Assembly: GCA_903922605.1 (NCBI GenBank) | Contig: CAIXUG010000081.1 | Span: 17,357-81,356 of the forward strand | Length of the DNA stretch: 64,000 nucleotides | From: an uncultured Verrucomicrobiota bacterium | GTDB lineage: Bacteria > Verrucomicrobiota > Verrucomicrobiia > Limisphaerales > UBA9464 | Direction: 5' to 3' | Notes under the pieces: model-generated | The model's input: the letters and a program-made list of their open reading frames with translations, nothing else | Databases searched by the model: none | What the model was told of the DNA's origin: nothing | Program-made: the position numbers and the translations under genes | In this document: in pieces, positions 1 through 64,000 of the stretch | Numbering within the stretch: position 1 is the stretch's first letter | Layout: each line of letters starts with the position of its first letter

Positions 1-277
1 GGGTCTTCGCCCGGCCGATGCGGTCGCCCACCGCCCCGAAGATCAGGCCGCCGGTGGCCCAGCCGGCCACGAAGATGGCGGTCGCGTAGCCGCCGTAGAG
101 CTTCGGGTCCGCCCCGACGGGCAGCAGCGACTTCATCGCGCCACCACGTGCCAGCAGGAAGAGCTGCTGGTCAAGACAGTCAAAGAGCCAGGCGAGGCTG
201 GCCACGGTGAACACAAACCAATGGTGCCGGTTCAGAAGCCGCCACCAGGGCAGCCCGGAGACATTCGGGGACTTCAT
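1..277 (-). CDS. MFS transporter, N-terminal part (continues beyond window edge)
   Basis: Manual minus-strand translation from the ATG at 277-275 gives MKSPNVSGLPWWRLLNRHHWFVFTVASLAWLFDCLDQQLF...IFVAGWATGGLIFGAVGDRIGRAKT. It has two hydrophobic helices followed by an MFS motif-A-like GxxGDRxGR. It is absent from the ORF track because it is truncated by the window edge. Confidence 0.6.
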   Translation of the reverse strand, partial: MKSPNVSGLPWWRLLNRHHWFVFTVASLAWLFDCLDQQLFLLARGGAMKSLLPVGADPKLYGGYATAIFVAGWATGGLIFGAVGDRIGRAKT

Positions 278-488
278 GGATTGATACGTGTTCGTAGCTT
301 GCGGGAGGGCTGTTCCCGCCGGAAAGCGGAAAGTCGGGAAATGAACGGGGAGCTCATTCCTGCAACCGGCTTCAACCGATGGTGGCGGACGCGCAGACGG
401 ATGAGTGCTTTCCGTGAACTTCGTCTTGGCGGACTGGGGCGAAACCCAACAACTGCGGACGGCCACGCCTGCCCGACTGTCCGCCATA

Positions 489-549
489 GCGCTGAAAGCG
501 CGTCCGAATGATGCCTGGGGTGGAGCGAACGCAGTGAGCGCAGCCCCAG
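489..549 (+). repeat. GC-rich intergenic repeat element of about 60 nt, copy A
   Basis: Sequence gcgctgaaagcgcgtccgaatgatgcctggggtggagcga-acgcagt-gagcgcagccccag. The reverse complement of 648-707 matches at roughly 80%. Identical blocks are gctgaaagc, gtccga, tgcctggggtggagcga and gagcgcagccccag. Confidence 0.7.
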
Positions 550-606
550 AACAGATCCTCCGATTGGTTTGAGGGCTGAAGGCCCGACCCAAAGGCTGCC
601 AACTTT

Positions 607-626
607 TTCGGACGCGCTTACAGCGC
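607..626 (-). repeat. Partial third copy of the same element (first 20 nt only)
   Basis: ttcggacgcgcttacagcgc equals the reverse complement of 489-508 with one mismatch. Confidence 0.5.
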
Positions 627-647
627 TCGGTCTCTTTTGTCAGGGAA

Positions 648-707
648 CCTGGGGCTGCGCTCGCATGGCTCGCTCCACCCCAGGCACCACTCGGACAGGC
701 TTTCAGC
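648..707 (-). repeat. GC-rich intergenic repeat element of about 60 nt, copy B (inverted relative to copy A)
   Basis: The reverse complement reads gctgaaagcctgtccgagtggtgcctggggtggagcga-gccatgc-gagcgcagccccagg. It aligns to copy A without gaps, apart from a divergent 7-nt core. Confidence 0.7.
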
Positions 708-798
708 CCTACCGAGCAGGATGCCTGCGCGCCATCTTACCAGTGAAGGCCTAGCCCTCTCTTGGTGACAAGAGGTTCCAAGGAGAGGAGCGAGTCAC

Positions 799-1683
799 TC
801 AGACGTAGAAAAAGACCCACACGGCAAAAACCACGGCCGTGATTCCGGCGGACGCGGCGAACATCCACAGGGCGGAGCGGGCCTTGGCGGCCAGGGAGAA
901 GGTGGAAATGATCACCGCGAGCTGGGCGCCCAGCATGCCGAAGAAAAAGCGCTGGCTGCGATGGCGATGGCGCTCGGCGATCAGGTTGCTTTTGCGCACC
1001 TGCAGCTCGAGCATCTGGGCGATGGTCTGGTTGAGTCGCGCCTCGGTTTCGTAGCGGGCACTGGTGTACCGCAACCGGGACGCGGTGAAGTCCCGCACCC
1101 GCTCCTGGCCGCTCCCGATCAGAGATTTTTCAAGGTCATCGATGACCTTGGTGACCGGTTTGGTGACGTCGTCATAGCGGTCCGCGCGCTCCCGGGCGGC
1201 CCGTTCCGTGCTCGTGATGGTCTGGAGGTCGAGACTGTTCAGGGGCACGGCGATTTCCTCGTCCGATTTGGCCGCGTCCAGCATGTCGACGGCGGACCGG
1301 ATGGCGGGGGCCATTTCGATTTCGGGCGGCAACGGCGGAAGTTCCCCTTTCTGGATGGCGGCGACAGCGGCCGGGGCGAGGTTGGGGAAGGTGGAGGCGT
1401 CGATGGGATTCAGGGTCACCGTGGCCTGCAACAGGTCCAGGGTGCTGCGCTGCATGGCTCCGCGCAGGCGCTTGGCCTGGAAGTAACCCCACTGGTCTCC
1501 CGCCTTCGCCTGTTGCTGGGCACCGAGCGAGCGCGAGTATTGCGCCCGGGTCATTTCACTGGAGGCCAGTCCCGCCAGCATGGTCGAGATGACGGTCATG
1601 ATGATCGGTGTGGCCGTGAGGATCTTGCCCCAATTGTTCTTTGGAGCATCTTCCTTCAGTGAGTCGGGTATCTGGATCTTCAT
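799..1683 (-). CDS. Membrane-anchored coiled-coil protein, DUF4337-like
   Basis: This is the ORF 799..1866 trimmed to the internal start MKIQIPDSLKED (ATG at 1683-1681). It has an N-terminal TM (ILTATPIIMTVISTMLAGLA), a DQWGYFQAKRLR motif remembered from DUF4337, and a C-terminal TM pair (FFFGMLGAQLAVIISTF, ALWMFAASAGITAVVFAVWVFF). The upstream 61 codons are Arg/Gly-rich and look non-coding. Confidence 0.6.
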   Translation of the reverse strand: MKIQIPDSLKEDAPKNNWGKILTATPIIMTVISTMLAGLASSEMTRAQYSRSLGAQQQAKAGDQWGYFQAKRLRGAMQRSTLDLLQATVTLNPIDASTFPNLAPAAVAAIQKGELPPLPPEIEMAPAIRSAVDMLDAAKSDEEIAVPLNSLDLQTITSTERAARERADRYDDVTKPVTKVIDDLEKSLIGSGQERVRDFTASRLRYTSARYETEARLNQTIAQMLELQVRKSNLIAERHRHRSQRFFFGMLGAQLAVIISTFSLAAKARSALWMFAASAGITAVVFAVWVFFYV

Positions 1684-1927
1684 GATTTGATTGGCGATGG
1701 CGGTGCCGGTGCCAGGTGAGGGAATACAGGGTTTCCGGGGCGAAGGCAGCAGTGTTATTGCAAGAGGTCTGGAGCGGTTTGCCCCTCCGTTCCAGCGTCT
1801 TCCACGGCAGCAATTTGACGTGCCCACGTCCGACGACGGCGCAAGGCGGCCGCGACACGATTCCACTTGGTTCCTTCGTTCCTTGGCGGTTCATCCAAGG
1901 TTCGGCAAGGCGCTGGGGCTGGCATTA

Positions 1928-3403
<1,476 letters not shown>

Positions 3404-3534
3404 GTTGTGCCGAGGCTAGCGGTGGGCCTTGGCGGGAAGGAAGGGTAAAGCGATCAGGGAGTGCCGCCCCCCGGGGACGGCATTTTTGACATTGGTACCC
3501 GCGCGGGAAATCAGGCATTCGTCCCGCAGCGAAT

Positions 3535-5391
3535 ATGTGCGGCATCATTGGTTACGTCGGCAAACGGCAGGCCTCTCCCATCCTCCTCGAAGGATTGCGG
3601 CGGCTGGAATATCGCGGCTACGACAGCGCCGGCGTGGCGGTGATCGGTGAGGAGGCGCTGGTCACCCGCAAGCGCAAGGGGAAGATCGAGGAGGGGCTGG
3701 GCACGCTGCTCGGCCAGTCACCCGTGGCCGGCCATTGCGGGATTGGCCATACCCGTTGGGCGACCCACGGCCCGCCCAGTGACGAGAATTCGCATCCGCA
3801 TCTGGACCGCGCCAGCCGGGTCGCGGTCGTGCACAACGGTGTCATCGAGAACTACGACCGGATCAAGGAACGGCTGGTGGCGGCAGGGCATCGGTTCCAG
3901 TCCGCCACGGACACTGAAGTGCTCGCCCACCTGATCGGTGAGCATCTCGCCCGGCTGACGTCCGTGCCGGAGGGCACCCACCCGCTGGCCGCCGCCGTGG
4001 CCAATGCCTTGCGTGAGGTCATTGGCACCTATGGCATCGCCGTCGTCGCGATAGATTATCCGGGCATCATTGTCGGGGCGCGGCGTGGTTCGCCGCTGCT
4101 GATCGGAGTCGGGGAAGGGGAGAACTACCTGGCTTCCGATGCTGCCGCCGTGGTCGCGCACACACGCCAGGTCGTCTATCTCAACGACTACGATGTCGTG
4201 ACGCTGACGGCGGATGACTTCGCCGTGACCAACCTGGGCACTGAGACCGCCAAGGTGCAGATCACGCGTCTGGAATTCGACGCCGAGGCGGCCGAGCGCG
4301 GGCCTTACCCGCACTTCATGCTCAAGGAGATCTTCGAGCAGCCCCAGACCGTGCGGAACGCCCTGCGCGGGCGGGTCGATCTGGAGGAGGCCACCGCGAA
4401 GTTCGGCGGCCTGAACATGACGACGGCCGAACTGCGCGCCGTGGACCGCGTGGTCATTGCCGCCTGCGGCACGAGCTGGCATGCGGCGCTCGTGGGCGAG
4501 TATCTCCTCGAGGAGTTCGCCCACCTGCCGTGCGAGGTCGAGTACGCCAGCGAGTTCCGCTACCGCAACGCGCCGCTCGACAAGCACACGCTGCTGCTCG
4601 TCATCACCCAGTCCGGCGAGACCGCCGACACGCTGGCGGGACTGCGCGAGGCGAGGCGGCGCGGCCACAAGGCCCTCGCCATCTGCAATGTCGTCGGTTC
4701 GACCATTGCGCGCGAGGCGGATGGCGGCATCTACCTGCACGCCGGCCCGGAGATCGGGGTGGCCAGCACCAAGGCCTTCACCTCGCAGGTCAGCGCACTC
4801 ACGCTGCTGGCGCTGCTGATGGGGCGCATCCGGATGCTCTCGCATCCACGCGGCAATCAGGTGCTGCGCGCTCTGGAGGCCATCCCCGACCAGATCCAGC
4901 GCATACTTGACCAGAATGAGCGCATCCGGCAGCTCGCGCTCAAGTATGCGGCCGCCGAGGACTTCTTCTTCATCGGCCGGCAATATAACTTCCCGGTCGC
5001 ACTCGAAGGCGCGCTGAAACTGAAGGAAATCTCCTACATCCATGCCGAGGGGTATCCGGCTGCCGAGATGAAGCACGGCCCCATCGCGATGATTGACGAA
5101 CGCACGCCCACGGTCGTGCTCGCGCCGAACGATGCGCTCTACGACAAGACGCAGAGCAACCTGCAGGAGATCAAGGCGCGCAAGGGGCCGATCATCGTGA
5201 TTGCCACCGAAGGCAACACCCGCATTGCCCAGGCGGCGGACGACATCCTGTACGTGCCCGCGACGCTGGACCCGCTGTATCCGCTCCTGAACGTGATCCC
5301 GCTCCAGTTGCTGGCCTACCACATCGCCGTCGCCCGTGGCTGCGACGTGGACAAGCCGCGCAATCTGGCCAAGAGCGTGACGGTGGAGTGA
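3535..5391 (+). CDS. glmS: Glutamine--fructose-6-phosphate aminotransferase
   Basis: N-terminal catalytic Cys (MCGIIGYVG), class-II amidotransferase domain, two SIS domains and the canonical C-terminus ...NLAKSVTVE. Length 618 aa. Confidence 0.97.
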   Translation: MCGIIGYVGKRQASPILLEGLRRLEYRGYDSAGVAVIGEEALVTRKRKGKIEEGLGTLLGQSPVAGHCGIGHTRWATHGPPSDENSHPHLDRASRVAVVHNGVIENYDRIKERLVAAGHRFQSATDTEVLAHLIGEHLARLTSVPEGTHPLAAAVANALREVIGTYGIAVVAIDYPGIIVGARRGSPLLIGVGEGENYLASDAAAVVAHTRQVVYLNDYDVVTLTADDFAVTNLGTETAKVQITRLEFDAEAAERGPYPHFMLKEIFEQPQTVRNALRGRVDLEEATAKFGGLNMTTAELRAVDRVVIAACGTSWHAALVGEYLLEEFAHLPCEVEYASEFRYRNAPLDKHTLLLVITQSGETADTLAGLREARRRGHKALAICNVVGSTIAREADGGIYLHAGPEIGVASTKAFTSQVSALTLLALLMGRIRMLSHPRGNQVLRALEAIPDQIQRILDQNERIRQLALKYAAAEDFFFIGRQYNFPVALEGALKLKEISYIHAEGYPAAEMKHGPIAMIDERTPTVVLAPNDALYDKTQSNLQEIKARKGPIIVIATEGNTRIAQAADDILYVPATLDPLYPLLNVIPLQLLAYHIAVARGCDVDKPRNLAKSVTVE

Positions 5392-5505
5392 GGCTTTTAT
5401 CCCATTAGGGGGCTTTCATTTTGAGGCTGGACTACTGGAAGAATACATTCAATGTATCAATACAAAATAGCTAGTTCCTAACGGATTAATTCGACATTTT
5501 AATGT

Positions 5506-6828
5506 ATGGCATTAACTTGGCAACAAATTGACGCAGCCAAGGCCTGTCTTGCTAAGATCGAAGCCTTTGATTTGGAAGCTGCGATAGTGCAAAATTTCCC
5601 CAATCAAGATTTGGGGAAAACATGCTTGGGGCGATGGAATGCGATTGAATTTCAGAGCCTTTCTAAGCGGATGACGAGGCAGTTGGCCGCTCAGTTTGAT
5701 GGGCCATCGCCGAATGTTCTTCCGCACTGCTTTTGGTGGGACGTTCAAGGTCAGTCAATGGAGCAACGTCATCTAGATGGAACTCTCTCAGAATATCTCC
5801 TCCGCCTGGAAAATCAACATTGGGAAAGGGCTGCAGATCTATTGGAGGTGCTAATTGGGTATCAGGTTCATTGCGGCTTTTGGAGCGTCGGTGAAAGAAA
5901 GCTATATAGCATTCCTCGGTTAAAGCAGTTTGAAATTTTTAAAACACTAGAACTAAAATCTTCTCAACTGACACAGCTTATAAACGAAGTTTCGGGGAAA
6001 AACCAACAATTGGAACCGGAGATCGAAAACCGGAAAACTGAAGCGGCAGCTATTGGGAAATTGCTTCACGGCGCGGAAAGAGAAACAGAGGAGGTTGGGA
6101 AACTTCTGAATCAGGCCTCAAACCACGAGGGGAAACTTCAGCAAATAGTATCCAATCAAGAAGCCAATCTCGAAACATCAAAAAATGAGATTCAAGAAGC
6201 CACAAAAATAAAAATCGATTTATTAAATTCTTTAAAAAGTGCGATTGAGGAGTTGGAGAAATCACGCGCCATCTTGCAGTTTCTTGAAAGTAAGGTCGAT
6301 ATGGTTAACGAGATTGCGGGTACTGCTGGCGCTGGCTTATTGGGGCGGAAATTCGAAGCGCGGAATTGGGAGCTGCAATCCACTTCGCGTACTTGGTTTT
6401 ACATTTTATTGGGATCTGTCGGGGCTTCAGCAGTTTGGTTGGGCTTCGCTCACAAGTATATCGTGCAGAAAGATCCCAGCATTTGGATGACATTGGCAGA
6501 GAATTTCGGGCTACTTCTTCCCGCATGCTTCCTGCTTTACTTTGTCGCAAATCAATATGCGAAAGAGCGCCACTTTCAGGAAGAGTATGCGTTTCGATCT
6601 GCGGTTTCCATGACTCTTAACGCATTTGCTGACTTATTGAAAGAAGGGCAATCTGAGCGAAACAAACTTTACACTGATACGGTTGAGAGATTGTATCGCT
6701 TGCCAATTTCTCTTCAAGAGCGCGAATCTGGAGCTGGATTGTTTCGCTCCAAACCAATTGAACAGACAACTAAATCTCTTTTGGAATTAATTAAAGAGAT
6801 CAACGAGCTTAAAAAGCATGACAAATGA
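5506..6828 (+). CDS. Orphan hypothetical protein: N-terminal globular domain, long coiled coil, two TM helices (low-GC island)
   Basis: A 440-aa ORF in a markedly AT-rich stretch. A heptad-rich segment of about 130 aa (LKSSQLTQLINEVSGKNQQLEPEIENRK...AIEELEKSRAILQFLESK) is followed by two hydrophobic helices (WFYILLGSVGASAVWLGFA and FGLLLPACFLLYFVANQY) and an amphipathic tail. I did not recognise a family signature. Confidence 0.75.
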   Translation: MALTWQQIDAAKACLAKIEAFDLEAAIVQNFPNQDLGKTCLGRWNAIEFQSLSKRMTRQLAAQFDGPSPNVLPHCFWWDVQGQSMEQRHLDGTLSEYLLRLENQHWERAADLLEVLIGYQVHCGFWSVGERKLYSIPRLKQFEIFKTLELKSSQLTQLINEVSGKNQQLEPEIENRKTEAAAIGKLLHGAERETEEVGKLLNQASNHEGKLQQIVSNQEANLETSKNEIQEATKIKIDLLNSLKSAIEELEKSRAILQFLESKVDMVNEIAGTAGAGLLGRKFEARNWELQSTSRTWFYILLGSVGASAVWLGFAHKYIVQKDPSIWMTLAENFGLLLPACFLLYFVANQYAKERHFQEEYAFRSAVSMTLNAFADLLKEGQSERNKLYTDTVERLYRLPISLQERESGAGLFRSKPIEQTTKSLLELIKEINELKKHDK

Positions 6829-6926
6829 ATTCATCAGGCTTTTGGCTTAAATCGACCGAACGCTGAATCTTTTCAATTTTCGTCTGCTAATCTTATAAGT
6901 CATTAAGGAGGGCATCTGCATGGCTT

Positions 6927-7297
6927 TCAACGATCCGCGGCCTTGGTCAGCTCAAAGGTGTCGAACAGGCGGCCTTCGAGGTCGTAGGCTTTAAACTGGA
7001 TCGTCCGGTCCTGTACGGTGGCAAAGCAGAAGCGGTGTCCCCGCTGGACATGGATGGAATACCAGGAGCGTTGCGGACCCGCCTCTTCCAGCGTGCTACC
7101 CCCGCCGCCGCTGGTGATGTAGCCGACACCATTCTTCTGATTGATGGCCATCTGCAGGATCGGCCGGGTGCGTTCGTAGCTGTGGATGTCCCTGCCACGG
7201 TGAAAAGCTGCTCCCAGTCAGCGCGATTGGCCGGAGTTCGTTTTCGGCGCCCGGCGGAAAACGCTGTCGGATTCCAACCTCCGGCGGCGATATACAC
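6927..7297 (-). pseudogene. Remnant of a calcineurin-like metallophosphoesterase (C-terminal fragment, frameshifted, N-terminus missing)
   Basis: ORF 6927..7151 encodes ...MAINQKNGVGYITSGGGGS...QFKAYDLEGRLFDTFEL. Reading the same frame upstream gives FHRGRDIHSYERTRPILQ, a degenerate GHxHxYER motif preceded by a stop. The overlapping ORF 6947..7297 carries ...YIAAGGWN...ADWEQLF in another frame. The whole catalytic N-terminal half is absent. Confidence 0.6.
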
Positions 7298-7303
7298 CTG
7301 AAG

Positions 7304-9973
7304 ATGAGCGACACCGACCTACAACTGCTCGCGCGTTACTCCCGTGACCAGGCCGAGGACGCCTTTGCCGAAATTGTCCGCCGCCACGTGGACCTCGTGT
7401 ATTCCGCCGCGCTCCGGCAGGTCCGCTCCCCGCAGCTCGCCGAGGAAGTCGGCCAATCCGCCTTCACCGATCTCGCGCGCAATGCCGACACTTTGAAGCC
7501 CGGCACGGTGTTGACCGCGTGGCTTTATCAGGTGACCCGCCGAACCGCCATTGACGTCGTCCGCCGTGAAACCCGTCGCCAGTTGCGCGAACTGATCGCC
7601 ACCGAGATGAATGCCATGAACGCCCCGGAAACCGGCTGGACGCACATCGAGCCGCTGCTCGACGAGGCGATGTCCGCACTCGATGAACCCGACCGCGCCG
7701 CCGTGCTCCTGCGCTATTTCGAGAACAAATCTCTGCGCGAAGTCGGCCAGCAACTCGGCGTGACCGACGATGCCGCGCAAAAGCGAGTGACTCGTGCAGT
7801 GGAACGGCTGCGAGAATTCTTCGCCCGACGCGGTGTCAGCGTCGGTGCGGGTGGACTGGTCGGCGGCCTTTCCGCCCACGCCGTCCAAGCGGCTCCGGCG
7901 GGACTGGGGGTTACCCTGTCCACGGCTGCCCTGTTGGCGACCGCCGGCCTTTCCGCCCCGGCCGGTGCCAGTGCGACTGCCGGAGTCTTCGCTTGGGCAA
8001 TGCAGGCCGCCCGGACGAAGCTCGGGGCCGGGCTTGCCGCGGTGGCTGTCGCCGGCATGGCCACCTGCTTCACGCTCCGCACGCGTCACCCAGCGGACGG
8101 GAGTGACGCCACCGCCGCTCACCCGGTCGTCGGATCCAATCCGGACCAAAAGCAGCTTCCAGCGGGATCGGCGGCCGGAGGCGCCAACGGGGTTGAGAAG
8201 CCGCACGATCCCGATCCACTCGCCCTGCTCATGGGAGTGGCCAAGGCCAGGCAGCGGATTGCTTCGGGGACTGTGGAGTATCAGCACACCGTGGAGCAGA
8301 TGTTTCAGCCGGGGCGCCCCATGACCAATCACCTGCGGCTCCTGGCACGGTTTGAGGGGGCGAAGCTGCGCTTCGAACAGTTTGACCGTGAATACAGCTA
8401 TGCATACTCGGCCGATGAGGCCAAGCAGCAGGAGATTACGAAGCAGGCTGACAGCATGGGCCGGGAGGCGGCGGTTCAGGCGGGACTGCTGAAGCCCTTT
8501 GAATCACACCACGTGGCTGCCTATGACGGAGTGGCCGTCATGGATTATTGGGAATCGGATGGCAAAGCGGAGCACATGACCATCGATGCGCCCGGCAGGA
8601 GTGCTAGTTTCCTCGGTAACCCGCGGTGTCTGGGCCTCAGTTCTTCGACGTACGTCGAGACTACCGTCGAGGGCTGCCTGGGTTACGCCGACGCCAAATC
8701 GTTCGAATTGGCCGGCGAGGAGTCCGTGGAGGGAATTCCTGCCTGGCATGTACGCGTGCAATCCCGGAGTTGGGGCACACTGGATTTCTGGATTGAGGTC
8801 GCCCACCCGGAACGGGTCCTCAAGCGCGCCAACGGATCCGATGTGGTGCTTTCGAAATACGAGGGCGACGCTTCGCGCGACCCGCTCCCGGTCGAAGTCA
8901 AAATCATGACCTTCCGCAACGGAGCGCCGTTCATGGGCGAGCAGTTCATCCGCTCCAATGCCAGTTACAATGTGCCCATGGAGCCTTCGTCCTTCACCCT
9001 ATCCGGATTGGGGATCGCCAAGGGCACACCGGTCACCGATAATCGCATCTCTCGTTCGATTGGGTATTGGACCGGGACCGGGCTTTCCGAGGATTTGTCA
9101 CCGGCGGATGCGACCAAAGCCGAGGGAGCGCCCAAGCTCGATGAGCAGGTGGCGCTGCTGAACTACAATCCCGCCACCCCCGAAGCGTTCGACGCCGCGA
9201 AGTGGATCCTGCTCAACACCCCCGACGGGGCGGAGGTCGAAAAAGCCGCCCAGGTCATCCGGCTCTGGCACGCGCGCGACACCAATCTTCTTGGCCTTTG
9301 CCAGTCACTCGAGCGCTTGCGCCATCGCTGCTCCAAGGAATTGCTGGCAGCGCTCCTGAAAGAAAACCCCAGCGTGGATGTGCGAGGCAACGCTTGCTTT
9401 ACCTTGGCAACGCTGTTGAAAGACGAGGCAAATTACGGCCAGAACAAGCCGGCCACCGCCCAGGCCGAAAAGCAGTTCGAGCGTGTCATCGCCGAATTTG
9501 GTCGGGTCGAGCAGCGGGGATTACCCTTGGCCGGATTGGCGCAGCCGGAGCTGTCCGAATTGCGCCGCCTCACCCTCGGCAAGCCCGCGCCGGAGATCGA
9601 GGGTGTGGATCTGGAGGGCCAGCCCATGAAGCTGAGCGATTACCGGGGCAAAGTGGTGATGCTCGTATTTTGGGCGTCCAGCGCCTCGGGTGCTTCGGAC
9701 CACAAAAAGCTGGCCGAGTACATGGCCGGAAAGCCTTTTGCCCTCCTTGGCGTCTGTATCGACAACGACCTGACGAAGGGAAAAGCGGAAGCCGAGAAAT
9801 CCCAGATCACCTGGCCCTCCTTTTGGGATGGGCGCGACGGCCCGATCAGCAAGAACTGGAATGTGCAAAGCTGGCCCAATGTTTGGTTATTGGATCGGCA
9901 GGGGGTGATTCGTTACCGCGATCTGCGGGGACGCGAACTGCGCGACGCCGTGGAAAAACTGCTGGGTGAGTGA
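7304..9973 (+). CDS. ECF-type sigma-70 factor fused to a TM segment, a large extracytoplasmic region and a cysteine-less thioredoxin-like (TlpA/redoxin) domain
   Basis: Sigma region 2 (FAEIVRRHVDLVYSAALRQV...). Sigma region 4 (AVLLRYFENKSLREVGQQLGVTDDAAQKRVTRAVERLREFF). Hydrophobic stretch (LGAGLAAVAVAGMATCFTL). C-terminal redoxin fold (GKPAPEIEGVDLEGQPMKLSDYRGKVVMLVFWASSASGAS...WPNVWLLDRQGVIRY) in which the CxxC position reads SSASGAS. Confidence 0.85.
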   Translation: MSDTDLQLLARYSRDQAEDAFAEIVRRHVDLVYSAALRQVRSPQLAEEVGQSAFTDLARNADTLKPGTVLTAWLYQVTRRTAIDVVRRETRRQLRELIATEMNAMNAPETGWTHIEPLLDEAMSALDEPDRAAVLLRYFENKSLREVGQQLGVTDDAAQKRVTRAVERLREFFARRGVSVGAGGLVGGLSAHAVQAAPAGLGVTLSTAALLATAGLSAPAGASATAGVFAWAMQAARTKLGAGLAAVAVAGMATCFTLRTRHPADGSDATAAHPVVGSNPDQKQLPAGSAAGGANGVEKPHDPDPLALLMGVAKARQRIASGTVEYQHTVEQMFQPGRPMTNHLRLLARFEGAKLRFEQFDREYSYAYSADEAKQQEITKQADSMGREAAVQAGLLKPFESHHVAAYDGVAVMDYWESDGKAEHMTIDAPGRSASFLGNPRCLGLSSSTYVETTVEGCLGYADAKSFELAGEESVEGIPAWHVRVQSRSWGTLDFWIEVAHPERVLKRANGSDVVLSKYEGDASRDPLPVEVKIMTFRNGAPFMGEQFIRSNASYNVPMEPSSFTLSGLGIAKGTPVTDNRISRSIGYWTGTGLSEDLSPADATKAEGAPKLDEQVALLNYNPATPEAFDAAKWILLNTPDGAEVEKAAQVIRLWHARDTNLLGLCQSLERLRHRCSKELLAALLKENPSVDVRGNACFTLATLLKDEANYGQNKPATAQAEKQFERVIAEFGRVEQRGLPLAGLAQPELSELRRLTLGKPAPEIEGVDLEGQPMKLSDYRGKVVMLVFWASSASGASDHKKLAEYMAGKPFALLGVCIDNDLTKGKAEAEKSQITWPSFWDGRDGPISKNWNVQSWPNVWLLDRQGVIRYRDLRGRELRDAVEKLLGE

Positions 9974-9984
9974 GCGCCCTGCTG

Positions 9985-10017
9985 AAAAGCAAAAAGGGAG
10001 GACCCTGCGGTCCTCCC
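9985..10017 (-). terminator. Rho-independent terminator between convergent genes (U-tract on the minus-strand transcript)
   Basis: Stem gggaggacc (9996-10004), loop ctgc, stem ggtcctccc (10009-10017). On the minus strand the hairpin is followed by TTTTTGCTTTTC. Confidence 0.7.
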
Positions 10018-10039
10018 TTGAGACAAAGTCAGTTCCGGC

Positions 10040-10870
10040 TCACTTCGCGCTGCCCGCGCGGCGGCGGAGCAGGGCGAAGGTTGCCAGGCCGCCCGCGAAG
10101 ATGGCGGCGTAGGCGGAAGGTTCGGGAACGGGGCTGACCTGGGAGAAGCTCGTGCCGATGGCCAGGTTGTCGACCGCGATGATGCCGGGGGCGCCCGTGC
10201 CCCCAGAGACGCCCTGACGGAGGTCGAAGGCCGTGAGGTCCGCCTGGGTGCCGACGGCATCGGTGGCCGTGACACTGGTGCTCGCGCTGGAAGCGGGGTT
10301 CACCCAGAGGGTGGTCTGCTTGGCGATGAGGTCGTAGCGAACGACGACGTGGTAGGTGGTGTTCAGTGAGAGATCCTGCTGGAATTCCATGCTATTGGCG
10401 ATGCTCCAGTTGGCGTTGGCGACGGTGATGCGGAACTTGCCGGCAGCGGCCCCATCAATATCGGCCCCGATGCGGCCAAAAAGGCTGGTCGTGCTGCTCG
10501 TCGAATTGCTGAAGACGGCGAAGTAGGAGCCGTCGGTGTTGGTAGGCAGCGCCGACCAGGTGGCATCGAAGCCCACATAGGCCACCGTGTTGCCGGTCGT
10601 GCTGAAAGTGCCGCCGATGGCCTGGCTGACGTCCTGCCTGCCGCTGGTGGTATCCCCCTGATTGATGATGGCTGCACCGTTGGACACTTGGAACTTGGTG
10701 GTAGTGTCGGGGCCGTAGGCGACCCAATTGCCACCGGAGACAGTGGTAATGTCCCCGTCCGAATAGCTGAAGCTATCGGTGAGCAATTGTGCCTGCGTGG
10801 CCGTGGCACCGGCCAAGGCCAGCGAGGCGAGCAGTGAATGCTTGAATATGGTGTTCATTTTTAAATGCAA
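10040..10870 (-). CDS. PEP-CTERM sorting-domain secreted protein
   Basis: Signal peptide MNTIFKHSLLASLALAGATATQA (an alternative start lies 4 codons earlier). C-terminal PEP-CTERM anchor VSPVPEPSAYAAIFAGGLATFALLRRR. Confidence 0.9.
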   Translation of the reverse strand: MHLKMNTIFKHSLLASLALAGATATQAQLLTDSFSYSDGDITTVSGGNWVAYGPDTTTKFQVSNGAAIINQGDTTSGRQDVSQAIGGTFSTTGNTVAYVGFDATWSALPTNTDGSYFAVFSNSTSSTTSLFGRIGADIDGAAAGKFRITVANANWSIANSMEFQQDLSLNTTYHVVVRYDLIAKQTTLWVNPASSASTSVTATDAVGTQADLTAFDLRQGVSGGTGAPGIIAVDNLAIGTSFSQVSPVPEPSAYAAIFAGGLATFALLRRRAGSAK

Positions 10871-10905
10871 TGGAGCGCCATTAACCTAAGCAATACCCAT
10901 GCCCT

Positions 10906-13161
10906 TTGGAAGCAGTAGTTCGGTTTGATTATTTCCGTGTAACTTGCTTGCTTTTAGTTGGTTGCGTACACCTGCTCCAATGTCCTTTGCATTTTTCCGA
11001 AGCGGGATACGCTTCGGTCGTGCGTATCCAAAACATCGTCCCGGGAAGTTTTTACGTCACCGATGGCGAGCACAGCCTTCTGGCTGGCTGTCCACCCGAG
11101 ATCGTCAAGGTTCTCCTCCGCGAGAAGCTGAGCCCGCCGCAGCATATCCTGCTGCCCGATGTGCCGGTCAGCCACGGCGAGTCACAGGTGGCGGTGGAAT
11201 TTCCCCTCTACTACCACCTGTTCCATGGCGGGACACAACCGGGAGAGCTGCCGCTGAACCTGTTGGGCAACGCCCGTCGCGTCAAAGCGGCGGCGGATTT
11301 GCTGGAATTGACGCTTTTTGGACCGGACGAGGAGCAGATGGCGCAATGGGGGCTGCCGGAGGATCGGGCCCGGACCCTGGCGCGCGAAACCCGGTGGTTC
11401 CAGCTCAAGGACGCGCACGGCAAGGCGTTGCCATTTGATGCCCTGATCAGCCGTACGGTGGTGGGCGACGAAACGGTGGATTTGGGCTGGATACGTATCA
11501 AACGATTGCGGACCAATGTATTCCTGCTGGAGCTGGCTGGCTGTGACCCGCAGGAGCTGGATCTGACGCCGGAGTGCGACCAGGCTCCGCCCTATCCGGT
11601 GCCGTTTGATCTGGTGCCTTCCGCGATGGTGAAAATGGGTGTGGAAGTGCTGGGCGGGGCCACTGGCTTCAGCACCACGCAGGCTTCCTGCGGGTTGGCC
11701 CTCTGCTTCAACGGCCAATACCTCCTCGTGGATGCGATCCCGTATCTCTACCACCATATGCGGGCGCGGGGCATTTCGCGGAACCAAGTCCAGGGGCTGT
11801 TCCTGACCCACATCCACGACGACCACTGCAACCTCGTTTCATTCCTGCTCTACAATCGCCGCGTCCGGGTACTCACCACGCCGCTGATCTATCACATGAT
11901 GCTGCGGAAGCTGTCGCTCACGCTGGACCGCTCCGAGGAGAGCCTGCAGGAGTATTTCATCTTCATTCCGCTGAATCCCGACGAGGAGACGAACTTCTTC
12001 GGCCTACGCATCACCCCGCACTATTCCAGCCACTCGATTCCTACCATCGGGGCACGCTTTGAAACGGCCCATGACGGGGTGGATTACCGGGTCCTGCTCA
12101 CAGGAGATACCCAGTCGATGAGCGATCTGCGCCGGATGCAGAAGTCCGGCGTGATCAACCAGGAGCGGTTCCAGGAGGTGTCGGACGCCTATCGCCGGCC
12201 GGCCCAGCTGCTGATTGCCGACGGCGGGGAAGGCAAAATCCACGGCGACCCGGCTGATGCGCTGGATTCGCCGGCCGAGCGCATCGTGTTCATGCACACG
12301 GACAAGCTGCCGGACGCGTTCGACTCCCATTTCACCAGTGCCTCCGCCGGGAAGCGCTTCGTGCTGCTGCCGGGTGAAACGGACTATTACCTGACCCGCA
12401 CGATCGAGTTCCTGCTGGAATACTTTCCGGAAATGCCGCCGATGTGGATTTCCAACCTCCTGGCGAACCAGCGGGTGATCAAATACAACGCGGGCGATAT
12501 CATCATCCGCGAGGGGGCGAAGAGTGATGGCCGGGTGTACATGCTGCTGACCGGGCACGCGTCCATCGTGCATCACGACGGACGGCAGAAGTTCCACCTG
12601 GCCCAGATGGAGGCCGGCGAGATCATCGGTGAGATGTCGATCATCATGGGGCAGGGCGTCCGCAACGCCTCGGTGGTCGCGCTCAGCCCCGTCATTGCGA
12701 CCGCCTTTTCCGAGGCGGCCTTCCGCGAATACGTCCATCACCAGAACATCGAGGGCAAGCTGAAGCGCCTCTGGCAGCACCGGGAGCTCCTCCAGTCGCT
12801 GCCGTATTTGCGGCCCCTCCAGCAGCCGATCATCCGGGAGCTGGCCCGGCTCGTCAGCCTGGAGCACCTGCCCGCCCGTACGGGCCCGCGACCGCTGAAG
12901 TCGGTGTGCGATCCCTTCAGCCTGGTATTGCCGTTGGCCGTGGAACTGACCCTCAACCGGGATGGCAAGATGGTCACGGTGCCCGCGCAATCCGCTCCGA
13001 TCCTCTGCACCCCGAGCACCACCCTGGTCTCGGAAGTGGAGTTCCAGTATCTGCTGCTGGGGGTGGAGCAGGCGTCCGACCTCCGTTCGCGCACTCCCGC
13101 GTTCCGTTTTCTCTGGGAGGAAATGCTCGGAATGCCGCTGCCAAACCGGGTCCGGTTCTGA
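10906..13161 (+). CDS. MBL-fold metallo-hydrolase fused to a cyclic-nucleotide-binding domain
   Basis: HxHxDH motif (LFLTHIHDDHCNL). The cNMP-binding beta-roll reads VIKYNAGDIIIREGAKSDGRVYMLLTGHASIV...AGEIIGEMSIIMGQGVRNASVVA. The start is uncertain: the ORF opens with TTG at 10906 and a GTG at 11021 is an alternative. Confidence 0.8.
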   Translation: MEAVVRFDYFRVTCLLLVGCVHLLQCPLHFSEAGYASVVRIQNIVPGSFYVTDGEHSLLAGCPPEIVKVLLREKLSPPQHILLPDVPVSHGESQVAVEFPLYYHLFHGGTQPGELPLNLLGNARRVKAAADLLELTLFGPDEEQMAQWGLPEDRARTLARETRWFQLKDAHGKALPFDALISRTVVGDETVDLGWIRIKRLRTNVFLLELAGCDPQELDLTPECDQAPPYPVPFDLVPSAMVKMGVEVLGGATGFSTTQASCGLALCFNGQYLLVDAIPYLYHHMRARGISRNQVQGLFLTHIHDDHCNLVSFLLYNRRVRVLTTPLIYHMMLRKLSLTLDRSEESLQEYFIFIPLNPDEETNFFGLRITPHYSSHSIPTIGARFETAHDGVDYRVLLTGDTQSMSDLRRMQKSGVINQERFQEVSDAYRRPAQLLIADGGEGKIHGDPADALDSPAERIVFMHTDKLPDAFDSHFTSASAGKRFVLLPGETDYYLTRTIEFLLEYFPEMPPMWISNLLANQRVIKYNAGDIIIREGAKSDGRVYMLLTGHASIVHHDGRQKFHLAQMEAGEIIGEMSIIMGQGVRNASVVALSPVIATAFSEAAFREYVHHQNIEGKLKRLWQHRELLQSLPYLRPLQQPIIRELARLVSLEHLPARTGPRPLKSVCDPFSLVLPLAVELTLNRDGKMVTVPAQSAPILCTPSTTLVSEVEFQYLLLGVEQASDLRSRTPAFRFLWEEMLGMPLPNRVRF

Positions 13162-13282
13162 GGAGAGGCCATGACCAACGCCGCGAGAACGGTCGGCCAC
13201 CGTATGTTTCACTCATCTACCTGAACTCCCGGCTTGAACCTGTGCACGCCTTGCGGCGAAGTTTGGCCATTCTGATTAGCGA

Positions 13283-13750
13283 ATGAATCTCGGCGACATC
13301 CTCACCACCCAGCAAATCGTGCCGGAGCTCAAGGCCACCAACCGGTGGGAGGCCATCGATGAACTCATCGGCACGCTCGTGCTGGCGGGCAAGATCACGC
13401 CGCCGGACCGCGAGGCCGTCACCGCCGTGGTGAAGAAGCGCGAGCAGTCCATGAGCACGGGCATCGGGTTCGGCATCGGCATCCCCCACGCGAGCACCGA
13501 GCTGATCGGCGAGGTTGTGGCGGCCTTTGGCCGGAGCAAGGCGGGCGTCAACTTTGACGCGCTCGACAACCAGCCCGTTCATCTAGTCACCCTTTTCCTG
13601 GTTCCGCAGGGGCAGTTCCAGAAGCACCTGCATACGCTAGCCGGCATCGCCAAGGTGCTCCGCAAGGATGATTTCCTGAAGGCCCTGGAGGCTGCTTCTG
13701 ATGCGGAGGCGATGATGGCCGTCATCCGTCAGTTTTCCACCAAGCCTTGA
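13283..13750 (+). CDS. ptsN: PTS EIIA-Ntr type nitrogen regulatory protein
   Basis: A 155-aa protein with EIIA(Fru/Ntr) fold signatures: ...REQSMSTGIGFGIGIPHAS... (phospho-His region) and VHLVTLFLVP. Confidence 0.85.
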   Translation: MNLGDILTTQQIVPELKATNRWEAIDELIGTLVLAGKITPPDREAVTAVVKKREQSMSTGIGFGIGIPHASTELIGEVVAAFGRSKAGVNFDALDNQPVHLVTLFLVPQGQFQKHLHTLAGIAKVLRKDDFLKALEAASDAEAMMAVIRQFSTKP

Positions 13751-13783
13751 ATTCGCCGCGCCGCCGCGCCGGCCGTTCCCGAA

Positions 13784-13816
13784 GGTCGCGGCCACCACCG
13801 CGACCGTTTTCTTTTT
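13784..13816 (+). terminator. Rho-independent terminator after ptsN
   Basis: Stem ggtcgcgg (13784-13791), loop ccacca, stem ccgcgacc (13798-13805), then gttttcttttt. Confidence 0.7.
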
Positions 13817-13819
13817 ACC

Positions 13820-15598
13820 GTGCTCCACCTCACTCTTGAATCCCGACTCCGCGCCGCCGTCACGCTCGTCCTGCCGGACGCCAGCACCGCGAACGTATTG
13901 GTGCGCCCGGCGGCGGACGCCAAGTTTGGCGACTACCAGAGCAACGCCCTGATGACGCTGGCGAAGGAGTGCAAGCTCAACCCGCGTCAGCTGGCCACCG
14001 ACGTGGTCGCCAAGCTCGACGTGTCGGACATCTGCGAGAAGGTGGAGATTGCCGGGCCCGGCTTCCTCAATTTCCGCCTCAAGCCAGACGCGCTGGCGGG
14101 CGTGCTTGCGGCGGCGGCGCGCGGCGAGCACCTGTTTTTCGCCCAGGCCACCACGGAAACGTTGCGCACGGTCGTCATCGACTTCTCGTCGCCGAATGTC
14201 GCGAAGCCGATGCACGTCGGGCATATCCGCTCGACCATCCTGGGCGATTCGTTGGCGCGCACGCTGCGGCTGCTGGGCCATCGCGTGATCACCGACAACC
14301 ACATTGGCGACTGGGGCACGCAGTTCGGCATGCTGCTGATTGGTTGGAAAACCCTGATGGAACGGACCGCCCTGGACCGTGATCCGATCGCGGAGCTGGA
14401 GCGCATCTACAAGGCCGTCAACGCCGCCTGCAAGGAGGCCCCGGCAACCCTCGAATCGGCCCGCGCTGAGCTGGTGAAGCTGCAGTCCGGCGATGCCGAG
14501 AATCTGGCCATCTGGCATGAGATGATCCGGCTGTCGCAGGTGCAGTTCGACGCGATCTATGGGCGGCTGGGCGTGAAGTTTGACCACACGCTCGGGGAGA
14601 GCTTTTATAATCCTTGGCTCAAGACGCTGGTCGAAGAACTGGTGGCCAAGGGGCTCGCCCGCGAAAGCGAGGGGGCCGTCGCGGTCTTTTCCGACGGCAC
14701 GCTGCCGCCGAAGACCGATCCGCTGCGGGTGCAAAACCGCGAGGGTGAATGGGTGGACGATCCGTTGCTCATCCAGAAAAGCGATGGGGCGTCGAACTAC
14801 GCCACGACGGACCTCGCCACTCTCGATTACCGCCTCAAGGAATGGCAGGCGACCGAGATCGTGTATGTCGTCGGTGCCCCGCAGCAGCCGCATTTCAACA
14901 AGCTGTTTCACGTCTTCCGCCGCTGGCAGCCCGAGGCCGCCGCGAAGGTGAAGCTGCTGCATGCGTGGTTCGGCTCGATCCTCGGTGACGACGGGAAGCC
15001 CTTCAAAACCCGCAGCGGCGACACGGTGAAGCTGGCCGACCTGCTCGACGAGGCGGAGGAACGCGCGCTCAAGGTGGTCGCGGAAAAACGGCCCGATCTG
15101 GACGCCGCCGTCCAGAAAGAGATCGCCCGCAAGGTCGGTCTGGGCGCGGTGAAGTATCAGGACCTGCTGTCGAACCGGCAGAGCGACTACGTGTTCTCCT
15201 GGGACAAGATGCTGGCGCTCACTGGCAACACGGCGGTGTACGTCCAATACCAGTTCACACGCGCGAACAAGGTGGTCCGCGACTCGGGGATGGAGCGACA
15301 AGCGTCGCTTGCCGATGGCCAGTTGGTCCTGGGCGATCCCGCCGAGTTCACCCTCGCCAAGCATCTGCTGAACTTTGGCCTGACCCTGGACGCCGCCGCC
15401 GATGATTGCCGGCCCAACTTCCTGGTGAACTACCTCTATGAGCTGGCGACGCTCTATTCGCGGTTCTATGACCAGTGCCCGGTGCTCAAGGCGGCCGAGC
15501 CTGCGCGCACCATGCGCGTCGTGCTCTGCGACCTCACCGCGCGCGTGCTCCGGCAGGGCTTGGACTGCCTGGGCATTGAGGCTCCAGAAGTGATGTAG
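13820..15598 (+). CDS. argS: Arginine--tRNA ligase
   Basis: GTG start. N-terminal Arg-tRNA-synthetase add-on domain (FGDYQSNALMTLAKE). Class-I HIGH motif (NVAKPMHVGHIRSTILGD). DALR anticodon-binding C-terminus ending in M. Confidence 0.96.
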   Translation: MLHLTLESRLRAAVTLVLPDASTANVLVRPAADAKFGDYQSNALMTLAKECKLNPRQLATDVVAKLDVSDICEKVEIAGPGFLNFRLKPDALAGVLAAAARGEHLFFAQATTETLRTVVIDFSSPNVAKPMHVGHIRSTILGDSLARTLRLLGHRVITDNHIGDWGTQFGMLLIGWKTLMERTALDRDPIAELERIYKAVNAACKEAPATLESARAELVKLQSGDAENLAIWHEMIRLSQVQFDAIYGRLGVKFDHTLGESFYNPWLKTLVEELVAKGLARESEGAVAVFSDGTLPPKTDPLRVQNREGEWVDDPLLIQKSDGASNYATTDLATLDYRLKEWQATEIVYVVGAPQQPHFNKLFHVFRRWQPEAAAKVKLLHAWFGSILGDDGKPFKTRSGDTVKLADLLDEAEERALKVVAEKRPDLDAAVQKEIARKVGLGAVKYQDLLSNRQSDYVFSWDKMLALTGNTAVYVQYQFTRANKVVRDSGMERQASLADGQLVLGDPAEFTLAKHLLNFGLTLDAAADDCRPNFLVNYLYELATLYSRFYDQCPVLKAAEPARTMRVVLCDLTARVLRQGLDCLGIEAPEVM

Positions 15599-15761
15599 GC
15601 GGTCCGCCCGAGGGCTAGAGCTGCCGGGACACATCGGGGGTGGTCCGTGTCACCAACGTCTATCACAACCTGCTCCGGCAGTGGGCGGAGCTGTGATTAA
15701 CCAGAATAGTCTGTCAAAAAAACGGTTGAGTCTGGACGCCGGACCAGAAGCTCCTCTATAC

Positions 15762-17633
15762 ATGAAAGAGCGGCGCTCTATCGCGGCTATATACATGAGG
15801 TTGCTTATCCGTCTTTTCATCCTGGGGATGCTGCTCAGCATAGGCTGGATCTCCGTTTCCGCCCAGGTGCAGCCGCGCTGGCATCTGCGTGTGACAGAGC
15901 CGGATCCAAGTGACATTTTCGGACTGAACACATCCGGCCATTCCCTCGAGGCCATGGCGCTGGATGGGGACGGGAATGTCTATCTGGCCGGTCAAGCCGG
16001 AAACAGGTCGCCCCAGGCGTATGTGGCGAAATGCAGCGGTATAGGCCAGTTGCTCTGGGAAAAGCATTGGGACGGAATGCTGGTCGATTCGCTGGTGGTG
16101 ACCGCCACGGGAAACTCCTTCGTAAGCTTTCATACCATTGTGGATGACGTTCACACAGCCTCCCTGGTGAAACTGGATCCGGCCGGAAACGAAGTGTGGC
16201 GGGCCGACCCCGAATCAGATGCGCTGGGAGAGGGCCACGTCACTTCTCTTGTGCAAAATTCTCGGGGAGAGCTTTTCTGGCTCGCGATTCTCGCAGTCTC
16301 CGAGCCTGCCGGCGATGGCGGCGAACCCGTCTACCGCTTCCCTTGGATCGTTTCCAAATTCAGTGAAGATGGTCATCGGCTTTGGCGAACTGAGCTTCCC
16401 AGCGGGCATTTGGAGGACGACGGTGGTGGGCTCCGGGATTCGATGGCGGCCGGGCCCGACGGTGGGGTTGTGGTCGCCAGCTTCCGTTGCACGCGGCTGA
16501 ATGCGGACGGAACGCTCCGTTGGACCGTTTTACCTCCGGAGAAGGCCGTTGGTACTGCGTCAATTTTTTCGACCGCAGCCTTGGGCGTGTCCGATGCGGT
16601 CTTGGCCGGCGGCGAGTTCATTTCCCCAGACGGAACGGCGGCCCTTGCGGGCTGGCGGGGAGTGCGCAACCGCGTCGTTGGCTATATTCCGGGACAAGGC
16701 TTTCTGACCAGCGTGGGATCGGGCGTCTGGTGCTTTGATGATCAGGGCGCAGAGCGCTGGCACATCTGGCTGGGCAACAGCGACGCACTTTGGCCGGATA
16801 CGGATCAGAGCCCTGCTTTTGCGATCTCACCGTCAGGCGACGGATGGTTTGCGTTCGCCATGATTTACGACTTTTCCCCCAGTCTCATCATCTGGCGCTT
16901 TGAAAATGACGGCCGGCTTCGCTGGCGCAAGAAAGTGTCGGATCTTGACTCCAACCGTTTGCGTTTGTCGGTGGCGCCGGACGGAACCTTGGTCGCCGCC
17001 GGGGGCATGTATGATTCTTTCCAATACAGTACCCTACCCACTGAAGTGTTCAGCTTCGCGGTCGAGGAGGATCCGGCGGCACCCAGGGTCACAAGTTCCC
17101 CCGCAGCGGCTGATTGGGACGGCGTCACACCCCTGAACCTGTCCGTCGAGGCTGTCGGCGAGGCGTTGACCTATCAATGGCGGCGCGTGTGGCAGACCTG
17201 TGCCGGTGAGACCAACTCGACCATCCTCCTCAAGCCACTGCTGGGCGAATTCACCGAACCGGGAAGCTATTGGTGCGAGGTCAGCAACACCCACGGAATG
17301 GCGGCGAGCCGCATGGCCAGTGTGACCTTTGCCCGGCCTCGGATGGCCTTGGGCCTGACCAACGACTATTTTACCGACCTGCCACAGTTGAATCCCTCAC
17401 CGATTCTGGGTTTTGAATCGGCGAAAGAAATCGACCGGCCCTTTGAAGTGAGCACCAACCTGGTGGATTGGACGATCGGGCCCACCGTAACCAACTGGCT
17501 CAAGCGTTACGATGGGCACTTCTTATCCGGAGTCGAAATACCGGTATCCGGTTCGGGACCTGAATTCTACCGCCTCAGGCCGACTGGAACACCAGCCGGA
17601 TCGAGGCCGGGCATTTCGGTCCCCACCCAATAA
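15762..17633 (+). CDS. Secreted repeat protein with a C-terminal Ig-like domain
   Basis: Trimmed to MKERRSIAAIYMRLLIRLFILGMLLSIGWISVSAQ (signal peptide). Repetitive G/W-rich beta-propeller-like segments. Ig-like segment (LTYQWRRV...GSYWCEVSNTHGMAAS). Confidence 0.65.
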   Translation: MKERRSIAAIYMRLLIRLFILGMLLSIGWISVSAQVQPRWHLRVTEPDPSDIFGLNTSGHSLEAMALDGDGNVYLAGQAGNRSPQAYVAKCSGIGQLLWEKHWDGMLVDSLVVTATGNSFVSFHTIVDDVHTASLVKLDPAGNEVWRADPESDALGEGHVTSLVQNSRGELFWLAILAVSEPAGDGGEPVYRFPWIVSKFSEDGHRLWRTELPSGHLEDDGGGLRDSMAAGPDGGVVVASFRCTRLNADGTLRWTVLPPEKAVGTASIFSTAALGVSDAVLAGGEFISPDGTAALAGWRGVRNRVVGYIPGQGFLTSVGSGVWCFDDQGAERWHIWLGNSDALWPDTDQSPAFAISPSGDGWFAFAMIYDFSPSLIIWRFENDGRLRWRKKVSDLDSNRLRLSVAPDGTLVAAGGMYDSFQYSTLPTEVFSFAVEEDPAAPRVTSSPAAADWDGVTPLNLSVEAVGEALTYQWRRVWQTCAGETNSTILLKPLLGEFTEPGSYWCEVSNTHGMAASRMASVTFARPRMALGLTNDYFTDLPQLNPSPILGFESAKEIDRPFEVSTNLVDWTIGPTVTNWLKRYDGHFLSGVEIPVSGSGPEFYRLRPTGTPAGSRPGISVPTQ

Positions 17634-17735
17634 AGAAGCATCGAGCCCTCGAAACCCGGAGGAATGGGTTCCGCCCGAAGACGTGGCGCTCCGTTTTTCA
17701 TTGGCCGCCGCCCGCTCCTTTCCCAGCCTGTGCGC

Positions 17736-18665
17736 ATGTCTTCGACCGATGCCTCGCCGTGCCTGCTGCTCGTGGATGGCCATGCCTATGCCTACCGGGC
17801 GTTTCATGCCATCCGCTCGCTGAACGCGCCGGATGGCCGCCCCACGAACGCCATCTACGGCTTCGTGAAAATGCTGCAGAAGCTGGAGGCGACCGTGCGG
17901 CCGACGCACCGGCTCGTGGTGTGGGATGCCGGCCTCGCCGCCGAACGCATGGCCGCGTTGCCCGATTACAAGGCCAACCGTCCGCCAACGCCCGAAGCGC
18001 TCGATGAGCAACTGCCGCAGCTCCAGACGTGGCTGGCTGCCGCCGGTTGGGCCTCTCTGCAGGAAGAGGGGACGGAAGCCGACGACTGGCTGGCCACCTA
18101 TGCGCGCCGGGCGGAAGCGGCCGGCTGGCGCACGGTCCTTGCGAGTTCCGACAAGGACTTCATGCAGCTCGTGAACGACCGCATCGGCCTCTACAACCCG
18201 AACGACAAGTCCGAAAAAATCTGGGTCGCCGCCGACGTGGAGGCCAAGACCGGCGTGCAGCCGGCGCAGATCGTGGACTGGCTCAGCCTCGTCGGTGACA
18301 GTGTGGATAACATCCCCGGCGTGAAGGGCGTCGGCCCCAAGACGGCGACCGAACTGCTGAAGCGATTCGGCTCGGTGGAACAACTGGTCGCCCGGGCCGC
18401 CGAGCTGAAATCCGAGGCGCAGCGCGCCTCGGTGCAGGCGAGCGGCGAGATTCTCCGACGCAACCAGCTCATGATCCGCCTGCGGGACGACCTGGGCGGT
18501 GGCCATGCTCTCGAAGCGCTCGCGCCGCGTCCGCTGGAGAAACCGGCGCTTCGCGAGATGTATCGCCGCTGGAATTTCCGCAGCCTGCTTGCCGAGCTGG
18601 GCGAGGAGGCGCCGCCGGCTCCGGTGGTCCCGGTGGCACCGACACAGGGCGATCTTTTTGGTTAA
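17736..18665 (+). CDS. Stand-alone 5'-3' exonuclease / flap endonuclease (Pol I N-terminal domain family)
   Basis: LLLVDGHAYAYRAFHAI, SSDKDFMQLV, and H3TH DNIPGVKGVGPKTATELLKRFGSVEQL. Trimmed to the ATG at 17736. Confidence 0.88.
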   Translation: MSSTDASPCLLLVDGHAYAYRAFHAIRSLNAPDGRPTNAIYGFVKMLQKLEATVRPTHRLVVWDAGLAAERMAALPDYKANRPPTPEALDEQLPQLQTWLAAAGWASLQEEGTEADDWLATYARRAEAAGWRTVLASSDKDFMQLVNDRIGLYNPNDKSEKIWVAADVEAKTGVQPAQIVDWLSLVGDSVDNIPGVKGVGPKTATELLKRFGSVEQLVARAAELKSEAQRASVQASGEILRRNQLMIRLRDDLGGGHALEALAPRPLEKPALREMYRRWNFRSLLAELGEEAPPAPVVPVAPTQGDLFG

Positions 18666-21600
18666 GGCGCGGCGGCATCGCGGCGGAGCGAAATCACGCC
18701 GAGATTGATCAGACCGGTTGCGGGATTGTCCGCGACCGACAGCGGTATCGGTTCGGTGCGGGCGTTCGCCTGTGGCTTGCCGTCTGCATTCAGGGCGAAA
18801 CCGCCGAGTGTGACCACGTAGTCTCCTGGCTCAACCTCTTCGGCGAGCAGCGTTCCATCCGGTTGCTTGGCCATCATGAACTGCTTCATCGCCTTGGCGG
18901 CCTGCTGATGCTCGGGAACCAGCCACCATTGCTTCTCCGCCTCAGGGTTCTTTTCCACTTCGGGTGGCGGCATCGGGATCGGCGTGTGGACCGAGCCGTA
19001 GAACTGCCACGGCAGGGCGGATTCCTTCCCGTCGGTCAGGACCGCCCGGGCGATGACCCGGTAGCCGGTCCCGCCGAAGGTGACCGGCGTGGTCTCACCG
19101 GCACGGATGTCCACCTCCGTGCTGCGGGCGTGGCCCCAGCTGGTGTGGCCGTTCCCCATTTCGCTGCGGATGAGGCGGGTGAGCTTCACCCGACCCGGCG
19201 GCACTTGGTCATAGTGGAAATTTCCATCCCTGTCGGTGGTGGCCTTGAAGGCCGTGAAATCATACCGGAGCAGAGCACGGTTGCCTTCCATGCTCTCCAG
19301 CAGTACGTCCCGGTCGGCGGCTGGCTGGTCGCCGGACAACCACTTTCCCTCAATCTTTCCCCAAGGCTGCAGCGCCCAAGTGGTCTGTCCGGCGACAAAA
19401 TCGGTAGGCGGGGCTTGGGCAAAACCTTCGGGATGAACCGCGACCACCAGCGCCAGCGTGCCATCGCTGGGAAGGGCAAAGCGTCCGTTGCGGTCAGTCG
19501 TGACGAAAATGCTGCTCCGACCGTTGTAACGGCTGAAGCCGGTGAGGGTCAGCGTGGCCTGACCACCCGTGCTGATCAGGGCAACTTCCGCGTTGGCGGC
19601 AGGGCGTCCGTCGGGCTGCACGAGGGTGATGGTGGTCGTCTGGGCCGGGCGCAGCGCGACATCCAGTCGCACTTCTCCTTCGTCGGCGGCGATGACCCGC
19701 GTGACCAGAGGGGCAAACCCTTCCGATTCGAAGCGGAAGATGTAGCCCGGATTCTCCCCTCCCATGATGACCCCCTCTTCGAAGGTGTGGCGAAATTCCC
19801 CGTCCCCGAAACTCATGGAGAACCGCTCCAAGGGACTCCACGCCGGATTGGTCGTATGGGTGAGGAAATCGGCCTGAGGCCAGCCGGAAATGATCCGGAA
19901 CCGGGGTATGGTGGCTCCGCTCTGGGCGTCCCGTACGGAACCAAAGATGGTCAAAGCCGGGGGCAGGGTGACGGTGTGCTCCTGGCCGTCAGGACGGACC
20001 TTGTAATCGTCCACCCGGAAATGTCCTGTGGCCATGATGGAGAATACCAATTCCGTATCGGGGGCCTCTTCCCAAACCACCCTTCCATCGCTGTCGGAGC
20101 GCTTTTCCATCTCGGCTTGCAAGCGTGGCGGTTTCGACTGGTCGGGAGAGCCGATCTGGGGATCGAGCGTGCTCAGAACGACGTAAGCCTTGGCGATCGG
20201 CTGGCCGTCGTTACCTACAACGCGCAGGCGGAGCGTGTTGCCCGGTTTGAGCACCAGGCGGTAGGGGCCGGTCTTTTTCGCGAGGTTTATTTCCTCCGTG
20301 ACGGCCGCGTAGCCTTTGGCCTCGGCCGAGAGCAGATGGTCGGTGGGTTTGCAGCCCCGCAGCACAAAGCTTCCGTCGGGTCCGGCGGTTCCTTCGCGGC
20401 TGCCGCTCATGCCCACCATCCCGAGCCGCACCTTGGCCTCGGGGATCGGATTGCCGCTGGTGTCCTCCACCATGCCGGTGACCGTGGCTCCGCGTTGCAG
20501 GTGAAACACATATTTGCGCTGCCGCAGCGCCGTTTCCTCCGGCGACTTGGGCCGGATGGTGACGCTCTCCGAATCGACATAATCGGGGTGGGAAGCTCCG
20601 CCACCGGCATGCGGGAGTATGTCTTCCGCGAAACGATCAATCCGCCAGCGGCCCTGTTCATCCGTGGTGACCTGGAGCCAGAGAAATTCATGGGTTTCCG
20701 TCAGGGTGGCCGCCGACGGGATTTCCCCGTGCCCGAAGCTCACCTTGGCACCCGGCTGCGGCTTGCCCTCCGGATCAACCACCGTCCCACCAATGGGCAC
20801 GGCGCGTTCCAGCCGGAGCGTGTATGTCTCCGGCACGGCTTGGCCGTTCTCACGGTTCCATTTGAGGCAGGTGTCGGCGAAGCCGTCCAGACGGGTGGTG
20901 AGCCGGAGTTCCTTCGTATTGGTGGGATAGGTCACACGTACCGTGCCGTCGCGCTGCGAAAGGAATTTCGCATCGGTCACCCAGCCGCGCTCGACGACGA
21001 CGTTCGGGACGGGCTTTCCAGTGTCCGCCGTCAGCAAGATGAGCTTAAGATGGGCTTGCGTGGCGTCCTCGGCGGCAGTGGCCGCGGCTGTTTCGGTGTC
21101 ATTGGCAGGGATGACCGTTGCGGGCGGGGCGGTGCCGGCTTTGGATGCCGCTACGCCTGAGGCGACTTTGCCACCGTCCAAACGGCCAGGCTCGGTCCCG
21201 GAAGTAAACCAGGGCCGCACCACCGGCGTGAGCAACAGGGCGGCGACGGCGGCGGCGATGAGGACTTTGGTCTTAGTACGGGCCATAAGCATGAGGAGGG
21301 TGAGAATCAGTCCGCCACCGGTGGCCGCGCCGGCGAGGGCGGCCTGGCTGACGCGGGCGGCAAGTCCGGCGGGCACTTCGGCCATGGTCCGTTCCGCCAG
21401 CGCGGCACCGAGTGCGGCGGCCGTCGAAGTGAGCCCGCGGCGGGCCAACAACCCGCGCAGTTTGTCGAGGGCACGGTCCACCCGCATACGGGCGGCGTTT
21501 TCACCCACGCCGAGGCGCTCTCCCACCTCGGCGAGTGGGCACTTTTGGAAGAAGCGCAACAACACCGCCTCACGGTCGGAATCGCCCAGCTCGTGCATCG

Positions 21601-21973
21601 CCTCGTCCAACACGGGGCGGAGCTGGTCCCAATCGGGCACGGGCCCGTCGGACTGATGCAGATCCATCATATGGGCCTCCTGTTCGCGCTGGCGGCGGCG
21701 GTGCTCCTCCCGGCGTGCGTTGGCGGTGAGATAGCGCGTGCTGGTGTAGAGCCAGCCGGTGAGCGAGGTATGGCCGGTCAGATGAGCGGCCTTGCGGGCC
21801 AGGTCCGTGAACACCGCCTGCGTCACATCCTCCGCCGCGCCCGAGTCGCCATCCATCTGCCGCAAGGCCGCCGAGAAGACTAGCCCCACGTACCGGTCCA
21901 CCAGGTCGGCAAAGGCAGGCTCGGAACGTTCCGCCGCAAAGCGGCGCAGCAGCTCGTTGTCCGGCGGTGTCAT
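18662..21973 (-). CDS. ECF-type sigma-70 factor fused to a TM segment and an extracytoplasmic region of about 850 aa with carboxypeptidase-regulatory-like repeats
   Basis: Sigma region 2 (FADLVDRYVGLVFSAALRQM). Sigma region 4 (AVLLRFFQKCPLAEVGERLGVGENAARMRVDRALDKLRGLL). TM (TKVLIAAAVAALLLTPVV). Repeated motifs of the type GTVVDPEGKPQPGAKVSF, GMVEDTSGNPIPEAKVRL and LRVVGNDGQPIAKAYVVL. Confidence 0.85.
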   Translation of the reverse strand: MTPPDNELLRRFAAERSEPAFADLVDRYVGLVFSAALRQMDGDSGAAEDVTQAVFTDLARKAAHLTGHTSLTGWLYTSTRYLTANARREEHRRRQREQEAHMMDLHQSDGPVPDWDQLRPVLDEAMHELGDSDREAVLLRFFQKCPLAEVGERLGVGENAARMRVDRALDKLRGLLARRGLTSTAAALGAALAERTMAEVPAGLAARVSQAALAGAATGGGLILTLLMLMARTKTKVLIAAAVAALLLTPVVRPWFTSGTEPGRLDGGKVASGVAASKAGTAPPATVIPANDTETAAATAAEDATQAHLKLILLTADTGKPVPNVVVERGWVTDAKFLSQRDGTVRVTYPTNTKELRLTTRLDGFADTCLKWNRENGQAVPETYTLRLERAVPIGGTVVDPEGKPQPGAKVSFGHGEIPSAATLTETHEFLWLQVTTDEQGRWRIDRFAEDILPHAGGGASHPDYVDSESVTIRPKSPEETALRQRKYVFHLQRGATVTGMVEDTSGNPIPEAKVRLGMVGMSGSREGTAGPDGSFVLRGCKPTDHLLSAEAKGYAAVTEEINLAKKTGPYRLVLKPGNTLRLRVVGNDGQPIAKAYVVLSTLDPQIGSPDQSKPPRLQAEMEKRSDSDGRVVWEEAPDTELVFSIMATGHFRVDDYKVRPDGQEHTVTLPPALTIFGSVRDAQSGATIPRFRIISGWPQADFLTHTTNPAWSPLERFSMSFGDGEFRHTFEEGVIMGGENPGYIFRFESEGFAPLVTRVIAADEGEVRLDVALRPAQTTTITLVQPDGRPAANAEVALISTGGQATLTLTGFSRYNGRSSIFVTTDRNGRFALPSDGTLALVVAVHPEGFAQAPPTDFVAGQTTWALQPWGKIEGKWLSGDQPAADRDVLLESMEGNRALLRYDFTAFKATTDRDGNFHYDQVPPGRVKLTRLIRSEMGNGHTSWGHARSTEVDIRAGETTPVTFGGTGYRVIARAVLTDGKESALPWQFYGSVHTPIPMPPPEVEKNPEAEKQWWLVPEHQQAAKAMKQFMMAKQPDGTLLAEEVEPGDYVVTLGGFALNADGKPQANARTEPIPLSVADNPATGLINLGVISLRRDAAAP

Positions 21974-22119
21974 CTTATCCCTATGACAACCGCCGGACGA
22001 AAAACCGCACAGGGTTTTTGCGGCGAATCAGATGGAGGGCGGTGACCAGGCTCGGGAACCTCTGCAATTTGCTTTCTCAATCCCGCGGCTCCAGTTCACC
22101 GTAGATTCACTTTCCAACT

Positions 22120-22671
22120 ATGATCTTCCGCATTGCCGAACCCGCCGATTGGGGCACCGCCCAGCAGACCGGCCATTTTGCCAGTCCGGACCTGGCCGCC
22201 GAGGGGTTCATCCATTTTTCGGCCCCTTCCCAGTTGCAGGGCGTTTCCGAACGTTATTACGCGCGGCGGACGGGCCTATGGCTGCTCGTGGTGGACGAAA
22301 GCCGCCTGACTGTCCCGGTCCGGTGGGAAAACACGACCGGTGGCACCGAATTGTTCCCGCATGTCTATGGCCCGGTGCCTCTGGAAGCGGTGGTGGCTCA
22401 TGCCCCGTTGCAGCGCGAGGCGGATGGCCGGATCGGTTGGCCCGAAGGATGGGGCGGCGGTTCGACGACGCAATGCCAGCTCTGCCAAAAGGCTGCGGCC
22501 ACGGTCCACTACACTTCGATTGTGGAGGAACAGGTCGTGGCCAAGGTGGACCTGTGCGAGGCCTGCGCACAGAAAAAGGGCGTGAACGACCCCGCGAGTT
22601 TCTCCTTGGCCGACCTGATACAGGGCCTGGGCGGTTCAGGTTCGGCGGGCAATCCGCCGACCCCGCCTTGA
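22120..22671 (+). CDS. DUF952 domain protein with a C-terminal duplicated McsA-type zinc-finger module
   Basis: The N-terminal 112 aa match the DUF952 pattern (MIFRIAEPADW...GFIHFS...LFPHVYGPVPLEAV). The C-terminal part, CQLCQKAAATVHYTSIVEEQVVAKVDLCEACAQKKGVNDPASFSLADL, is nearly identical to the N-terminus of the next gene. Confidence 0.8.
   Translation: MIFRIAEPADWGTAQQTGHFASPDLAAEGFIHFSAPSQLQGVSERYYARRTGLWLLVVDESRLTVPVRWENTTGGTELFPHVYGPVPLEAVVAHAPLQREADGRIGWPEGWGGGSTTQCQLCQKAAATVHYTSIVEEQVVAKVDLCEACAQKKGVNDPASFSLADLIQGLGGSGSAGNPPTPP
22471..22617 (+). repeat. Segmental duplication, copy 1 (McsA N-terminal zinc-finger coding segment)
   Basis: caatgccagctctgccaaaaggctgcggccacggtccactacac... 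aligns with 22714-22857 at roughly 80-85% identity with one extra codon. Confidence 0.85.
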
Positions 22672-22710
22672 CTTGGTGCGCTGCGGCGCTGATTTTGCGG
22701 CTGCTTTATC

Positions 22711-23217
22711 ATGCAATGCCAAGTCTGCAAAAAGGCCCCCGCCACGGTCCACTACACCTCGATTGTGGATAATCAGGTCAAGAAGGTGGACATGTGCGAG
22801 GCGTGCGCCCAGGAAAAGGGCGTGAACGACCCCGCCAGCTTCTCCCTGGCTGACCTGCTGCTGGGCCTGGGCGCCTCGCAAAAAATGGAAGAGGCGTCCA
22901 CCGCCGCCGGGGGCGACCAGAACTGCCCGCAGTGCGGTTTCACGCAGGCGGATTTCAAGAAATCGGGCCGGCTGGGGTGCTCGCACTGTTACGAGGTGTT
23001 TGCGGACGGCCTGGATGCGCTGCTGAAGGGCATGCACAAGGGCACCCACCACAAGGGCAAGGTGCCGGCCTCCCTGCGTCGGGCGACCGATGTGCGGGCC
23101 AAGATGACCAAGCTCGAAGCCGATCTGAAGGCGGCGATCGGTCGCGAAGATTTCGAACTGGCCGCCACCCTGCGCGACGAGATCAAGCAGGCGAAGAAGG
23201 CGGAGGCGGAGGTTTAA
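22711..23217 (+). CDS. mcsA: Protein-arginine kinase activator (UvrB/UvrC-motif protein)
   Basis: Two Cys4 fingers (CQVCKK...CEAC and CPQCG...CSHC) plus a C-terminal UVR motif (REDFELAATLRDEIKQAK). It lies directly upstream of mcsB. Confidence 0.88.
   Translation: MQCQVCKKAPATVHYTSIVDNQVKKVDMCEACAQEKGVNDPASFSLADLLLGLGASQKMEEASTAAGGDQNCPQCGFTQADFKKSGRLGCSHCYEVFADGLDALLKGMHKGTHHKGKVPASLRRATDVRAKMTKLEADLKAAIGREDFELAATLRDEIKQAKKAEAEV
22714..22857 (+). repeat. Segmental duplication, copy 2 (native 5' end of mcsA)
   Basis: See copy 1. The spacing between copies is about 243 bp. Confidence 0.85.
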
Positions 23218-23323
23218 CCGCTGATCTACACTAATAGGGGCACAATAAACACGCCTTAAACTAACGTCTCGTCCTCATTTCAATCAGTGCAGATGAGTGC
23301 CGATTAGCGGTTTGGCTTTTCCA

Positions 23324-24418
23324 ATGAACGTCCTCGATTTCCTCATCACGCCGGCCGAGGCGTGCCAGCGCAGCGGGCCGAACGACAAAATCGTCTTCTC
23401 CAGCCGCGTCCGGCTCGCCCGCAACCTCAAGGGCGTGCCGTTTCCCGGCCACGCCAAGAAGGCCGACCGGTTGAAGTCCCTCGAAACGCTCGTACCCGCC
23501 GTGTCCGGTTTGCCGCAAATGGGCACGGACCCGTTCGCCGAGGCGATGGACAAGCTCACCGCGCTCGACAAGCAGATCCTCGTTGAGCGTCACCTGATCA
23601 GCCGCGAGCACGCCGCCAAGGGCGTCGGCAGCGGCTTCGTCCTGAACAAGGACGAAACCGTCTGCGTGATGGTGAACGAGGAGGACCACCTGCGGATGCA
23701 GGCGCTGCGTCCGGGCCTCCAGCTCAAGCAGGCGTGGATGGCAATCGACGGCGTGGATTCGTCGCTGCAGGAAAAGGTGGAGTTCGCCTTCTCCGACCAG
23801 TACGGCTTTCTCACGGCGTGCCCCACGAATCTGGGCACGGGCATCCGCGTGAGCGCCATGCTGCATCTGCCCGGCCTTGTGCTCGCGGAGCAGATCAACC
23901 AGATCATCCAGGCGGTGAACAAGCTCGGCCTGGCCGTGCGCGGGCTCTATGGCGAGGGTACCGAAGCGTTGGGCAACATCTTCCAGGTCTCCAACCAGAT
24001 GACTCTGGGCGAGACCGAGGGCGAGATCGTCGAGCGCATCAACAAGGTGCTGCTCCAGATCATCGAGCACGAGGAGAACGCCCGCCTGGCACAGCTGGAG
24101 AAGAAGCCCAAGGTGCTCTTCAACCACATCGGCCGGGCCTATGGCGGGCTCTCGCATTCGCACATCATCACCTCGAAGGAGACGATGAACCTGCTCAGCC
24201 TGCTGCGGCTGGGGGTTGATCTGGGCATGTTCGGTTCGACGCCAAAATCGCTCGTGGATGAGCTGTTCCTGCTGAGCCAGCCGGGACACCTCCAGATTGG
24301 TCATCCCGAGAAACTGGATGCCGAGGTCCGTGACGCGCTGCGGGCGGAGCTGCTGCGCCAGCGCATGAAGGTGGTGCCGCCTCCGGATCATACCGGGGTG
24401 GTGCCGAGGCCGGCCTAA
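23324..24418 (+). CDS. mcsB: Protein arginine kinase (ATP:guanido phosphotransferase)
   Basis: Signature CPTNLGTGIRVSAMLHLPGL and NEEDHLRMQ. The ORF opens at 23297 (GTG) and the ATG at 23324 (MNVLDFL) is preferred. Confidence 0.92.
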   Translation: MNVLDFLITPAEACQRSGPNDKIVFSSRVRLARNLKGVPFPGHAKKADRLKSLETLVPAVSGLPQMGTDPFAEAMDKLTALDKQILVERHLISREHAAKGVGSGFVLNKDETVCVMVNEEDHLRMQALRPGLQLKQAWMAIDGVDSSLQEKVEFAFSDQYGFLTACPTNLGTGIRVSAMLHLPGLVLAEQINQIIQAVNKLGLAVRGLYGEGTEALGNIFQVSNQMTLGETEGEIVERINKVLLQIIEHEENARLAQLEKKPKVLFNHIGRAYGGLSHSHIITSKETMNLLSLLRLGVDLGMFGSTPKSLVDELFLLSQPGHLQIGHPEKLDAEVRDALRAELLRQRMKVVPPPDHTGVVPRPA

Positions 24419-24440
24419 GCCGGGGCAACACACGAACGAG

Positions 24441-24467
24441 GGCGCGGATTTTTTCCGCGCCTTTTTT
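24441..24467 (+). terminator. Rho-independent terminator after mcsB
   Basis: Stem ggcgcgga (24441-24448), loop ttttt, stem tccgcgcc (24454-24461), then tttttt. Confidence 0.75.
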
Positions 24468-24732
24468 CTGCCCGCGCCCAGCGGGTGGGCACCGGCGGCC
24501 CGGCCGCAGCCAAAGCGCCGGATCAACGATGCCGGATCGTCTGACGATAAAGGTCGGAACAATCCCGGGAAACTTGAGCGCCAATATTTCGTGGTGGCTT
24601 CCGATGATCGCTTAATTTTATCTTGAAAACGCCGAAGAATTTTTGACGTCGCGCCCCAAGGTGCCCACATTGCCCTTGTCTGTAACGGTCGGTTAACGCA
24701 ACGGACACAGCCAGCCAAGACGGTTCATTGCT

Positions 24733-27267
24733 ATGAGCGAAGAGAACATGAACAACTTCACGCCCCGCGCGCAGCAGGTCCTCGCACTTGCGCGCAAGGA
24801 GGCGGACCGCTTCAACCACAATTTCGTGGGCACGGAGCACCTGCTGCTCGGGCTGATCAAGCTCGGCCAGGGTGTCGCCGTGAACGTGCTCCAACGCATG
24901 GGGCTCGACCTCGAGAACGTGCGCCAGGAAGTGGAGAAGGAAGTCCGCGGCGGTGCCGAGGGCAAGGTCAGCGGCAACATCCCCTACACGCCCCGCGTGA
25001 AGAAGGTGCTGTCGCTCGCCGCCAAGGAGGCCAAGGCGCTCAATCACACCTACGTCGGCACCGAGCACATCCTGCTCGGCCTGCTGCGCGAGGGTGACGG
25101 CGTCGCCGCGAAGGTGCTGAAGAACCTCGACGTGGACATCGAGCTTTGCCGGCAGGAGATTCTCAAGGAGCTCGACCCGGGCTTCCAGCAGAACGAGGGC
25201 GAAGAGGCACCGCCTTCCGAAAATCCCAGCGAACCGGTGAAGGCCGGCGGGGTGGCCAAGGGCGAGAACGGCAAGAAGGAACTCAAGACTCCCGCGCTCA
25301 AGGCATTTGGCCGTGATCTCACGGAACTCGCCAAGAAGGGCGAGATGGACCCGGTCATCGGCCGTACGAGCGAGATCGAACGGGTGATCCAAATTCTCTG
25401 CCGCCGCACCAAGAACAACCCCGTGCTCCTCGGTGAGGCGGGCGTGGGCAAGACGGCCATCGTCGAAGGACTCGCCCAGGAAATCTCCCGGGGCGGGGTG
25501 CCGGAGATTCTCGCGAACAAGCGCGTCATCACGCTCGACCTGGCGCTGATGGTCGCGGGCACGAAGTATCGCGGCCAGTTCGAGGAGCGCATCAAGGCGG
25601 TGATGGACGAGATCCGGAAGGCCAAGAACGTCATCCTCTTCATCGACGAGCTGCACACCATCGTCGGCGCCGGTTCGGCCGAGGGCACGATGGACGCCTC
25701 GAACATTTTCAAGCCGGCCCTCAGCCGTGGTGAGCTGCAGATCGTGGGCGCCACGACGATCAACGAGTACCGCAAGTACATCGAGAAGGACTCCGCGCTG
25801 GAGCGCCGCTTCCAGACCGTGAAGGTCGAGCCGCCCAGCATCGACGATGCGATCACGATCCTCAACGGCCTGAAGCCGAAGTACGAGGAGCACCACAAGG
25901 CCGAGTTCTCCGCCGAGGCGATCAATGCCTGCGTGCGGCTCAGCGACCGCTATATCACCGCCCGTTTCCTGCCGGACAAGGCCATCGACGTCATGGACGA
26001 GGCCGGTTCCAAGGCCCGTATCGGCGCATTGCAGCGCCCGCCCAACGTCAAGGACGTCGAGGCCGAGATCGAGGTTCTGAAGACGCGCAAGGAACAGGCG
26101 ATCAAGGACCAGGACTTCGAGGGGGCCGCCCAGCTGCGCGACCAGGAAAAGGCCGCCAAGGAGCGGTTGGAAAAGACCCTCGCCGAGTGGAAAACCGCGA
26201 AGGACGAGCGCCGGGTCAAGGTCTCCGAGGACGACATCATGCATGTGGTTGCCAAGTGGACCGGCATTCCGCTGCAGCGCATGGGCCAGGACGAGACCCA
26301 GAAGCTGCTCATGGTCGAGAAGGAGCTTTCCAAGGTCGTCATCGGCCAGAGAGACGCCGTGGGGGCATTGGCCAAGGCGCTGCGCCGCGCCCGGGCCGAC
26401 CTCAAGGACCCGAAGCGCCCGATTGGCTGCTTTGCGCTGCTCGGGCCGACCGGTGTCGGCAAGACCCTGCTCGCCCGTACGCTGGCCGAACAGATGTTCG
26501 GCTCGGTGCAGAACCTCATCCAGCTCGACATGAGCGAGTACATGGAGAAGTTCACGGTGAGCCGGCTCATCGGTTCGCCGCCCGGCTATGTCGGGTACGA
26601 GGAAGGTGGCCAGCTCACCGAGAAGGTGCGCCGCCAGCCCTATTCCGTCGTGCTCTTCGACGAGATCGAAAAAGCGCATCCCGACGTGATGAACATGCTG
26701 CTCCAGATCCTGGAGGAGGGCAAACTGACCGACTCGCTCGGCCGCACGATCGATTTCCGCAACACGATCATCCTGCTCACGTCGAACGTCGGCTCGGAGG
26801 TGCTGCGCAAGACCAACACGCTCGGCTTCGCCAAGCAGAGCGACACCACCGATTACGAGACGATGCGGGGCCGGACGCTCGAAGAGGCCAAGAAGGCCTT
26901 CCGGCCCGAGTTTCTCAACCGGCTCGACGACATCATCGTCTTCCGGACACTGGGCAAGCCGGAGCTGGTGCAGATCCTCGAGCTCGAGGTGAAGAAGGTG
27001 CTCGAACGCATGGCCCGCAAGAACGTGGTGGTGACGCTGGACGACAAGGCGAAGGACCTGCTCATCGAAAAGGGTTTCGATCCGCAGTACGGCGCCCGGC
27101 CGATGCGCCGCGCCGTGGAGAAGTACCTCGAAGACCCGTTGGCGGAGGAAATCCTGCGCGGCTCGCTCTCGGACGGCCAACCGGTCGCGGTGAGCGCCGA
27201 CAAGGAGAAACTCACGTTCGCGCAGCAGACCAGCATTGTCTCGGGCCAGGCTCCGGTCGCGAACTGA
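24733..27267 (+). CDS. clpC: ATP-dependent Clp protease ATP-binding subunit ClpC
   Basis: Double Clp-R N-domain ([33 protein letters not shown], repeated). Two Walker A motifs (GEAGVGKT and GPTGVGKT). UVR-like linker ([17 protein letters not shown]). Length 844 aa. Confidence 0.96.
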
Positions 27268-27287
27268 CACTGGAAGTTTTCACAAAT

Positions 27288-27317
27288 GCGCCGCCTGAAA
27301 ACAGGCGGCGCTTTTTT
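27288..27317 (+). terminator. Rho-independent terminator after clpC
   Basis: Stem gcgccgcctg (27288-27297), loop aaaa, stem caggcggcgc (27302-27311), then tttttt. Confidence 0.85.
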
Positions 27318-27340
27318 ATGCCCCGGCAGGGCTGAATGCC

Positions 27341-27410
27341 GGAGCGCCGGTCTCCGACCCGGCGCGGCTTATCCGAGAGCCAGCCGCGCCGGATCGGAGA
27401 TCGGCGCTCC
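27341..27410. repeat. Long near-perfect inverted repeat (28-bp arms, 14-nt loop) between convergent genes
   Basis: Arm 1 is ggagcgccggtctccgacccggcgcggc (27341-27368). Arm 2 is gccgcgccggatcggagatcggcgctcc (27383-27410). 26 of 28 positions are complementary. Confidence 0.75.
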
Positions 27411-27416
27411 ACGGCC

Positions 27417-28364
27417 TCACTTCGCGATGCCCGCCATCCGCAGCTTGCGTTGCAGGTCGCGGATGGCCCGGTAGCCGATGAGCTTTACGCCATCACGCTC
27501 CAGTTGGGCCCTGAGATCGGCGTCATGGGTGAAGGCCTCGAACTCTGCGGAGCGGATGGCCCAGCTTCCGGTCACGGCCTTCAGCTCATCCGTCGGCTTG
27601 CCGGCATGGATGAAGAGTTCGGTGATGCCGGGCTTCAGGTTTGCGAGCCGCTTCAGCCACACGGGCTTTACGTCGGCGGCATCCTTGTACTTCACATCGA
27701 ACACAAAATCGTCGGTGAACAGGATGCCCTTGGCGGCGAACTTCGCGCGCCAGCCGGGCTGGCCGTTCTGTTCAAAGGTCTCCTGCGAGGCCATGCGCAC
27801 GGGCAGGTCGAACTCGACGGCGAGCTGCAGGTATTTCTCCAGGTAGTCGGGACGGTATTGCATCACCCCCATGTGCGAATCGAGATGCGTCACATCCACA
27901 CCGGCTGCGAGCGCCTTCTGGATCTGCGCCCGGGCCTCGCGATACGCCTCTTCGGGAGTTCCTTTGGCATACACCTGCGGTGTCTCATGCCAGAAGTAGC
28001 CGTCGGGATCGATCAGGCCGGGCACCTCGGCGCGCGGCGCGACCGGGCCCCAGCGATATGTCTGCCATTCGCTCGTCTGGCAGAGATGGAGGCCGAAATC
28101 TTTTTCGGGATGCGCCTTGGCGTAGTTCGCGATCTCCAGAAACCAGGGGCAGGGGACCATGATCGTAGAACCCGTCATCAGGCCCTGCTCCAGGGCCTCA
28201 ATGGTGGCGAGATTGGCCGTGTGGCACATGCCCGAGTCGTCGCCGTTCACGATGAGCAGCTTGTCCGTCGCGCGGTAGCCGAGACGTTCGGCGAGGGTTG
28301 GCTCGGCGCTGGCCACAGCCAGCGACAGGGTGCCGACAATGGCGGCGGCGAGGAGCTTCAGCAT
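27417..28364 (-). CDS. ChbG/YdjC-family carbohydrate deacetylase, secreted
   Basis: Signal peptide MLKLLAAAIVGTLSLAVASA. YdjC-like motifs LIVNGDDSGMCHTANLATIEA and THLDSHMGV. Confidence 0.75.
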   Translation of the reverse strand: MLKLLAAAIVGTLSLAVASAEPTLAERLGYRATDKLLIVNGDDSGMCHTANLATIEALEQGLMTGSTIMVPCPWFLEIANYAKAHPEKDFGLHLCQTSEWQTYRWGPVAPRAEVPGLIDPDGYFWHETPQVYAKGTPEEAYREARAQIQKALAAGVDVTHLDSHMGVMQYRPDYLEKYLQLAVEFDLPVRMASQETFEQNGQPGWRAKFAAKGILFTDDFVFDVKYKDAADVKPVWLKRLANLKPGITELFIHAGKPTDELKAVTGSWAIRSAEFEAFTHDADLRAQLERDGVKLIGYRAIRDLQRKLRMAGIAK

Positions 28365-28412
28365 GCCGCTGCTTTATCAGCGGTCATGAACGATGGGAAC
28401 GGCGAAGTTCGG

Positions 28413-30071
28413 CTAATCCACCGAGTCCCAGCGAGCGGATGTGAGCGACGCGCGCATGCCGACATAAAGGCCGGCCACGAGGATCGTCTCCGCCAGCACC
28501 AACCACCAAAACCAGCCGCCGGACCAGGCCCAGGTGGCGAGCCCCGAAATGACGACGGACACCAGCATGACGCCGATCATGGCGATCCCGCGACCGGCGG
28601 ACTTCGCCTCTTCGGAGGGCATTGAAAGGGGGACGGCATTTCCGCCGAGACAGGGCACCATGGCGTAGATCGGGAGGGCGATGATGCCCGGAAGCATCAG
28701 GGGCAGATAAGACCGTTCACCCGGCATGGACCACGCCACGAGGCCGAAAATGATCCACGCCGGCACCGCCAAAAACAGCAGCACTGCCCGCCGGGCGCCA
28801 TGGCAGAGCGCCGCCGGCCCGGCGATCGGCGCGATGCGGAAAATGTCCGCCGCCTGCCATTGTTGGGAGAACTTTACGATGCTCAGGGCCAGCAGCGGAA
28901 TCATCCCGAGATAACCGCCGGCGAACGCCAGACCAAATCCGCCGAAGGCACCGGCCGGTGCGCCGGCGCTCTGGCTATGATTTTGGAAGAGGAGCACAAA
29001 GGGCAGCACGAGCATCGGGGCCAGGCCGGGATACAGGCGCAGCTTCACGTCGCGGTCGCGCAGCATGTAGGCGGTCGTGAGCACGAACGAACCGCGGGAC
29101 ACGGAATCGCGCAGCCACCAGCTCAGCGGCGGCACACTGACCAGCACATCCAGCCAGCGGCGGCGCGTGCCTCTCGGGGACCGTCGAGACACGGTTTCCC
29201 CCAGGGCTTGCAGGCCGGTTTCGTAATCGCGCGCCAGCTTGCCGAAGGCGAGCCACAGCACCGTGGCGGTGGCGATCAGGCCGGCGGCGGCGAGCAACCA
29301 GGAAGTGCCGGCGCGGCGGCCCGCGATGGCATCGTCGAAACCGGCAAACCAGGCGGGGGGCAGGAGGCCTACCCACCATGAATCGCTGCTGAACTTGGGT
29401 GTTCCTCCGGGGCGAAACAGCAGGCGCGGCACGACCTGGCCGCCGATGACCACGGCCACCGAAACCAGGACCTGCATCGTGGTCATCAGGCCGTCCAGCC
29501 GCTCCCGGCCAAACCAGCGGAGGCAGAGCTGATAGACCAGCACCACCGAACCGGTGCAAAACAAGGCCGCCAGCACGGTGGAAAGCGCGTGTGCCACCGG
29601 GAAAAGCCAGCCTCCCTCCGCGCTGAAAGTGCCAACCAGCAGACCGGCAAGATTGAACGCGCCCGCCAGCCACAGGGAGACCTGGACGAGCACCCCAATT
29701 TTCGCCCAGAGCAGCGCGCGCGCGCTCACCGGCCGGTGCATCAGGATGTCGGCCTCTTCCTTGTTGAACAGCACCTCACCGGCCGACGACGCGACGAACA
29801 TCCCCAGGAAGACCAGCGTCATGGAGTGGAGATAGACGGACAGCACAAACACCGGCTGCCCGTGGAAAGCCAGCGCGATCAGGCCGAACGCCGCGTAAAT
29901 GACCAATGTCAGCGCGAGCTTTGAGCCGACGGATTTTGGGGCTCCCTCTTTGCGGAGCCCGCGCGAACTTCGCCCGCGCAGGAACAGCGTAAGGAAGAGC
30001 CGCCGCAGCGTTTTCTCCGGCGAAAGCGCCGGGTTCAGGACGGGCGGCTTCGCGTCCGGGGCCGGGTTCAT
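28413..30071 (-). CDS. Polytopic membrane protein, putative permease partner of the upstream ABC ATPase
   Basis: 552 aa with about 12 or more hydrophobic helices. Its start overlaps the stop of the ATPase gene (ATGA at 30068-30071), implying translational coupling. Confidence 0.7.
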   Translation of the reverse strand: MNPAPDAKPPVLNPALSPEKTLRRLFLTLFLRGRSSRGLRKEGAPKSVGSKLALTLVIYAAFGLIALAFHGQPVFVLSVYLHSMTLVFLGMFVASSAGEVLFNKEEADILMHRPVSARALLWAKIGVLVQVSLWLAGAFNLAGLLVGTFSAEGGWLFPVAHALSTVLAALFCTGSVVLVYQLCLRWFGRERLDGLMTTMQVLVSVAVVIGGQVVPRLLFRPGGTPKFSSDSWWVGLLPPAWFAGFDDAIAGRRAGTSWLLAAAGLIATATVLWLAFGKLARDYETGLQALGETVSRRSPRGTRRRWLDVLVSVPPLSWWLRDSVSRGSFVLTTAYMLRDRDVKLRLYPGLAPMLVLPFVLLFQNHSQSAGAPAGAFGGFGLAFAGGYLGMIPLLALSIVKFSQQWQAADIFRIAPIAGPAALCHGARRAVLLFLAVPAWIIFGLVAWSMPGERSYLPLMLPGIIALPIYAMVPCLGGNAVPLSMPSEEAKSAGRGIAMIGVMLVSVVISGLATWAWSGGWFWWLVLAETILVAGLYVGMRASLTSARWDSVD

Positions 30072-30838
30072 GGGCGGAAGGTTTTCGCGAAGTCCTCGGC
30101 GCGGCGTTCCATTTCCGCGCCGCCGGTCAGCTGGGTGAACAGCTTCTCCAGAGTTCCCGACTGGTGCGTGGCCACCAGTTCATCCGGCCGGCCATCGAGC
30201 AGCAGCCGGCCCTTGTCGATGATGATGACCCGGTCGCACACGCGCTCCACGACGTCGAGGATGTGCGAGCTGTAAACGATGGTCTTGCCCTCGCGGGCGA
30301 GCGTCTGGATGAGGGCCTTGAAGCCGACTGCCGCATTCGCGTCCAGGCCGTCGAGCGGCTCGTCGAAAAAGACCACCGGCGGATTGTGCAGCAGGGCCGC
30401 AGTGATCACGACTTTGCGCCGCATGCCCTTCGAATAGGCGCCCAGCAGCTTGTCCGTCAGGGTCTCGAAGCTCAGATCGAAGAACGAGATGAACTGCCGG
30501 ATGCGGAGCAGCGCCGAGTCCCGGGGAATGGCGTACAGGGCGGCAACCATTTCGAGGTATTCGAGGCCGGTCAGGGATTCAAACACCGCGCCGGAGTCCG
30601 GCACGAAACCGACGTGGCGTTTCACCTCGAGCGGTTCCTGGAGCAGATCAAACCCGCACACGGTCGCCGTGCCGGCCGAGGGCGTGACCATGCCGGTCAG
30701 CATCTTCAGGGTGGTGGATTTTCCCGCGCCGTTGGGCCCGAGAAATCCGACGATCTGTCCGGCCGGGATCTCGAAGGTCAGGGAATCCACCGCCGTCTGT
30801 GCGCCGTAGCGTTTGGTGAGCTGTTGGAGGGAAATCAT
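30068..30838 (-). CDS. ABC transporter ATP-binding protein (ABC-2/drug-exporter type)
   Basis: Walker A GPNGAGKSTT, signature YSKGMRRKV, Walker B VVFFDEPLDGLD. Trimmed to MISLQQLTKRYG. Confidence 0.9.
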   Translation of the reverse strand: MISLQQLTKRYGAQTAVDSLTFEIPAGQIVGFLGPNGAGKSTTLKMLTGMVTPSAGTATVCGFDLLQEPLEVKRHVGFVPDSGAVFESLTGLEYLEMVAALYAIPRDSALLRIRQFISFFDLSFETLTDKLLGAYSKGMRRKVVITAALLHNPPVVFFDEPLDGLDANAAVGFKALIQTLAREGKTIVYSSHILDVVERVCDRVIIIDKGRLLLDGRPDELVATHQSGTLEKLFTQLTGGAEMERRAEDFAKTFRP

Positions 30839-30943
30839 GGGCTTCGTCTCGTTGGCGCGGTCCGGATTGGCGCGGGCGGCTTCGCGGCTGGCTGATGCGT
30901 TGCCAAGCACCCCCAGTCAGTGCGGCCGGACAATCCAGCCAGC

Positions 30944-32299
30944 CTACTCGTAACGCAACGCCTGAATGGGATCGAGGCTGGCGGCCTTGAAGGCAGGGAT
31001 GAGACCGGCGAGGATGCCGACGAAGGCGCTGAAAGCCACACCCACCAGCATGGCCGCCGGCGTGATGATGGGCGTGTTGGCCGAGGGCGTGAGCGCCTGC
31101 AGCACCTGCACAAAGCCGTAGCTGGCCCCCACACCGAGCACCGCGCCGACGAGCGAGACCACGACGCTCTCCACGAGAATTTGCGTGAAGATGTCGAAGC
31201 CAGTCGCGCCGATCGCCTTGCAGGTGCCGATCTCACGGATGCGCTCGTTGATGCTGGCCAGCATGATGTTCATGATGCCGATGCCACCCACCAGGAGGCT
31301 GATGGCGGCGATGATACCGCCGCTGAGCCGGGCGTTTTGGATCTGCTTGTTGATGCTCTCGAGCTGATTCTCCTGTGTCTGGAAGGTGAAGTCCTCAATG
31401 CCCCGGTGGGTGATGAGCAGGACATTACGGGCCTGCTGGATGGCCGGTTCAAGCATGTCCAGGTTGGCGACCTTGATGTCGATGTCCGTCAGACGCGGAT
31501 CGGGGACGCCGTTCAGGTCGCCCACGGCGCGGAACTTCACCCAGGCGGTGTTCAGGGGGATGTAAACGGTGTTGTTCTTCTGCCAGAACGCCCAACCGCC
31601 CTTGCGGCCCCATCCGGTCTGTCGCTTCGGGCCGGACTTCTGCTTGTTGCCTTCCCGGGCGATGCGGGCCTTTTCCTTGATCTCCGCCTCGCTCATGTAC
31701 TGCATGAACATGCCGATGATGGTGAACGGCTGCCCGTTGATCAGGATTTCCTCGCCGATGGGGATGATTTCGCGGCCGACTTCCTCGGGCTTGCCGAACA
31801 GCTCGTCGCGGATGCCGGTGCCGATGACGCAGACGCTGCGGGCCTCCTCCTCGTCGATGGCATTGAAAAAGCGCCCGTGCGCGAGCGTGTGCAGGTTCAT
31901 GTCGAGCACAGCGGGCCACGCACCCATCAGTTCGGCCGGGCGGGTGCGCTTTTCCCCCCGGGTGACGGTGGCATCCTCGATTTCCATCTGGGGCGAGACG
32001 AGCCGGATGAGCGGGGCGCTGCGCCGGAGCGCCTCGACATCCAGCATGGTTCGACCGGGGGCCTGGTCGGCCAGATGATCCTGCCAGTCGGGCACGTCCT
32101 GCACGCGCAGCAGCACCTTGTCCACACCGCCCATGGCGACCATGGTCTCCTTCATGCCGTTCTCCATCCCTTTGATGATGGCCGACATGCCCACCAGCGA
32201 CGCCACCCCCAGGATGATCCCGAGCATGGTCAGCAGGCTCCGGAACTTGTGCGTCCAGATTTCCTTCAGACCAATGATGATGGTGTTGAGGAGATTCAT
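30944..32299 (-). CDS. MacB/FtsX-family ABC transporter permease (copy 2)
   Basis: N-terminal TM (HKFRSLLTMLGIILGVASLVGM), large periplasmic domain, C-terminal FtsX 3-TM bundle ending PIQALRYE. Confidence 0.9.
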   Translation of the reverse strand: MNLLNTIIIGLKEIWTHKFRSLLTMLGIILGVASLVGMSAIIKGMENGMKETMVAMGGVDKVLLRVQDVPDWQDHLADQAPGRTMLDVEALRRSAPLIRLVSPQMEIEDATVTRGEKRTRPAELMGAWPAVLDMNLHTLAHGRFFNAIDEEEARSVCVIGTGIRDELFGKPEEVGREIIPIGEEILINGQPFTIIGMFMQYMSEAEIKEKARIAREGNKQKSGPKRQTGWGRKGGWAFWQKNNTVYIPLNTAWVKFRAVGDLNGVPDPRLTDIDIKVANLDMLEPAIQQARNVLLITHRGIEDFTFQTQENQLESINKQIQNARLSGGIIAAISLLVGGIGIMNIMLASINERIREIGTCKAIGATGFDIFTQILVESVVVSLVGAVLGVGASYGFVQVLQALTPSANTPIITPAAMLVGVAFSAFVGILAGLIPAFKAASLDPIQALRYE

Positions 32300-32335
32300 G
32301 CGGTGACCGGTGCGGCCCCCCGTTGACGAGGCGGC

Positions 32336-33721
32336 TTAGTCATAGCGGAGGGACTGGATGACGTTCATGCGCGCCGCCTTGAGGGCGGGGATGAGGCCGG
32401 CCAGCACCCCGATGAGCAGACTGGCCCCGAAGGCGAACGCCATCGAGCCGATCGTGATGATGGGGGCGTTGTCCGTGGGGGTGAATGAGACGATCAGGTG
32501 AATCAGGCCGTAGCTGGTGACCAGCCCGGTCAGGCCGCCGACGAAGGCGATCACGGTGCTCTCGACGACGATCTGTGTGAAGATGTCGAGCCCGCCCGCG
32601 CCGACGGCCTTGCGGATGCCGATCTCGCGGATGCGTTCGCTGATGCTCGCGAGCATGATGTTCATGATGCCGATGCCGCCGACGAGCAGACTGATGCCGG
32701 CGATGAGCCCGCCGCTGAGCCGGGCATTATGAATGAAGGTGTTGATCTGCTCCGCCCAGTCCTCCTGGGTGCGCAGGGCGAAGTCCTCGATGCCGCGATG
32801 GCGCACCATCATGATGTTACGGATCTCGGTGAGCGCGAGGTCCAGCTTGGAAATGTCGCGGATCTTGATCTCCATCTCGCTGAGCCGCGGTTCCGGCGGC
32901 AGGTTGGTCTGGCCGGAGCGCAGCTTGATCCACGCGCTGTTAAGCGGCAGGTACACGGTGTTGTTCTTCATCCGGAAGGCGAAGCTGCCACCACGGTTGC
33001 CATTCCAGCCCCGGCTGCGCCTCGGCCCGCTGACCCGGTTGGTCAGACCCAGCGCGCGTTTCTGCGCCTCCTCGGCCAGGCGGATCTCGCGGATTTTGCG
33101 GTCCTGCTCGCTCTCGTAATGCTGGAACATGCCGATGATCGTGAAGGGCGAGCCGCCGATGTTCATCGTCTGGCCGACGGGATTGATGTCCTGCCCGGTC
33201 TCCTCGGGACTGCCAAAGAGCCCGTCACGCACGCCGGTGCCGATGACACAGACGCTGCGGGCCAGCTCGTCGTCGTACGCGGTGAACATGCGGCCGTGCT
33301 CGATGGTGTGTTCCATGACCTGGGCCTGCACCGGCCACACTCCGGCGATGTTCCAGGTGCGGTAAATCTTGCCGTTGGCGCTCAGGGTCGGCTGCGGTTC
33401 GAGCCGCATTTCGGGTGAGACCGTGAGCACCTCCGGGGCGCTGCGTTGAAGCGCATAGACGTCGCTCAGGGTCACGCCGGTGGCAAAGTCACGCAGGTTG
33501 CGCTGTTCGACCGGCACGGGCTGTGCCTCGATGCGGACCTTCTCCACGCCGCCGACGGCGATGAGCGCCTCGCGGGAACCGCGCTCCATGCCTTCCACCA
33601 GCGCGCTCATGGCGATGAGGGAGGACACACCCAGGATGATCCCGAGCATGGTGAGCAGGCTCCGGAACTTGTGTGCCCAGATTTCCTTCAGGCCAACGAC
33701 GATGGCGTTGAACAAACTCAT
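32336..33721 (-). CDS. MacB/FtsX-family ABC transporter permease (copy 1)
   Basis: Trimmed to MSLFNAIVVGLKEIWAHKFRSLLTMLGIILGVSSLIAM (ATG at 33721-33719). Same architecture as the neighbouring paralogue, ending VIQSLRYD. Confidence 0.9.
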   Translation of the reverse strand: MSLFNAIVVGLKEIWAHKFRSLLTMLGIILGVSSLIAMSALVEGMERGSREALIAVGGVEKVRIEAQPVPVEQRNLRDFATGVTLSDVYALQRSAPEVLTVSPEMRLEPQPTLSANGKIYRTWNIAGVWPVQAQVMEHTIEHGRMFTAYDDELARSVCVIGTGVRDGLFGSPEETGQDINPVGQTMNIGGSPFTIIGMFQHYESEQDRKIREIRLAEEAQKRALGLTNRVSGPRRSRGWNGNRGGSFAFRMKNNTVYLPLNSAWIKLRSGQTNLPPEPRLSEMEIKIRDISKLDLALTEIRNIMMVRHRGIEDFALRTQEDWAEQINTFIHNARLSGGLIAGISLLVGGIGIMNIMLASISERIREIGIRKAVGAGGLDIFTQIVVESTVIAFVGGLTGLVTSYGLIHLIVSFTPTDNAPIITIGSMAFAFGASLLIGVLAGLIPALKAARMNVIQSLRYD

Positions 33722-33730
33722 CGTGACAAG

Positions 33731-33760
33731 CGCGGAGCGGGGAGCGGGGAGCGCGGAGCC
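33731..33760 (+). repeat. Inverted-repeat arm 1, made of tandem GGAGCGS heptamers
   Basis: cgcggagcggggagcggggagcgcggagcc. The reverse complement of 33868-33897 matches at 29 of 30 positions. Confidence 0.8.
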
Positions 33761-33836
33761 AAAGCGGGCGGCAGCACAAGGCTGCCGATGCCGGCGGGAA
33801 AGAGCGGGCCGGCTTTGAAATGAATTGGGGAACGGT

Positions 33837-34607
33837 TCATGCGCTGGGAACGACAGGCGCGCTGTTCGGCTCCGCGCTCCCCGCTCCGCGCTCCGCGTTC
33901 CGCGCGAGCCGGTCCAGGCCGGCCAGCTTGGCATCGACCTTGTCTGCGATCTTGCCGTTGCGGATCTCGATGCGGCGGGGCGTGACCGCGGCGATTTCGG
34001 GATTGTGCGTGACGAGGATCACGGTGCGGCCCTCCTGGCTCAGGCGGCGGAAGAGCGCGAGGATGATCTCACCCGTGTGAGTGTCGAGGTTGCCGGTCGG
34101 CTCGTCGGCGAAGATGATCTTGGGGTCGTTCACCAGCGCGCGGGCGATGGCCACCCGCTGTTGCTGGCCGCCGGAAAGCTGCGATGGCCGGTTCTTCAGG
34201 CGGTTGCTGAGCTCGACCTGCTCCAGCGCCTTCAGGGCACGCGTCCGCCGTTCCCGGCCACCAATCCCGGAATAGATCATCGGCAGTTCCACGTTCTGAA
34301 CGACGTTCAGCTTGGGCAGCAGGTTGAAAAACTGGAACACGAAGCCGATCTTACGGTTGCGGATGCCGGCCAGCTCGCGGGTGGAGGCCTTCTGGATTTC
34401 CGTGCCGTCGAGCTTGATCGTGCCTTTGCTCGGCGAATCGAGGCAGCCCAGGATGTGCATCAGCGTGGATTTGCCGCTGCCCGACGGGCCGATGATCGAG
34501 CAGAACTCCCCGCTGCCGATGTCGAGGGTGACGTCATCCAGCGCGCGGATTTCCTCGCCGCCCAGATGATAGATCTTGCTGACGTTGCGAAGTTCGAGAA
34601 GGGCCAC
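33837..34607 (-). CDS. MacB/LolD-type ABC transporter ATP-binding protein
   Basis: Walker [10 protein letters not shown], signature [15 protein letters not shown], Walker [13 protein letters not shown]. An unusual C-terminal tail of about 30 aa (...[21 protein letters not shown]) is encoded partly by repeat arm 2. Confidence 0.92.
33868..33897 (-). repeat. Inverted-repeat arm 2
   Basis: ggctccgcgctccccgctccgcgctccgcg. It lies inside the 3' end of the ATPase ORF. Confidence 0.8.
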
Positions 34608-34670
34608 GGTAGGGAAAGAGGATCGTGCGGATGCTCGCGGTAATGCCCCTAAAGAGGCGTGACGGGATGC

Positions 34671-35810
34671 TCAGAGGCGGGTGACGCCCACCTTCTTGTC
34701 GGCTTTGATGGCCGTCTTGGTCTTGTCTTCCAACGAGACGACATCACCGGCCTTCAGGCCGCTGGTGACTTCGGCAAAAAAGTAGTCGCTGACCCCGATG
34801 GTGATGATGCGGCGAACCCAATCCTCGCCGCTCTTTACGAAGGCAAAGCGCTCCTGCTGCTTGGATTCCTGGTTGTACTCTGTGAAGACAGCCGCCAGCG
34901 GCGCGGCCACGACGTTCGCAGCGCTGGCGACGGGAATGGAAATGTTGGCGGTCATGCCCGGGCGGACACGGTGGTCCACGTCGCGCAGCAGGATGCGGGC
35001 GGCGAAGCCCTTGATGCTGTTCTTGATCGTCGCCTGCGGGGCGAGTCGTTCGACCTTGCCGACGATCTTCAGGCCGGGAACCGCCTCGACCGACACGTCC
35101 ACATCCTGATCCATGTGCAGACGGGTCACGTCGGCCTGGTTGATGTGGGCGTTGATGATGAGGTCGTTCAGGTTGGCAATCGTGAGCACCTCGGTGCCGG
35201 CATTGAAACCGGCCGAACCGCTGACGGCCTGGCCGGCGGAGACCGGACGGGTGAGTACGGTGCAGTCAAATGGCGCGGTAACCCGGGTTTTAAGAAGCTG
35301 GTACTCAATGAGATCGAGCGCTTTTTCCGCGTTATCCAGGCTGTTCTTGCCGAGATCAAACGAGGTCTTGGCATCGTCAAACACCTCCTGGGCAACCAGA
35401 TGGGATTTGAACAGCTCCTCGGCGCGGCGGTAATTGCGCTCGGCCTGTTGCAGTTCGAGCTTGGTGCGCTCAATCGCGTTCTTCTGGGAGGCCTGCTGGA
35501 TGCGCAGGTCGCGGTCGTCCAGTTGGAACAGCAGTTCACCATTTTTCACCACATCACCGACGTCCACGGGCAGCTTGTCGATCTTGCCGTTGACCTCGGG
35601 ACGGACGCTGACTTGGTCTGCCGGGACGATTTCACCGGCGGCACTGACCGCAAAGCTGATGTTGCGCGTCTCCACCGTCGCTTCCGTCGGACGCGCGTTG
35701 GCCGCAGCTTCCGCGACCTTGACGGCTTCCTGCTTCTGCCAGGTTTTCCAGCCGAACCAGCCGCCCCCGGCCAGTACCAGCACTCCCAAAATGGCTCCCA
35801 ACAATTTCAT
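34671..35810 (-). CDS. Efflux periplasmic adaptor (HlyD/MacA family membrane fusion protein)
   Basis: N-terminal TM (MKLLGAILGVLVLAGGGWFGW), lipoyl/barrel motifs ([40 protein letters not shown]), alpha-hairpin coiled coil. It is the first gene of the ABC efflux cluster. Confidence 0.9.
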   Translation of the reverse strand: MKLLGAILGVLVLAGGGWFGWKTWQKQEAVKVAEAAANARPTEATVETRNISFAVSAAGEIVPADQVSVRPEVNGKIDKLPVDVGDVVKNGELLFQLDDRDLRIQQASQKNAIERTKLELQQAERNYRRAEELFKSHLVAQEVFDDAKTSFDLGKNSLDNAEKALDLIEYQLLKTRVTAPFDCTVLTRPVSAGQAVSGSAGFNAGTEVLTIANLNDLIINAHINQADVTRLHMDQDVDVSVEAVPGLKIVGKVERLAPQATIKNSIKGFAARILLRDVDHRVRPGMTANISIPVASAANVVAAPLAAVFTEYNQESKQQERFAFVKSGEDWVRRIITIGVSDYFFAEVTSGLKAGDVVSLEDKTKTAIKADKKVGVTRL

Positions 35811-35916
35811 GCGTGTGACGTGACCCTAGACTAGCGTTAATACGTAGACGTGCAATCTATGTCTGCAACCGGCGTTGTGTCGCAACGGCCTGGCAGGCAA
35901 TCCTTCCCGGACTGAC

Positions 35917-37167
35917 ATGTCGCTTCTGGAATTCATCCCGATTTTGGCCGCCGTGCTGATTTTAGCCCGCTGGGGGGCGGAAAGCTGGCTGGCCCTGCTC
36001 AACCGTCGCCATGTGCGCGCCCATGCAGGAGAAGTTCCGGCGACCTTTCGTGACACGGTGGATGATGCGACCTATGCAAAATCGGTCGAGTACACGCTGG
36101 CGCGCTCGCGCTTTGGCCTGGCGGAGGAGGGCTGGGGCACGCTGGTGCTGCTGGCGGTGCTGTTCAGCGGGTTGCTGCCGCTGAGCCTGGGTTGGATTCG
36201 GGGCGCGTGGGGCAATTCCGCCTGGGCGGACGCGGGCTGGCTGTTTGCGGTGGGGGTGGCGCTGTCGGTGCCGGGGTTGCCATTCGACTGGTGGGGCCAG
36301 TTCCGGCTGGAGGAGCGCTTCGGCTTTAACACCACCACGCTGGGCACCTGGCTGCTGGACCGCGTGAAGGGGCTGCTGCTGGGGGCTGTGCTCGGCTATC
36401 CGCTGCTGGTGCTAATTCTCAAGCTGGTGGGCTGGATGGGGGACCGCTGGTGGGTTTGGGCCTGGCTGGTGTTGCTGGGCTTCCAGCTGGTCATGATGGT
36501 GCTGGCGCCGGTGGTGATCCTCCCGCTGTTCAACAAGCTGACGCCGTTGCCGGACGGAACCCTGCAGGAACGTCTCCTGAAACTGGGCGAACGCACGGGT
36601 TTCTCCGCCAAAACCATCCTGGTGATGGACGGCAGCAAGCGCTCCCGCCATTCCAACGCCTTTTTCACCGGCTTCGGCCGTTTCCGGAAGATCGTGCTCT
36701 TCGACACACTGATCTCGCAGCTCAGTGAACCGGAGCTGGAGGCCGTGCTGGCCCATGAGGTCGGCCACTACAAAAAGGGCCATATTCCCAAGATGCTGGC
36801 CTGGGCCGCGTTCAGTTCATTGGTGGCCTTCGCCGTGATCGCGTGGCTGGCAAAGCAGGCGTGGTTCACCGCGGCCTTCGGCTTTCGCGCTGATCAAGGA
36901 CTCGCGCCCGCGCTGCTGCTGTTTGCCCTGCTGAGCGGCACGGTGACCTTCTGGACTTCGCCACTGATGAACTTCTCGTCCCGCAAGCACGAGTACGAGG
37001 CCGATGCCTACGCCGCCCAGGCCATGGGCGAAACGATATCGCTAAAGGGTGCCCTGCGGAAGCTGACGGAGAAAAACCTGTCAAACCTGACCCCCCATCC
37101 GTGGTTCAGCGCGTGGCATTACTCGCATCCGACTCTGTTGGAGCGAGAAACGGCGCTGGAGAAGTAA
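35917..37167 (+). CDS. M48-family zinc metalloprotease (Ste24/HtpX-like)
   Basis: HEVGHYKKGH (HExxH), multi-TM N-terminal half, C-terminal YSHPTLLER. Trimmed to MSLLEFIPIL. Confidence 0.88.
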   Translation: MSLLEFIPILAAVLILARWGAESWLALLNRRHVRAHAGEVPATFRDTVDDATYAKSVEYTLARSRFGLAEEGWGTLVLLAVLFSGLLPLSLGWIRGAWGNSAWADAGWLFAVGVALSVPGLPFDWWGQFRLEERFGFNTTTLGTWLLDRVKGLLLGAVLGYPLLVLILKLVGWMGDRWWVWAWLVLLGFQLVMMVLAPVVILPLFNKLTPLPDGTLQERLLKLGERTGFSAKTILVMDGSKRSRHSNAFFTGFGRFRKIVLFDTLISQLSEPELEAVLAHEVGHYKKGHIPKMLAWAAFSSLVAFAVIAWLAKQAWFTAAFGFRADQGLAPALLLFALLSGTVTFWTSPLMNFSSRKHEYEADAYAAQAMGETISLKGALRKLTEKNLSNLTPHPWFSAWHYSHPTLLERETALEK

Positions 37168-37335
37168 ATGGCTGACGAACGACGCAGCTTTCTGCCGTAG
37201 CAGACGAGGTGACGAAGGTGACGAGTCTCTAATTTCTTCTGACATCAGGCCAATGGGGCTGATCAAAAGGGGAAAGATAGAAACCCCTGACGTCGTTTCC
37301 TACGCAGTCTTTGGCGAATCGCCCAGCGAGCGAAT

Positions 37336-37746
37336 TTACTTGTCCGGAATCGTAATCACCCCGCCCGCCTCGATGGTCATCTTTGCCATTTTCAGGCGCG
37401 AATGGACCGTGGCGGTGGGCTGCTGACCCACCGGGTTGATGTTGTAGTCCTCGTCCACGACTTTGACGGGGAACTTCTCGCCCTGAAAATACGGTGCCAG
37501 ATCCGCCTCGGTCGGCGTGGCGTCGTCCCCCTTCTTATGATCGCCCGCCCACACCTGCTTCTGGGTGTCGATGGCGCGCAGGTTCATGACGATCGAATTG
37601 TACTTCGAGGAGGATAGCGCGTTGGTGATGTTGGGGACGGCGACCATCGCCAGCATGCCGATGATCATGATCACGATCATGATCTCGATGAGGGTGAAGG
37701 CCGAGCGACGGGCCGAACGGCGTACTGATGAAGGGCGAACTTTCAT
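37336..37746 (-). CDS. Prepilin-type N-terminal cleavage/methylation-domain protein (pilin-like), paralogue 1
   Basis: MKVRPSSVRRSARRSA/FTLIEIMIVIMIIGMLAMVAVP. It is about 60% identical to the protein at 40124-40531 and shares the C-terminus IEAGGVITIPDK. Confidence 0.85.
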   Translation of the reverse strand: MKVRPSSVRRSARRSAFTLIEIMIVIMIIGMLAMVAVPNITNALSSSKYNSIVMNLRAIDTQKQVWAGDHKKGDDATPTEADLAPYFQGEKFPVKVVDEDYNINPVGQQPTATVHSRLKMAKMTIEAGGVITIPDK

Positions 37747-37786
37747 GGCGATGTCGTTTTGCGGGTCCAACTGGGGACGACAGGAA

Positions 37787-37805
37787 TCAACACCGCCGCC
37801 GGGCA
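37787..37805 (-). promoter_or_regulatory. Conserved 19-nt motif upstream of pilin-like gene 1
   Basis: Minus-strand TGCCCGGCGGCGGTGTTGA, identical to 40571-40589. It lies at the same distance, about 40-58 nt, upstream of each ATG and ends in a TTGAYT -35-like hexamer. Confidence 0.45.
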
Positions 37806-38052
37806 AAGGTTGCATGGCGGCTTACGATTCCGGTTTCCGAGGCGCAAAATAGTGCGGATGCCGACGGTTTCAAACTGCTTTTCTGCGAAGGGCGGCGGGG
37901 CGGGAACAGAGCAGGGGAGAAAGGGGGTAGGGATGCAGGGGTGCGAGGGAGGTTACTCTTGCTCCCCCGCACCATTTCTCCCCTGCTCGTTCATTCCGGC
38001 CAAGAACGGGGTTGTTTCACCCTTCTGGAAGGGCTATTTCCTCCGGCCTTTG

Positions 38053-40014
38053 ATGCGTCCGGCACACGATCGCTTTGCGCCACGTCTGGCTCCGCTGGCT
38101 TGGCGGATCTGGCTGGCAATTGGCGTGGGAGCGACGCTGGCCGGACTCGGCCTTTCCTGGCTGGGGCAGCTGAATGCCTGGGGATATGCCCTGGCGCTTG
38201 TGCTTGGCCTCGTTGCCGGCGGACTGGTCTGGGGGCGTGAATTTCGTGGAGGCAGGGTACGGCTGAAACCGCGTTGGCGACGTTTTCGCCGGCCCGCACC
38301 GGCCGGTTTTCTGATCCTGAGCGCGGTCGCTTTTGTCGGCGGGGCGCTGTATTCGCCAATCAACTACGACACGCTCTGGTACCGGCTGCCCCGCGTGCTC
38401 CACTGGCTAGGGGAGGGGCGCTGGCACTGGATTCACACCTACGAGCTGCGGTTCAACGTCATCGCCACGGGCATGGAATGGCTCTGGGCCCCGCTCGTCG
38501 CCTGGTCGCATTCCGACCGGCTGATCTTCCTGCCCAACTTTGCCGCCTTCCTGCTGTTGCCGGGGGCCGTCTTCAGCCTTTTCACCCGGTTGGGCGTCCG
38601 CCCGCGCGTGGCGTGGTGGTGGATGTGGCTGCTGCCGGCAGGCTGGGTCTTTGCCATGCAGGCGGGCAGCGCCGCCAACGACTCCTACGCCGCCGTCTAT
38701 GCGCTCCTGATGGTGGATTTCGCGTTGCGCGCCCGTAAGAGCGGCCGGGTCACGGAATGGTGGTGGGCGTTGCTCGCCATGGCGTTGCTGACCAACACCA
38801 AGCAGAGCAACATGCCGCTCGGCCTCCTATGGCTGGTCGCCGCCTTGCCGGGCACGGGGATGGCGCTGCGCCGGCCATTTGCCACCCTGGCAGTGACCGT
38901 CATGGGGCTGATGGTATCCGTGATCCCTGTGGTGGCGCAGAATCTCTCGCATACTGGCAACTGGATGGGCTGGCCCCGGGCGGAACAGACCTGGATTCCC
39001 CAATACCCTTTGGTAGCCGTGGTGGCCAATACGGGGCTGGTGTCGCTGCACAACCTGCTGCCGCCATTTTTGCCGTTCAGCAACCGGTGGAACGCGCTGG
39101 CCACCGTGTTCGGTGACCGGTTTGACCCCTACCTGCGGGGGTTTGAGTTTTTTGGGCAGATGCCCAAAGTGTTCGATGAGGCATCGGCCGGGCTGGGGCC
39201 GTGTCTCATGGTCTTGGCGGTCGCAGCCTGGTTTTTGCGGTCGAAGGGCGAAAAGGCCGGGGGCAGGGGGGCTCCAGCCTGGCTGAAGTGGTCGATGGCG
39301 GCCCTGATGCTGCTGTTTCTGGCGAAGATGGGGTGCCGGCAGCCCGCGCGCTACCTTGCTGCATATTATCCCTTTTTGGTGGTCTTGTTCGTGGCGGGCG
39401 GTCCGCATGCCCAGATTGTTCGCCGGCGGTGGTGGCAATTCGCGGCTATGGCCTCCATCGGTTGTTCTGTTTTGTTGCTGGCGCTTTCAAAGCAGCGCCC
39501 GGTGCTGCCCACGCCCGGCATGGCGGGCTGGCTGGCCGCGCACTCACCGGTTGGCGGCAAATTCTTTGCCCGGTGGCAGACCAAACTCGAGGACAGCCTC
39601 GCCTTGGGCGATCACTTGGTGCCGTTTCAACCCTGGCTCAAGGACGCCCAAGTAGTTGGCTATGCTGCCTATACGATCGGTGAACTTAAGCTGTGGGAAC
39701 CCTACGGCAGCCGTCGGGTGGTGCACGTCCTTAATGGGGATTCGCCCGCCTTGCTTCGGGCCCAGGGAATCCGCTGGCTGGTGGTCGATGACATGGCCGC
39801 CGTCGTTGCCGGTAATCACGATGGTCTGGATTGGGCCGCCCGGCATGAAGCCACCGTGGTGACGGCCTACCCCTTGAGCCCGGCCGAGGCCGCCGACCGC
39901 CGGATTCGGGGCGAGGTGCTGGACTTGGAGGCGCTGGCCTATCAAAAGGTAAAACCCGGGCAAAAAGTGCCGCAGGACAATCTTTACCTGTTGGAGCTGA
40001 AGCCTGGCCCGTGA
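38053..40014 (+). CDS. Large polytopic membrane protein, GT-C-like putative glycosyltransferase, paralogue 1
   Basis: Trimmed to MRPAHDRFAPRLAPLAWRIW. It has about 12 TM helices with a first-loop motif YSPINYDTLWYRLPRVLHWLGEGRWHWI and a soluble C-terminal domain of about 180 aa. It is a paralogue of 41943-43844. Confidence 0.7.
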   Translation: MRPAHDRFAPRLAPLAWRIWLAIGVGATLAGLGLSWLGQLNAWGYALALVLGLVAGGLVWGREFRGGRVRLKPRWRRFRRPAPAGFLILSAVAFVGGALYSPINYDTLWYRLPRVLHWLGEGRWHWIHTYELRFNVIATGMEWLWAPLVAWSHSDRLIFLPNFAAFLLLPGAVFSLFTRLGVRPRVAWWWMWLLPAGWVFAMQAGSAANDSYAAVYALLMVDFALRARKSGRVTEWWWALLAMALLTNTKQSNMPLGLLWLVAALPGTGMALRRPFATLAVTVMGLMVSVIPVVAQNLSHTGNWMGWPRAEQTWIPQYPLVAVVANTGLVSLHNLLPPFLPFSNRWNALATVFGDRFDPYLRGFEFFGQMPKVFDEASAGLGPCLMVLAVAAWFLRSKGEKAGGRGAPAWLKWSMAALMLLFLAKMGCRQPARYLAAYYPFLVVLFVAGGPHAQIVRRRWWQFAAMASIGCSVLLLALSKQRPVLPTPGMAGWLAAHSPVGGKFFARWQTKLEDSLALGDHLVPFQPWLKDAQVVGYAAYTIGELKLWEPYGSRRVVHVLNGDSPALLRAQGIRWLVVDDMAAVVAGNHDGLDWAARHEATVVTAYPLSPAEAADRRIRGEVLDLEALAYQKVKPGQKVPQDNLYLLELKPGP

Positions 40015-40123
40015 GTGAGGAAAGGCGGGCCAGGGCCGTAGGCCTGACTTGCCGCAACGGCCAAAGATAGGGAGCGAAAGCGAGCTCACTCCCTGTCCCC
40101 CTCACTCTGGTCCTCGCCCCTAT

Positions 40124-40531
40124 TTACTTGTCCGGAATCGTGATCACGCTGCCCGCCTCGATGGTCATGGAGGACATCTTGATGCGGGTGGGGGTGGTGG
40201 CAGTGGGCGGCTGGCCGACCGGGTTGATGTGGTAGGTTTCGCCCAAGATGGCGGACAGGAACTGGCCGTTCTGAAAATAGGGGGAGAGATCGGCTTCGGT
40301 CGGCGTTGCGTGGTCGCCTTTCATGCGTTTAACCGCCCACAGATGCTTCTGGTTATCGATGACCCGGAGGTTTTGGATGATCGCATTGTACCGCGCCTCG
40401 GAGTGGGAATTGCCGAGGTTGGGGATCGCCACCATGACCAGCAGGCCGATGATCATGATCACAAGCGTTATCTCGATGCAGGTGAAGCCCAAGCGACGGG
40501 CCGGACGGCGGACGGAAGGGCGAACTTTCAT
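40124..40531 (-). CDS. Prepilin-type N-terminal cleavage/methylation-domain protein (pilin-like), paralogue 2
   Basis: MKVRPSVRRPARRLG/FTCIEITLVIMIIGLLVMVAIP, with C-terminus IEAGSVITIPDK. Confidence 0.85.
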   Translation of the reverse strand: MKVRPSVRRPARRLGFTCIEITLVIMIIGLLVMVAIPNLGNSHSEARYNAIIQNLRVIDNQKHLWAVKRMKGDHATPTEADLSPYFQNGQFLSAILGETYHINPVGQPPTATTPTRIKMSSMTIEAGSVITIPDK

Positions 40532-40570
40532 GGCGATGTCGATTTCCCGGTTCAAACGGGACTCTGCGAG

Positions 40571-40589
40571 TCAACACCGCCGCCGGGCA
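40571..40589 (-). promoter_or_regulatory. Conserved 19-nt motif upstream of pilin-like gene 2
   Basis: Identical 19-mer to 37787-37805. The flanks are also partly conserved (gcaacc upstream, gacatcgccATG downstream). Confidence 0.45.
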
Positions 40590-40678
40590 GCGGTTGCGCG
40601 ATGGGGCAAATTGAACTGCCATCAATCGGTGACACGGCTTGAAACTGGCCTCGCGGCACGATTACGTTCGCGGTCTGC

Positions 40679-41887
40679 ATGTCCGACGAGATTGAACTGA
40701 CCATAGTGATGCCCTGCCTCAACGAGGCAGAGACGCTGGCCCGCTGCATCGAGAAGGCGCACGCGGGCCTCGCCAAGGCAGGCGTCACGGGAGAGGTGCT
40801 CATCGCGGACAACGGCAGCACCGACGGGTCCATCGAGATCGCCCAGCGGCTCGGTGCCCGCGTGGAGCATGTGAAGGCCAAGGGCTATGGGAACGCCCTG
40901 CGCGGCGGCTTTGCGGCGGCCCGCGGCAAATGGCTCATGATGGGCGACTCGGACGACAGCTACGATTTCTCCAACATCAGCGGTTTTGTCGCCAAGCTCC
41001 GCGAGGGTTATGAGCTCGTGATGGGCTGCCGGCTGCCCAGCGGCGGCGGCACCATTGCGCCGGGCGCGATGCCGTGGAAGAACCGCTGGCTGGGGAATCC
41101 CACGCTGTCGTTTTTGGGACGGCTGTTCTTCAAGACGCCCATCCATGACTTTCACTGCGGCATGCGCGCCTTTTCGGCCGCGGCCTGGCGCAAGATGGAT
41201 CTGAAGACGACCGGCATGGAGTTCGCCTCCGAGATGGTCATGAAGGCGACGATCAAGGGCCTGCGGATCACCGAGGTGCCGATCACCCTGTACAAGGACG
41301 GGCGCAACCGTCCGCCCCACCTGAAGCCGTGGCGCGATGGCTGGCGGCACCTGCGGTTCATGCTGATCTACTCGCCCAAGTGGCTGTTTCTCATGCCGGG
41401 AATTGTCCTTTTCCTGCTTGGCGGGCTGGGGATGGCGCTGACCTCCTTTCACGCGTTCGGGGTGGGTTCGGTCCAGTTCGATGTCGGGACGATGCTCGGG
41501 GCCGGTCTGTGGATGGTCCTCGGCGTGCAGCTGGTATCGCTGGCGTTTTTCACCAAGGTCTTTGCGGTCGGGGAGGGGCTGCTGAATGCCGATCCGGATT
41601 TCACCAACCTGTTCCGCCGCTTCAACCTGGAGCGGGGGCTGATCGTGGGGCTGCTGACGCTGCTGACCGGTTTTGTCCTTTTCCTGCGGGCGCTCCTCGT
41701 CTGGAAGCAGGCGCACTTTGGTGTGCTGGACTACGCCGATAACCTGCGCCGGCTGATCCCGGCCACGACGCTTTGCACGATCGGCCTGCAGGTGATGTCC
41801 GCCAGCTTCTATCTGAGCGTGCTCGGGCTGAAGACGGGCACCCGTACTCCGCCGGGAAGCGAAGGCTCTGGTCCGGCCCGGACCTGA
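40679..41887 (+). CDS. Family-2 glycosyltransferase with C-terminal TM helices (GtrB/ArnC-like polyprenyl-phosphate glycosyltransferase architecture)
   Basis: LTIVMPCLNE, LIADNGSTDGS, MMGDSDDSYD (DxD), then 4 predicted TM helices (WLFLMPGIVLFLLGGLGMAL and others). Confidence 0.85.
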   Translation: MSDEIELTIVMPCLNEAETLARCIEKAHAGLAKAGVTGEVLIADNGSTDGSIEIAQRLGARVEHVKAKGYGNALRGGFAAARGKWLMMGDSDDSYDFSNISGFVAKLREGYELVMGCRLPSGGGTIAPGAMPWKNRWLGNPTLSFLGRLFFKTPIHDFHCGMRAFSAAAWRKMDLKTTGMEFASEMVMKATIKGLRITEVPITLYKDGRNRPPHLKPWRDGWRHLRFMLIYSPKWLFLMPGIVLFLLGGLGMALTSFHAFGVGSVQFDVGTMLGAGLWMVLGVQLVSLAFFTKVFAVGEGLLNADPDFTNLFRRFNLERGLIVGLLTLLTGFVLFLRALLVWKQAHFGVLDYADNLRRLIPATTLCTIGLQVMSASFYLSVLGLKTGTRTPPGSEGSGPART

Positions 41888-41942
41888 GACGGACCAAAGT
41901 CCGCCGCGCCTCGTGCACACGGAATCCTCAGGTATTTCCAGC

Positions 41943-43844
41943 ATGTGCTCCGAAACCAACGCGCCGCGTCCGGCCCTGATGTGGGTCTGGCTGCTGGCTT
42001 GGCTGCCTGCGCTGGGTTGGATGCTTTCCGCCGTTGGGCAGCTTAACCGGGTCGGCTATGCCGTCGGCCTCGTGGTCGCCGTGATCATCACCGGGCTCCT
42101 GTGGCGGCCGGGTTTTGCGGCAACGGGCTGGGGCTGCTGGTCTTTCAAACGCCTGCGACGGCGGTTTGGTCGGCCTTTGCCCTTTTGCTTTCTGGTCACG
42201 GTCGCTCTGGGGCTGGTCGGAGGGCTGCTTTACGCGCCCAACAACTATGACGCGCTTTCCTACCGGACACCGCGCTCCCTGCACTGGTTGGCGGCAGGGC
42301 GCTGGCACTGGATCGAGACGGTTCATGAGCGTCTCAACACCCGGGCGAGCGGGTTCGAGTGGGCGACGACGCCGTTGCTGGCGTTCACCCATTCGGACCG
42401 GTTGTTTTTCCTGCTGAGCTTCGGCTCCTTTTTGCTGCTGCCCGGGCTGACCTTTGCCTGGCTGCGTCGCATGGGCGTGGGCGGACGGGCGGCGTGGAAC
42501 TGGATGTGGGTCTTCGCCGGCGGCTACTGCTTCGCGTTGCAGGCTGGCGGAATCCAGAACGATCTTTATGGCGTGACGCTGGTTCTCGCCGCGATGGTCT
42601 TTGCCAGGCGTGCCAGCGACGGCGGGAAGTGGCTCGACCTTGCCACCTCGGTGCTGGCGGCCGCCCTTTCCACCAACGCCAAGTCCAGCAACCTGCCGCT
42701 GCTGCTTCCCTGGGCCATTGCCATCTGGCCCGCCAGTCGCGCCTGCCTGCGGCGGCCTCTGGCCACGGCGCTGGTCCTGGTGGTGGCGGCGCTCGGTTCG
42801 CTGCTGCCCGTGGCAGTGCTCAATCAGCGGCATTGCGGCGACTGGTCCGGGGCGAGCATTGAACCACTGGCCAAACAGATTTCGCAGCGGGCCTATGCCC
42901 CGGCCTACGTCGTTCACAACGCCGCGTTGCTGGTGATCCAGAACCTCGCGCCGCCGGTGTTCCCCTTTGCAGGCCCTTGGAACGCGGCGGTACAGCATGC
43001 CCTGCCCGAACGCTGGCTTGCCCTGCTGGATGTCGCGGCGGAGGAAGGGCGCAATTCTTACCGGCTGCGTGAGTTGCCCGGTGACGAACACACCGGGCTC
43101 GGGCTGGGGGTCACCGCGCTGCTGCTGGTGCAACTGGCGCTTCGCCGACGGCAGGACGCCGCCGCCGGGCCTCAACCGTGGTCCATGCGGCTGCTGCGCT
43201 GGTCACCCTGGCTCAGTCTGCTGGTCTATTCGGCCATAGCGGCCATTCAGACCACCTCCCGGATTGCCGCCCCGTATTACGCCCTGCTGCTGCCCACGCT
43301 GTTGCCGCGTGGTTCGCGTGGTGACATAAGCCGCCGGGCGTGGTGGCCCCGCCTCGCGCTGCTGGCCTACGGGTCCACCTTTTTGCTCATGGTGCTGTCA
43401 CCCTCACGCCCCCTCTGGCCGGCGGTGCGGGTGCTGGGCACGTTGCAGGAGCGTTTTCATCACCCGCTCATTGCCCGGGCGCTCACCGTCTATCAGGTGT
43501 ACGGCGACCGCGCCGAGCTGCTGTCGGGGCTGGTCAAACACCTCGACCATCCGGACGACACGATCGGTTTCATCGCCCAAAACGCTCTCGAAACCTCGCT
43601 TTGGAAACCGTTCGGCACACGACGGGTGGTCCACCTGCTGCCCCAGGATGACGCGGCGGCCGTGCGTGCCCGGGGAGCCCAGGCCATCGTGGTGCCGGTG
43701 GTGGAAATGGAGGGTATGACGGGCCTGTCCATCACGGAATGGAGCCGGCGAATCGGGGCTGAGCTGGTCGTCGAAGAGGAATTGCGCACCACGGCCAGCC
43801 ACGAACCCGCCCGATGGGCATTGTTTCGGTTGAAGCCGCTCTGA
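41943..43844 (+). CDS. Large polytopic membrane protein, GT-C-like putative glycosyltransferase, paralogue 2
   Basis: MCSETNAPRPALMWVWLLAWLPALGW..., with first-loop motif YAPNNYDALSYRTPRSLHWLAAGRWHWI. It is collinear with the paralogue at 38053-40014. An alternative GTG start lies at 41913. Confidence 0.7.
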   Translation: MCSETNAPRPALMWVWLLAWLPALGWMLSAVGQLNRVGYAVGLVVAVIITGLLWRPGFAATGWGCWSFKRLRRRFGRPLPFCFLVTVALGLVGGLLYAPNNYDALSYRTPRSLHWLAAGRWHWIETVHERLNTRASGFEWATTPLLAFTHSDRLFFLLSFGSFLLLPGLTFAWLRRMGVGGRAAWNWMWVFAGGYCFALQAGGIQNDLYGVTLVLAAMVFARRASDGGKWLDLATSVLAAALSTNAKSSNLPLLLPWAIAIWPASRACLRRPLATALVLVVAALGSLLPVAVLNQRHCGDWSGASIEPLAKQISQRAYAPAYVVHNAALLVIQNLAPPVFPFAGPWNAAVQHALPERWLALLDVAAEEGRNSYRLRELPGDEHTGLGLGVTALLLVQLALRRRQDAAAGPQPWSMRLLRWSPWLSLLVYSAIAAIQTTSRIAAPYYALLLPTLLPRGSRGDISRRAWWPRLALLAYGSTFLLMVLSPSRPLWPAVRVLGTLQERFHHPLIARALTVYQVYGDRAELLSGLVKHLDHPDDTIGFIAQNALETSLWKPFGTRRVVHLLPQDDAAAVRARGAQAIVVPVVEMEGMTGLSITEWSRRIGAELVVEEELRTTASHEPARWALFRLKPL

Positions 43845-43875
43845 CATTCCGCCGACCCTGTGCTCGCTTTCGCTT

Positions 43876-44439
43876 ATGACGTTACTGGACCGAATCCTGC
43901 AAAACTGGCGCGTGGACAAGGCGAGCCGCTTCCTCATTCCCGGCATGAAGGTACTCGACCTGGGCAGCGCCGACGGGGTGCTGTTTTCGCGCCACGGCGG
44001 TTGCGGTCCCGGCAGCATGGGCATTGATCCGGCACTGGCGGCGGATAGCCGTTCGGCCAATGGTTTTCGGCAGACGCGGGGTTTTTTCCCGCAGGACATG
44101 CCGAAGGACGCGGGAGTGTTTGACGCCGTCGTCATGCTGGCGGTGCTGGAGCATTTTCCCAACGACCAGCACGGCGTGCTGGCGAGCGGCATCGCGAACT
44201 GCCTGCGACCGGGCGGCCTGCTGATCATCACGGTGCCGTCGGCCATCGTGGATCACATCCTGAACGTGCTCACGACGCTGCGCCTGGTTCATGGCATGGC
44301 CCTGGAAGAGCACCACGGCTACGAGGTGTGCCACACGCCGATGATCTTCAGCCCGCCCCGGTTCCGGTTGCTGAAGCGCCAGAAGTTCCAGCTGGGAGTG
44401 AACAACCTCTTTGTTTTCGAGCGGACGGCCAAAAACTGA
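43876..44439 (+). CDS. Class I SAM-dependent methyltransferase
   Basis: Motif I VLDLGSADG, plus VVMLAVLEHF and LRPGGLLIITVP. Confidence 0.8.
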   Translation: MTLLDRILQNWRVDKASRFLIPGMKVLDLGSADGVLFSRHGGCGPGSMGIDPALAADSRSANGFRQTRGFFPQDMPKDAGVFDAVVMLAVLEHFPNDQHGVLASGIANCLRPGGLLIITVPSAIVDHILNVLTTLRLVHGMALEEHHGYEVCHTPMIFSPPRFRLLKRQKFQLGVNNLFVFERTAKN

Positions 44440-44448
44440 GACCGCTGT

Positions 44449-45174
44449 TCAGCGGAGAGTGCGGGAATCGTCCACCGGCACCGGATTCAGCCGGCGTCGT
44501 TGGTACCAGGCGACCCCGACGAGGTCGAAGAGGCCCCGACCCAGCCGGTTCCAGACTCCGTATTTGCTCACGCCGGCGACGCGGGGACGGTGGTTCACGG
44601 GTACTTCCCGGCATTGGCTGCCGTTGCCCGCGACGAGGATCGGCAGGAATCGGTGCAGCCCGTTAAAGGGAAACACGCCGGTGAGCGAAGAGCGCTTGAA
44701 GGCACGCAGGGCGCAGCCGGTATCGGCGAAGTCGTAGCGCAGCACGAGCTTGCGCGCGGCCCGGGCCACCCGGGAGGAAACCTTGCGGACAAAGGAGTCC
44801 TGCCGGTTCACGCGATGGCCACAGACGAAATCCACCTCGCCAAGCAGGGCCAGCATCCGGGGCAGCTCGGCGGGATCGTTCTGAAGATCGCCATCGAGTG
44901 TGCAGAGCAGGGGAGCGGTCGAGCCGGTCAGGCCGGTCCAGACGGCGGCACTCTGGCCCCGGTTCTTCGTGTGGCGCAGGCCGCGCACATGCGGATCGCG
45001 GGTCTGGGCGGCCAGGATTTCCGCCCAGGTGCCGTCGTTGCTGCAATCGTCCACGAGCACGAGTTCCCACGGGCGTGGTTCGGCGCCAAACAGGCGGGCG
45101 ATCTCGTCCACGAGCGGGGCGACATTGGCCGACTCGTTAAACATCGGCACGACAATGGCGATTTCAGCAGACAC
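44449..45174 (-). CDS. Family-2 glycosyltransferase (soluble, dolichyl/polyprenyl-phosphate sugar synthase-like)
   Basis: IAIVVPMFNE, LVLVDDCSNDGT, LDGDLQNDP, and NRGQSAA. Confidence 0.85.
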   Translation of the reverse strand: MSAEIAIVVPMFNESANVAPLVDEIARLFGAEPRPWELVLVDDCSNDGTWAEILAAQTRDPHVRGLRHTKNRGQSAAVWTGLTGSTAPLLCTLDGDLQNDPAELPRMLALLGEVDFVCGHRVNRQDSFVRKVSSRVARAARKLVLRYDFADTGCALRAFKRSSLTGVFPFNGLHRFLPILVAGNGSQCREVPVNHRPRVAGVSKYGVWNRLGRGLFDLVGVAWYQRRRLNPVPVDDSRTLR

Positions 45175-45249
45175 GGTGCCCAGAGGGTAAAACGCAGCGC
45201 CGATGGGCGTCGAGCCCGCGCCGTTTCCGGAAAGCGCTGAAAATGCCGG

Positions 45250-45558
45250 TTACCGGCGCTCGGGGGGAATGGTTTTCAGCTGCGAAGCGAACCGCGCGTG
45301 GGCTGCGAGGTCCACCGGGCGGTGCTTGACCCGGCTGCTGGCCGGGTCGTGGTCGAGGAAGTTGTCGCCCTTCCAATTGTTCGCCGGGCGGACCGGGCGG
45401 GGAGTGAAGCCGCCGCCGCAGTTCGGGCAGACATCGTGCAGAATGCTGTCCACACACGTCGCGCAGAACGTGCATTCGTAAGAGCAGATGCGCGCCTCGG
45501 TGGATTCGGGCGGCAGCGGCTGGTTGCAGTGCTCGCAGGTGGGGCGGAGTTCCAGCAT
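45250..45558 (-). CDS. DUF1272 zinc-ribbon protein
   Basis: MLELRPTCEHCNQPLPP...ICSYECTFCATCV...CPNCGGGF, a pattern of four Cys pairs. Confidence 0.75.
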   Translation of the reverse strand: MLELRPTCEHCNQPLPPESTEARICSYECTFCATCVDSILHDVCPNCGGGFTPRPVRPANNWKGDNFLDHDPASSRVKHRPVDLAAHARFASQLKTIPPERR

Positions 45559-45580
45559 GTCGAAACAGGGGAATGCCCAA

Positions 45581-46336
45581 TTACGTCTTCTGCCGCAATC
45601 CTACGACCGTACCATGAAGCTCCTGGGCGAGGATTTTCCGGTCGGCCCCGGGCGGGCGGGCGGTGCCAAAGGCGACGCGTCCGCCGATCCAGGCCTTGCC
45701 GAGCAGGTTCAAAAAGTGCGGGAAGAAAGTCATGTCGCGCCAGTAGGCCACATCGTCCGCCACCGTGCCCTCGCTGACGGAGTAATCGAGCGCCACCGGG
45801 GCCACCACCCAGCCGTTGCCCACGGCGGGTGCCAGCAGCGATGGACGGAAAGGCAGCACCGTGTCACCGCCGGAACTGGTGCCTTCGAGAAACATCACCA
45901 CCGGAACGTTGTCCTCAAGGATGGGCGCGAACTGACGGGCGACCTCAACCAGGTCACCCTTGCGCTCGCGTTGGAGATAGAGGGTGCCGGCACACTGCGT
46001 CAGCCAGCCGATGATGGGCCAGCCGCGCACCTCGGCCTTGGAGACGAAGACCATGGGCGTGACGGCAACGAGGGTGACGATGTCGAGATAGCCAAGATGG
46101 TTGGAGCAGAAGAACTGGGCGGCGGGTACCGGTCCCACCGATTCGACTCGCAGGTCGAGTACCCGGCATAGGCCTTTGGCATGGCGGTGAGACCATTCCG
46201 CCCGCAGACGGTAATTGCGCCGTCCGAGCCTCCTCTCCGCCGGACGCACGGTCCGGCCGAAGTCAATGAGCGCGAGCGCGCTAAACCAGAGGAAATTAAG
46301 GAATCGTCCCGCCGCGCGGAACGGGTGTCGCGGCAT
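45581..46336 (-). CDS. olsA: Lysolipid acyltransferase (PlsC family), probable lyso-ornithine-lipid O-acyltransferase
   Basis: HX4D motif (SNHLGYLDI) and FLEGTSSGG. Trimmed to MPRHPFRAAGRF. It starts 4 nt after the stop of the olsB-like gene. Confidence 0.65.
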   Translation of the reverse strand: MPRHPFRAAGRFLNFLWFSALALIDFGRTVRPAERRLGRRNYRLRAEWSHRHAKGLCRVLDLRVESVGPVPAAQFFCSNHLGYLDIVTLVAVTPMVFVSKAEVRGWPIIGWLTQCAGTLYLQRERKGDLVEVARQFAPILEDNVPVVMFLEGTSSGGDTVLPFRPSLLAPAVGNGWVVAPVALDYSVSEGTVADDVAYWRDMTFFPHFLNLLGKAWIGGRVAFGTARPPGADRKILAQELHGTVVGLRQKT

Positions 46337-46340
46337 GGAC

Positions 46341-47150
46341 CTAGGCTCCCAACAGGCGCCGGGCACCCGGGGTGAGCACATCGAGATCCTGCCAGGTGAG
46401 GAAGTCGATGGTCTTGAACTCCCGGTCAATCGCAGGCGGGCCGCAGATCTTGGAGCCGAACGAAAGGTAGGCGCGGAGGAGTTTCGGGATTTTGGGAGCT
46501 TCCTCGGCCAGGGTCTGCATGTCGCAGTAGAAGGCCGGCCGGGGAAAGGTGCGCAGGGCCGGCTCCACGAGATGCGCGTCACTCAGTTCGAAGAAGGCCG
46601 CCGCCCCCACCTGGGGATCCTGCGAGGTCAGCGAACTGCACCCCACGAGGTAGCGGCTGCCGTGTTCGCGCGCGTAGGAAATGATGCCCTTCCAGAGCAG
46701 GCCGAGCACGAGCAGGTTGCGGTGGTCGATGTGAACACAGGCGCGGCCCAGCTCCACGATCTGTTCCCGGAGCGGTTCGTAAGGTGAAAAATCGAACTCC
46801 TGCTCGGAGTAGTAGCCGAAATGACGGGCGGCGGAGAGGCCGGTCTGCAACCGGTAGGTGCCCACGACGTCGCCGGTACGGCGGTCCTCGACCAGCAGAT
46901 GGTCGCAGACCGGATCAAAATGGTCCTCATCCCGCAACGTGGCGAAGGAGCTTTCCAGCCCCTCGTTCAGCTCGAGGTTGAAAACCAAAAACCGAAGTGC
47001 CTGGGCGGCATGGATATCCTCCGCCGAGGTGGCCCGACGCAGCACGTACGGCGATTCCGTAACGGTGCGATTGAGCACGCGCGCACCCATGATGGCGGCG
47101 CTGCCCGGCAGATTGGCGGTGAGGCTCCCAGCTAGCATGGCGGATGTCAT
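46341..47150 (-). CDS. olsB: GNAT-fold N-acyltransferase, ornithine-acyl-ACP N-acyltransferase-like
   Basis: The pattern RFLVFNLELNEGL...DEDHFDPVCDHLLVEDRRTGDVVGTYRLQ...YSEQEFDF...IVELGRACVHIDHRN matches the OlsB / hemolysin-like Acetyltransf_5 family as I remember it. Trimmed to MTSAMLAG. Confidence 0.7.
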   Translation of the reverse strand: MTSAMLAGSLTANLPGSAAIMGARVLNRTVTESPYVLRRATSAEDIHAAQALRFLVFNLELNEGLESSFATLRDEDHFDPVCDHLLVEDRRTGDVVGTYRLQTGLSAARHFGYYSEQEFDFSPYEPLREQIVELGRACVHIDHRNLLVLGLLWKGIISYAREHGSRYLVGCSSLTSQDPQVGAAAFFELSDAHLVEPALRTFPRPAFYCDMQTLAEEAPKIPKLLRAYLSFGSKICGPPAIDREFKTIDFLTWQDLDVLTPGARRLLGA

Positions 47151-47365
47151 AGCGGGAGAAGTCTGTCTCGGCAAGTCCCCGCCCGGCACGTCACCTTGCG
47201 GTGAAACATGCAACATTGGGGTGACGAGCGGGAATTGGTGGCAGTCCATCCAGGATGAGTCGCGTGACGGCGGGATTCCTTGCAAAATCAACCGGCCTCG
47301 AAAGGGTTGGAAAATGTCGCGGTCGAGTCTGACGCAACAAATTCAGAGCCAGCATGATGCGAAGC

Positions 47366-48025
47366 TCAATGTTCGCCACCGCCCAAATGGCGGATGTCCC
47401 GGGCCTCGTACAGGAAGACCGCATCCTCGGCGACGTTCTTGGCGTGGTCGGCGATGCGTTCCAACGCCTTGCTGATGGCCATCAGGTTCAGGCAGCGGGT
47501 GATCGTGGTGGGTTTCTCGATCATGTAGCTCGCCAGTTCCCGGTGAAGCTGCTTGTTGAGCTGGTCCACGTCCTTGTCGCGGGGGATGACGCTGCGGGCC
47601 CGGGCGGTGTCACCGGTGACGAAGGCACCGAGCGCATCGTTCAGCATGGCCATCGCCATCGTGGCCATGCGGGGAATGTCCACGTAGGGCTTGAGCTGGG
47701 GTTCCTGCGACAGTTCCAGCGAACGGCGGGCGATGGTGGTGGCCTCGTCCCCGACGCGTTCGAGGTCGCGGGAAATCTTCATCGCGCTGGTGATGAGACG
47801 GAGCTGGGTGGCCAGGGGAGCCTTGGCCAGCAGGGCGATGCAGGCGGCATCCACCTGCTGCTCGAGCTGGTCAATGGCGTCGTCCTCCTCCTTCACGCGG
47901 CGGGCGAGGTCATCATCGCGTTCGACGAGCGCCTTGATGGCGTTGTTGACGGCGGCCTCGGCACGGCTGGCCATGAGCAGCAGACGCTCCTTCAGGGCGG
48001 CGAGTTCGATTTCAAAGTGGGACAT
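47366..48025 (-). CDS. phoU: Phosphate signalling complex protein PhoU
   Basis: Duplicated PhoU repeats (DDLARRVKEEDDAIDQLE and ...ERIADHAKNVAEDAVFL). It lies directly downstream of pstB. Confidence 0.93.
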   Translation of the reverse strand: MSHFEIELAALKERLLLMASRAEAAVNNAIKALVERDDDLARRVKEEDDAIDQLEQQVDAACIALLAKAPLATQLRLITSAMKISRDLERVGDEATTIARRSLELSQEPQLKPYVDIPRMATMAMAMLNDALGAFVTGDTARARSVIPRDKDVDQLNKQLHRELASYMIEKPTTITRCLNLMAISKALERIADHAKNVAEDAVFLYEARDIRHLGGGEH

Positions 48026-48068
48026 GGAAATGGCGAATGACGAGTTGCGAGTGACGAATTGAAGCGGC

Positions 48069-48887
48069 TCAGCCGAAGCGGCCGGTGACGTAGTCCTCGG
48101 TCTGCTTTTTGGCGGGGTTCGTGAAGATCTTGGAGGTGAGATCGTACTCGATCAGCTCACCGATGTAGAAGAACGCCGTGTAATCGGAAATGCGCGTGGC
48201 CTGCTGCATGTTGTGCGTGACGATCACGATGGTGAACTCCTTTTTCAACTCGATGATCAGTTCCTCGACCTTGGCGGTGGCGATGGGGTCCAGGGCGCTG
48301 GCCGGCTCGTCCATCAGTATGATCTCGGGCCGGATCGCGATGGCGCGGGCGATGCACAGGCGCTGCTGCTGGCCGCCGGAGAGGCCGAGCGCACTGGAAT
48401 TCAGGCGGTCCTTCACCTCGTCCCAGAGCGCCGCGCCGCGCAGCGACTTCTCGACCACGGCATCCACTTCGGATTTGGCCCGCCTGCCCTGGAGGTTCAG
48501 GCCGTAGGCGATGTTGTCGTAAATGGACTTCGGGAACGGGTTGCTCCGCTGGAACACCATGCCGACCCGCTTGCGCAACTCGATTACGTCCACATCCTTG
48601 GCATAGATGTCCTCCCCCCCGATCCGACATTCGCCGGTGATGCGCACGCCGTCGATCAGGTCGTTCATCCGGTTGAAGCAGCGCAGATAGGTGGACTTGC
48701 CGCAGCCCGACGGCCCGATGAACGCGGTGACGAGCTTCTCGCGGATGGACAGGTTGATGCTCTTGAGCGCCCGGGAGGTGCCGTAGAAAAGCTCCAGGTC
48801 CTTCGTCTCGATGAGCGCCGGCGCGTTCAGGATTTCGGCGGGCGTGACGAGATCGACCGGGTTGGTGGAGAGGGTGATGGCGGCCAT
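48069..48887 (-). CDS. pstB: Phosphate ABC transporter ATP-binding protein
   Basis: [37 protein letters not shown], and the C-terminus DYVTGRFG typical of PstB. Confidence 0.96.
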
Positions 48888-48902
48888 GGGAAAGAAAGCG
48901 GT

Positions 48903-49871
48903 TCAGTGTCCGGCCCGCATCGCCTTGCGCATCCGGGCGCGCGCGATGATGCCGACGGCGTTGAGGGAAAAGGTGAGGGCCAGCAGCACCAGCACGGTGG
49001 CGTAGAGGATCGGCCGGGTCTTCTCGATGTTGTCGGACTGCGTGCTCAGCACGAAGGCGTGATAGCCGAGGTCCATGAACTGGTCGGTGAGCCGCGTCGG
49101 CAGGTCGGCCATGTAGTAGGCCACCCCGGTGAAGAGGATCGGCGCGACCTCGCCGGCGGCGCGGCTCACGGCGAGGATGCCGCCGGTCAGGATGCCGGGG
49201 AGCGCGTTGGGCAGCACGATCTTGATGATCGTCTCCAGCTTGGTCGCGCCCAATGCGAGGCTGGCTTCTCGCAGCCCGGGCGTGATGGCCTTCAGCGACT
49301 CCTCGGTCGCCACAATGACGACCGGCATGGTCATGACCGCGAGCGTGAGCGAAGCCCATAGCACCGATTCATGGCCCCAAACCGGCGTGGGGGAGTGCAG
49401 GAGCGCATCCATGTTCTTCCCGACGAAGTTGATGAAGAAGCCGAGACCGAACAGGCCGAAGACGATGGAGGGCACGCCGGCCAGGTTGGCGATGGCCACC
49501 CGGATGATCCGGGTGTAAGGCGAACTGGACGCGGCATATTCCGTGAGATAGACGGCGGTGATCACCCCGATGGGGATCACAAACACCGTCATCACCAGCA
49601 CCCGGATCGTGGTCCCGATGATCATCGACAGCACGGCGGCGGACTCCGGCTCGAAGAAGTCCTTGCGGGGGATCGTGGAGACGAAGCGCCAGGACAGCCC
49701 CGGGAGGCCGTTGATGAGGATGTTCGAGAGGATGGCCGCGAGAAACAGCAGGATGGCAAGCGTCGCCAAACCGGTCAGGCTCGTGAAAAAGCCCGAGGCC
49801 AGGTCGAACTTCTGGCGGGTGAAACGCCGCTTCACCGGACTGGCGGGAGCAGGGGTGGCAGCGGAGTTCAT
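48903..49871 (-). CDS. pstA: Phosphate ABC transporter permease PstA
   Basis: Six-TM BPD-transporter permease with an EAA-like loop (LREASLALGATKLETI). Its position lies between pstC and pstB. Confidence 0.9.
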   Translation of the reverse strand: MNSAATPAPASPVKRRFTRQKFDLASGFFTSLTGLATLAILLFLAAILSNILINGLPGLSWRFVSTIPRKDFFEPESAAVLSMIIGTTIRVLVMTVFVIPIGVITAVYLTEYAASSSPYTRIIRVAIANLAGVPSIVFGLFGLGFFINFVGKNMDALLHSPTPVWGHESVLWASLTLAVMTMPVVIVATEESLKAITPGLREASLALGATKLETIIKIVLPNALPGILTGGILAVSRAAGEVAPILFTGVAYYMADLPTRLTDQFMDLGYHAFVLSTQSDNIEKTRPILYATVLVLLALTFSLNAVGIIARARMRKAMRAGH

Positions 49872-49899
49872 GGCGCAACAGGAGAGGGAAGAGGGTGGC

Positions 49900-51132
49900 T
49901 CATTTGCCGGAGCGGCGCTGTTTCAACCGCTGCATGACGATGTCACCCAGCAGGTTGGTCGTGAAGGTCACGGCAAACAGGAGCGTGCCGAGCATGAACA
50001 GCACCCGGTAGTGGTGGCCGCCCTTGACCGCCTCGGCCATCTCCGCTGCGATGGTGGCGGTGAGGCTGCGCGTGGAGTCGAAGATGTTCCAGGAAACGAC
50101 GCTCGCGTTGCCGCTGGCGATCAGCACCACCATCGTCTCACCGATGCAGCGGCCGAAGCCGAGCACCAGGGCGGCAAACACGCCAGGTGCGGCGGCGGGC
50201 AGCACGATCTGCCACGCGGTCTGCCAGCGCGACGCCCCGAGGGCGAGCGCGGCCTGCACGTAGCTGCGGGGCACGCTGGTGAGCGCGTCCTCGGCGATGG
50301 AGAAGATGAGCGGCACGGCGGTGAGGCCAAGCGCGATACCCGCCACGAAGGCATTGAGCCGGTAGCGGTAGCCGAAGAGGTTCTGCAGGAACCCCGCGAG
50401 CACGATGAAGGCAAAGGCGCCCATCACGACCGAAGGGATGCCCGACAGAAACTCGATGCCGGGCTTGATCCATTCCTTCCAGCGTGGTGAGGCCAATTGC
50501 GAGACGTAGATGGCGGCGGCCAGGGAGAGGGGCACGGCGAAGGCCAGGCCGACCATCGTGGTCTTGAGGGTGCCGATCAGCAGGGGGATCAGGTTGTACT
50601 TGGGAATTGTCCCGACCGGCTGCCAGATGTATTCGGGCTTGCTGTAACCGGTCCACTGGAAGGGATGGAGCATGTAGGCCCATTCGGTCGTGTTGACCTT
50701 GGCATCCTTGTCATCCCGGAAGCTGGCCGGCACCTCCTTGGCGGCCTCCTCACGGATTTCCATCATCGTCTGCAGGGTCTCGTGATCCTTGGATTTCAGC
50801 TCCGAAGGGGTCATGCCCAGATACTTGGCCAGCTTGGCCGGCGGCACCTTGTCGAGGTCGGTGGACGGGATGACATCCTGAACCAGGGCGCTGTCGGTCT
50901 CGCCGAGAAACACCGGCAACGCCTCACGACCCACGAACAGGAAGATGAGGAAAACCATCGCGATGGCCGAGAAGCTGACCCCGAAGATGAACTTCTCGGC
51001 GAGCCATTCGAGCGGGCGCGCCTTGTGGCCGCGATGGATGCCCATCCAGCCGATGGGCCGGCGGGCGGGTGGGTTGGCGTGAGGATCGGGCACGACGGGG
51101 ATTCGGGTTAGGCGGGCACCGGAAAGGCGCAC
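49900..51132 (-). CDS. pstC: Phosphate ABC transporter permease PstC (start uncertain)
   Basis: BPD-transporter permease with the loop VQAALALGASRWQTAWQIVLP. It has a long N-terminal periplasmic insertion. Possible internal start at MGIHRGHK. Confidence 0.88.
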   Translation of the reverse strand: MRLSGARLTRIPVVPDPHANPPARRPIGWMGIHRGHKARPLEWLAEKFIFGVSFSAIAMVFLIFLFVGREALPVFLGETDSALVQDVIPSTDLDKVPPAKLAKYLGMTPSELKSKDHETLQTMMEIREEAAKEVPASFRDDKDAKVNTTEWAYMLHPFQWTGYSKPEYIWQPVGTIPKYNLIPLLIGTLKTTMVGLAFAVPLSLAAAIYVSQLASPRWKEWIKPGIEFLSGIPSVVMGAFAFIVLAGFLQNLFGYRYRLNAFVAGIALGLTAVPLIFSIAEDALTSVPRSYVQAALALGASRWQTAWQIVLPAAAPGVFAALVLGFGRCIGETMVVLIASGNASVVSWNIFDSTRSLTATIAAEMAEAVKGGHHYRVLFMLGTLLFAVTFTTNLLGDIVMQRLKQRRSGK

Positions 51133-51160
51133 GGAATCGGCATGGGCGGAGACTAAACGG

Positions 51161-51208
51161 GGTGGAGGCGTTGAACCTACTTACGTTTGGGTTACAACGG
51201 CCTCCACC
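51161..51208 (-). other. Intercistronic stem-loop between pstS and pstC
   Basis: ggtggaggcgttg (51161-51173) pairs with caacggcctccacc (51195-51208), with one bulge and a 21-nt loop. Confidence 0.55.
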
Positions 51209-51294
51209 CCTTGGGTGATCGCGGAGGAACTGCGATCAAATTCTGCCGAACGGAGGGAGGGCATCGGCTGCCCGCCCCGCCATTGCGATGGCGC

Positions 51295-52152
51295 TCAGTT
51301 GGCGCGGAGATTCTTGGGCAACGGGTAATAGCCGACGTCCTTGACGAGCTTCTGGCCCTCGTCGCCGCGGATCCATTTGAGGTAGGCGGAGATGTCGCCC
51401 TTATCCAAGGCCGGATTCACATAAACGTAGAGGTAGCGCCAGATCGGGTACTTGCCGGAGAGCACGGTCTCTTCGCTGGGCTCGATGGCTTCCTCCCCCT
51501 TGACCTTGCTGACCTTGAGATGCTTGGCGCCGTTGCCGTAGGCCGCGCCGCCATAGCCGATTCCGTTCTTGTCCTTGGCGACCGCCTGGAGGACGGCGGC
51601 GGTGCCGGGCATGGTCTGGGCGCTGGAGGCGAAGTCCTTGCCTTTCAGCACGTGTTCCTTGAAGAACTCGTAGGTGCCGGAGCTGTTCTCACGGCTGTAC
51701 ACCGTGATCGGGGCGTCCGCGCCGCCGACTTCCTTCCAGTTCTTGATCGCACCGGTGAAGATGCCTTCCAGCTCTTCCACGCTGAGCTGGCCAAGGGCGT
51801 TGTCCGCGTTTACGTAAACGCTGAGGCCGTCGAGGGCCACTTTGTACTCTGTGGGGCGCTTGCCGAAGGTCTTCACGCATTGCTCGATTTCCTTGGCCTT
51901 GATTTTCCGGGAGGCGTCGGCGAGGTCGGTCGTGCCGTTCTGGAGCGCGGCGAACCCGATGCCCGAGCCGCCGCCGTTCACCTGGATCTTCTGGTCGGCG
52001 TGAGCCCCCATGTAAACCTCGGCCCAACGCTGGGCGAGGACCACGAGGGTGTCGGAACCCTTCACCGTGATGGCGCCGGCGGCGAAGGTCTGGGCCGCGG
52101 CCAGCAGGCCGGCGGCGAGGAGAAGAAGTTGCTTTTTCATGTTCATTTTCAA
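51295..52152 (-). CDS. pstS: Phosphate-binding protein (PBP-like, PstS family)
   Basis: Signal peptide MKMNMKKQLLLLAAGLLAAAQTFA, then ITVKGSDTL...GGGSGIG...SRENSSGTYEFF. Confidence 0.9.
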   Translation of the reverse strand: MKMNMKKQLLLLAAGLLAAAQTFAAGAITVKGSDTLVVLAQRWAEVYMGAHADQKIQVNGGGSGIGFAALQNGTTDLADASRKIKAKEIEQCVKTFGKRPTEYKVALDGLSVYVNADNALGQLSVEELEGIFTGAIKNWKEVGGADAPITVYSRENSSGTYEFFKEHVLKGKDFASSAQTMPGTAAVLQAVAKDKNGIGYGGAAYGNGAKHLKVSKVKGEEAIEPSEETVLSGKYPIWRYLYVYVNPALDKGDISAYLKWIRGDEGQKLVKDVGYYPLPKNLRAN

Positions 52153-52207
52153 GCTAGTGGGTTGAGAAATTCGCCGCGTGACGAGGGGGTTACGCGGCGG
52201 TGACGAT

Positions 52208-53632
52208 TCAGAACTTCCAGCTGAGATCGGCCATGAAATGGCTGCCAGCGCTCGTGCTTCCGACGGGATTCGGCTGAATCAGGGTGTTCAGGTAGTAGCT
52301 GAAGACGAAGGTGAGCGAATCCGAGATGGAATACTGGAACTGGATGAAGTGCCCCTTGACGTTGGTGCCGCCGCGGTAGCCGAAGCCGCCGGTCGTGGCA
52401 TTGTAATAGCCGGAGTACAGCCCGGCCGTCTGGTAGAACGCACCATTGTCGTCATCGACCAACTCGTCATACCAGGCATCGGCTTCGAGGGCCTGGTAGC
52501 GGTACGTGATTTCCCAGTGCCCCTTCTCGCCGGCCTTGCCGAGCGTGATGCCGGCGCGGTAGCCCGTGTTGTTGTTGGGCGCGCCCGGGTTGTTCATGTA
52601 TTCACCCATCAGCTTGACGGGGAAGGCGCCGTTATAGAGTGGGAAGCTGTCCAGCTTGTACACGATCGCGCTGCTGACCACGACCGGGTTGAAGTTGTAC
52701 GCCAGCTGGTACGCGCCCTTGCTGGGAACGCGGGTGTTCCCGTCGTTGACCAGCGGCACCCCGGGAGTACCGCTCTGCGGGAGGAACAGGTTGTCCTTGT
52801 TGTTCAGCGAGAAGACGCCCAGCCCGAGGGTGGATTCGAGTTTCGCCGTCCACTTTGCATCCCAGACGAACTGGGCGCCGGTCAGGTAGGGATCGCGGCT
52901 GGGGGAGTTGGGCCCGACCGGAGCGGCGCTGCGGTCAATCTGGTTCAGCTCGTCCAGGACGAAGGCGCCGGCAATGGCCTTGAAGCTGTTCTTCTCGTTG
53001 AGCTGGTAGCCCACGTAGGCCTGCGCGCCTTCCGGCTGGTAATCGAGGTCAAACACCATGTTCGAGACCTGGAACTGGTTGTCCATCTTGCCGATGGTCA
53101 CGCCGGCGCTCCAGGTCCCGTCGTGGAGCGGGGTCCACTTGGCGTAAGCCGTGTCGAAATAGACGCCTTTGCGGGTGGCGTTGTCCTGCAGGGTGGTGTT
53201 GGCCGATACGGGGTTGCCACCGGTGAAGCCGGAAGCGGCGTCCGCCGAGGCGAAGCGCAAGCCCACCTCGAAGTCTTCCTGCATGACGACCGTGAAGGCC
53301 AGCCGGGCGCGGTAACGGAAGCGGGTGCGCCCGGTGAAGAGGCTGTTGTCCGAGCCGAAGTTCTCGTAGCGGCCGCGGAAATCGCCGTTGATCTTGAAGG
53401 CGGTGACCCAGTCCGGCATGCCGGTCTTGGACGCGAATGATTTGGTGAAGTCCTTGTCGGTCTCCTCCCGGAGGCCGTTGCCTTCATCCACGCTCAGGAT
53501 GCCTTTCTCGACCAGCTTGTCGATCAGGGCATCGGCGGATTGCGCATGGAGTCGTTGGACTCCGAGGGTTGCGCCCCACAGGGCGGCCAGGAGGGCCAGC
53601 CGGGGGAGTGTCTGAGGATGTGATTTAGCCAT
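52208..53632 (-). CDS. Outer-membrane beta-barrel porin (leads the pst operon; putative phosphate-regulated porin)
   Basis: Signal peptide (...LLAALWGATLGVQRLHAQ), N-terminal helical plug-like segment (LIDKLVEKGILSVDEG), alternating-hydrophobicity strands, and an aromatic C-terminus (DLSWKF). Confidence 0.75.
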   Translation of the reverse strand: MAKSHPQTLPRLALLAALWGATLGVQRLHAQSADALIDKLVEKGILSVDEGNGLREETDKDFTKSFASKTGMPDWVTAFKINGDFRGRYENFGSDNSLFTGRTRFRYRARLAFTVVMQEDFEVGLRFASADAASGFTGGNPVSANTTLQDNATRKGVYFDTAYAKWTPLHDGTWSAGVTIGKMDNQFQVSNMVFDLDYQPEGAQAYVGYQLNEKNSFKAIAGAFVLDELNQIDRSAAPVGPNSPSRDPYLTGAQFVWDAKWTAKLESTLGLGVFSLNNKDNLFLPQSGTPGVPLVNDGNTRVPSKGAYQLAYNFNPVVVSSAIVYKLDSFPLYNGAFPVKLMGEYMNNPGAPNNNTGYRAGITLGKAGEKGHWEITYRYQALEADAWYDELVDDDNGAFYQTAGLYSGYYNATTGGFGYRGGTNVKGHFIQFQYSISDSLTFVFSYYLNTLIQPNPVGSTSAGSHFMADLSWKF

Positions 53633-53671
53633 GTGTGAGTGTGTTGTGCGGGCGCACGCTCAAGATGGCCG

Positions 53672-53736
53672 GTTACGGGCAAACGGCGGAAATGTTACGA
53701 TTGTGTTACGGAACCGGACTGGCGAAATTCCGTAAC
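53672..53736 (-). promoter_or_regulatory. Phased GTTACG repeat array upstream of porin-pst operon (candidate Pho-box-like operator)
   Basis: Plus-strand GTTACG occurs at 53672, 53694 and 53705, with spacings of 22 and 11 bp. An inverted CGTAAC lies at 53731. The array is 40-100 nt upstream of the porin ATG (53632). Confidence 0.35.
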
Positions 53737-53760
53737 GCAACCGCGTTGCGGGCGGGAGCG

Positions 53761-55059
53761 TCAGTGCAGGCTGCCGGTCTGGAAATCGAGCAGGTCGCGC
53801 CGCACGTGGTATTCGTACTCCGCCCGGGCCTGCGACAGGGCGGCCGAGGTCCGGTTCAGCTCGGCCTGGTTCAGCTCGATGATGGAACTGAGCCCCTGGT
53901 TGAAGCGGGCCTGCGCCAGGTCCAGAGCCGCATTGGAACTCTCGAGCAGGCTGGCCGTCAGACGGACCTGTTCCCGGGACTGGCCGGCCTCCAACCAGGC
54001 CACGCGCACGTCCCGGATCAGGGTGTTCTCCGCGTCACGCAACGTTTCGGCGGCGGCCTGGGACTGGAACCCGGCCTCCTTGCGGCGGGCCTCGTACAGG
54101 CCGCCGGCAAAGAGCGGCACGTTCAGGTTGAGGCCGGCGGCGGCGTACTCGTAGTCGAAGTGGGAATCATGCAGGGGCGCCACGCCGGCCGTGCCGAACG
54201 CGCTGAGGGTCGGATACTGCAGTCCGCGCTCGGCCCGGGCGGTGGCCATGGCGGCGTCGCGCTCAAAGCGCAGCCGCACCAGCTCCGGTCGCTGCCGCAG
54301 CGCCAGTGCGATTAACGGCTCAGCATCCTCCGGCAGGCTCCCGGGAGCGGGTTCCTCCATCAGGGCGAACTCCCCGGGGGTGCGCTGGCCGAGCAGGCTG
54401 TCCAGCGTGGCCAGGGCCGATTGCCAATCCTTCTCGGCCTGGCTGGTCAGCAGCCGCGCCTCGTCCAGACTCACCTGGGCAAACCGGACATCCAGCTCGG
54501 ATTTCAACTGGTTCGAGGCGAGGGCGCTGACCTGGTCGAAGAGCAGCTTCCGCTGGTCAAACGTCTTGGCCGCGACGGCCTTCACCGCCCGCGCGGCGAG
54601 CGCGGAAAAATAGGCGCCATCGACTTCCAGCAGCAGTTGCGCGCGGGTGGCGGCCACATTGGTGGCGGCGGCCTGGGCCCGCAGTTTGGCGGCATCGGTC
54701 AGGTTCGCCGTGCGACCAAAGTCGGTGATGAGCTGCGAGATGCTGGCCCCGACGGCGGCCCGCTCGTAAACGGATGGGTTGTTGAGCGCCCCGGCCGCGA
54801 TGCGCGAGTTGGGGCCGTCGTCATTGCCGACGGCGGTCGCGTTGGCAGAGATAAATGGCAAGAAGCCGGCCCGGTTTTCGATGACCACCTGCCGGGCGGC
54901 GAGCGAACGAAGTTCCGCCACGGAGATGCGCGGATGGGCGGCCAGCACCTGTTTGCGCGCCTCTGTCAATGTCAGCGGGCGCGGCGCCTCCGCCGACACG
55001 GATCGGACCGGGGCCAGAAGCCAGCCCAGCAGGCAGAGCAGTAGTGACAGACGTTTCAT
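53761..55059 (-). CDS. TolC-family outer-membrane efflux protein
   Basis: Signal peptide MKRLSLLLCLLGWLLAPVRSVSA. Two-fold repeated OEP helical pattern. ATGA start/stop overlap with the RND gene at 55056-55059. Confidence 0.85.
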   Translation of the reverse strand: MKRLSLLLCLLGWLLAPVRSVSAEAPRPLTLTEARKQVLAAHPRISVAELRSLAARQVVIENRAGFLPFISANATAVGNDDGPNSRIAAGALNNPSVYERAAVGASISQLITDFGRTANLTDAAKLRAQAAATNVAATRAQLLLEVDGAYFSALAARAVKAVAAKTFDQRKLLFDQVSALASNQLKSELDVRFAQVSLDEARLLTSQAEKDWQSALATLDSLLGQRTPGEFALMEEPAPGSLPEDAEPLIALALRQRPELVRLRFERDAAMATARAERGLQYPTLSAFGTAGVAPLHDSHFDYEYAAAGLNLNVPLFAGGLYEARRKEAGFQSQAAAETLRDAENTLIRDVRVAWLEAGQSREQVRLTASLLESSNAALDLAQARFNQGLSSIIELNQAELNRTSAALSQARAEYEYHVRRDLLDFQTGSLH

Positions 55060-58000
55060 GCGGCGGGCGTAACCGGGGCGGAAAGGTTGGGAGAATGGTC
55101 GTGCCGGCCGTACACCAGCAGGTAGGCGGCGGGCACGATGAACACCGTCAGCACGACTGAAAGTGCCAGGCCGCCGATGATCGCCAGTGCCAGCGGCGCG
55201 TAGGCTTCGCTGCCCGCGCCCAGTTTCAGGGCCATGGGAATTAGGCCGATGAGCGTGGCCAGCGAGGTCATGAGCACCGGTCGCAGGCGCACCCGGCAGG
55301 CGGTGATGACCGCCTCCCGCACCGGCTTGCCGTCCTCGCGGAGCCGGCGGATGAACTCGACGATGAGGATGCTGTTCGACACCACGATGCCGACCATCAT
55401 CACAATGCCCATCAGCGACATGACGTTCAGGGTCGTGCCCGTCAGCCAGAGGGTGACCATCACGCCGGCCAGCCCGGTGGGCACGGCCAGCAGGATGAGC
55501 AGGGGATCCATGAACGACTGGAACTGCGCGACCAGGATCAGATAGACGAGCACCACTGACAGGATCAGGCCGAGGCCGAAGCTTTTGAACGACGCCTGCA
55601 TGCCCTGCACCATGCCCCGCACCGTGACGCGCGCGCCTTCGGGCAGGGGGGTGGCTGCGAGGATTTTCTCCACGTCCTTGCGCAGGCGGCCGAGATCCTC
55701 GCCCTTCGGCGAGACGTAGACGTCGATCACGCGGCGCAACTGGTAGTGATCTACCTCCGTCGGCGCGTGCATGTGCTGGAGACTGCTCATCGTGTCCAAA
55801 CGGGCGGCGTTGACCGCCTTGCTCGAACGGATGGGGATGGCCTGGAGGTCGGCCAGATTCTTCACGGTGCCCTCGGGATATTGGACGGTGAGCAGGTAAT
55901 CGTTCCCGCTTTTTGGATCCACCCAGAAGCTCGGCGCAATCATCGCGGCGGAAGTAAGGGCGGTGATGACGTTATTAATGACCTCCTTGGAACTCAGGCC
56001 GAGCTGCGCGGCGTGTTCACGGTCCACCTTCAGCTGCAACGCCGGATAATCCACATCCTGGGGCACCAGCACGTCGTTCACGCCCGGCAGCGCCAGCAGC
56101 TTGCGGGCGATCTCGTTGGCCGTGTCGTGCGCCGCCTCCAGGTTGGAGGCACTGATCTGGATGTCCACCGGCGCCGGGAGACCGAGGTTGAGCACGGCAT
56201 CCACCAACCCGCCGGTCTGGAAGTACGCACTCAGCTCGGGCAGCTCCTTGCGCACCCGGGCCCGCACCCGGCGGATGTATTCGTTGCTGCTGAGCCGGTG
56301 CTTCTCCTTGAGGCTGACCTGGACGGTGGAGGTGTGATGGCCGGAGTTGCTCGTGTACATCGCGGAGAAGTCCGGCTGCACGCCGATGTTGGCCACGATG
56401 ACGCCCAGTTCTTCGGGCGGAACCTCTGCCCGGATGATCTTTTCCACCCGCGCGACCAGCTCCTCCGACGCCTCGATGCGCGTGCCGGTCGGGGCCTTGA
56501 GGTTGATGGTGAACTCGCCCGGATCGGTGGCCGGAAAATACGAAAGCCCGATGAACGGAACCAGCCCGAGGCTGAGCACAAACACGCCGGTGATGCCCAG
56601 GGCCGTGGCCAGGGGGCGGAGCAGCGAGCGCTTCAGCACGTGCTCGTAACGGTCCAGCAGGGCGTGGAATTTGCGGTTGAACCACGCGTTGAAGCCGCGT
56701 CCGGCACCGTCGTCGTCCTCGTGGTCATGCGCCTTCTTGATCAGTTTTGCACAGAAGAGCGGCACGACCGTCAGCGCCACGACGTAGGAAGCGAAGAGCG
56801 AAATGACGACGGTCAGCGCCAGCGCGGTGAACAGGAACTTGCTGACGCCGTAGAGGAAGGTCACCGGGAAGAACACCACCACGGTCGTCAGCGTGGCCGC
56901 CAGGACCGGCAGCGCCACCTCGCGGCCGCCCTTTTCCGCCGCGACCTCCGGCGTCTCACCCAGTTCGAGATGGCGGAAGATGTTCTCGAGCACGACCACC
57001 GAGTTGTCGATGAGCCGCGAGAAGGCGAGGGCCAGGCCGCCCAGGACCATCGTGTTCACCGTGCCGCCGCCGAGCGAAAGCACGAAGAACGTGGCGAGCG
57101 CCGAGAGCGGGATGGAGAGGAACACCGCCAGCGTCGCGCGCGGACTGCCGAGGAAGAGGAGGATCATCGCGCCCGTGAGCACGAGGCCGATCGCGCCCTC
57201 GTGCACCAGGTTCTTGATGGCGTTGCGCACGAAAATCGACTGGTCGAACAGCACCTTCGCGACAAGCTGTTTCGGCGTGTCCACGAGGTTGGCCACCCGC
57301 TCCTTGATGCCATCCACCACGGCGATCGTGTTGGCGTTGCCGCCCTGCTTGAGCACCGGCAGATAGACCGAGCGCTGGCCGTCCACGCGGACCACGTTGT
57401 TCTGGATCTGCGCCGAGTCCTTCGCCTCGCCGACATCGGCCACGAGCACGGAGGAGTTGCCGACAGTCTTCAGTGGCAGCCGGTTGATCTCATCGATCGT
57501 GTCGAGCTGGCTGTTGGAATAGAGGTTGTAGTCGTAGGGTCCGATCCGGACATCCCCGGCGGGCAGGATGAGGTTGGAGTCGTTCACCGAGCGCACCACA
57601 TCCATCACGCTGAGCTGGTGCGCCTCGAGCTTCAGCGGGTCCACATAGACCATGATCTGGCGGTATTTGCCGCCGAAGGGCTGCGGTACCGAGGCCCCGG
57701 GAACATTCGCGACCTGGTTGCGGACCGCGTACTGGCCGACGTCGCGCAGCTGCGTTTCGTTGAGCCCGTCGCCCTTGAGCGTGATGAGGCACACCGGCAG
57801 GCTTGACGCGTCGAACTTGAGCACCACGGGCGGCAGCGTGCCGGGCGGAAGCCGCCGGAGGTTGGCCGAGGCCAGGTTGGCGATGGTGCTGACGGCGGAG
57901 TCGGCATTCACGCCGGGCTGGAAATACACCTTGATGAGGCTCACGCCGTAGAGCGAGCGCGACTCGATATGGTCAATGCCGCTGGCCAGCGTGAAAAAAC

Positions 58001-58199
58001 GTTCGAAGCGCCCGGTGATGTCGTTCTCGATCTGTTCCGGCGGCATGCCCGAATAGAAGGTCGCCACCACCACCACCGGGATGTTGATCGGGGGAAACAG
58101 GTCCACCGGCATCCGCACCAGACTGGAGAGCCCGATCACGGCCGTCAGCAGGCAGGCAACGATGATGAAATAGGGATAGCGGATCGAAAAGCGGGACAT
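55056..58199 (-). CDS. RND efflux transporter permease (AcrB/HAE family)
   Basis: About 1047 aa with a 12-TM layout and two large periplasmic loops. The N-terminus MSRFSIRYPYFIIVACLLTAVIGL is typical of the family. The ORF extends to 58241 but the start at 58199 is preferred. Confidence 0.93.
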   Translation of the reverse strand: MSRFSIRYPYFIIVACLLTAVIGLSSLVRMPVDLFPPINIPVVVVATFYSGMPPEQIENDITGRFERFFTLASGIDHIESRSLYGVSLIKVYFQPGVNADSAVSTIANLASANLRRLPPGTLPPVVLKFDASSLPVCLITLKGDGLNETQLRDVGQYAVRNQVANVPGASVPQPFGGKYRQIMVYVDPLKLEAHQLSVMDVVRSVNDSNLILPAGDVRIGPYDYNLYSNSQLDTIDEINRLPLKTVGNSSVLVADVGEAKDSAQIQNNVVRVDGQRSVYLPVLKQGGNANTIAVVDGIKERVANLVDTPKQLVAKVLFDQSIFVRNAIKNLVHEGAIGLVLTGAMILLFLGSPRATLAVFLSIPLSALATFFVLSLGGGTVNTMVLGGLALAFSRLIDNSVVVLENIFRHLELGETPEVAAEKGGREVALPVLAATLTTVVVFFPVTFLYGVSKFLFTALALTVVISLFASYVVALTVVPLFCAKLIKKAHDHEDDDGAGRGFNAWFNRKFHALLDRYEHVLKRSLLRPLATALGITGVFVLSLGLVPFIGLSYFPATDPGEFTINLKAPTGTRIEASEELVARVEKIIRAEVPPEELGVIVANIGVQPDFSAMYTSNSGHHTSTVQVSLKEKHRLSSNEYIRRVRARVRKELPELSAYFQTGGLVDAVLNLGLPAPVDIQISASNLEAAHDTANEIARKLLALPGVNDVLVPQDVDYPALQLKVDREHAAQLGLSSKEVINNVITALTSAAMIAPSFWVDPKSGNDYLLTVQYPEGTVKNLADLQAIPIRSSKAVNAARLDTMSSLQHMHAPTEVDHYQLRRVIDVYVSPKGEDLGRLRKDVEKILAATPLPEGARVTVRGMVQGMQASFKSFGLGLILSVVLVYLILVAQFQSFMDPLLILLAVPTGLAGVMVTLWLTGTTLNVMSLMGIVMMVGIVVSNSILIVEFIRRLREDGKPVREAVITACRVRLRPVLMTSLATLIGLIPMALKLGAGSEAYAPLALAIIGGLALSVVLTVFIVPAAYLLVYGRHDHSPNLSAPVTPAA

Positions 58200-58212
58200 G
58201 GCGCAGGTCGGT

Positions 58213-58926
58213 TCAGGTGCCGGGAGTGGCGAGTCGGGCACGGGCCGTCACCGCTTCGCGCAGTTTCGGCAGGGTGACGTTGTCATCGGCGCACAACGCC
58301 AGGATGCGGCGCTCATGCTCCAGGAACCGTTCAGCGGCGGCGGGCAGGCGATCCCCGATCCCGGCTGGGATCTGCAGCACCCCGTGTGCGTCCCCGTGAA
58401 GCCAGTCCCCGGGCCGGATCTTCAGGCCGCCGATCTCGACCGCCGCGCCCACCTCCACGATGTGCGAGTAGGAGTGCGAGACGACCGTGCCGGCCGCGAA
58501 CAGGGGGAACCCGGCCGAGCCAATCGCCGGCAGATCACGCACGCTGCCATTCGTGACCGCGCCAACGCAGCCCAGCTTGCGCAGGATCGCGCCATGGATC
58601 TCGCCCAGAAACGCGCCGGCGCCCGCCGGTGTATCCACGTCCTTGATCACGACCACGCGCGGTGCGGGCACGCTGAGAATGTGGTTCCACCAGTCCGTGT
58701 GTTCGGGATTGGGGCCACCTTCGACCGGCGGTCCCGAGCAGCGGATGGAGACGGTGACCGCGTGGCCGACCATGGGCGCCAGCTGCGGGAAAAGGCAGCG
58801 GATCGCGGAGTTGCAATAGCCCTCGTTGCGCAGGCGGACGGCGAAGCTCTCCACGGCGTTCGACAACGTGCAGCTGTCGAACTTGCGGAGGGCGACGAGC
58901 AGCTCGGGGGGCATCGTTGCAATCAT
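58213..58926 (-). CDS. RraA-family protein (RraA / HMG-CHA aldolase / demethylmenaquinone-methyltransferase-like fold)
   Basis: VVVIKDVDTPAGAGAFLGEIHGAILRKLGCVGAVTNGSVRDL...FPLFAAGTVVSHSY...VEIGGLKIRPGDWLHGDAHGVLQIP. Confidence 0.8.
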   Translation of the reverse strand: MIATMPPELLVALRKFDSCTLSNAVESFAVRLRNEGYCNSAIRCLFPQLAPMVGHAVTVSIRCSGPPVEGGPNPEHTDWWNHILSVPAPRVVVIKDVDTPAGAGAFLGEIHGAILRKLGCVGAVTNGSVRDLPAIGSAGFPLFAAGTVVSHSYSHIVEVGAAVEIGGLKIRPGDWLHGDAHGVLQIPAGIGDRLPAAAERFLEHERRILALCADDNVTLPKLREAVTARARLATPGT

Positions 58927-60110
58927 AAGGCACCCACCACGAGCGTGGTGTCCCTGAGCTTGGGCTCCACCTTCTGACCGGCCTTGACCCGGCCGGCGGC
59001 CCCGAGCAGGACGAGGTCGCCCTCCTTCAGGCCGCTGAGAATCTCGGTCTGGACGGGAGTTTCGAGGCCGATTTGGACGACGCGCTCTGCCACGACGCCG
59101 TCGGCTCCCACCGTCAGCACGGAAAGGCTTTGCCGGCGGTTCACCGCGTCAATGGGCACCACCAGGACTTGATGCCGCTGCTCGGTCTGGAGCAGTGCGG
59201 AGGCATACATGCCCGGGACGAGTGAGAGGTCGTCGTTGGCGACGTCGGCCTCGACCTGCATGGAGCGGGTCACCATGTTGACTTCGTGACTGAAACGGGC
59301 GATGCGGCCCTCGAGCTTGCGCCCGTCTTCGAGCCGGATCGTCAGCAGATCATTGGTGCGGATCAGACCGATGTGGCTGACCGAGACCGGAAAGACCAGG
59401 CGCAGATGATCCAGCTGCGCGAGCCGCACCAGCGCCTTGGCCTGACCGCTCGGCGAGGTGCCGCCCTGCACTAGGTCGCCGGGATTGGCGTGAAGCTCCG
59501 TGACCACCCCGTCGAAGGGCGCCAGCAGCCGCGTGTCGGCTTCCTCCGCGAGGAGGCGGTCGAGTTCGAACTGCGCCACCTGCACCTGTTCCTGGGCGGC
59601 GGTCGCAGCGGCGGCGGCGGCCCGCTCTTTCGAGCTGGCGGCATCCAGGTCCTGCGGGATCACCAGCTTGGGCTGGGACTGGGCGACGGCCTGCAGCCGG
59701 GTGAAAGCCAGATGGACCTCCTCATACGCGATGCGCGCGCGCTGGCTGTCCGCCTCACTGCGCCGCAAGGAGGCGCGGGCGCGGGCGAGATCTTCCTTGA
59801 GCAGCGGGATGTCCAACTCGGCGAGGACCTGGCCGGCCTTCACGCGGTCGCCGATGTCCACGTCCAGCGCCCGCACGAAGCCGGCAACGCGTGCATGCAG
59901 GTCCACGGCGAAGTGCGGTTGGAATTCCGCCGCGAAGACCAGCTCCCGCGCGAGATCACTGCGGGTCACTTTCGCCGCCGCCACCACCGGGCGGGAAGTC
60001 TCCGTAGCATCGGTGGAATGATGGCCGCAACCGCTGCACAGCAGGGCGGTTGCAGCCGCCAGACCGGCCAGGGCGCGGAAGCTGAAGCGGCGATAGAGGG
60101 GAGGTGACAT
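58923..60110 (-). CDS. RND efflux periplasmic adaptor subunit (lipoprotein)
   Basis: Trimmed to MSPPLYRRFSFRALAGLAAATALLCSGC (lipobox). HlyD_D23-type motifs (GFVRALDVDIGDRVKAGQVLAELD). Its stop overlaps the RraA-like start (ATGA at 58923-58926). Confidence 0.88.
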   Translation of the reverse strand: MSPPLYRRFSFRALAGLAAATALLCSGCGHHSTDATETSRPVVAAAKVTRSDLARELVFAAEFQPHFAVDLHARVAGFVRALDVDIGDRVKAGQVLAELDIPLLKEDLARARASLRRSEADSQRARIAYEEVHLAFTRLQAVAQSQPKLVIPQDLDAASSKERAAAAAATAAQEQVQVAQFELDRLLAEEADTRLLAPFDGVVTELHANPGDLVQGGTSPSGQAKALVRLAQLDHLRLVFPVSVSHIGLIRTNDLLTIRLEDGRKLEGRIARFSHEVNMVTRSMQVEADVANDDLSLVPGMYASALLQTEQRHQVLVVPIDAVNRRQSLSVLTVGADGVVAERVVQIGLETPVQTEILSGLKEGDLVLLGAAGRVKAGQKVEPKLRDTTLVVGAL

Positions 60111-60129
60111 GGAAAAAGGGCTCAAGGGT

Positions 60130-61527
60130 TCAGGCGGAAAGGGCGTTGGTGGCCAGCGGCAGATGCACGCGGAAGCAGCTGCCCCGGCCTTCGGTGCTCT
60201 CCACCTCCACCTTGCCGTGGTGCGCGGTGCAGATGGCCTTGACGATGGAAAGGCCGATGCCGGCCCCGCCGAGTTCGCGTGTGCGGGCCTTGTCCACACG
60301 GAAAAAGCGGTCGAAGACGTGCGGCACCGCCTCGGTCGGGATGCCCATGCCGTTGTCGGCCACCTCGCACACGGCCTCGCCATTGCGCGCCGTGACCGAC
60401 AGTTTCACCGCCCCGCCGTCGGGTGTGTATTTGATGGCGTTGTCGAGCAGGTTGACAATGACCTGCTTCAGCCGGGCGCGATCGCCGGCGACGAACACCG
60501 GGGCGGGCGTCTCGCAGGTGATGGTGAGGTGCTTGTCCTCGGCGAGCAGGCACATCTGCTCGGCGGTTGTTGCGGTCAGCTTGGCGAAGTCGAACTGCGC
60601 CACCTCGGTCTGTGCCTGGCCGGCATCAAGGCGGGACAGGGCGAACAGGTTCTCGACAATGCGGGCCAGCCGCGCGACTTCCTCAAGCAGGTTGTCCACG
60701 GTCTCCCGCTGATCGGGTCCCAGCCCGTCGCGCCGCACCATCACCTCCAGCTCGCCGCGCAGGATGGTCAGCGGCGTCCGGAGTTCATGGGAGGCGTCGG
60801 CCAGGAAGCGGCGGTTGTGCTGGAAGGCGTCGTCGAGGCGCTCGATCATCCGGTTCAATGCCTGCGAAAGATGGGCGAACTCGTCGCCCGTGGCCGGCAC
60901 CCGCAGGCGTTCGCCGAGGTTTTGCGAGGTGATCCGCTCGGCGCTGTGGATGATTTCCTCGACGGGGCGCAGCGCCCGGCGCACCAGCAGAAACCCGCCG
61001 CTGAGCGCCACCAAGACGACCACCACAAACCCCAGCCCCAGCGAGACCAGCAGACGTCGCAACTCGGTGAGTGCCGGGGCGAAGGATTCACCGGTTTCCA
61101 CCAGCCAGTCCGGCCCGGCGGCGACGGTCACCAGGATGACCACGGCCCCGTCCGCCAATTCCACCTTGCGGACACCGGGCTGTCGCAATGGGGCGGGAAT
61201 CTGCGCGGGGCTGAAGCTCAGGTCGCTGGGTGGCCCGGACTGAAAAAGCACGGTACCGTCCGGCTTCGTGATCCGGATGAAGCGGCTGCTGGCCTCGGGC
61301 GCAAAGCTCGCGTTGATCTCCTCCGCCAGGAGGCGGCCGTTGCCGTTGCCCGTTCGCCGCACCAGGCTGACGATGCGGTTGGCCCGGAGGGTCACGGAGG
61401 CTGTGAGGTTGCTTTCGAGATATTGCCGCAACCCGAAATAAAGCAGCACCCCGGTCGCGGCGAAGGCGACCGTCAGCCAGAGCGCATACCAGCGCATCAG
61501 CCGAAACCGCAGCGAATGCGTGTTCAC
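60130..61527 (-). CDS. Sensor histidine kinase (two TM, periplasmic sensor, HAMP, HisKA, HATPase_c)
   Basis: H-box FLADASHELRTPLTIL, N-box LLDNAIKYTP, G-boxes VADNGMGIP and GGAGIGLSIV. The GTG start overlaps the regulator stop (GTGA at 61524-61527). Confidence 0.9.
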   Translation of the reverse strand: MNTHSLRFRLMRWYALWLTVAFAATGVLLYFGLRQYLESNLTASVTLRANRIVSLVRRTGNGNGRLLAEEINASFAPEASSRFIRITKPDGTVLFQSGPPSDLSFSPAQIPAPLRQPGVRKVELADGAVVILVTVAAGPDWLVETGESFAPALTELRRLLVSLGLGFVVVVLVALSGGFLLVRRALRPVEEIIHSAERITSQNLGERLRVPATGDEFAHLSQALNRMIERLDDAFQHNRRFLADASHELRTPLTILRGELEVMVRRDGLGPDQRETVDNLLEEVARLARIVENLFALSRLDAGQAQTEVAQFDFAKLTATTAEQMCLLAEDKHLTITCETPAPVFVAGDRARLKQVIVNLLDNAIKYTPDGGAVKLSVTARNGEAVCEVADNGMGIPTEAVPHVFDRFFRVDKARTRELGGAGIGLSIVKAICTAHHGKVEVESTEGRGSCFRVHLPLATNALSA

Positions 61528-62207
61528 TCGTCCTCCTCCCCGTCGCTCAGGCAATAGCCCGAGCCGCGGATGGTGCGGATGAGCTTCCGCGTGAACGGTT
61601 CGTCCACCTTCGCGCGCAGGTGCCGCACGTACACATCCACGATGTTGGTCAGGCCCTCGAAGCTCTCGTCCCAGACGTGCTCGATGATCATCGTGCGGCT
61701 CAGCACCCGCCCGGCGTGCGCGGCCAGGTATTCCAACAGCGCATATTCCTTCGAGGTAAGCTCGATGCGTTTCCCGCCGCGCCGCACCTGCTGGGTCAGG
61801 CGGTCTATTTCCAGGTCGGCCACGTGCAGCGAATGGCTGCGGTTGGTGGCGGGCCGGCGCAGCAGCGCCTTCACGCGGACCAGCAGCTCGGCGAAGGCGA
61901 AGGGCTTGGTGAGGTAGTCGTCGGCCCCCGCCTCGAAATTTTCCACCTTGTCCGCGGTGGCGTCCCGGGCGGTGAGCACCAGCACGGCGCAGTTGCCGCC
62001 CTTGCGCCGCAGGCGCCGGAGCAGCTCCGTGCCGTTGAGGCCCGGCAGCATGAGGTCGAGAATGATCAGGTCGTAATCGATGCCCGACGCCATCTCCCAG
62101 CCGGTGAGGCCATCCGTGGCCACATCCACCGCGAAACGCTCCGCCCGCAGCCCGCAGGCCACGAAGTCGGCAACTTTCCGCTCATCTTCTATGAGTAATA
62201 GACGCAT
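61524..62207 (-). CDS. OmpR-family response regulator
   Basis: MRLLLIEDE...DLIILDLMLPG, with winged helix LTSKEYALLEYL...VDVYVRHLRAKVD. Trimmed by 7 codons. Confidence 0.92.
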   Translation of the reverse strand: MRLLLIEDERKVADFVACGLRAERFAVDVATDGLTGWEMASGIDYDLIILDLMLPGLNGTELLRRLRRKGGNCAVLVLTARDATADKVENFEAGADDYLTKPFAFAELLVRVKALLRRPATNRSHSLHVADLEIDRLTQQVRRGGKRIELTSKEYALLEYLAAHAGRVLSRTMIIEHVWDESFEGLTNIVDVYVRHLRAKVDEPFTRKLIRTIRGSGYCLSDGEEDE

Positions 62208-62393
62208 TTGGATTTCAACCGTGTCCATACCGTACAGCCCCTTCGTTAAACGAGGCTGAACGTCTCATTAAAATCCGTTCAGATTCTTCCGTTGGACCGG
62301 GGGGATATGGCAGAACACAAATTGTCCTATGGTGGAAATGACGCGTGGACCGGGGTTCCGGTTAGCGCGCGGCCACACGGGACGCCTGTTTTT

Positions 62394-62888
62394 ATGAAGC
62401 CATTCCCCTGTCTGTTTGCCGCTTTCGGCCTGTCGGCCGGCTGCGCCACCTATGACCAGCACCTCGTGCTGGAATCCGTCGGGCCCTCCGCCGAGCCGGC
62501 TCCGGCGGCCGGGGCCAATGGCTCGCTGATCGTCTATTCCGCCTTTGACGGCCACCTCACGGCGGCCAGCGATGGCGACCATCAGCGCCATTCGGACTAC
62601 CGGCTGTTGGCCGCCGGGGAGAACCAGCCCAAACGCATCCACAATGACTCGGGCACGGTGTGGGAAGGGCCGGTGCCGATCGTCTTGCCACCGGGGAGCT
62701 ATCGCGTCCTGGCTCCCGCCAACGGCTATGGCACCGTGACGGTGCCGGTCGTGATTGCCGCGGGGCGGGTCACGACCGTGCATCTCGAAGGCGGCGACCC
62801 CTGGCCGAACAAGTCGTCCTTCACGGCCGCCAACGCGGTTCATTTGCCGGACGGGCAGATCGTGGGGCTGCGGGCTGCAGTCCAGTGA
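62394..62888 (+). CDS. Lipoprotein of unknown function
   Basis: MKPFPCLFAAFGLSAGC (lipobox) followed by a beta-rich domain (GSYRVLAPANGYGTVTVPVVIAAGRVTTVHL, carboxypeptidase-regulatory-like). Confidence 0.6.
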   Translation: MKPFPCLFAAFGLSAGCATYDQHLVLESVGPSAEPAPAAGANGSLIVYSAFDGHLTAASDGDHQRHSDYRLLAAGENQPKRIHNDSGTVWEGPVPIVLPPGSYRVLAPANGYGTVTVPVVIAAGRVTTVHLEGGDPWPNKSSFTAANAVHLPDGQIVGLRAAVQ

Positions 62889-62931
62889 ATCAGTAAGCGA
62901 TTTAAGAAATGTCGTGGCCGAGCCCCTAGCC

Positions 62932-63597
62932 TCAGGGGTTTTCGCCTGCGGCCGGGGAAGCGGCGAGCATTTCGGCCTGATGGCGCTGCCGCAGCAGGTC
63001 TTCCCAGGCGGCATATCCGTTGCGCGCCTTGAACAGCTCGTCCGCCGTGGCTGGACGTCGCGGGGGAGGGGATTTGGATTGGCTTTCGTCGGGTGCAGGA
63101 ACCGCACTCCCCGCACTCTCCGCACTCTCCGCATTTCCACCTGCAGCTGAACCTCCGGAGGTCCCGGGGGGCGGGGGCGACGCGGAGCCTTCGGTGTCCG
63201 CCGAATTTCCGTCTGCCGCAGCCACAACTGACGACGTCTGCGAGAGGGCAGGTTCGGTGAGAAGGCGCTGACGCTGCAGCCGCGAGAGCATCCGATCGGC
63301 TTGTCCTGCACCCACCTGGCCCGCCGGCGAAACGCCCGGGTTTCCGAACATGATCCGGTTCGTTCCGCTGCGGTCGGCCACCAATGCCCAGCGTTCCTTG
63401 AACTCGACCGCCAGCAGCCGGACTCCGTCGCGATCTTCCCCGGGCGTCAGGGAAAAGTATCCGCTGGCTGTGCCGTCCGAGAAGAAGGCCCGGGTTTCGC
63501 CGCCAATCCGCGACATGCCCGTGAGCACGAGCGGAGCGCCCCAGACCGTGCCAAGGGCAAGGTTCAGGATGCAAAGGGCTTGGGCCAGGCGGAGCAC
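62932..63597 (-). CDS. Secreted hypothetical protein with a low-complexity Ala/Ser/Gly/Pro linker
   Basis: Signal-like N-terminus MLRLAQALCILNLALGTVWG. In-frame 9-nt tandem repeats (AESAESAGSA). No recognisable family. Confidence 0.5.
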   Translation of the reverse strand: MLRLAQALCILNLALGTVWGAPLVLTGMSRIGGETRAFFSDGTASGYFSLTPGEDRDGVRLLAVEFKERWALVADRSGTNRIMFGNPGVSPAGQVGAGQADRMLSRLQRQRLLTEPALSQTSSVVAAADGNSADTEGSASPPPPGTSGGSAAGGNAESAESAGSAVPAPDESQSKSPPPRRPATADELFKARNGYAAWEDLLRQRHQAEMLAASPAAGENP

Positions 63598-63814
63598 ACC
63601 ACGGAAGTAGTGCCCGGGGCCGGGCGGTTCAAGTTACGTGCCGGCAACAGAAGCGGCTGGCCCAAGGATTTGAAGGCCTGGGCGTGACCGTAACCTGCTG
63701 TGGGCACGGCCTGAATCGGCATGGCCGGAAACTGCTTTGTGGTGGCCGCAAAGCGCAGGTGAGGTCGCCTCGGACTCCGTAACCTGACGCGGTCCTGAAA
63801 CACGCGCACACATC

Positions 63815-64000
63815 ATGAAGTATCGTCTGTCCCTCGCCCTGATTGCCGCCGTAGCCACCATTTCCCGGCTGGCCGCCGCCTCGTTCGGATTCCAAGCCAC
63901 CAACGTGCCACCGGATCTGCTGATCGGTTTCCGGCAGACGGGCGGCGTTTCGGAACTGGTCGCAGACCTCGGCCCGGTCTCGCGGTTCTATAGCGCGATT
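63815..64000 (+). CDS. Secreted hypothetical protein, N-terminal part (runs off window)
   Basis: Manual translation gives MKYRLSLALIAAVATISRLAAASFGFQATNVPPDLLIGFRQTGG..., a clear signal peptide. The frame stays open to the window end. Confidence 0.5.
   Translation, partial: MKYRLSLALIAAVATISRLAAASFGFQATNVPPDLLIGFRQTGGVSELVADLGPVSRFYSAI

Follow-up and report, generated by a model that had tools for sequence, protein, structure and literature searches.

Known systems closest to the island gene

The prr locus of the EcoprrI type Ic restriction-modification (R-M) system carries PrrC, a lone extra gene in the type I hsdS-hsdR slot. PrrC acts as a second-line abortive-infection effector and is a soluble ABC-ATPase-like tRNA(Lys) nuclease that needs the R-M complex. 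The subject of this report is a 440-aa protein encoded in a low-G+C island within the window (the whole 64-kb stretch of DNA that was analysed), and it has homologues that are likewise lone extra genes in this slot. It differs from PrrC in that it has no ATPase or nuclease motif, is predicted to be membrane-anchored, and is also found in BREX, in a phage, and alone, and PADLOC scans revealed no sequence similarity between the two. A second group to compare is the 2TM effectors of CBASS, Pycsar and Thoeris-like systems (PycTM, Cap15-type), with which the 440-aa protein shares a defence-island context and a predicted mode of action, whereby an inner-membrane hairpin of helices would make the membrane permeable once activated. 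These effectors have a ligand-binding domain and are switched on by a nucleotide that a partner cyclase or SMODS enzyme produces, whereas the 440-aa protein has no conserved partner or recognisable nucleotide-binding domain and has a motif of its own, K-E-R-x-F-Q-E-E-Y-A-F-R-S. There is no SMODS/CD-NTase, SLOG, or TIR nucleotide-signal gene in the window, and TIR-SEFIR is not a conserved partner, since a gene for it is co-embedded with homologues in 2 of about 14 contexts and missing from the rest. The PycTM model did not match the window protein and was not among the families listed for 86 members of its family. The earlier note had likened the hairpin to SLATT-like modules. This was not borne out because neither SLATT nor any other Pfam or PADLOC model beyond coiled-coil noise matched the window protein even at E<=10, and SLATT was absent among the top 25 of 74 Pfam families when these were ranked by how many of the 86 members matched them.

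Lambda RexB, lactococcal AbiZ, and P22 SieA/SieB are prophage- or plasmid-borne, are located in the membrane, and act alone or nearly alone. A prophage position by a repressor and an integrase is common to these classical Abi/exclusion proteins and to the 440-aa family, but there is no homology and the 440-aa protein is much larger, with about 300 residues of N-domain and coiled coil, predicted to be cytoplasmic, ahead of its hairpin. RexB also needs RexA. A membrane anchor with a very long cytoplasmic coiled coil, as predicted for the 440-aa protein, is known from ZorA of Zorya and from methyl-accepting chemotaxis proteins, where the coiled coil probably relays signals between the membrane and a domain far from it. 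ZorA is, however, a MotA-like multi-TM stator with ZorB as its partner, and the chemotaxis proteins have periplasmic sensors and a C-terminal hairpin. ZorA models matched only 6 of the 86 members, which is below family level, as for the other coiled-coil-type matches. The PADLOC 'phage defence candidates' found through guilt by embedding (Payne et al. 2024 preprint) belong to the same evidential class as the 440-aa family, whose uncharacterised members sit inside BREX and type I R-M operons, but no PADLOC-DB v2.0.0 model matches the window protein, the RefSeq Acinetobacter member, or the 86 members.

A low-G+C island downstream of glmS

The island (5392..6926) is bounded by two stop codons, that of glmS (3535..5391, + strand; Pfam GATase_6/7 and SIS) and that of an apparent remnant of a convergent gene. 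Its G+C content is 0.433 compared to 0.641 outside the island (1.5-kb windows, sd 0.019, minimum 0.592), giving z = -11, and throughout the 64 kb, 500-bp windows drop below 0.52 G+C at this locus only (window starts 5201-6701). The edges were placed at 5394 and 6934 by a cumulative-deviation walk. Thus, the low-GC island that had been described after glmS is real, and at 43.3% G+C it is the sole such stretch in the 64 kb. The proposed GC profile check confirmed the foreign composition, and GC3 did so too, being 0.438 in the gene for the 440-aa protein against 0.86 in glmS, 0.90 in the response regulator gene, and 0.75 in the ECF-sigma gene. This gene (5506..6828, + strand) is the one 440-aa ORF that had been reported in the island, and it is the island's only ORF with homologues. 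The picture of a single gene of foreign composition without mobility genes is therefore supported, and no transposase, integrase, or Tn7-like ATPase gene was found within +/-10 kb, in agreement with the claim that no integrase or transposase accompanies the gene. A promoter/terminator scan gave nothing convincing upstream of the gene and no terminator after it, no tRNA was found in bases 1-14000, and there was no Rfam match in bases 5200-7400.

The 440-aa protein and its family

The protein had been called an orphan and it is not, because full-length homologues are present in hundreds of 50%-identity clusters. Exhaustive HMMER searches recovered homologues in 252 cluster representatives at E<=1e-10 and 690 at 1e-3, where the counts are representatives of these clusters. 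Among the 150 representatives listed, nearly all are 430-480 aa long and align end to end. A single fixed architecture is seen across the family, the G-F-W N-domain being kept even in the most divergent members, and no domain-swapped relatives with the same C-module and another N-domain were seen among the divergent members inspected. The family spans several bacterial phyla and clinical Acinetobacter plasmids.

The earlier note could not place the protein in any named family, and this held when it was checked. In Pfam, NCBIfam, PADLOC, and PHROGs no model beyond coiled-coil noise matched the window protein or the 86 members, and the RefSeq, phage, and R-M-embedded members likewise gave coiled-coil-type noise only, the noise matches being to SMC, LmuB, JetC, DruC, ZorA, tape-measure proteins, and ATG17-like proteins. 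Pfam hmmscan of the window protein at E<=10 returned five coiled-coil-type families and nothing else. PADLOC-DB v2.0.0, which includes the PDC/HEC candidate models, was queried with the window protein, the 86 family members, and the RefSeq Acinetobacter, phage, and R-M-embedded members, and it returned sub-threshold coiled-coil-type matches only (DruC, LmuB, JetC, ZorA, and PbeC), with no family-level match. The copies of Pfam, NCBIfam, PADLOC, and PHROGs that were searched have no profile model for this family and it deserves one. Searches of the PDB by sequence, with the single sequence and with N-domain and C-module profiles, gave nothing credible; a match to a 'designed helical repeat' was rejected since it had no passing domain. 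In Foldseek the full model had a best E of 0.45 against the PDB and all its matches were axonemal or coiled-coil proteins, and the N-domain had best E values of 1.1 and 0.5 against the PDB and BFVD, respectively, with TM-scores of <=0.38. The Foldseek check that had been suggested on an AlphaFold model therefore gave no fold match in the PDB (full model and N-domain) or in BFVD (N-domain). Sequence, profile, and fold searches found no similarity to any known pore-former or defence effector. Searching IMG/VR viral contigs with family patterns gave no confirmed match, and among 50,697 phage records there is one family member. In the literature no paper was found that names the family or the accessions WP_001030448, WP_004827023, and WVX90411. 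A neighbouring DUF4337 protein, also made of a coiled coil and 2TM, was considered as a relative and rejected because the hhalign probability was 0.3%.

The architecture had been described as a globular N-domain, a coiled coil, and 2TM, and this is what we find except that the N-domain, put at about 150 aa, is about 125 aa by AlphaFold2 (AF2). The N-terminal alpha+beta domain (aa 1-125; 5506..5880, + strand) was modelled alone by AF2 with a pLDDT of 91.6 and a pTM of 0.85. It closes with the family-wide motif Y-Q-x-x-x-G-F-W, in which G124 and W126 are nearly invariant. The coiled-coil region (aa 136-296; 5911..6393, + strand) is predicted to be a long antiparallel helical hairpin. In AF2 the long helices are residues 136-204 and 211-318, the second of which continues straight into TM1, and the coiled-coil-type library matches span aa 145-270. 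The stretch before TM1 has conserved G272, L279, F283, and R286. The two-TM hairpin (6394..6552, + strand), assigned by hydropathy and conservation, consists of TM1 (aa 297-316), a 10-aa loop, and TM2 (aa 327-349), and 296 soluble residues precede it. Both TM segments are helices in the AF2 model, and the two hydrophobic helices quoted earlier are both present, at 297-315 and 334-351. The Kyte-Doolittle 19-mer mean exceeds 1.5 in two regions only, with peaks of 1.55-1.74, which is moderately hydrophobic. P339 in TM2 is near-invariant and so is N333 in a 25-member alignment (A1). The K/R residues flanking the TM helices, 3 before, 2 in the loop, and 3 after, are not decisive for topology, and we predict a putative inner-membrane 2TM hairpin with both ends of the protein in the cytoplasm.

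The most conserved segment (aa 350-400; 6553..6705, + strand) is the post-TM2 helix with the motif Q-Y-x-K-E-R-x-F-Q-E-E-Y-A-F-R/K-S, within which R355 and E359 are invariant, and P400 at the end of the segment is also invariant. Mean identity to the window protein is 51% in this segment compared to 20-23% in the N-domain and the coiled coil, and the loop between TM1 and TM2 is the least conserved part with 10%. This peak of conservation in the pre-TM1/TM2/post-TM2 module and the minimum in the periplasmic loop fit a cytoplasm-facing effector with more variable sensing parts. Since the full-length AF2 model is of moderate confidence (pLDDT 74.5, pTM 0.41), the geometry of the hairpin and of the bundle is uncertain.

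Genomic contexts of the homologues

In four separate type I R-M operons (L004-8, L009, L174/175, and L180) a homologue lies between hsdS and hsdR, where the adjoining genes overlap by 4-20 bp or stand 3-35 bp off. In BREX-1, 24 Acinetobacter plasmids, which come from six or more named species and include p3ABAYE, have a homologue between pglX and pglZ, and in the two plasmids inspected, p3ABAYE and pAHTJS1, it overlaps pglX and pglZ by 4 bp each. The homologues in these four R-M operons and in this one BREX-1 lineage are thus on the strand of the genes around them, nested in the way that guilt by embedding looks for, and embedding has successfully predicted defence genes (bioRxiv 10.1101/2024.01.29.577857). 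The hsdS-hsdR slot has been described as a hotspot of recombination where defence systems are located (PMC12255303). The Acinetobacter gene has been recorded as an uncharacterised 'intruding' gene in BREX (PMC10117892), and a text search of another Acinetobacter BREX study (PMC9122589) gave no match for an extra or hypothetical ORF.

In a temperate Riemerella phage the homologue adjoins a repressor-like HTH gene in the lysogeny region and heads a gene block oriented against the lytic genes, with an integrase as its last gene. Other homologues adjoin an OLD-family ATPase/TOPRIM and toxin-antitoxin pairs, PycTM, a KAP NTPase, or a patatin on a ParAB replicon. Solitary homologues in housekeeping contexts were also found, and about 4 of 14 contexts, the window included, have no defence neighbours. 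In 11 of the 13 other hosts compared, the gene has a lower G+C content than the surrounding locus. Guilt by embedding is a matter of probability: over half of embedded genes are still unassigned, and some do not serve defence. The 440-aa family appears among the unassigned embedded genes because no PADLOC-DB v2.0.0 model matches it. The guess that the gene serves defence or abortive infection, which had been made from the window alone, now has strong contextual support from the four R-M operons, the BREX-1 plasmids, and the prophage lysogeny region.

A candidate one-gene defence module and its alternatives

Based on these contexts, we propose tentatively, at a little under even chances, that the island gene was horizontally acquired and codes for a likely self-sufficient, single-gene defence against phage or mobile DNA at the inner membrane. 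That solitary copies occur in housekeeping contexts and that there is no conserved partner argues for self-sufficiency. The 440-aa family is unnamed and, judged by its genomic context, is likely a good candidate for a new one-gene phage-defence system. In such a system the 2TM hairpin would anchor the protein with its N- and C-termini both in the cytoplasm, and the compact N-domain, whose fold is not recognised, would be joined via the conserved G-F-W junction to the long antiparallel coiled-coil hairpin. The second helix of this hairpin would lead directly into TM1, TM2 would exit into the K-E-R-x-F-Q-E-E-Y-A-F-R-S helix, and a juxtamembrane bundle may arise where this post-TM2 helix packs on the conserved pre-TM1 helix. 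On sensing an infection cue, the N-domain or the coiled coil could then make the bundle rearrange or oligomerise together with the hairpin, which is moderately hydrophobic and has conserved polar residues. This would render the membrane permeable and either arrest or kill the infected cell by abortive infection. A bolder version of this proposal, which we regard as doubtful, is that the family is an unrecognised, self-contained 'guard plus executioner' with a new sensor fold, a coiled-coil hairpin of about 100 angstroms, and a new 2TM pore. The cytoplasmic N-domain would detect a phage-encoded cue, possibly an anti-restriction activity, and the pore would be built around the K-E-R-x-F-Q-E-E-Y-A-F-R-S juxtamembrane bundle. 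The anti-restriction cue is suggested because, within R-M and BREX, the family is found preferentially in the position that follows the methylase/specificity genes.

A different explanation is that the gene is cargo with no role in defence, carried along in recombination hotspots, and encodes a membrane coiled-coil scaffold, a stress protein, or a selfish addiction element, in which case the window copy may be inert. Several contexts are indeed housekeeping and the library matches are all generic coiled-coil. In addition, a frameshift is present in the Hymenobacter copy and three of the Acinetobacter copies are broken into pieces, which suggests that the gene is dispensable. However, the strongly conserved motifs and the fixed length over hundreds of clusters point to purifying selection, and the identical 440-aa protein is encoded on 7 metagenomic contigs from several samples. 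A scaffold or housekeeping protein would hardly be expected to occur by coincidence in phage and plasmid contexts and, repeatedly, inside the operons of two different immune systems. We consider this explanation rather unlikely.

It is less plausible still that the protein is an accessory or guard of methylation systems that tethers type I R-M or BREX to the membrane or monitors them. As a guard it would fire once a phage anti-restriction protein inactivates R-M or BREX, like PrrC held latent by EcoprrI, and the window copy would be a relic parted from its partner. All five independent embeddings are directly after hsdS or pglX and before hsdR or pglZ, and the overlap of start and stop codons implies that the embedded homologue is co-translated with its neighbours. 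PrrC occupies the same hsdS-hsdR slot and is almost exclusively embedded in type I R-M (bioRxiv 10.1101/2024.01.29.577857, Fig. 6C legend). Against this, the slot also takes unrelated cargo, RhuM, TIR-SEFIR, and DUF8370/71 in our contexts and also DarTG2 (PMC12255303) and DUF262 (PMC10117892), and for this reason it behaves as an insertion hotspot. Related Acinetobacter BREX clusters without the intruding gene exist (PMC10117892), which also counts against a guard. Moreover, the gene stands alone in the window and is accompanied by neither an R-M nor a BREX partner, since no HsdM/S/R, BrxC, PglX/Z, or BrxL homologue is present anywhere in the 64 kb, and other intact copies are solitary or stand by unrelated systems.

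Entry exclusion, in which a constitutive inner-membrane protein comparable to superinfection-exclusion proteins of prophages or plasmids such as P22 SieA, T4 Imm, or lactococcal Sie2009 blocks phage DNA injection or conjugative entry and the cell survives, is similarly improbable. The Riemerella phage copy does lie by the HTH repressor-like gene and the integrase in the lysogeny region, the classical place for Sie genes, mobilizable plasmids bear the family, which adjoins systems acting on incoming DNA (R-M and BREX), and the protein is predicted to be membrane-anchored, but about 90% of it is predicted to be cytoplasmic, the least conserved periplasmic loop of about 10 aa is too short and variable to fit well with outside contact with tail/tape-measure proteins or a DNA channel, and the known Sie proteins, to none of which similarity was detected, are mostly small.

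If the proposed one-gene defence were confirmed, it would add to the immune repertoire a compact system of about 1.3 kb whose sensor fold is unrecognised and whose membrane-effector module is new, and in which the coupling of sensing to membrane damage by a coiled coil could readily be studied. Confirmation would also explain the 'intruding hypothetical gene' in BREX of clinical Acinetobacter plasmids such as p3ABAYE, and intruders of the p3ABAYE type would then bear on phage-therapy host range. Lone genes of odd composition without mobility machinery could then be assigned to immunity through distant embedded homologues.

The putative insertion site and its flanks

On the right, the island is flanked by a 74-aa ORF (6927..7151, - strand) of host-like 60% G+C that is not island cargo. 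It appears to be the 3' remnant of a metallophosphoesterase gene. The in-frame sequence upstream of it, G-R-D-I-H-S-Y-E-R with a stop codon ahead, resembles the G-H-x-H-x-Y-E-R motif. Since the ORF has no Pfam match this assignment is a lead only. On the left, the locus had been read as an attTn7 site, and the position agrees with this because the G+C break starts 1-3 bp, and no more, past the glmS stop codon. The rest of that reading is not supported, as Tn7-like genes and terminal inverted repeats are absent, and no inverted repeat joining both island ends was found. The 8-bp direct repeat GGCTTTCA is present at 5411-5418 and 6922-6929 as had been reported and is the sole repeat bracketing the island, but as a mark of the junctions it is at chance level. 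This 8-mer has 5 copies in the window against 2.3 expected. An 8-mer common to the two +/-30-bp boundary zones arose in 3% of shuffles, and 10% of the window's zone pairs at equal spacing share one as well. Neither an empty site nor a syntenic relative was found in the species-level genome collection or in metagenomes, and the insertion at glmS is therefore putative. In the genome collection, GlmS identity reaches 74% at most, and the glmS concerned has no neighbours in common with that of the window. The best metagenomic match to the ECF-sigma fusion has 62% identity and no glmS near it, and wherever a contig encodes the exact GlmS, the island is present too.

Composition and boundaries of the island

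In 300-bp windows the G+C content falls from about 0.65 over glmS (3535-5391, + strand) to 0.39-0.49 at about 5400-6900 and is back up by about 6930. The island (5392-6926) has a G+C content of 0.433 and, because the remainder of the window has a mean of 0.641 with a standard deviation of 0.019 (minimum 0.592; 1.5-kb windows excluding the island), it lies 11 standard deviations below the rest. Every 500-bp window below 0.52 in the 64 kb is at this locus, whose edges by a cumulative-deviation walk are 5394 and 6934. There is one long ORF in the island (5506-6828, + strand), coding for 440 aa, with a third-position G+C of 0.438 versus 0.75-0.90 in the flanking genes. The sharp single-gene low-GC island after glmS that was described in the earlier note is thus borne out, and so is the statement that no integrase or transposase accompanies it, none being found within 10 kb on either side in the gene table with Pfam matches. 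No tRNA was found in bases 1-14000 of the window and Rfam gave no match in 5200-7400.

The island starts at most 3 bp from the glmS stop codon, and at its other end it reaches the stop codon of a 74-aa ORF that runs convergently and is host-like in composition. This ORF and an in-frame upstream sequence, G-R-D-I-H-S-Y-E-R, with a stop codon ahead of that sequence, lie at 6927-7230 (- strand). The upstream sequence looks like a degenerate form of the metallophosphoesterase motif G-H-x-H-x-Y-E-R; Pfam gave no match to the 74-aa ORF that would confirm this. The ORF is probably a 5'-truncated gene remnant, and a remnant beside the island suggests an old deletion or rearrangement there. The island gene thus lies where two 3' ends converge, with a probable gene remnant as neighbour, in a locus that has probably been rearranged. 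The 8-bp direct repeat GGCTTTCA, which had been noted as bracketing the island, is present and carries no weight as a junction mark, with 5 copies in the window versus 2.3 expected. Shuffles yielded an 8-mer common to both boundary zones (30 bp on either side) in 3% of cases, and zone pairs of the window with the same spacing did so in 10%. No inverted repeat linking the two island ends was found. The position downstream of glmS agrees with the suggested attTn7 site but no Tn7 hallmark is present, and a Tn7 mechanism is not upheld.

An empty site was sought in relatives of the glmS locus and none was obtained. The nearest GlmS proteins in species-level genomes are 74% identical and come from Verrucomicrobiota MAGs that do not share the neighbours, and all the contigs that encode the exact GlmS carry the island. 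The gene at 7304-9973 (+ strand) codes for an 889-aa ECF sigma factor fusion with a long C-terminal region ending in a redoxin/AhpC-TSA domain; its nearest metagenomic relative is 62% identical and has no glmS nearby. The related metagenomic contigs L100 and L102 have two or three tandem sigma-domain paralogues. We infer that the island gene was horizontally acquired, not from the junctions, but because of its composition and the patchy, mobile distribution of its family.

The 440-aa protein belongs to an unnamed family

The protein is not an orphan, as had been thought, because full-length homologues exist at 55, 45, 44, and 41% identity and lower. Among 5.8 billion proteins a word-indexed search turned up 28 clusters, and the identical protein is on seven metagenomic contigs. 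HMMER, run exhaustively against 1.84 billion 50%-identity representatives, matched 690 proteins at E≤1e-3, of which 252 reach E≤1e-10 and 29 reach E≤1e-30; among the 150 matches listed, nearly all are 430-480 aa long and align end to end. Divergent members in which only the C-terminal half aligned retain the motif that closes the N-domain, Y-Q-x-x-x-G-F-W-D-K/R, and therefore the family has one fixed architecture; no domain swapping was seen among them. Scans against Pfam, NCBIfam, PADLOC-DB v2.0.0, and PHROGs gave only sub-threshold coiled-coil-type matches to the window protein, and the outcome was the same when 86 family members were scanned one by one along with RefSeq Acinetobacter, phage, and R-M-embedded members. 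The proposed SLATT membership is therefore unsupported. SMC, LmuB, JetC, DruC, ZorA, and tape-measure proteins were rejected as kin, their matches being sub-threshold and of the coiled-coil type only. Sequence and profile searches of the PDB gave nothing credible. This family appears to be new and would be of a kind that is already known, namely, membrane-acting, embedded or solitary defence genes.

Predicted structure and conservation

Both hydrophobic segments quoted earlier were found, and nowhere else in the protein does the Kyte-Doolittle 19-mer mean exceed 1.5. The full-length AlphaFold2 model, built on a 25-sequence alignment (mean pLDDT 74.5, pTM 0.41), has an alpha+beta N-domain (aa 1-125, pLDDT about 90), a helix (136-204), and a 108-residue helix (211-318) that runs unbroken into TM1 (297-316). 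Beyond TM1 come a helix (326-377) made up of TM2 and the conserved segment after it and then two more helices (382-396 and 416-438). On its own the N-domain was modelled with a pLDDT of 91.6 and a pTM of 0.85, and neither the PDB (best E 1.1, TM-score ≤0.38) nor BFVD (best E 0.5) holds a structural neighbour of it; a structural search with the full model returned coiled-coil proteins only. The hairpin is predicted to be N-in/C-in because 296 soluble residues without a signal peptide precede TM1 and the loop is of 10 residues; the flanking charges are not decisive.

In 86 members R286, R355, E359, and P400 are invariant and G124, W126, L279, F283, W297, P339, Q350, E360, Y361, A362, F363, and T370 are nearly so. 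Mean identity to the window protein is 51% in the post-TM2 segment, 38% in TM2, 35% in the pre-TM1 helix, 23% in the N-domain, 20% in the coiled coil, and 10% in the loop between the TM helices. Thus, the conserved core is the juxtamembrane module on the predicted cytoplasmic side and not the short loop predicted to be external.

Homologues in type I R-M, BREX, and other contexts

Four homologues are in type I R-M operons. For P0003 (45% identity; 24 contigs read) the order is hsdM-rhuM-hsdS-[X]-hsdR-ygjP, where [X] is the family member and the gaps measure 3 and 9 bp; this operon is part of an island that also has an integrase and PIN/Phd toxin-antitoxin pairs. P0013 (30%), which has a 4-bp overlap with hsdS, is in hsdM-hsdS-[X]-TIR/SEFIR-hsdR-ygjP, and P0011 (35%), at the end of a contig, comes after hsdS and shares 20 bp with it. 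P0009 (48%), in hsdM-rhuM-hsdS-x-TIR/SEFIR-DUF8370/71-[X]-hsdR-ygjP, overlaps hsdR by 4 bp; by tblastn this copy is full-length in a single frame and, therefore, the gene caller chose a late start. These operons hold several embedded cargo genes: a TIR-SEFIR protein in two different ones (L009, 6812-8359; L174, 6535-8061), a DUF8370/DUF8371 protein in L174, and RhuM, which separates hsdM from hsdS, in L004 and L174. In the literature the hsdS-hsdR slot is regarded as a hotspot of recombination where defence systems such as DarTG2 are found (PMC12255303).

A 456-aa homologue, WP_001030448.1, which aligns over its full length with the window protein (E 6e-34), is between pglX and pglZ of BREX-1 on 24 Acinetobacter plasmids from baumannii AYE (p3ABAYE), pittii, nosocomialis, seifertii, haemolyticus, indicus, and unnamed isolates. 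On the two plasmids inspected the order is brxR-brxA-brxB-brxC-pglX-[X]-pglZ-brxL with a 4-bp overlap with both neighbours. An independent comparison of these plasmids described BREX clusters that hold a hypothetical 'intruding' gene alongside related clusters that lack it (PMC10117892). In the 456-aa subfamily (L016-L019; around 8793-10743 in L016), several contigs have an upstream 218-aa ORF and small downstream ORFs of 53 and 95 aa recurring beside the gene; these ORFs have no Pfam match and are absent at the embedded and window copies.

In the temperate Riemerella phage vB_RanS_GDF21 the homologue opens a block oriented opposite to the lytic genes, and behind it come an HTH gene and the integrase. 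Neighbours of other relatives include an OLD-family ATPase/TOPRIM accompanied by Gp49/HTH and nucleotidyltransferase toxin-antitoxin-like pairs, a PycTM gene, a patatin on a ParAB replicon adjoining an IS481-family fragment, and, on a Hymenobacter plasmid, a KAP P-loop NTPase. The Hymenobacter copy (L173, 8700-10065) is frameshifted because its N-domain is in another reading frame, and three Acinetobacter copies (plasmids CP033536, NZ_CP061590, and CP033532) are broken into three pieces each; these could reflect gene decay or sequencing error. P0028, P0005, and P0023 are, like the window copy, solitary among housekeeping genes, and no homologue of HsdM/S/R, RhuM, YgjP, BrxC, PglX, PglZ, BrxL, or the TIR protein was found within the 64-kb window. 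In 11 of 13 other hosts the family gene has a lower G+C content than its own locus, a pattern consistent with repeated horizontal transfer.

Proposed function

The 'guilt-by-embedding' approach has predicted systems that experiments confirmed, and over half of the embedded genes of Hma, BREX, DISARM, and type I R-M systems are noted as still unassigned (bioRxiv 10.1101/2024.01.29.577857). Our family appears to be among the unassigned embedded genes since no PADLOC-DB v2.0.0 model matches it. Based on five independent embeddings in two immune systems, the position in the lysogeny region of a phage, and the plasmid and defence-neighbour contexts, the best-supported candidate function is an anti-phage or anti-MGE role, and it would be self-sufficient because there is no conserved partner gene. 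The defence role proposed in the earlier note is therefore well motivated by genomic context; the SLATT and Tn7 readings are unsupported. The N-domain and coiled coil would form a cytoplasmic sensor controlling the conserved juxtamembrane bundle and 2TM hairpin, whose TM2 bears the conserved polar and helix-breaking residues N333 and P339, and activation would lead to membrane damage. A conserved effector with more variable sensing parts agrees with such a sensor-effector mechanism, in which pore formation is hypothetical.

Non-defence cargo is an unlikely but not negligible alternative to this role. It is somewhat more doubtful that the protein is an R-M/BREX accessory or a PrrC-like guard, an idea made attractive by the constant position after a methylase or specificity gene and weakened by the intact solitary copies and by the varied unrelated cargo in the same slot. 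Entry exclusion by the family protein is equally doubtful. This is a concrete, testable candidate gene with a novel predicted sensor fold, one of many comparable candidates, and its homologue on Acinetobacter BREX plasmids is clinically relevant.

Other features in the window

Two genes from the island, a DUF4337 protein (799-1866, - strand) likewise has a coiled coil and a C-terminal pair of TM helices; kinship with the C-module of the island protein was rejected (hhalign probability 0.3%). In the intergenic region upstream of its gene is a 63-nt inverted repeat (487-549 and 649-711), 84% complementary with arms 99 nt apart and a nested 21-nt repeat (95%), for which Rfam gave no match. The gene at 10906-13161 (+ strand) codes for a 751-aa protein that combines a metallo-beta-lactamase fold with a cNMP-binding domain; its Pfam matches include Anti-Pycsar_Apyc1, and it may be a chromosomal cyclic-nucleotide phosphodiesterase under cyclic-nucleotide regulation.

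Follow-up and report, generated by a model that had tools for sequence, protein, structure and literature searches.

In a single narrow clade of freshwater Verrucomicrobia, and nowhere else that we searched, a young chimeric gene joins a DUF952 domain to a copy of the first zinc finger (Z1) of McsA. The gene lies immediately upstream of mcsA in a 64,000-nucleotide stretch of DNA from an uncultured Verrucomicrobiota bacterium, hereafter the window. Our explanation as a whole, to which we assign a probability of roughly 55%, is that the chimera was born by tandem duplication and read-through, that the selected unit is an extra Z1 acting in trans and that its fusion to DUF952 may be secondary.

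A DUF952–zinc finger chimera upstream of mcsA, mcsB and clpC

The chimeric open reading frame (22120–22671, forward strand) is open throughout its 183 amino acids and combines Pfam and NCBIfam matches to different families. Its first 111 residues (22120–22452) constitute a DUF952 domain of the CC0527 type, with an ADP-ribosyltransferase fold (Pfam accession PF06108; match to PDB 2O0Q). This domain is followed by a GGGSTT linker (22453–22470), delimited by aligning the two repeat copies (c1 and c2) with their flanks, and then by a copy of McsA Z1 at residues 118–171 (22471–22633), recognized from the repeats, BLASTP and NCBIfam. The protein ends in a tail, GSGSAGNPPTPP, which together with the stop codon (22634–22671) was once non-coding DNA from the 5′ portion of the duplicated unit, as judged by comparison with the unfused relative L003 and from alignment A7.

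A full-length mcsA (22711–23217, forward strand; NCBIfam McsA E 2e-43) is encoded 40 nt downstream of the chimera. The 168-aa product contains Z1, a second zinc finger Z2 (Cys 71/74/89/92), the loop L3 and a UVR coiled coil, the last with a Pfam match, and it matches PDB 8WTB (E 1e-28). Its score of 148 bits on the NCBIfam McsA model is to be read against a cutoff of 210 that was set on Bacillota sequences. Downstream on the same strand are mcsB, which encodes the protein arginine kinase (23324–24418; Pfam ATP-gua_Ptrans E 1e-66; NCBIfam NF002194 387 bits vs a cutoff of 385), and clpC (24733–27267), for which Pfam identifies a Clp_N domain, two AAA+ modules and a UVR middle domain. A search of the window against Rfam found no RNA families.

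The Z1 copy is part of a direct repeat (repeat families D1 and D2) whose first copy spans 22454–22633 and whose second copy, 22697–22873, is the native mcsA leader with codons 1–54. A repeat search of the window resolved two blocks: one of 83 nt with 80% identity (22454–22536 vs 22697–22779; spacing 243) and one of 91 nt with 88% identity (22543–22633 vs 22783–22873; spacing 240). The 3-nt drop in spacing, from 243 to 240, indicates a one-codon indel between the copies. The repeat unit is about 180 nt long and begins 14–17 nt 5′ of the mcsA ATG. At the protein level, the chimera and McsA share 36 of 45 aligned residues (BLASTP, E=5e-23), far beyond chance. A preliminary description of this DNA had proposed that the native 5′ end of mcsA was duplicated in tandem and that the first copy sits in frame behind DUF952, and the second copy opening an intact mcsA and the uninterrupted 183-aa frame agree with both proposals. 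The indel that it reported is also present; the repeat is slightly longer than the 145 bp that it gave, and the identity of the blocks ranges from 80% to 88%.

Residues 118–170 of the chimera match positions 2–57 of the NCBIfam McsA model. The Z1 copy is 80% identical in amino acid sequence to native Z1 by BLASTP, carries one extra codon relative to mcsA and has a coding-like GC content across the three codon positions (63/47/79). Its zinc ligands follow the pattern CxxC-x23-CxxC (C119, C122, C146 and C149) and, as had been noticed at the outset, all four cysteines are retained in both copies. They are likewise kept in the chimeras of the window, P0001, P0265 and P0002.

The DUF952 part of the chimera corresponds to the whole length of unfused orthologues (residues 1–111). 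Residues 5–93 match the Pfam profile over positions 1–89 of 90 (97.9 bits vs a cutoff of 23.7), and the domain matches PDB 2O0Q by sequence (E 6e-14). A Foldseek search with the modelled domain returned 2O0P/2O0Q (E 7e-9, TM 0.80), with weaker matches to ADP-ribosylating toxins and DarT. The family has been described as carrying an H-H-h motif composed of H-x-S/T, a second histidine and a hydrophobic residue (PMC8120803). This signature is present in the chimera as GFIHFS (H32, S34) and FPHVYG (H81). F30, H81 and G84 are invariant among the relatives in both alignments A2 and A6, and H32 is invariant in A2 and conserved in at least 90% of A6. Separate alignments, A5 and A6, served to model Z1 and the full chimera, and an alignment combining the chimera with full-length McsA (A4) was discarded because it mis-aligned McsA over DUF952. 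In the AF2 model of the chimera, pLDDT is about 90–97 over residues 1–110 and falls below 50 in the linker (residues 113–116) and in the tail, which also shows no coding periodicity. Z1 is modelled as a β-hairpin and a helix. The predicted product is thus an intact ADP-ribosyltransferase-fold DUF952 domain, a flexible glycine-rich linker, a Z1 zinc ribbon and a disordered tail.

Origin, alleles and distribution of the fusion

A pre-fusion state is preserved at the syntenic locus of L003, where a 111-aa DUF952 gene ends at its stop codon and is separated by a 122-nt spacer from an mcsA with a single Z1. Alignment of the two loci demonstrates, at the level of sequence, a tandem duplication of about 240 bp that took in the last ~77 nt of the DUF952–mcsA spacer and mcsA codons 1–54. 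The DUF952 stop codon and ~100 nt of spacer are likewise shown to have been lost, which left the Z1 copy in frame behind DUF952. Microhomologies (GAT and GGCG) mark the junctions, and the loss of the stop codon and spacer could reflect either a second deletion or part of a single template-switching event. The linker descends from the ~18 nt that precede the mcsA start and from the start codon itself, which has changed from ATG to ACG in the window (22468–22470). In the L001 chimera, an ATG is retained in frame inside the fusion (…STM), and 19 of the 23 nucleotides upstream of c1 match the leader of its own mcsA. With ACG at the internal start, the window lineage would make Z1 only as a fusion.

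The DNA that became spacer and tail is likely a relic of the 3′ end of an aminotransferase class IV gene. We considered whether a TTGACT sequence spanning the chimera stop codon could be a −35 promoter element for mcsA and rejected this, since alignment with loci that have an aminotransferase class IV gene ahead of mcsA shows the spacer to be a relic of the 3′ end of that gene (…YRALTK…). A promoter scan also found nothing usable.

In a three-way alignment, the window, L004 and L001 have in common both junctions, a start-to-start distance of 591 nt, the extra codon and c1-specific substitutions, shared characters that support a single origin. The placement of the unfused L003 complicates this picture. 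In gene trees L003 does not fall clearly outside the chimera carriers (NJ bootstrap support 19–46%); dS values suggest that it is nested among them and shared derived DUF952 residues that it is not, so a single origin needs either a trichotomy or an exchange of alleles.

The architecture is rare. Among 5.8 billion clusters, only two contain the 183-aa chimera and other close DUF952 relatives are 111–113 aa long. No other protein combining DUF952 and Z1 occurs in the best 150 matches from 1.84 billion representative proteins, and no further chimeras were found in JGI metagenome contigs. Long tblastn matches (L086, L089, L094, L137 and L149 among them) were rejected as spurious extensions. These protein database searches support the earlier impression that the DUF952–McsA zinc finger architecture is undescribed, and they confine it to a narrow clade. 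Within that clade, the 183-aa form is represented by P0001, P0263 and P0265, with P0002 at 79% identity. The exact protein occurs on 4 contigs, each from a different assembly, and a further 9 contigs encode versions that are near-identical or 79% identical to it.

Because the data are metagenome assemblies, and because some short ‘Z1-only’ proteins turned out to be frameshifted mcsA (L173), we considered whether the chimera could be an artefact of a repeat collapsed or expanded in assembly, or of an overlooked stop codon. Several independent samples and several assemblers yielded this structure, in four allelic forms, which argues against an assembly artefact. The two repeat copies moreover differ at ~16% of positions and so are not one mis-assembled copy. 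We give an artefactual origin almost no credence.

One of the alleles interrupts the fusion. A TGC-to-TGA change at Cys119 (the 118-aa P0264; L004) is present on 11 contigs, and no single intact allele is on as many. Its sister allele P0265 is identical to L004 across DUF952, and within the 66-residue extension the two differ by 4 amino acids and the stop. Recoding of this TGA as selenocysteine was rejected: a hairpin 17 nt 3′ of the TGA (z = −3.85 in L004; −1.75 and −1.55 in the window and L001 alleles) is not conserved, its apical loop is without the usual G and no tRNA was found in the window. We therefore treat it as a nonsense allele.

Together these states document the birth of a gene with unusual completeness: the arrangement before fusion, two diverged lineages in which the chimera is intact, and a null allele, all from related freshwater metagenome assemblies.

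Selection on Z1 copies within and beyond the clade

Substitutions between c1 and c2 are biased toward synonymous changes (dN 0.12, dS 0.45). Replacements in the fused Z1 affect 2 of the 24 positions conserved in the family vs 16 of the 31 variable ones (Fisher p=0.001). The preliminary description had taken the pattern of substitutions as a sign of selection rather than decay. The bias toward synonymous and tolerated changes upholds this reading, but selection is weaker than was implied, given the nonsense allele and a rate of evolution several-fold higher than that of the parental Z1. Among orthologous c1 sequences, dN/dS is 0.21–0.75, vs 0–0.11 for mcsA Z1; the comparison of c1 between the window and L001 covers only ~56 codons and is compatible with dN/dS = 1. 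For the DUF952 domain, dN/dS is 0.10–0.26.

Such figures raise the possibility that the fused Z1 is a neutral by-product on its way out, with DUF952 as the only functional part and the zinc finger tolerated until a mutation removes it. The commonness of an allele that stops at the first zinc ligand fits this account, as do the differences between P0265 and L004 within the extension, the raised dN/dS (0.5–0.75) in comparisons with L001, the recruitment of disordered, non-periodic non-coding DNA as a tail and the very small clade in which the chimera occurs. It does not readily accommodate the avoidance of family-conserved positions, or the persistence of the four cysteines and the motifs ATVHYT, KVDLCEAC and GVNDPASFSLADL across a c1–c1 dS of ~0.3 (window vs L001) and a c1–c2 dS of ~0.45. 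A frame of exactly 183 aa has also been kept in two lineages that are 79% identical, and independent Z1 duplicates in other lineages, described below, are clearly constrained. We consider neutrality a credible but unlikely account.

At least four other lineages of Verrucomicrobia have independently duplicated Z1 in tandem, in each case as a stand-alone open reading frame of 65–76 aa just upstream of mcsA. A lineage was counted only if its tandem repeat was verified and the mcsA downstream of it was intact, which left four: L154, L169/L170 (= P0290), L171 (= P0385) and L172 (= P0372), with repeat spacings of 210, 204, 261 and 265 nt, respectively. The junctions differ from one locus to another. 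Gene order at each is Aminotran_4, the Z1-only frame, mcsA and mcsB, with clpC then visible in L172. Comparison of copy with parent gave dN/dS values of 0.12, 0.08, 0.14 and 0.18 in the same order, at dS of up to 0.75. We found no literature description of these frames in searches that were aimed at other topics.

Stand-alone Z1 frames are automatically named ‘protein arginine kinase activator’ in some databases. Many short entries under this name were rejected as Z1 proteins because they are contig-end fragments or frameshifted mcsA (P0353 = L173, P0282, P0333 and P0336).

The stand-alone frames and the chimera have in common their origin in a tandem duplication of the mcsA 5′ end, their site upstream of mcsA-mcsB and the retention of the zinc ligands. 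They arose in separate events, however, and the stand-alone frames are unfused and keep their own start codon, where the window has no separate Z1 frame and its copy, with the former start now ACG, is read through from DUF952. The gene upstream of them encodes a class IV aminotransferase, not DUF952, and they are under stronger purifying selection (dN/dS 0.08–0.18) than the fused copy.

The independent duplication of Z1 elsewhere without DUF952 moves the emphasis from the fusion to the extra Z1. Since at least four further duplications have been kept under purifying selection, the selected unit is probably the extra Z1, supplied in trans, rather than the fusion as such, and the fusion to DUF952 may be secondary. 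An extra Z1 that has been made and kept independently as a stand-alone protein probably has a use of its own. Within the chimera-bearing clade, the weaker constraint relative to the stand-alone copies, together with the common null allele, suggests that the function of the fused Z1 is dispensable.

We also weighed whether the fusion is itself adaptive, in the manner of a Rosetta-stone protein. Z1 would then dock the ADP-ribosyltransferase-like DUF952 onto McsAB/ClpC or its clients and couple it to proteolysis that depends on arginine phosphorylation. Several observations lend themselves to this reading: DUF952 lies directly 5′ of mcsA across a wider clade, down to ~61% identity (L003, L005–L009); the DUF952 domain has stayed intact and constrained within the fusion; alleles with the chimera have A35 and W69 in common, in place of the E35 and R69 of close relatives that lack the fusion; and the loss of the internal start leaves the window lineage with Z1 only as a fusion. 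The adjacency nevertheless looks historical, given the aminotransferase relic in the spacer, and more distant DUF952 genes (P0026, P0034 and L013) are away from mcsA. The other four Z1 duplications do without DUF952, and the null allele deletes Z1 alone and leaves DUF952 intact. DUF952 is moreover widespread in bacteria, with a proposed role in the ADP-ribosylation of small molecules (PMC8120803). On balance, an adaptive fusion seems to us rather improbable.

Role of Z1 and comparison with known systems

Crystal and cryo-EM structures indicate that McsB is bound and activated by Z2 of McsA together with loop L3 (PMC11046695; PMC12467219). Z1 is invisible in the McsA–McsB complex, and phosphorylation of CtsR proceeds without it (PMC11046695). 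Deletion of Z1 lowers autophosphorylation by 75%, and only the large McsAB oligomers, described as being of ‘unclear’ purpose, require both Z1 and the coiled coil (PMC11046695). McsAB has never been studied in Gram-negative organisms (PMC11046695).

This background bears on the initial suggestion that the chimera could be a competing or alternative partner of McsB, considered here as a partner or activator at the kinase. In its favour, the chimera carries a genuine McsA-derived zinc finger and is encoded immediately 5′ of mcsA-mcsB-clpC. The duplicated piece is Z1 alone, however, and homology to McsA stops at the equivalent of residue 54–55. A second CxxC pair is absent from the chimera, a Pfam search found no UVR domain in it, whereas native McsA has one, and it scores 34.3 bits on the NCBIfam McsA model vs the cutoff of 210. 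Since it has neither Z2 nor L3, the parts through which McsB is bound and activated, the chimera makes a most improbable partner at the kinase site.

A Z1 copy without Z2–L3 would be unable to activate McsB, and under our preferred reading of an extra Z1 in trans it would most likely act via whatever native Z1 contacts. One candidate contact is the higher-order McsA–McsB assembly that depends on Z1 and the coiled coil. Another would be the binding of non-native clients, as in ClpE and ClpG, whose zinc domains are homologous. Through either contact an extra Z1 might tune, cap or decorate the McsAB–ClpC machinery, and DUF952 would be a passenger that provides a translation start or a tethered cargo.

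Verrucomicrobia have repeatedly duplicated Z1 and kept the copy, which is a small protein in its own right in at least four lineages and is fused to DUF952 in one. This recurrence argues that Z1 has an activity in trans, for the study of which the Z1-only proteins and the McsA, McsB and ClpC cognate to them are ready reagents. If the link to DUF952 were functional, for which the evidence is weak, it would provide a first functional context for a widespread ADP-ribosyltransferase-fold family. DUF952 has the Tpt1/KptA-like H-H-h ADP-ribosyltransferase fold, and characterized relatives with this fold move ADP-ribose onto phosphate groups. A far more speculative extension, which we think very unlikely, is that DUF952 docked by Z1 acts on phospho-arginine marks, McsAB or clients and that the stand-alone Z1 proteins are a new class of trans-acting regulator. 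Were the docking reading true, NAD+-dependent chemistry would be coupled to the arginine-phosphorylation degradation tag.

Compared with McsA (NF053706; B. subtilis and S. aureus structures 8WTB/8WTC and 8GQD), residues 118–171 of the chimera represent a recent Z1 paralogue with the same CxxC…CxxC arrangement and flanking conserved motif. Unlike McsA, the chimera has no Z2, loop L3 or UVR coiled coil, the parts responsible for McsB binding, activation and regulation, and its N-terminal domain is unrelated to McsA.

The N-terminal 111 residues of the chimera share the H-x-S…H signature and the CC0527 fold with the DUF952/CC0527 family (PF06108; ADP-ribosyltransferase clan; PDB 2O0P, 2O0Q and 2JQN). 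Ordinary close relatives, in contrast, end at 111–113 aa. Among the DUF952 matches that we inspected, no other protein carries an McsA-type zinc finger, and the fusion partners of other DUF952 proteins are unrelated domains such as acetyltransferase, methyltransferase, SEC-C and another type of Cys-rich domain.

A third comparison is with the zinc domains of Clp quality-control proteins. A Z1 profile that includes the chimera copies (alignment A3) matched ClpE residues 1–35 (PDB 29hb) with E 9e-6, and a single McsA sequence matched the ClpE N-terminal zinc domain with E 1e-3. The top Foldseek match of the Z1 model, which has a mean pLDDT of 63, was ClpG N1, whose core comprises a helix, an antiparallel sheet and a Zn centre (8p66_B; prob 0.97, TM 0.57 on the target, rmsd 1.8 Å over 38 columns), at a non-significant E of 0.25, so that homology between Z1 and ClpG N1 is represented here by a weak structural match only. 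The NN subdomain of ClpE is homologous to ClpG N1 and is required for casein binding, and ClpG N1 is known to bind unfolded or aggregated clients (PMC13125188). ClpE NN (29hb) and ClpG N1 (8p66) share with Z1 a small C4 zinc domain of one sequence pattern, MxCxxC..AtvHl....k..lCe.C, at the N terminus of Clp quality-control proteins, and this module recurs in several architectures. In ClpE and ClpG the domain is joined covalently to the AAA+ motor, where it aids the binding of unfolded or aggregated clients, whereas in the chimera it is attached to an ADP-ribosyltransferase-fold domain and at the related loci it stands alone.

A duplicated mcsA 5' end fused to a DUF952 gene

The region upstream of mcsA contains two direct-repeat blocks, 22454-22536 versus 22697-22779 (80% identical, spacing 243) and 22543-22633 versus 22783-22873 (88% identical, spacing 240), which form one ~180-nt tandem repeat with a single-codon indel. 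Copy 2 starts 14 nt 5' of the ATG of mcsA (22711-23217; 168 aa; NCBIfam McsA E 2e-43, Pfam UVR, PDB 8WTB E 1e-28), which is followed by mcsB (23324-24418) and clpC (24733-27267). Copy 1 lies in frame within a 183-aa ORF (22120-22671) that combines a DUF952 domain with a copy of the first McsA zinc finger (Z1). In this chimera, Pfam DUF952 covers residues 5-93 (97.9 bits against a cutoff of 23.7), residues 118-170 correspond to McsA model positions 2-57, and BLASTP aligns the chimera with the McsA product at 36/45 identities (E 5e-23). Repeat search, domain matches, and BLASTP thus agree with the preliminary description of a repeat and an in-frame chimera; the duplication it reported is present, though slightly longer than the claimed 145 bp or so. 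Mis-assembly of a single Z1 copy is excluded because the two copies differ at ~16% of positions.

Neighboring genes have features of their own. An in-frame GTG at 23297 precedes the mcsB ATG at 23324 (23297-23326), but translation probably does not begin there, since orthologues align from the ATG. Divergent from the chimera is a gene (18662-21973, minus strand) for a 1103-aa protein with an N-terminal ECF-type sigma-70 region and CarboxypepD_reg-like repeats. Two tandem paralogues of this protein are encoded in an unfused relative (L003:1-5869), and the upstream region differs in L004, a locus with a nonsense allele of the chimera.

The AlphaFold2 model of the chimera has a confident DUF952 domain (residues 1-110, pLDDT about 90-97), an unstructured linker (residues 113-116), a zinc module predicted with moderate confidence as a beta-hairpin plus helix (pLDDT 55-69), and a disordered tail (residues 172-183). 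Foldseek matches the N-terminal domain to CC0527 (E 7e-9, TM 0.80) and then weakly to ADP-ribosylating toxins and DarT, which fits the published placement of DUF952, without an assigned function, in the ART superfamily with an H-H-h signature (PMC8120803, PMC7955679). The signature residues are intact in the chimera. A 99%-identical chimera, P0001 (L165:1424-1975, L166:1460-2011; four contigs), has Asp at position 84, where aligned DUF952 sequences have an invariant Gly.

The DUF952-linker-Z1 gene is real and restricted to a narrow clade. Assemblies in ENA, NCBI, and Logan contain the exact 183-aa chimera on four contigs; P0265, a third intact allele, occurs on one contig, and a 79%-identical 183-aa chimera (P0002; loci L001 and L002) on four. 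Loci with an intact chimera share the order ~1100-aa sigma-70 fusion protein (minus strand), chimera, mcsA, mcsB, and the nearest genome record is L004, from a Verrucomicrobia MAG of a Swedish lake. In a collection of 5.8 billion protein clusters, only two chimera clusters have the 183-aa length, and all other close DUF952 relatives (58-82% identity) are 111-113 aa. HMMER, run exhaustively against 1.84 billion representative proteins, returned 3967 relatives, and none of the best 150, which were inspected, pairs DUF952 with an McsA-type finger; the longer DUF952 proteins read among these carry other, unrelated domains or extensions. A 283-aa protein from this search, P0190, joins DUF952 to another kind of Cys-rich C-terminal region (B-box or RING-like), an unrelated zinc-finger fusion. 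A scan of JGI metagenome contigs yielded no further chimeras, and only chimera carriers and L154, a locus with a stand-alone Z1 ORF, have two Z1 copies among 162 loci with a Z1 match.

Origin of the chimera

The chimera arose when the mcsA 5' end was duplicated in tandem and one copy was fused to DUF952 by read-through. The close relative L003 lacks the duplication and encodes a 111-aa DUF952 protein, followed after its stop by a 122-nt spacer, mcsA, mcsB, clpC, and YdjC. The DUF952 stop of L003 and the ~44 nt of spacer next to it are missing from the window, where a duplicated mcsA leader (about -22 to -1) and codons 1-54 take their place; after these come the remaining spacer and an intact mcsA. 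At the old start codon, copy 1 has ACG in the window and still ATG in L001, where 19/23 leader nucleotides are retained, and the last 12 residues and stop of the chimera are encoded by former spacer DNA.

The simplest history would have two steps. First, 77 nt of spacer together with 163 nt of mcsA would have been duplicated in tandem to give a stand-alone Z1 ORF; a deletion of ~100 nt, bounded by GAT and GCGGC microhomologies, would then have fused this ORF to DUF952. One template-switching event would lead to the same arrangement. Both junctions, the 591-nt distance between chimera and mcsA starts, the extra codon, and several copy 1-specific substitutions are common to the window, L004, and L001, which indicates a probable single origin. 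The spacer upstream of mcsA (window 22634-22710; L003:6337-6458) aligns, with an invariant CTTGAC core, to the 3' end of an aminotransferase class IV gene, which precedes mcsA in other Verrucomicrobia. The adjacency of DUF952 and mcsA thus itself appears secondary, the product of an older rearrangement.

Selection on fused and free-standing Z1 copies

The zinc module of the chimera has been under partial constraint; a null allele also segregates. The four Cys and the motifs ATVHYT, KVDLCEAC, and GVNDPASFSLADL are retained in the window, P0001, P0265, and P0002. Replacements in the copies fall on 2/24 conserved positions (at least 90% conserved across 76 distinct McsA Z1 sequences) versus 16/31 variable ones (Fisher p=0.001; Mann-Whitney p=0.0005), and GC content by codon position in copy 1 is coding-like (63/47/79%). 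Copy and parent Z1 differ in the window by dN 0.12 and dS 0.45; the parental Z1 hardly varies (dN 0-0.024), which places almost all replacements on the copy's branch, for which we infer a dN/dS of roughly 0.5. Among orthologues, dN/dS is 0.21-0.75 for the Z1 copy (imprecise, at 56 codons), 0.10-0.26 for DUF952, and 0.01-0.05 for mcsB.

In L004 (L004:6355-6357, equivalent to window 22474-22476) and L164, the first zinc-ligand codon is TGA rather than TGC. The 118-aa product of this allele, P0264, is found on 11 contigs, and P0265 is its sister allele, with an identical DUF952 part and an intact Z1. Selenocysteine recoding was judged unlikely, since the hairpin 17 nt 3' of the TGA reaches z = -3.85 only in the TGA allele. 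Evidence for function of the chimera in the window is mixed: the Z1 fold was evidently maintained through most of the copy's history, and the function of the fused Z1 is dispensable in at least one population.

Other Verrucomicrobia carry Z1 without DUF952. A Z1 profile search returned many proteins of <=100 aa, most of them fragments or frameshifted mcsA, and the genuine Z1-only ORFs are three on long contigs and that of L154. The gene order in all four is Aminotran_4, Z1-only ORF, mcsA, mcsB; clpC follows mcsB in L172, and the L154 contig ends before its place. The ORFs encode 69 aa in L154 (L154:2489-2698; 179-nt repeat, 82%, spacing 210), 65 aa in L169/L170 (L169:2501-2698; 160 nt, 91%, spacing 204), 74 aa in L171 (L171:1840-2064; 239 nt, 79%, spacing 261), and 76 aa in L172 (L172:2501-2731; 235 nt, 95%, spacing 265). 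The duplicated unit reaches 43-75 nt into the aminotransferase 3' end in L171 and L172, and the stop of the copy lies 6 nt 5' of the mcsA ATG in L154 and L169. Because junctions differ and every copy resembles its own parent Z1 most closely, these duplications are separate events. Copy versus own parent, dN/dS is 0.12 (dS 0.75), 0.08 (dS 0.52), 0.14 (dS 0.75), and 0.18 (dS 0.10), respectively, a range (0.08-0.18) that shows clear purifying selection on free-standing Z1. Many short "protein arginine kinase activator" entries in public collections were rejected as Z1-only genes, being mcsA sequences that error-prone assembly has frameshifted or truncated (for example L173:2501-2970, P0282, P0333, P0336, P0306, and P0297) that would inflate a naive census.

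Across the extra Z1 copies (L001, L154, L169, L171, L172, and the window), raw counts of substitutions at McsA positions 4, 35, and 54 include G54R three times, E35K twice, Cys4-to-Ser twice, and G54D and G54A once each, which could be convergence or a relaxed C-terminal end. Since four other lineages independently acquired and conserved it, selection seems to favor an extra Z1 in trans, which in the window lineage would have become fused to the upstream gene. DUF952 may be a passenger or a tethered enzyme; the evidence tilts toward a passenger because Z1 recurs without DUF952, the adjacency is historical, and the null allele removes Z1 only.

Z1 in McsA and Clp proteins

New genes are known to be born by duplication and fusion, and both domains are known too. 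The DUF952-Z1 combination and the recurrent stand-alone Z1 paralogue are new, being absent from the family libraries searched and not found in the literature searched; Pfam was found to have no model for Z1. The Z1 profile matches the ClpE N-terminal zinc domain (PDB 29hb, E 9e-6), and the best structural neighbor of the Z1 model is ClpG N1 (8p66; prob 0.97, but E 0.25 and model pLDDT 63). ClpG N1 binds aggregates, and its reported homologue, the ClpE NN subdomain, is important for casein binding (PMC13125188).

In Bacillus subtilis, McsA binds and activates McsB via Z2 and loop L3, and Z1 is invisible in crystals (PMC11046695). Large McsAB oligomers are lost when either Z1 or the coiled coil is deleted. 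Without Z1, McsB autophosphorylation falls by about 75%, unless the coiled coil is removed as well, and CtsR phosphorylation barely changes (PMC11046695). The authors consider the role of oligomerisation unclear and Gram-negative McsAB homologues uncharacterised (PMC11046695). A cryo-EM complex of Staphylococcus aureus McsA-McsB is consistent with this picture (PMC12467219).

The chimera and the Z1-only copies offer a natural way to approach the unexplained Z1 domain and would thus be of moderate relevance to work on Clp/McsAB proteostasis. The chimera carries Z1, whereas the McsB-activating parts of McsA are Z2 and loop L3; the chimera therefore cannot be an McsB activator, a role that had been considered for it. 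It could participate in Z1-dependent assembly or client binding, and an extra Z1 would most likely act by interfering with, or taking part in, a Z1-dependent McsAB-ClpC step (higher-order assembly or client capture) rather than by kinase activation.

Follow-up and report, generated by a model that had tools for sequence, protein, structure and literature searches.

A probable lipid-carrier-dependent periplasmic glycosylation locus with two GT-C-fold membrane proteins and pilin-like neighbours in a Verrucomicrobiota bacterium

In the genome of an uncultured Verrucomicrobiota bacterium, two genes for type IV pilin-like proteins are interleaved with genes for two large membrane proteins and for GT2 glycosyltransferases, which raises the question of whether the membrane proteins modify the pilins. 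A first-pass annotation had proposed as much, treating each pilin-like gene and its large neighbour as a dedicated substrate/enzyme pair that arose by tandem duplication of a module. All seven open reading frames that it described within the analysed stretch of 64 kb (hereafter, the window) are present at the coordinates it gave, and together with a flanking peptidase gene they form the following arrangement.

35917 to 37167, plus strand: M48 (Ste24/HtpX-like) membrane peptidase (Pfam Peptidase_M48_N, 3.6e-55; Peptidase_M48, 8.7e-36)
37336 to 37746, minus strand: pilin-like gene A, 136 aa (Pfam N_methyl and TIGR02532, both above cutoffs)
37747 to 37813, minus strand: 5' region of pilin gene A, copied along with the coding sequence (repeat search and pairwise DNA alignment)
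38053 to 40014, plus strand: predicted GT-C-fold membrane protein, A-type paralogue, 653 aa (AF2 model, Foldseek)
40124 to 40531, minus strand: pilin-like gene B, 135 aa (64% amino acid identity to A)
40679 to 41887, plus strand: GT2 with about 4 C-terminal TM helices, DPMS/AglJ-like (Pfam Glycos_transf_2, 5.9e-22)
41943 to 43844, plus strand: predicted GT-C-fold membrane protein, B-type paralogue, 633 aa (37% identity to the A-type)
43876 to 44439, plus strand: SAM-dependent methyltransferase, 187 aa (Pfam Methyltransf_23, 1.1e-14)
44449 to 45174, minus strand: ArnC-like GT2 without TM helices, 241 aa (Pfam GT2, 1.4e-27)

The methyltransferase, correctly recognised in the first pass, has the same orientation as the GT-C and GT2 genes. 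It is found in 8 of 79 species-representative genome loci around GT-C genes of this family, and it lies within the cluster in L001, L004-L009, L012 and L034 (L numbers denote loci). A second GT2 does follow it, as had been noted, but it runs convergently to the methyltransferase, on the minus strand, and is not part of the same unit; this gene is the last of an opposite-strand string (pst-phoU-acyltransferases-DUF1272-GT2) and keeps its position and strand in L001, L005, L006 and L008. As the first pass also reported, genes for a flippase, prepilin peptidase or pilus assembly were not found in the window: a crude hydropathy screen of the 64 kb gave no small multi-TM ORF of the GtrA flippase type, and a Pfam scan of the larger ORFs gave no pilus-assembly or prepilin-peptidase domain.

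The two large membrane proteins are paralogous (37% identity over 590 aa, E = 5e-95), and both carry the previously described loop motif NYD(T/A)L(W/S)YR.PR.LHWL..GRWHWI. When an AF2 model of the 653-aa protein (pLDDT 89.7, pTM 0.91) was compared with the PDB using Foldseek, the best 30 matches were all GT-C enzymes, at probabilities of 0.94-1.00 (1.00 in all but two), which bears out the earlier idea that these are GT-C-like proteins. The matches include ALG9, STT3/AglB/PglB, Emb, ArnT, PimE, AftD, PMT and DPY19; the best TM-score was to ArnT (5ezm; TMq 0.46, TMt 0.54), and global TM-scores to solved GT-C structures were modest (0.3-0.46). Transporters appeared in this search only at probabilities of 0.15 or less, which speaks against the large proteins being transporters.

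The predicted layout of the 653-aa protein comprises an N-terminal TM hairpin, about 13 more TM helices and a C-terminal alpha/beta domain (residues ~530-650) that is predicted to lie on the periplasmic side. Ten Lys/Arg residues in loop 56-84 place loop 104-156 in the periplasm by the positive-inside rule. Residues Y110, R111, R114, W118, E142, N209, D210 and K250 (A-type numbering) are invariant, and D106, the candidate catalytic Asp, is kept in 30/36 sequences and varies in 6/36. No Pfam or NCBIfam family model matched the 653-aa protein at threshold. Among Pfam families, DUF2142 (PF09913) alone gave any signal for the GT-C family, with E values of 0.029 (A-type protein), 6e-7 (homologue P0006) and 0.0022 (P0019), all under the gathering threshold of 30.1 bits, and with no signal for the B-type protein. 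The family contains 2,863 clusters at 50% identity, its named members being almost entirely Verrucomicrobiota, and its genes occur in several paralogues per genome, at times in tandem arrays (e.g. L038, L076), with at least two in 18/79 loci. Together with the structural model, these data support placing the A- and B-type proteins in a large, unannotated family of predicted GT-C-fold glycosyltransferases.

The GT2 at 40679-41887 combines, as first described, a GT2 domain with about four hydrophobic C-terminal helices, and its orthologues carry PF26629 (GT2_TM_C). Its NCBIfam matches, all below cutoffs, are to AglJ (1.9e-33), dolichyl-P hexose transferase (1.7e-22) and PpgS (5.8e-16), and its closest PDB relative is the P. 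furiosus DPMS (5mlz, 3.7e-8), making it a candidate polyprenyl-phosphate hexose synthase. The second GT2 is soluble, as had been stated, with no hydrophobic segment or TM helix predicted; it matches ArnC structures (2.9e-32, residues 4-220), DPMS (1.1e-14), the GtrB-like sll0501 (3e-9) and, in NCBIfam, PpgS (7.5e-11). Each of the two GT2s is closest to polyprenyl-phosphate sugar synthases, in keeping with the expected loading of polyprenyl phosphate by a GT2. No gene is conserved beside the GT-C family more often than the DPMS-like GT2, which has an orthologue within 500 bp in 32 of the 79 loci.

The pilin-like proteins also read much as annotated. Protein A has a class III signal, RRSA/FTLIEIMIV, with Glu at +5 and Ala instead of Gly at -1, a feature common throughout the pilin-like family; it scores above the cutoff for Pfam N_methyl (26.8 bits against 21.2) and for TIGR02532 (26.3 bits against 16.3), and in its AF2 model (pLDDT 80) an N-terminal helix of 51 residues leads into short strands. 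Protein B reads RRLG/FTCIEITLV and has no Pfam match, its TIGR02532 score of 13.7 being below the cutoff of 16.3. The two proteins, estimated earlier at about 60% identity, are 64% identical (E = 1e-64) and end alike in IEAG(G/S)VITIPDK.

What was duplicated, however, is not the pilin and GT-C module. The DNA repeat is confined to 37334-37813 versus 40122-40597, the pilin segment only, and its ~480 bp cover the pilin coding sequence and ~85 bp upstream at 75-90% identity. Within it, a 30-nt element in the 5' region of pilin A (37784-37813) is 90% identical to 40568-40597, better conserved than the coding sequence (75-78%). Pilin gene B is a copy of gene A, with the A-type GT-C gene on one side of it and the GT2 gene on the other. 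No gene occupies this position in L001, L004 and L006-L008; in L001, an 85% relative, a second pilin copy adjoins the first and lacks a prepilin motif, and in L005, a 91% relative, the pilin B orthologue is frameshifted by a 1-nt deletion. Because orthologues of either type are more alike across genomes (43-57% identity) than the A- and B-type proteins of one genome are to each other (35-41%), and because both paralogues occur with a single pilin gene in L004/L009, L006, L007, L008 and L034, the GT-C genes are, as judged from these comparisons, old paralogues that predate the second pilin gene, and the pilin duplication is, on the same grounds, later than and separate from theirs. Dedicated, duplicated substrate/enzyme pairs are therefore not supported.

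We favour, at a probability of roughly 0.6, a reading in which the central genes of the region make up a periplasmic glycosylation locus that depends on a lipid carrier, the pilin-like genes are later-duplicated neighbours and the acceptors are most likely envelope glycans. The choice of acceptor follows from B-type genes partnering a DPMS-like GT2 elsewhere and A-type genes lying often in LPS-core/O-antigen-type clusters. Outside the close clade, 10 of 33 A-type genes are within 3 kb of Wzy_C or GT9 and 5/33 adjoin a GT2, and 21 of 50 B-type genes adjoin a DPMS-like GT2 and 1/50 is near LPS-type genes. The neighbourhoods used are those of distant paralogues (35-44% identity), and no LPS genes lie beside the locus itself.

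Alternatively, the GT-C enzyme or enzymes could O-glycosylate the divergently encoded pilin-like proteins with a GT2-made polyprenyl-phosphate sugar, much as P. aeruginosa TfpW, a GT-C enzyme, arabinosylates group IV pilin from polyprenyl-P-D-Araf (bioRxiv 10.1101/2020.04.19.049825). A pilin-like gene adjoins the cluster in every sampled clade member (L001, L004-L009, L034) even though the gene orders of L034, L004 and L006 all differ, and a motif scan found just two prepilin-type ORFs in the window, both in the GT-C cluster. Small pilin-like genes also occur at two distant B-type loci (L027, within ~1.2 kb; L063, at ~4.5-5 kb), and in metagenome loci pilin-like relatives stand beside other GT-C types (PMT_2+TPR, YfhO), but other GT-C genes are not significantly enriched beside pilin-like genes (7/84 vs 4/128, p = 0.12). 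The proposed pilin/GT-C adjacency is conserved within one clade, which accounts for all 6 of the 79 loci with the pilin family within 3 kb of a family GT-C gene, and none of 84 pilin-centred loci has such a gene. In that clade the M48 gene is retained throughout and is the pilin-like gene's most constant neighbour (adjoining it in L001, L004, L005, L006, L008, L009 and L034) and MacB/ABC genes are kept in closer members (L001, L004/L009, L005, L006), so shared synteny explains the pilin adjacency equally well. The TPTE and PTAT segments conserved in the pilins would suit O-glycosylation, but these T/P motifs are just as conserved where no GT-C gene adjoins, and pilin homologues at 44-61% identity (P0144, P0161, P0170), including some as alike as A is to B, lie in unrelated contexts. 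Given also the degenerate or frameshifted second copy in both sister genomes that have one, and the greater age of both GT-C paralogues, we consider modification of the pilins unlikely.

A broader, PMT-like O-glycosylation of many secreted or envelope proteins, with the pilin-like proteins at most two of the substrates, would fit the multiple paralogues and tandem arrays, the protein-modifying enzymes among the structural matches (STT3/AglB/PglB, PMT, DPY19) and a soluble domain at the C-terminus to which peptide acceptors could bind. Since glycan- or lipid-modifying enzymes (ArnT, Emb, PimE, AftD, ALG9) match as well or better, ArnT giving the best TM-score, and A-type genes associate with Wzy_C and GT9, we regard it as improbable. 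More doubtful still is that the large proteins are GT-C-shaped without being active glycosyltransferases, whether as a polymerase/ligase-like enzyme, a scaffold or a transporter: the lack of a curated family match, the modest TM-scores and the variable Asp106 are outweighed by 30/30 GT-C matches against low-probability transporters, by invariant acidic and basic residues in predicted periplasmic loops, and by a conserved partner that is a DPMS-like lipid-sugar synthase.

Several known systems resemble the locus in part. Mycobacterial PpgS (Rv3631) and Ppm1 work with the GT-C transferases Rv3779, PimE and Mpt/Emb/Aft; here, too, several GT-C paralogues would draw on a GT2-made polyprenyl-phosphate sugar, the 241-aa TM-less GT2 resembles PpgS and ArnC catalytic domains, and Emb, AftD and PimE are structural matches, but the phylum and envelope differ (Gram-negative Verrucomicrobiota) and there is no sequence-level membership in the mycobacterial families. 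This comparison also draws on PMC3485146. Three-component extracytoplasmic glycosylation systems, such as those of GT136, consist of a polyprenyl-P sugar synthase, a flippase and a GT-C enzyme (Kelly et al., 2024, PMC11127046), and the C-terminal soluble domain of our GT-C proteins brings to mind the CBM with which the GT136 enzyme binds its acceptor (PMC11127046). As in those systems, GtrB/GtrC and ArnC/ArnT, GT2s of the DPMS/ArnC/GtrB group are encoded beside GT-C-fold transferases, the pairing is conserved across the family, and A-type relatives occur in O-antigen/LPS-type clusters. Unlike them, the locus has two GT-C paralogues and two GT2s, a methyltransferase inside the cluster, and a GT-C family with an extra N-terminal TM hairpin and no Pfam/NCBIfam model, and no GtrA-, MATE- or ArnE/F-type flippase was found in the window. 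With PilA/TfpW, where tfpW presumably adjoins pilA, the locus shares, at the level of fold and gene adjacency, a GT-C-fold enzyme directly beside a pilin-like gene and a donor that would be built on a lipid carrier; unlike there, the adjacency is limited to one clade and not reciprocal, the pilin-like genes run divergently instead of being co-transcribed, and pilus assembly genes, TfpX and DprE1/E2 are absent from the locus. Finally, DUF2142 members are uncharacterised polytopic proteins whose genes accompany GT2 genes in the cell-wall polysaccharide loci of streptococci and lactococci (PMC9746298), and our proteins are likewise polytopic and next to GT2 genes, but the A-type signal is sub-threshold and the B-type protein gives none.

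[quoted passage not shown] The two GT-C-fold proteins (38053-40014 and 41943-43844) would then pass the sugar to periplasmic acceptors through the first periplasmic loop (N104-x-D106...Y110-R111-x-P-R114) together with E142, N209-D210 and K250, as the fold, the conserved residues and the positive-inside rule suggest. The alpha/beta domain at their C-terminus, which probably lies in the periplasm, may serve in acceptor binding. As for the methyltransferase, our guess is that it probably modifies either the sugar or the product. One pilin-like gene would have been a syntenic neighbour in the clade, and in this lineage a copy of ~480 bp (the gene and its 5' region) would have been inserted where the A-type GT-C gene and the GT2 had been adjacent. 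The A- and B-type paralogues are probably functionally differentiated, as we propose from their gene neighbourhoods.

The two large membrane proteins of the cluster appear, by predicted structure, to be GT-C glycosyltransferases, and their genes are interspersed with pilin-like, GT2 and methyltransferase genes. The open reading frames described in the first-pass annotation are all present, as follows.

37336-37746, minus strand: pilin-like protein A, 136 aa, with the motif RRSA/FTLIEIMIV
38053-40014, plus strand: 653-aa GT-C-like membrane protein (A-type)
40124-40531, minus strand: pilin-like protein B, 135 aa, with the motif RRLG/FTCIEITLV
40679-41887, plus strand: TM-bearing GT2, 402 aa, a GT2 domain with about four C-terminal hydrophobic helices
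41943-43844, plus strand: 633-aa paralogue of the 653-aa protein (B-type)
43876-44439: methyltransferase (Methyltransf_23)
44449-45174, minus strand: TM-less GT2, with no hydrophobic segment

The A-type and B-type proteins are 37% identical across 590 residues (E 5e-95), and the shared loop motif noted previously is present in both. No Pfam or NCBIfam family reaches threshold for either protein. The sole echo at the sequence level is a sub-threshold match to DUF2142 (A-type, E 0.029; B-type, none), a group of uncharacterised polytopic proteins that occurs with GT2 genes in streptococcal polysaccharide loci (PMC9746298). The best 150 matches listed by an exhaustive profile search are close family members throughout. 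Sequence and profile searches of the PDB with the large protein came back empty, so that only fold comparison is informative. The AlphaFold2 model of the 653-aa protein (pLDDT 89.7, pTM 0.91) was compared with the PDB using Foldseek, and the best 30 matches are all GT-C enzymes, with probabilities of 0.94-1.00 (1.00 in 28 of the 30) and E values from 3e-5 to 2e-2. They include ALG9, STT3/AglB/PglB, EmbA/B/C, ArnT, PimE, DPY19, ALG3 and AftD, and the top TM-score was obtained with ArnT (5ezm, 0.46/0.54). The GT-C fold proposed in the first-pass annotation is therefore what the structural comparison returns, and the large proteins would belong to the GT-C superfamily by their modelled fold, though they are members of no curated sequence family. 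A transporter role, which had been named as one outcome that would overturn this reading, was rejected, as MFS, CLC and SLC structures were matched at a probability of 0.15 at most.

Conservation in the large protein was read from an alignment of 36 homologues. Y110, R111, R114, W118, E142, N209, D210 and K250 are invariant, and D106, positioned just after TM helix 81-99, is present in 30 of the 36. With its 10 Lys/Arg, loop 56-84 is likely to be cytoplasmic, in which case helix 81-99 would lead to a periplasmic loop. By the positive-inside rule, the loop that starts at N104-Y-D106 and contains Y110, R111, R114, W118 and E142 is predicted to be periplasmic, and N209-D210 and K250 are predicted to lie at periplasmic helix ends. 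This arrangement of charged residues would be the layout expected of a GT-C active site, for which we consider them candidates. Overall, the protein appears to have a hairpin at its N-terminus, then some 13 TM helices and, at the C-terminus, an alpha/beta domain that spans about 120 residues and is probably periplasmic.

The two GT2 proteins resemble enzymes that could supply such a transferase with its donor. Among solved structures, the TM-bearing GT2 is closest to the dolichyl-phosphate mannose synthase (DPMS) of P. furiosus (5mlz, 3.7e-8, residues 5-252), and its orthologues carry the PF26629 GT2_TM_C domain. The TM-less GT2 is best matched by ArnC (2.9e-32), followed by DPMS (1e-14) and sll0501 (3e-9). 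Judging from these similarities, both appear to fit the polyprenyl-phosphate glycosyltransferase group (DPMS/GtrB/ArnC); their NCBIfam equivalog scores all fall below cutoff, and thus neither is assigned a specific sugar. The TM-less enzyme had been described as a second, soluble GT2 that continues the cluster after the methyltransferase. Its position holds and it has no predicted TM helix, but it is not a co-transcribed continuation, as it lies on the minus strand, convergent with the methyltransferase gene, and is the last gene of a long minus-strand string. Promoter and terminator scans gave counts that were not above those of shuffled sequence, so transcription units are defined here by strand and spacing only. 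In a crude hydropathy screen of the whole window for a flippase (GtrA, MATE or ArnE/F type), we found no ORF of 80-220 aa with at least three hydrophobic segments, in agreement with the first-pass annotation, and the GT-C/GT2 cluster itself has no spare coding space.

The minus-strand string (44449-53632) begins with a porin (Porin_5), PstS, PstC, PstA, PstB and PhoU, and continues with an Acetyltransf_5 protein, a PlsC-type acyltransferase, DUF1272 and the TM-less, ArnC-like GT2. We read the Acetyltransf_5 protein as OlsB-like and the acyltransferase as OlsA-like. The make-up of the string suggests that genes for phosphate transport and putative ornithine-lipid genes are accompanied by a lipid-linked-sugar or glycolipid step, and a possible role for the string is membrane remodelling under phosphate limitation. 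Elsewhere in the window, two long proteins of 889 and 1103 aa (7304-9973, plus strand; 18662-21973, minus strand) have ECF-type sigma-70 regions 2 and 4 at their N-termini, followed in one of them by a redoxin/AhpC-TSA domain and in the other by CarboxypepD_reg and Ig-like domains. Three genes in a row at 22711-27267 (plus strand) encode a UVR-motif protein, an ATP:guanido phosphotransferase and a Clp ATPase, the last inferred from an 844-aa orthologue at the start of a related locus (L001); we read them as a McsA/McsB/ClpC-like protein arginine kinase module.

The GT-C family is large, with at least 720 clusters at 90% identity and 2,863 clusters at 50% identity (E <= 1e-3). It occurs in 356 stretches among GTDB species representatives, from which 79 loci were kept; the record titles of these are nearly all Verrucomicrobiota, and multiple copies per genome are frequent. 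In 32 of the 79 loci, a family GT-C gene has an orthologue of the TM-bearing GT2 no more than 500 bp away, so the pairing of GT2 and GT-C that had been proposed from the window is well supported; this proximity would also fit, indirectly, a polyprenyl-phosphate-linked sugar donor for the GT-C enzymes. A second family GT-C gene is found in 18/79 and the methyltransferase in 8/79. The two paralogues differ in the company they keep outside the close clade, whose sampled members all have a pilin-like gene beside the GT-C cluster. There, 21 of 50 B-type genes adjoin a DPMS-like GT2 and one of the 50 adjoins LPS-type genes; of 33 A-type genes, 5 adjoin a GT2 and 10 have, within 3 kb, Wzy_C or GT9 genes, which we take to be O-antigen ligase-like and heptosyltransferase genes, respectively. 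These neighbourhoods point to envelope glycans as the likely usual acceptors of the family. Pairs of B-type and DPMS-like GT2 genes at L081, L082 and 15 further genome loci also have two genes within 8 kb that encode a 290-aa NAD-dependent epimerase/reductase and a 530-aa Rossmann-type FAD/NAD oxidoreductase. One could speculate that these epimerise the lipid-linked sugar, following a DprE1/DprE2-like logic; these epimerase and oxidoreductase genes are absent from the 64-kb window.

Both pilin-like proteins appear, from their sequences, to carry a class III signal motif (Glu at +5) and, after it, a hydrophobic helix. Pilin-like A scores above the cutoffs of Pfam N_methyl (26.8 vs 21.2 bits) and TIGR02532 (26.3 vs 16.3), and has Ala in place of Gly at -1, as does about half of the pilin family. 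Pilin-like B, which has Gly at -1 and Glu at +5, scores below both cutoffs. The AlphaFold2 model of pilin-like A (pLDDT 80.4) shows a helix at residues 19-69 and then short strands. A Foldseek search of this model against the PDB gave nothing significant (best relevant match C. difficile PilA1, E 4.2, TM 0.41); the long helix dominates the model. In many solved pilin structures, the N-terminal helix is missing. As the first-pass annotation had stated, no prepilin peptidase or pilus assembly machinery was found among the larger window ORFs scanned with Pfam (the ORFs at 1-487, 59500-60021 and 62268-63311 are among those outside the scan). Upstream of each pilin-like gene is a 30-nt element, GA(A/G)TCAACACCGCCGCCGGGCA..GGTTGC on the plus strand (37784-37813 and 40568-40597), which is 90% identical between the two copies, compared with 75-78% for the coding sequence. 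L001 and L005 have a similar stretch ahead of their pilin genes, and the element could have a shared role in regulation or within the 5'-UTR. In 84 metagenome loci centred on pilin-like genes, the commonest immediate neighbours are ABC-transporter ATPases (8/84) and sigma-54-dependent response regulators (5/84), and T2SS E and F proteins adjoin in just 2/84. The window has a sigma-54 activator at 1928-3403.

The cluster had been interpreted as a tandemly duplicated module of pilin and GT-C genes, and the extent of the duplication does not bear this out. The sole DNA repeat (37334-37813 vs 40122-40597, 75-90% identity) contains the pilin coding sequence, at whose stop codon it ends, and about 85 bp of its 5' region; no DNA-level repeat joins the GT-C genes. 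The A-type and B-type proteins are 43-57% identical to their own orthologues elsewhere and 35-41% identical to each other, and the loci L004/L009, L006, L007, L008 and L034 have both GT-C paralogues with only one pilin-like gene. Thus, duplication of the GT-C gene long predates the second pilin gene. This dating argument uses which genes each locus has and how far the DNA repeat extends, since the distances among pilins (a neighbour-joining tree and an identity matrix) do not tell whether the pilin gene was duplicated before or after the L006 lineage split off: the single L006 pilin is 72% identical to pilin A and 75% to pilin B, and A and B, a pair whose similarity had already been noted, are 64% identical (E 1e-64). 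In L005, a 91% relative, a second pilin copy is found at the same place as in the window (10060-10520) with a 1-nt deletion that causes a frameshift, which could be an assembly error. In L001, an 85% relative, the second copy sits beside the first (9016-9396), and its N-terminus is replaced, without the G/A-FTLIE motif. From these sequences, the second pilin copy appears to be unstable.

Several observations speak for the pilin-like proteins as substrates of the GT-C enzymes. The adjacency of the genes is kept across the close clade, where the A-type protein ranges from 45 to 91% identity, despite three internal gene orders; the only two prepilin-type ORFs that were found in the 64-kb window sit in the GT-C cluster; and small pilin-like genes are also found near B-type genes at the distant loci L027 and L063. 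In P. aeruginosa, tfpW reportedly adjoins pilA. Pilin modification by a GT-C enzyme also has a precedent, TfpW of P. aeruginosa (bioRxiv 10.1101/2020.04.19.049825). However, on the other side of the pilin gene an M48 gene is kept in the same clade, joined by MacB/ABC genes in its closer members, so that the adjacency is accounted for by plain synteny. Only 6 of the 79 loci, all of the closest clade, have a member of the pilin family within 3 kb of a family GT-C gene, and the GT-C family is absent from all 84 pilin-centred loci (530 kb). Homologues of the pilin at 61%, 53% and 44% identity, with P0144, P0161 and P0170 as the examples, have unrelated neighbourhoods, and the TPTE and PTAT segments are just as conserved in pilins that have no GT-C neighbour. 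A transferase linked to its pilin across genomes, as expected of a TfpW/PilA-type pair, is thus not what we observe. We consider it unlikely that the pilin-like proteins are the acceptors, and the version with one dedicated GT-C enzyme per pilin, which is the duplicated enzyme/substrate pair of the first-pass annotation, is less likely still.

In the metagenome set, pilin-like genes lie about 50-400 bp from other GT-C-type polytopic proteins at L086, L096, L097, L100, L116, L119 and L148. These have Pfam matches to PMT_2 (L086), PMT_2 and TPR (L100, L148), YfhO (L096) or TPR only (L116), or are recognised by phmmer similarity only (L097, L119). Among the immediate neighbours of the 84 pilin-like genes, PMT_2 occurs in 4/84 and YfhO in 1/84, along with some TPR-polytopic proteins. 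GT-C-type neighbours were counted for 7 of 84 pilin-like genes and for about 4 of 128 control genes of the same loci (Fisher p = 0.12), an enrichment that is not significant and suggestive only. A broader proposal would combine these observations: the pilin-like proteins would be acceptors O-glycosylated by a new Verrucomicrobiota-centred GT-C family fed by the DPMS-like GT2, as part of a phylum-wide pairing of pilins with GT-C enzymes (PMT_2-TPR, YfhO and this family), each old GT-C paralogue having gained its own pilin after duplication. We regard this combination as quite improbable.

Our preferred reading is that the cluster acts on envelope glycans. By homology, the DPMS-like GT2 would load a sugar onto polyprenyl phosphate, and a flippase, for which the crude hydropathy screen found no small multi-TM (GtrA-type) candidate in the window, would bring the loaded lipid carrier to the periplasmic face. 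There, the sugar would be passed by the two differentiated GT-C paralogues to acceptors that are probably envelope glycans, LPS-related or other, and modification of the sugar may be the role of the methyltransferase. The ArnC-like GT2 of the phosphate-transport/acyltransferase string may supply a second lipid-linked sugar, its link to the cluster being positional only. This is the working logic of the Gtr, Arn and three-component periplasmic glycosylation systems (PMC11127046), and the cluster would work like the mycobacterial polyprenyl-P-sugar/GT-C pathways (PMC3485146). Whereas three-component systems encode a dedicated flippase together with the GT2 and GT-C, the hydropathy screen found none in the window. 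By analogy with the Gtr, Arn and three-component systems, and with TfpW for a GT-C gene beside a pilin gene, the type of system is not new; the GT-C family itself is unannotated.

For a family that is labelled "hypothetical" everywhere and has no Pfam or NCBIfam model, these results provide a fold-level assignment to GT-C and a likely donor pathway. They also provide candidate catalytic residues for mutagenesis: D106, E142, D210, R111, R114 and K250. Together, these results suggest that envelope biogenesis in Verrucomicrobiota of soil and freshwater widely involves periplasmic glycosylation that depends on a lipid carrier.
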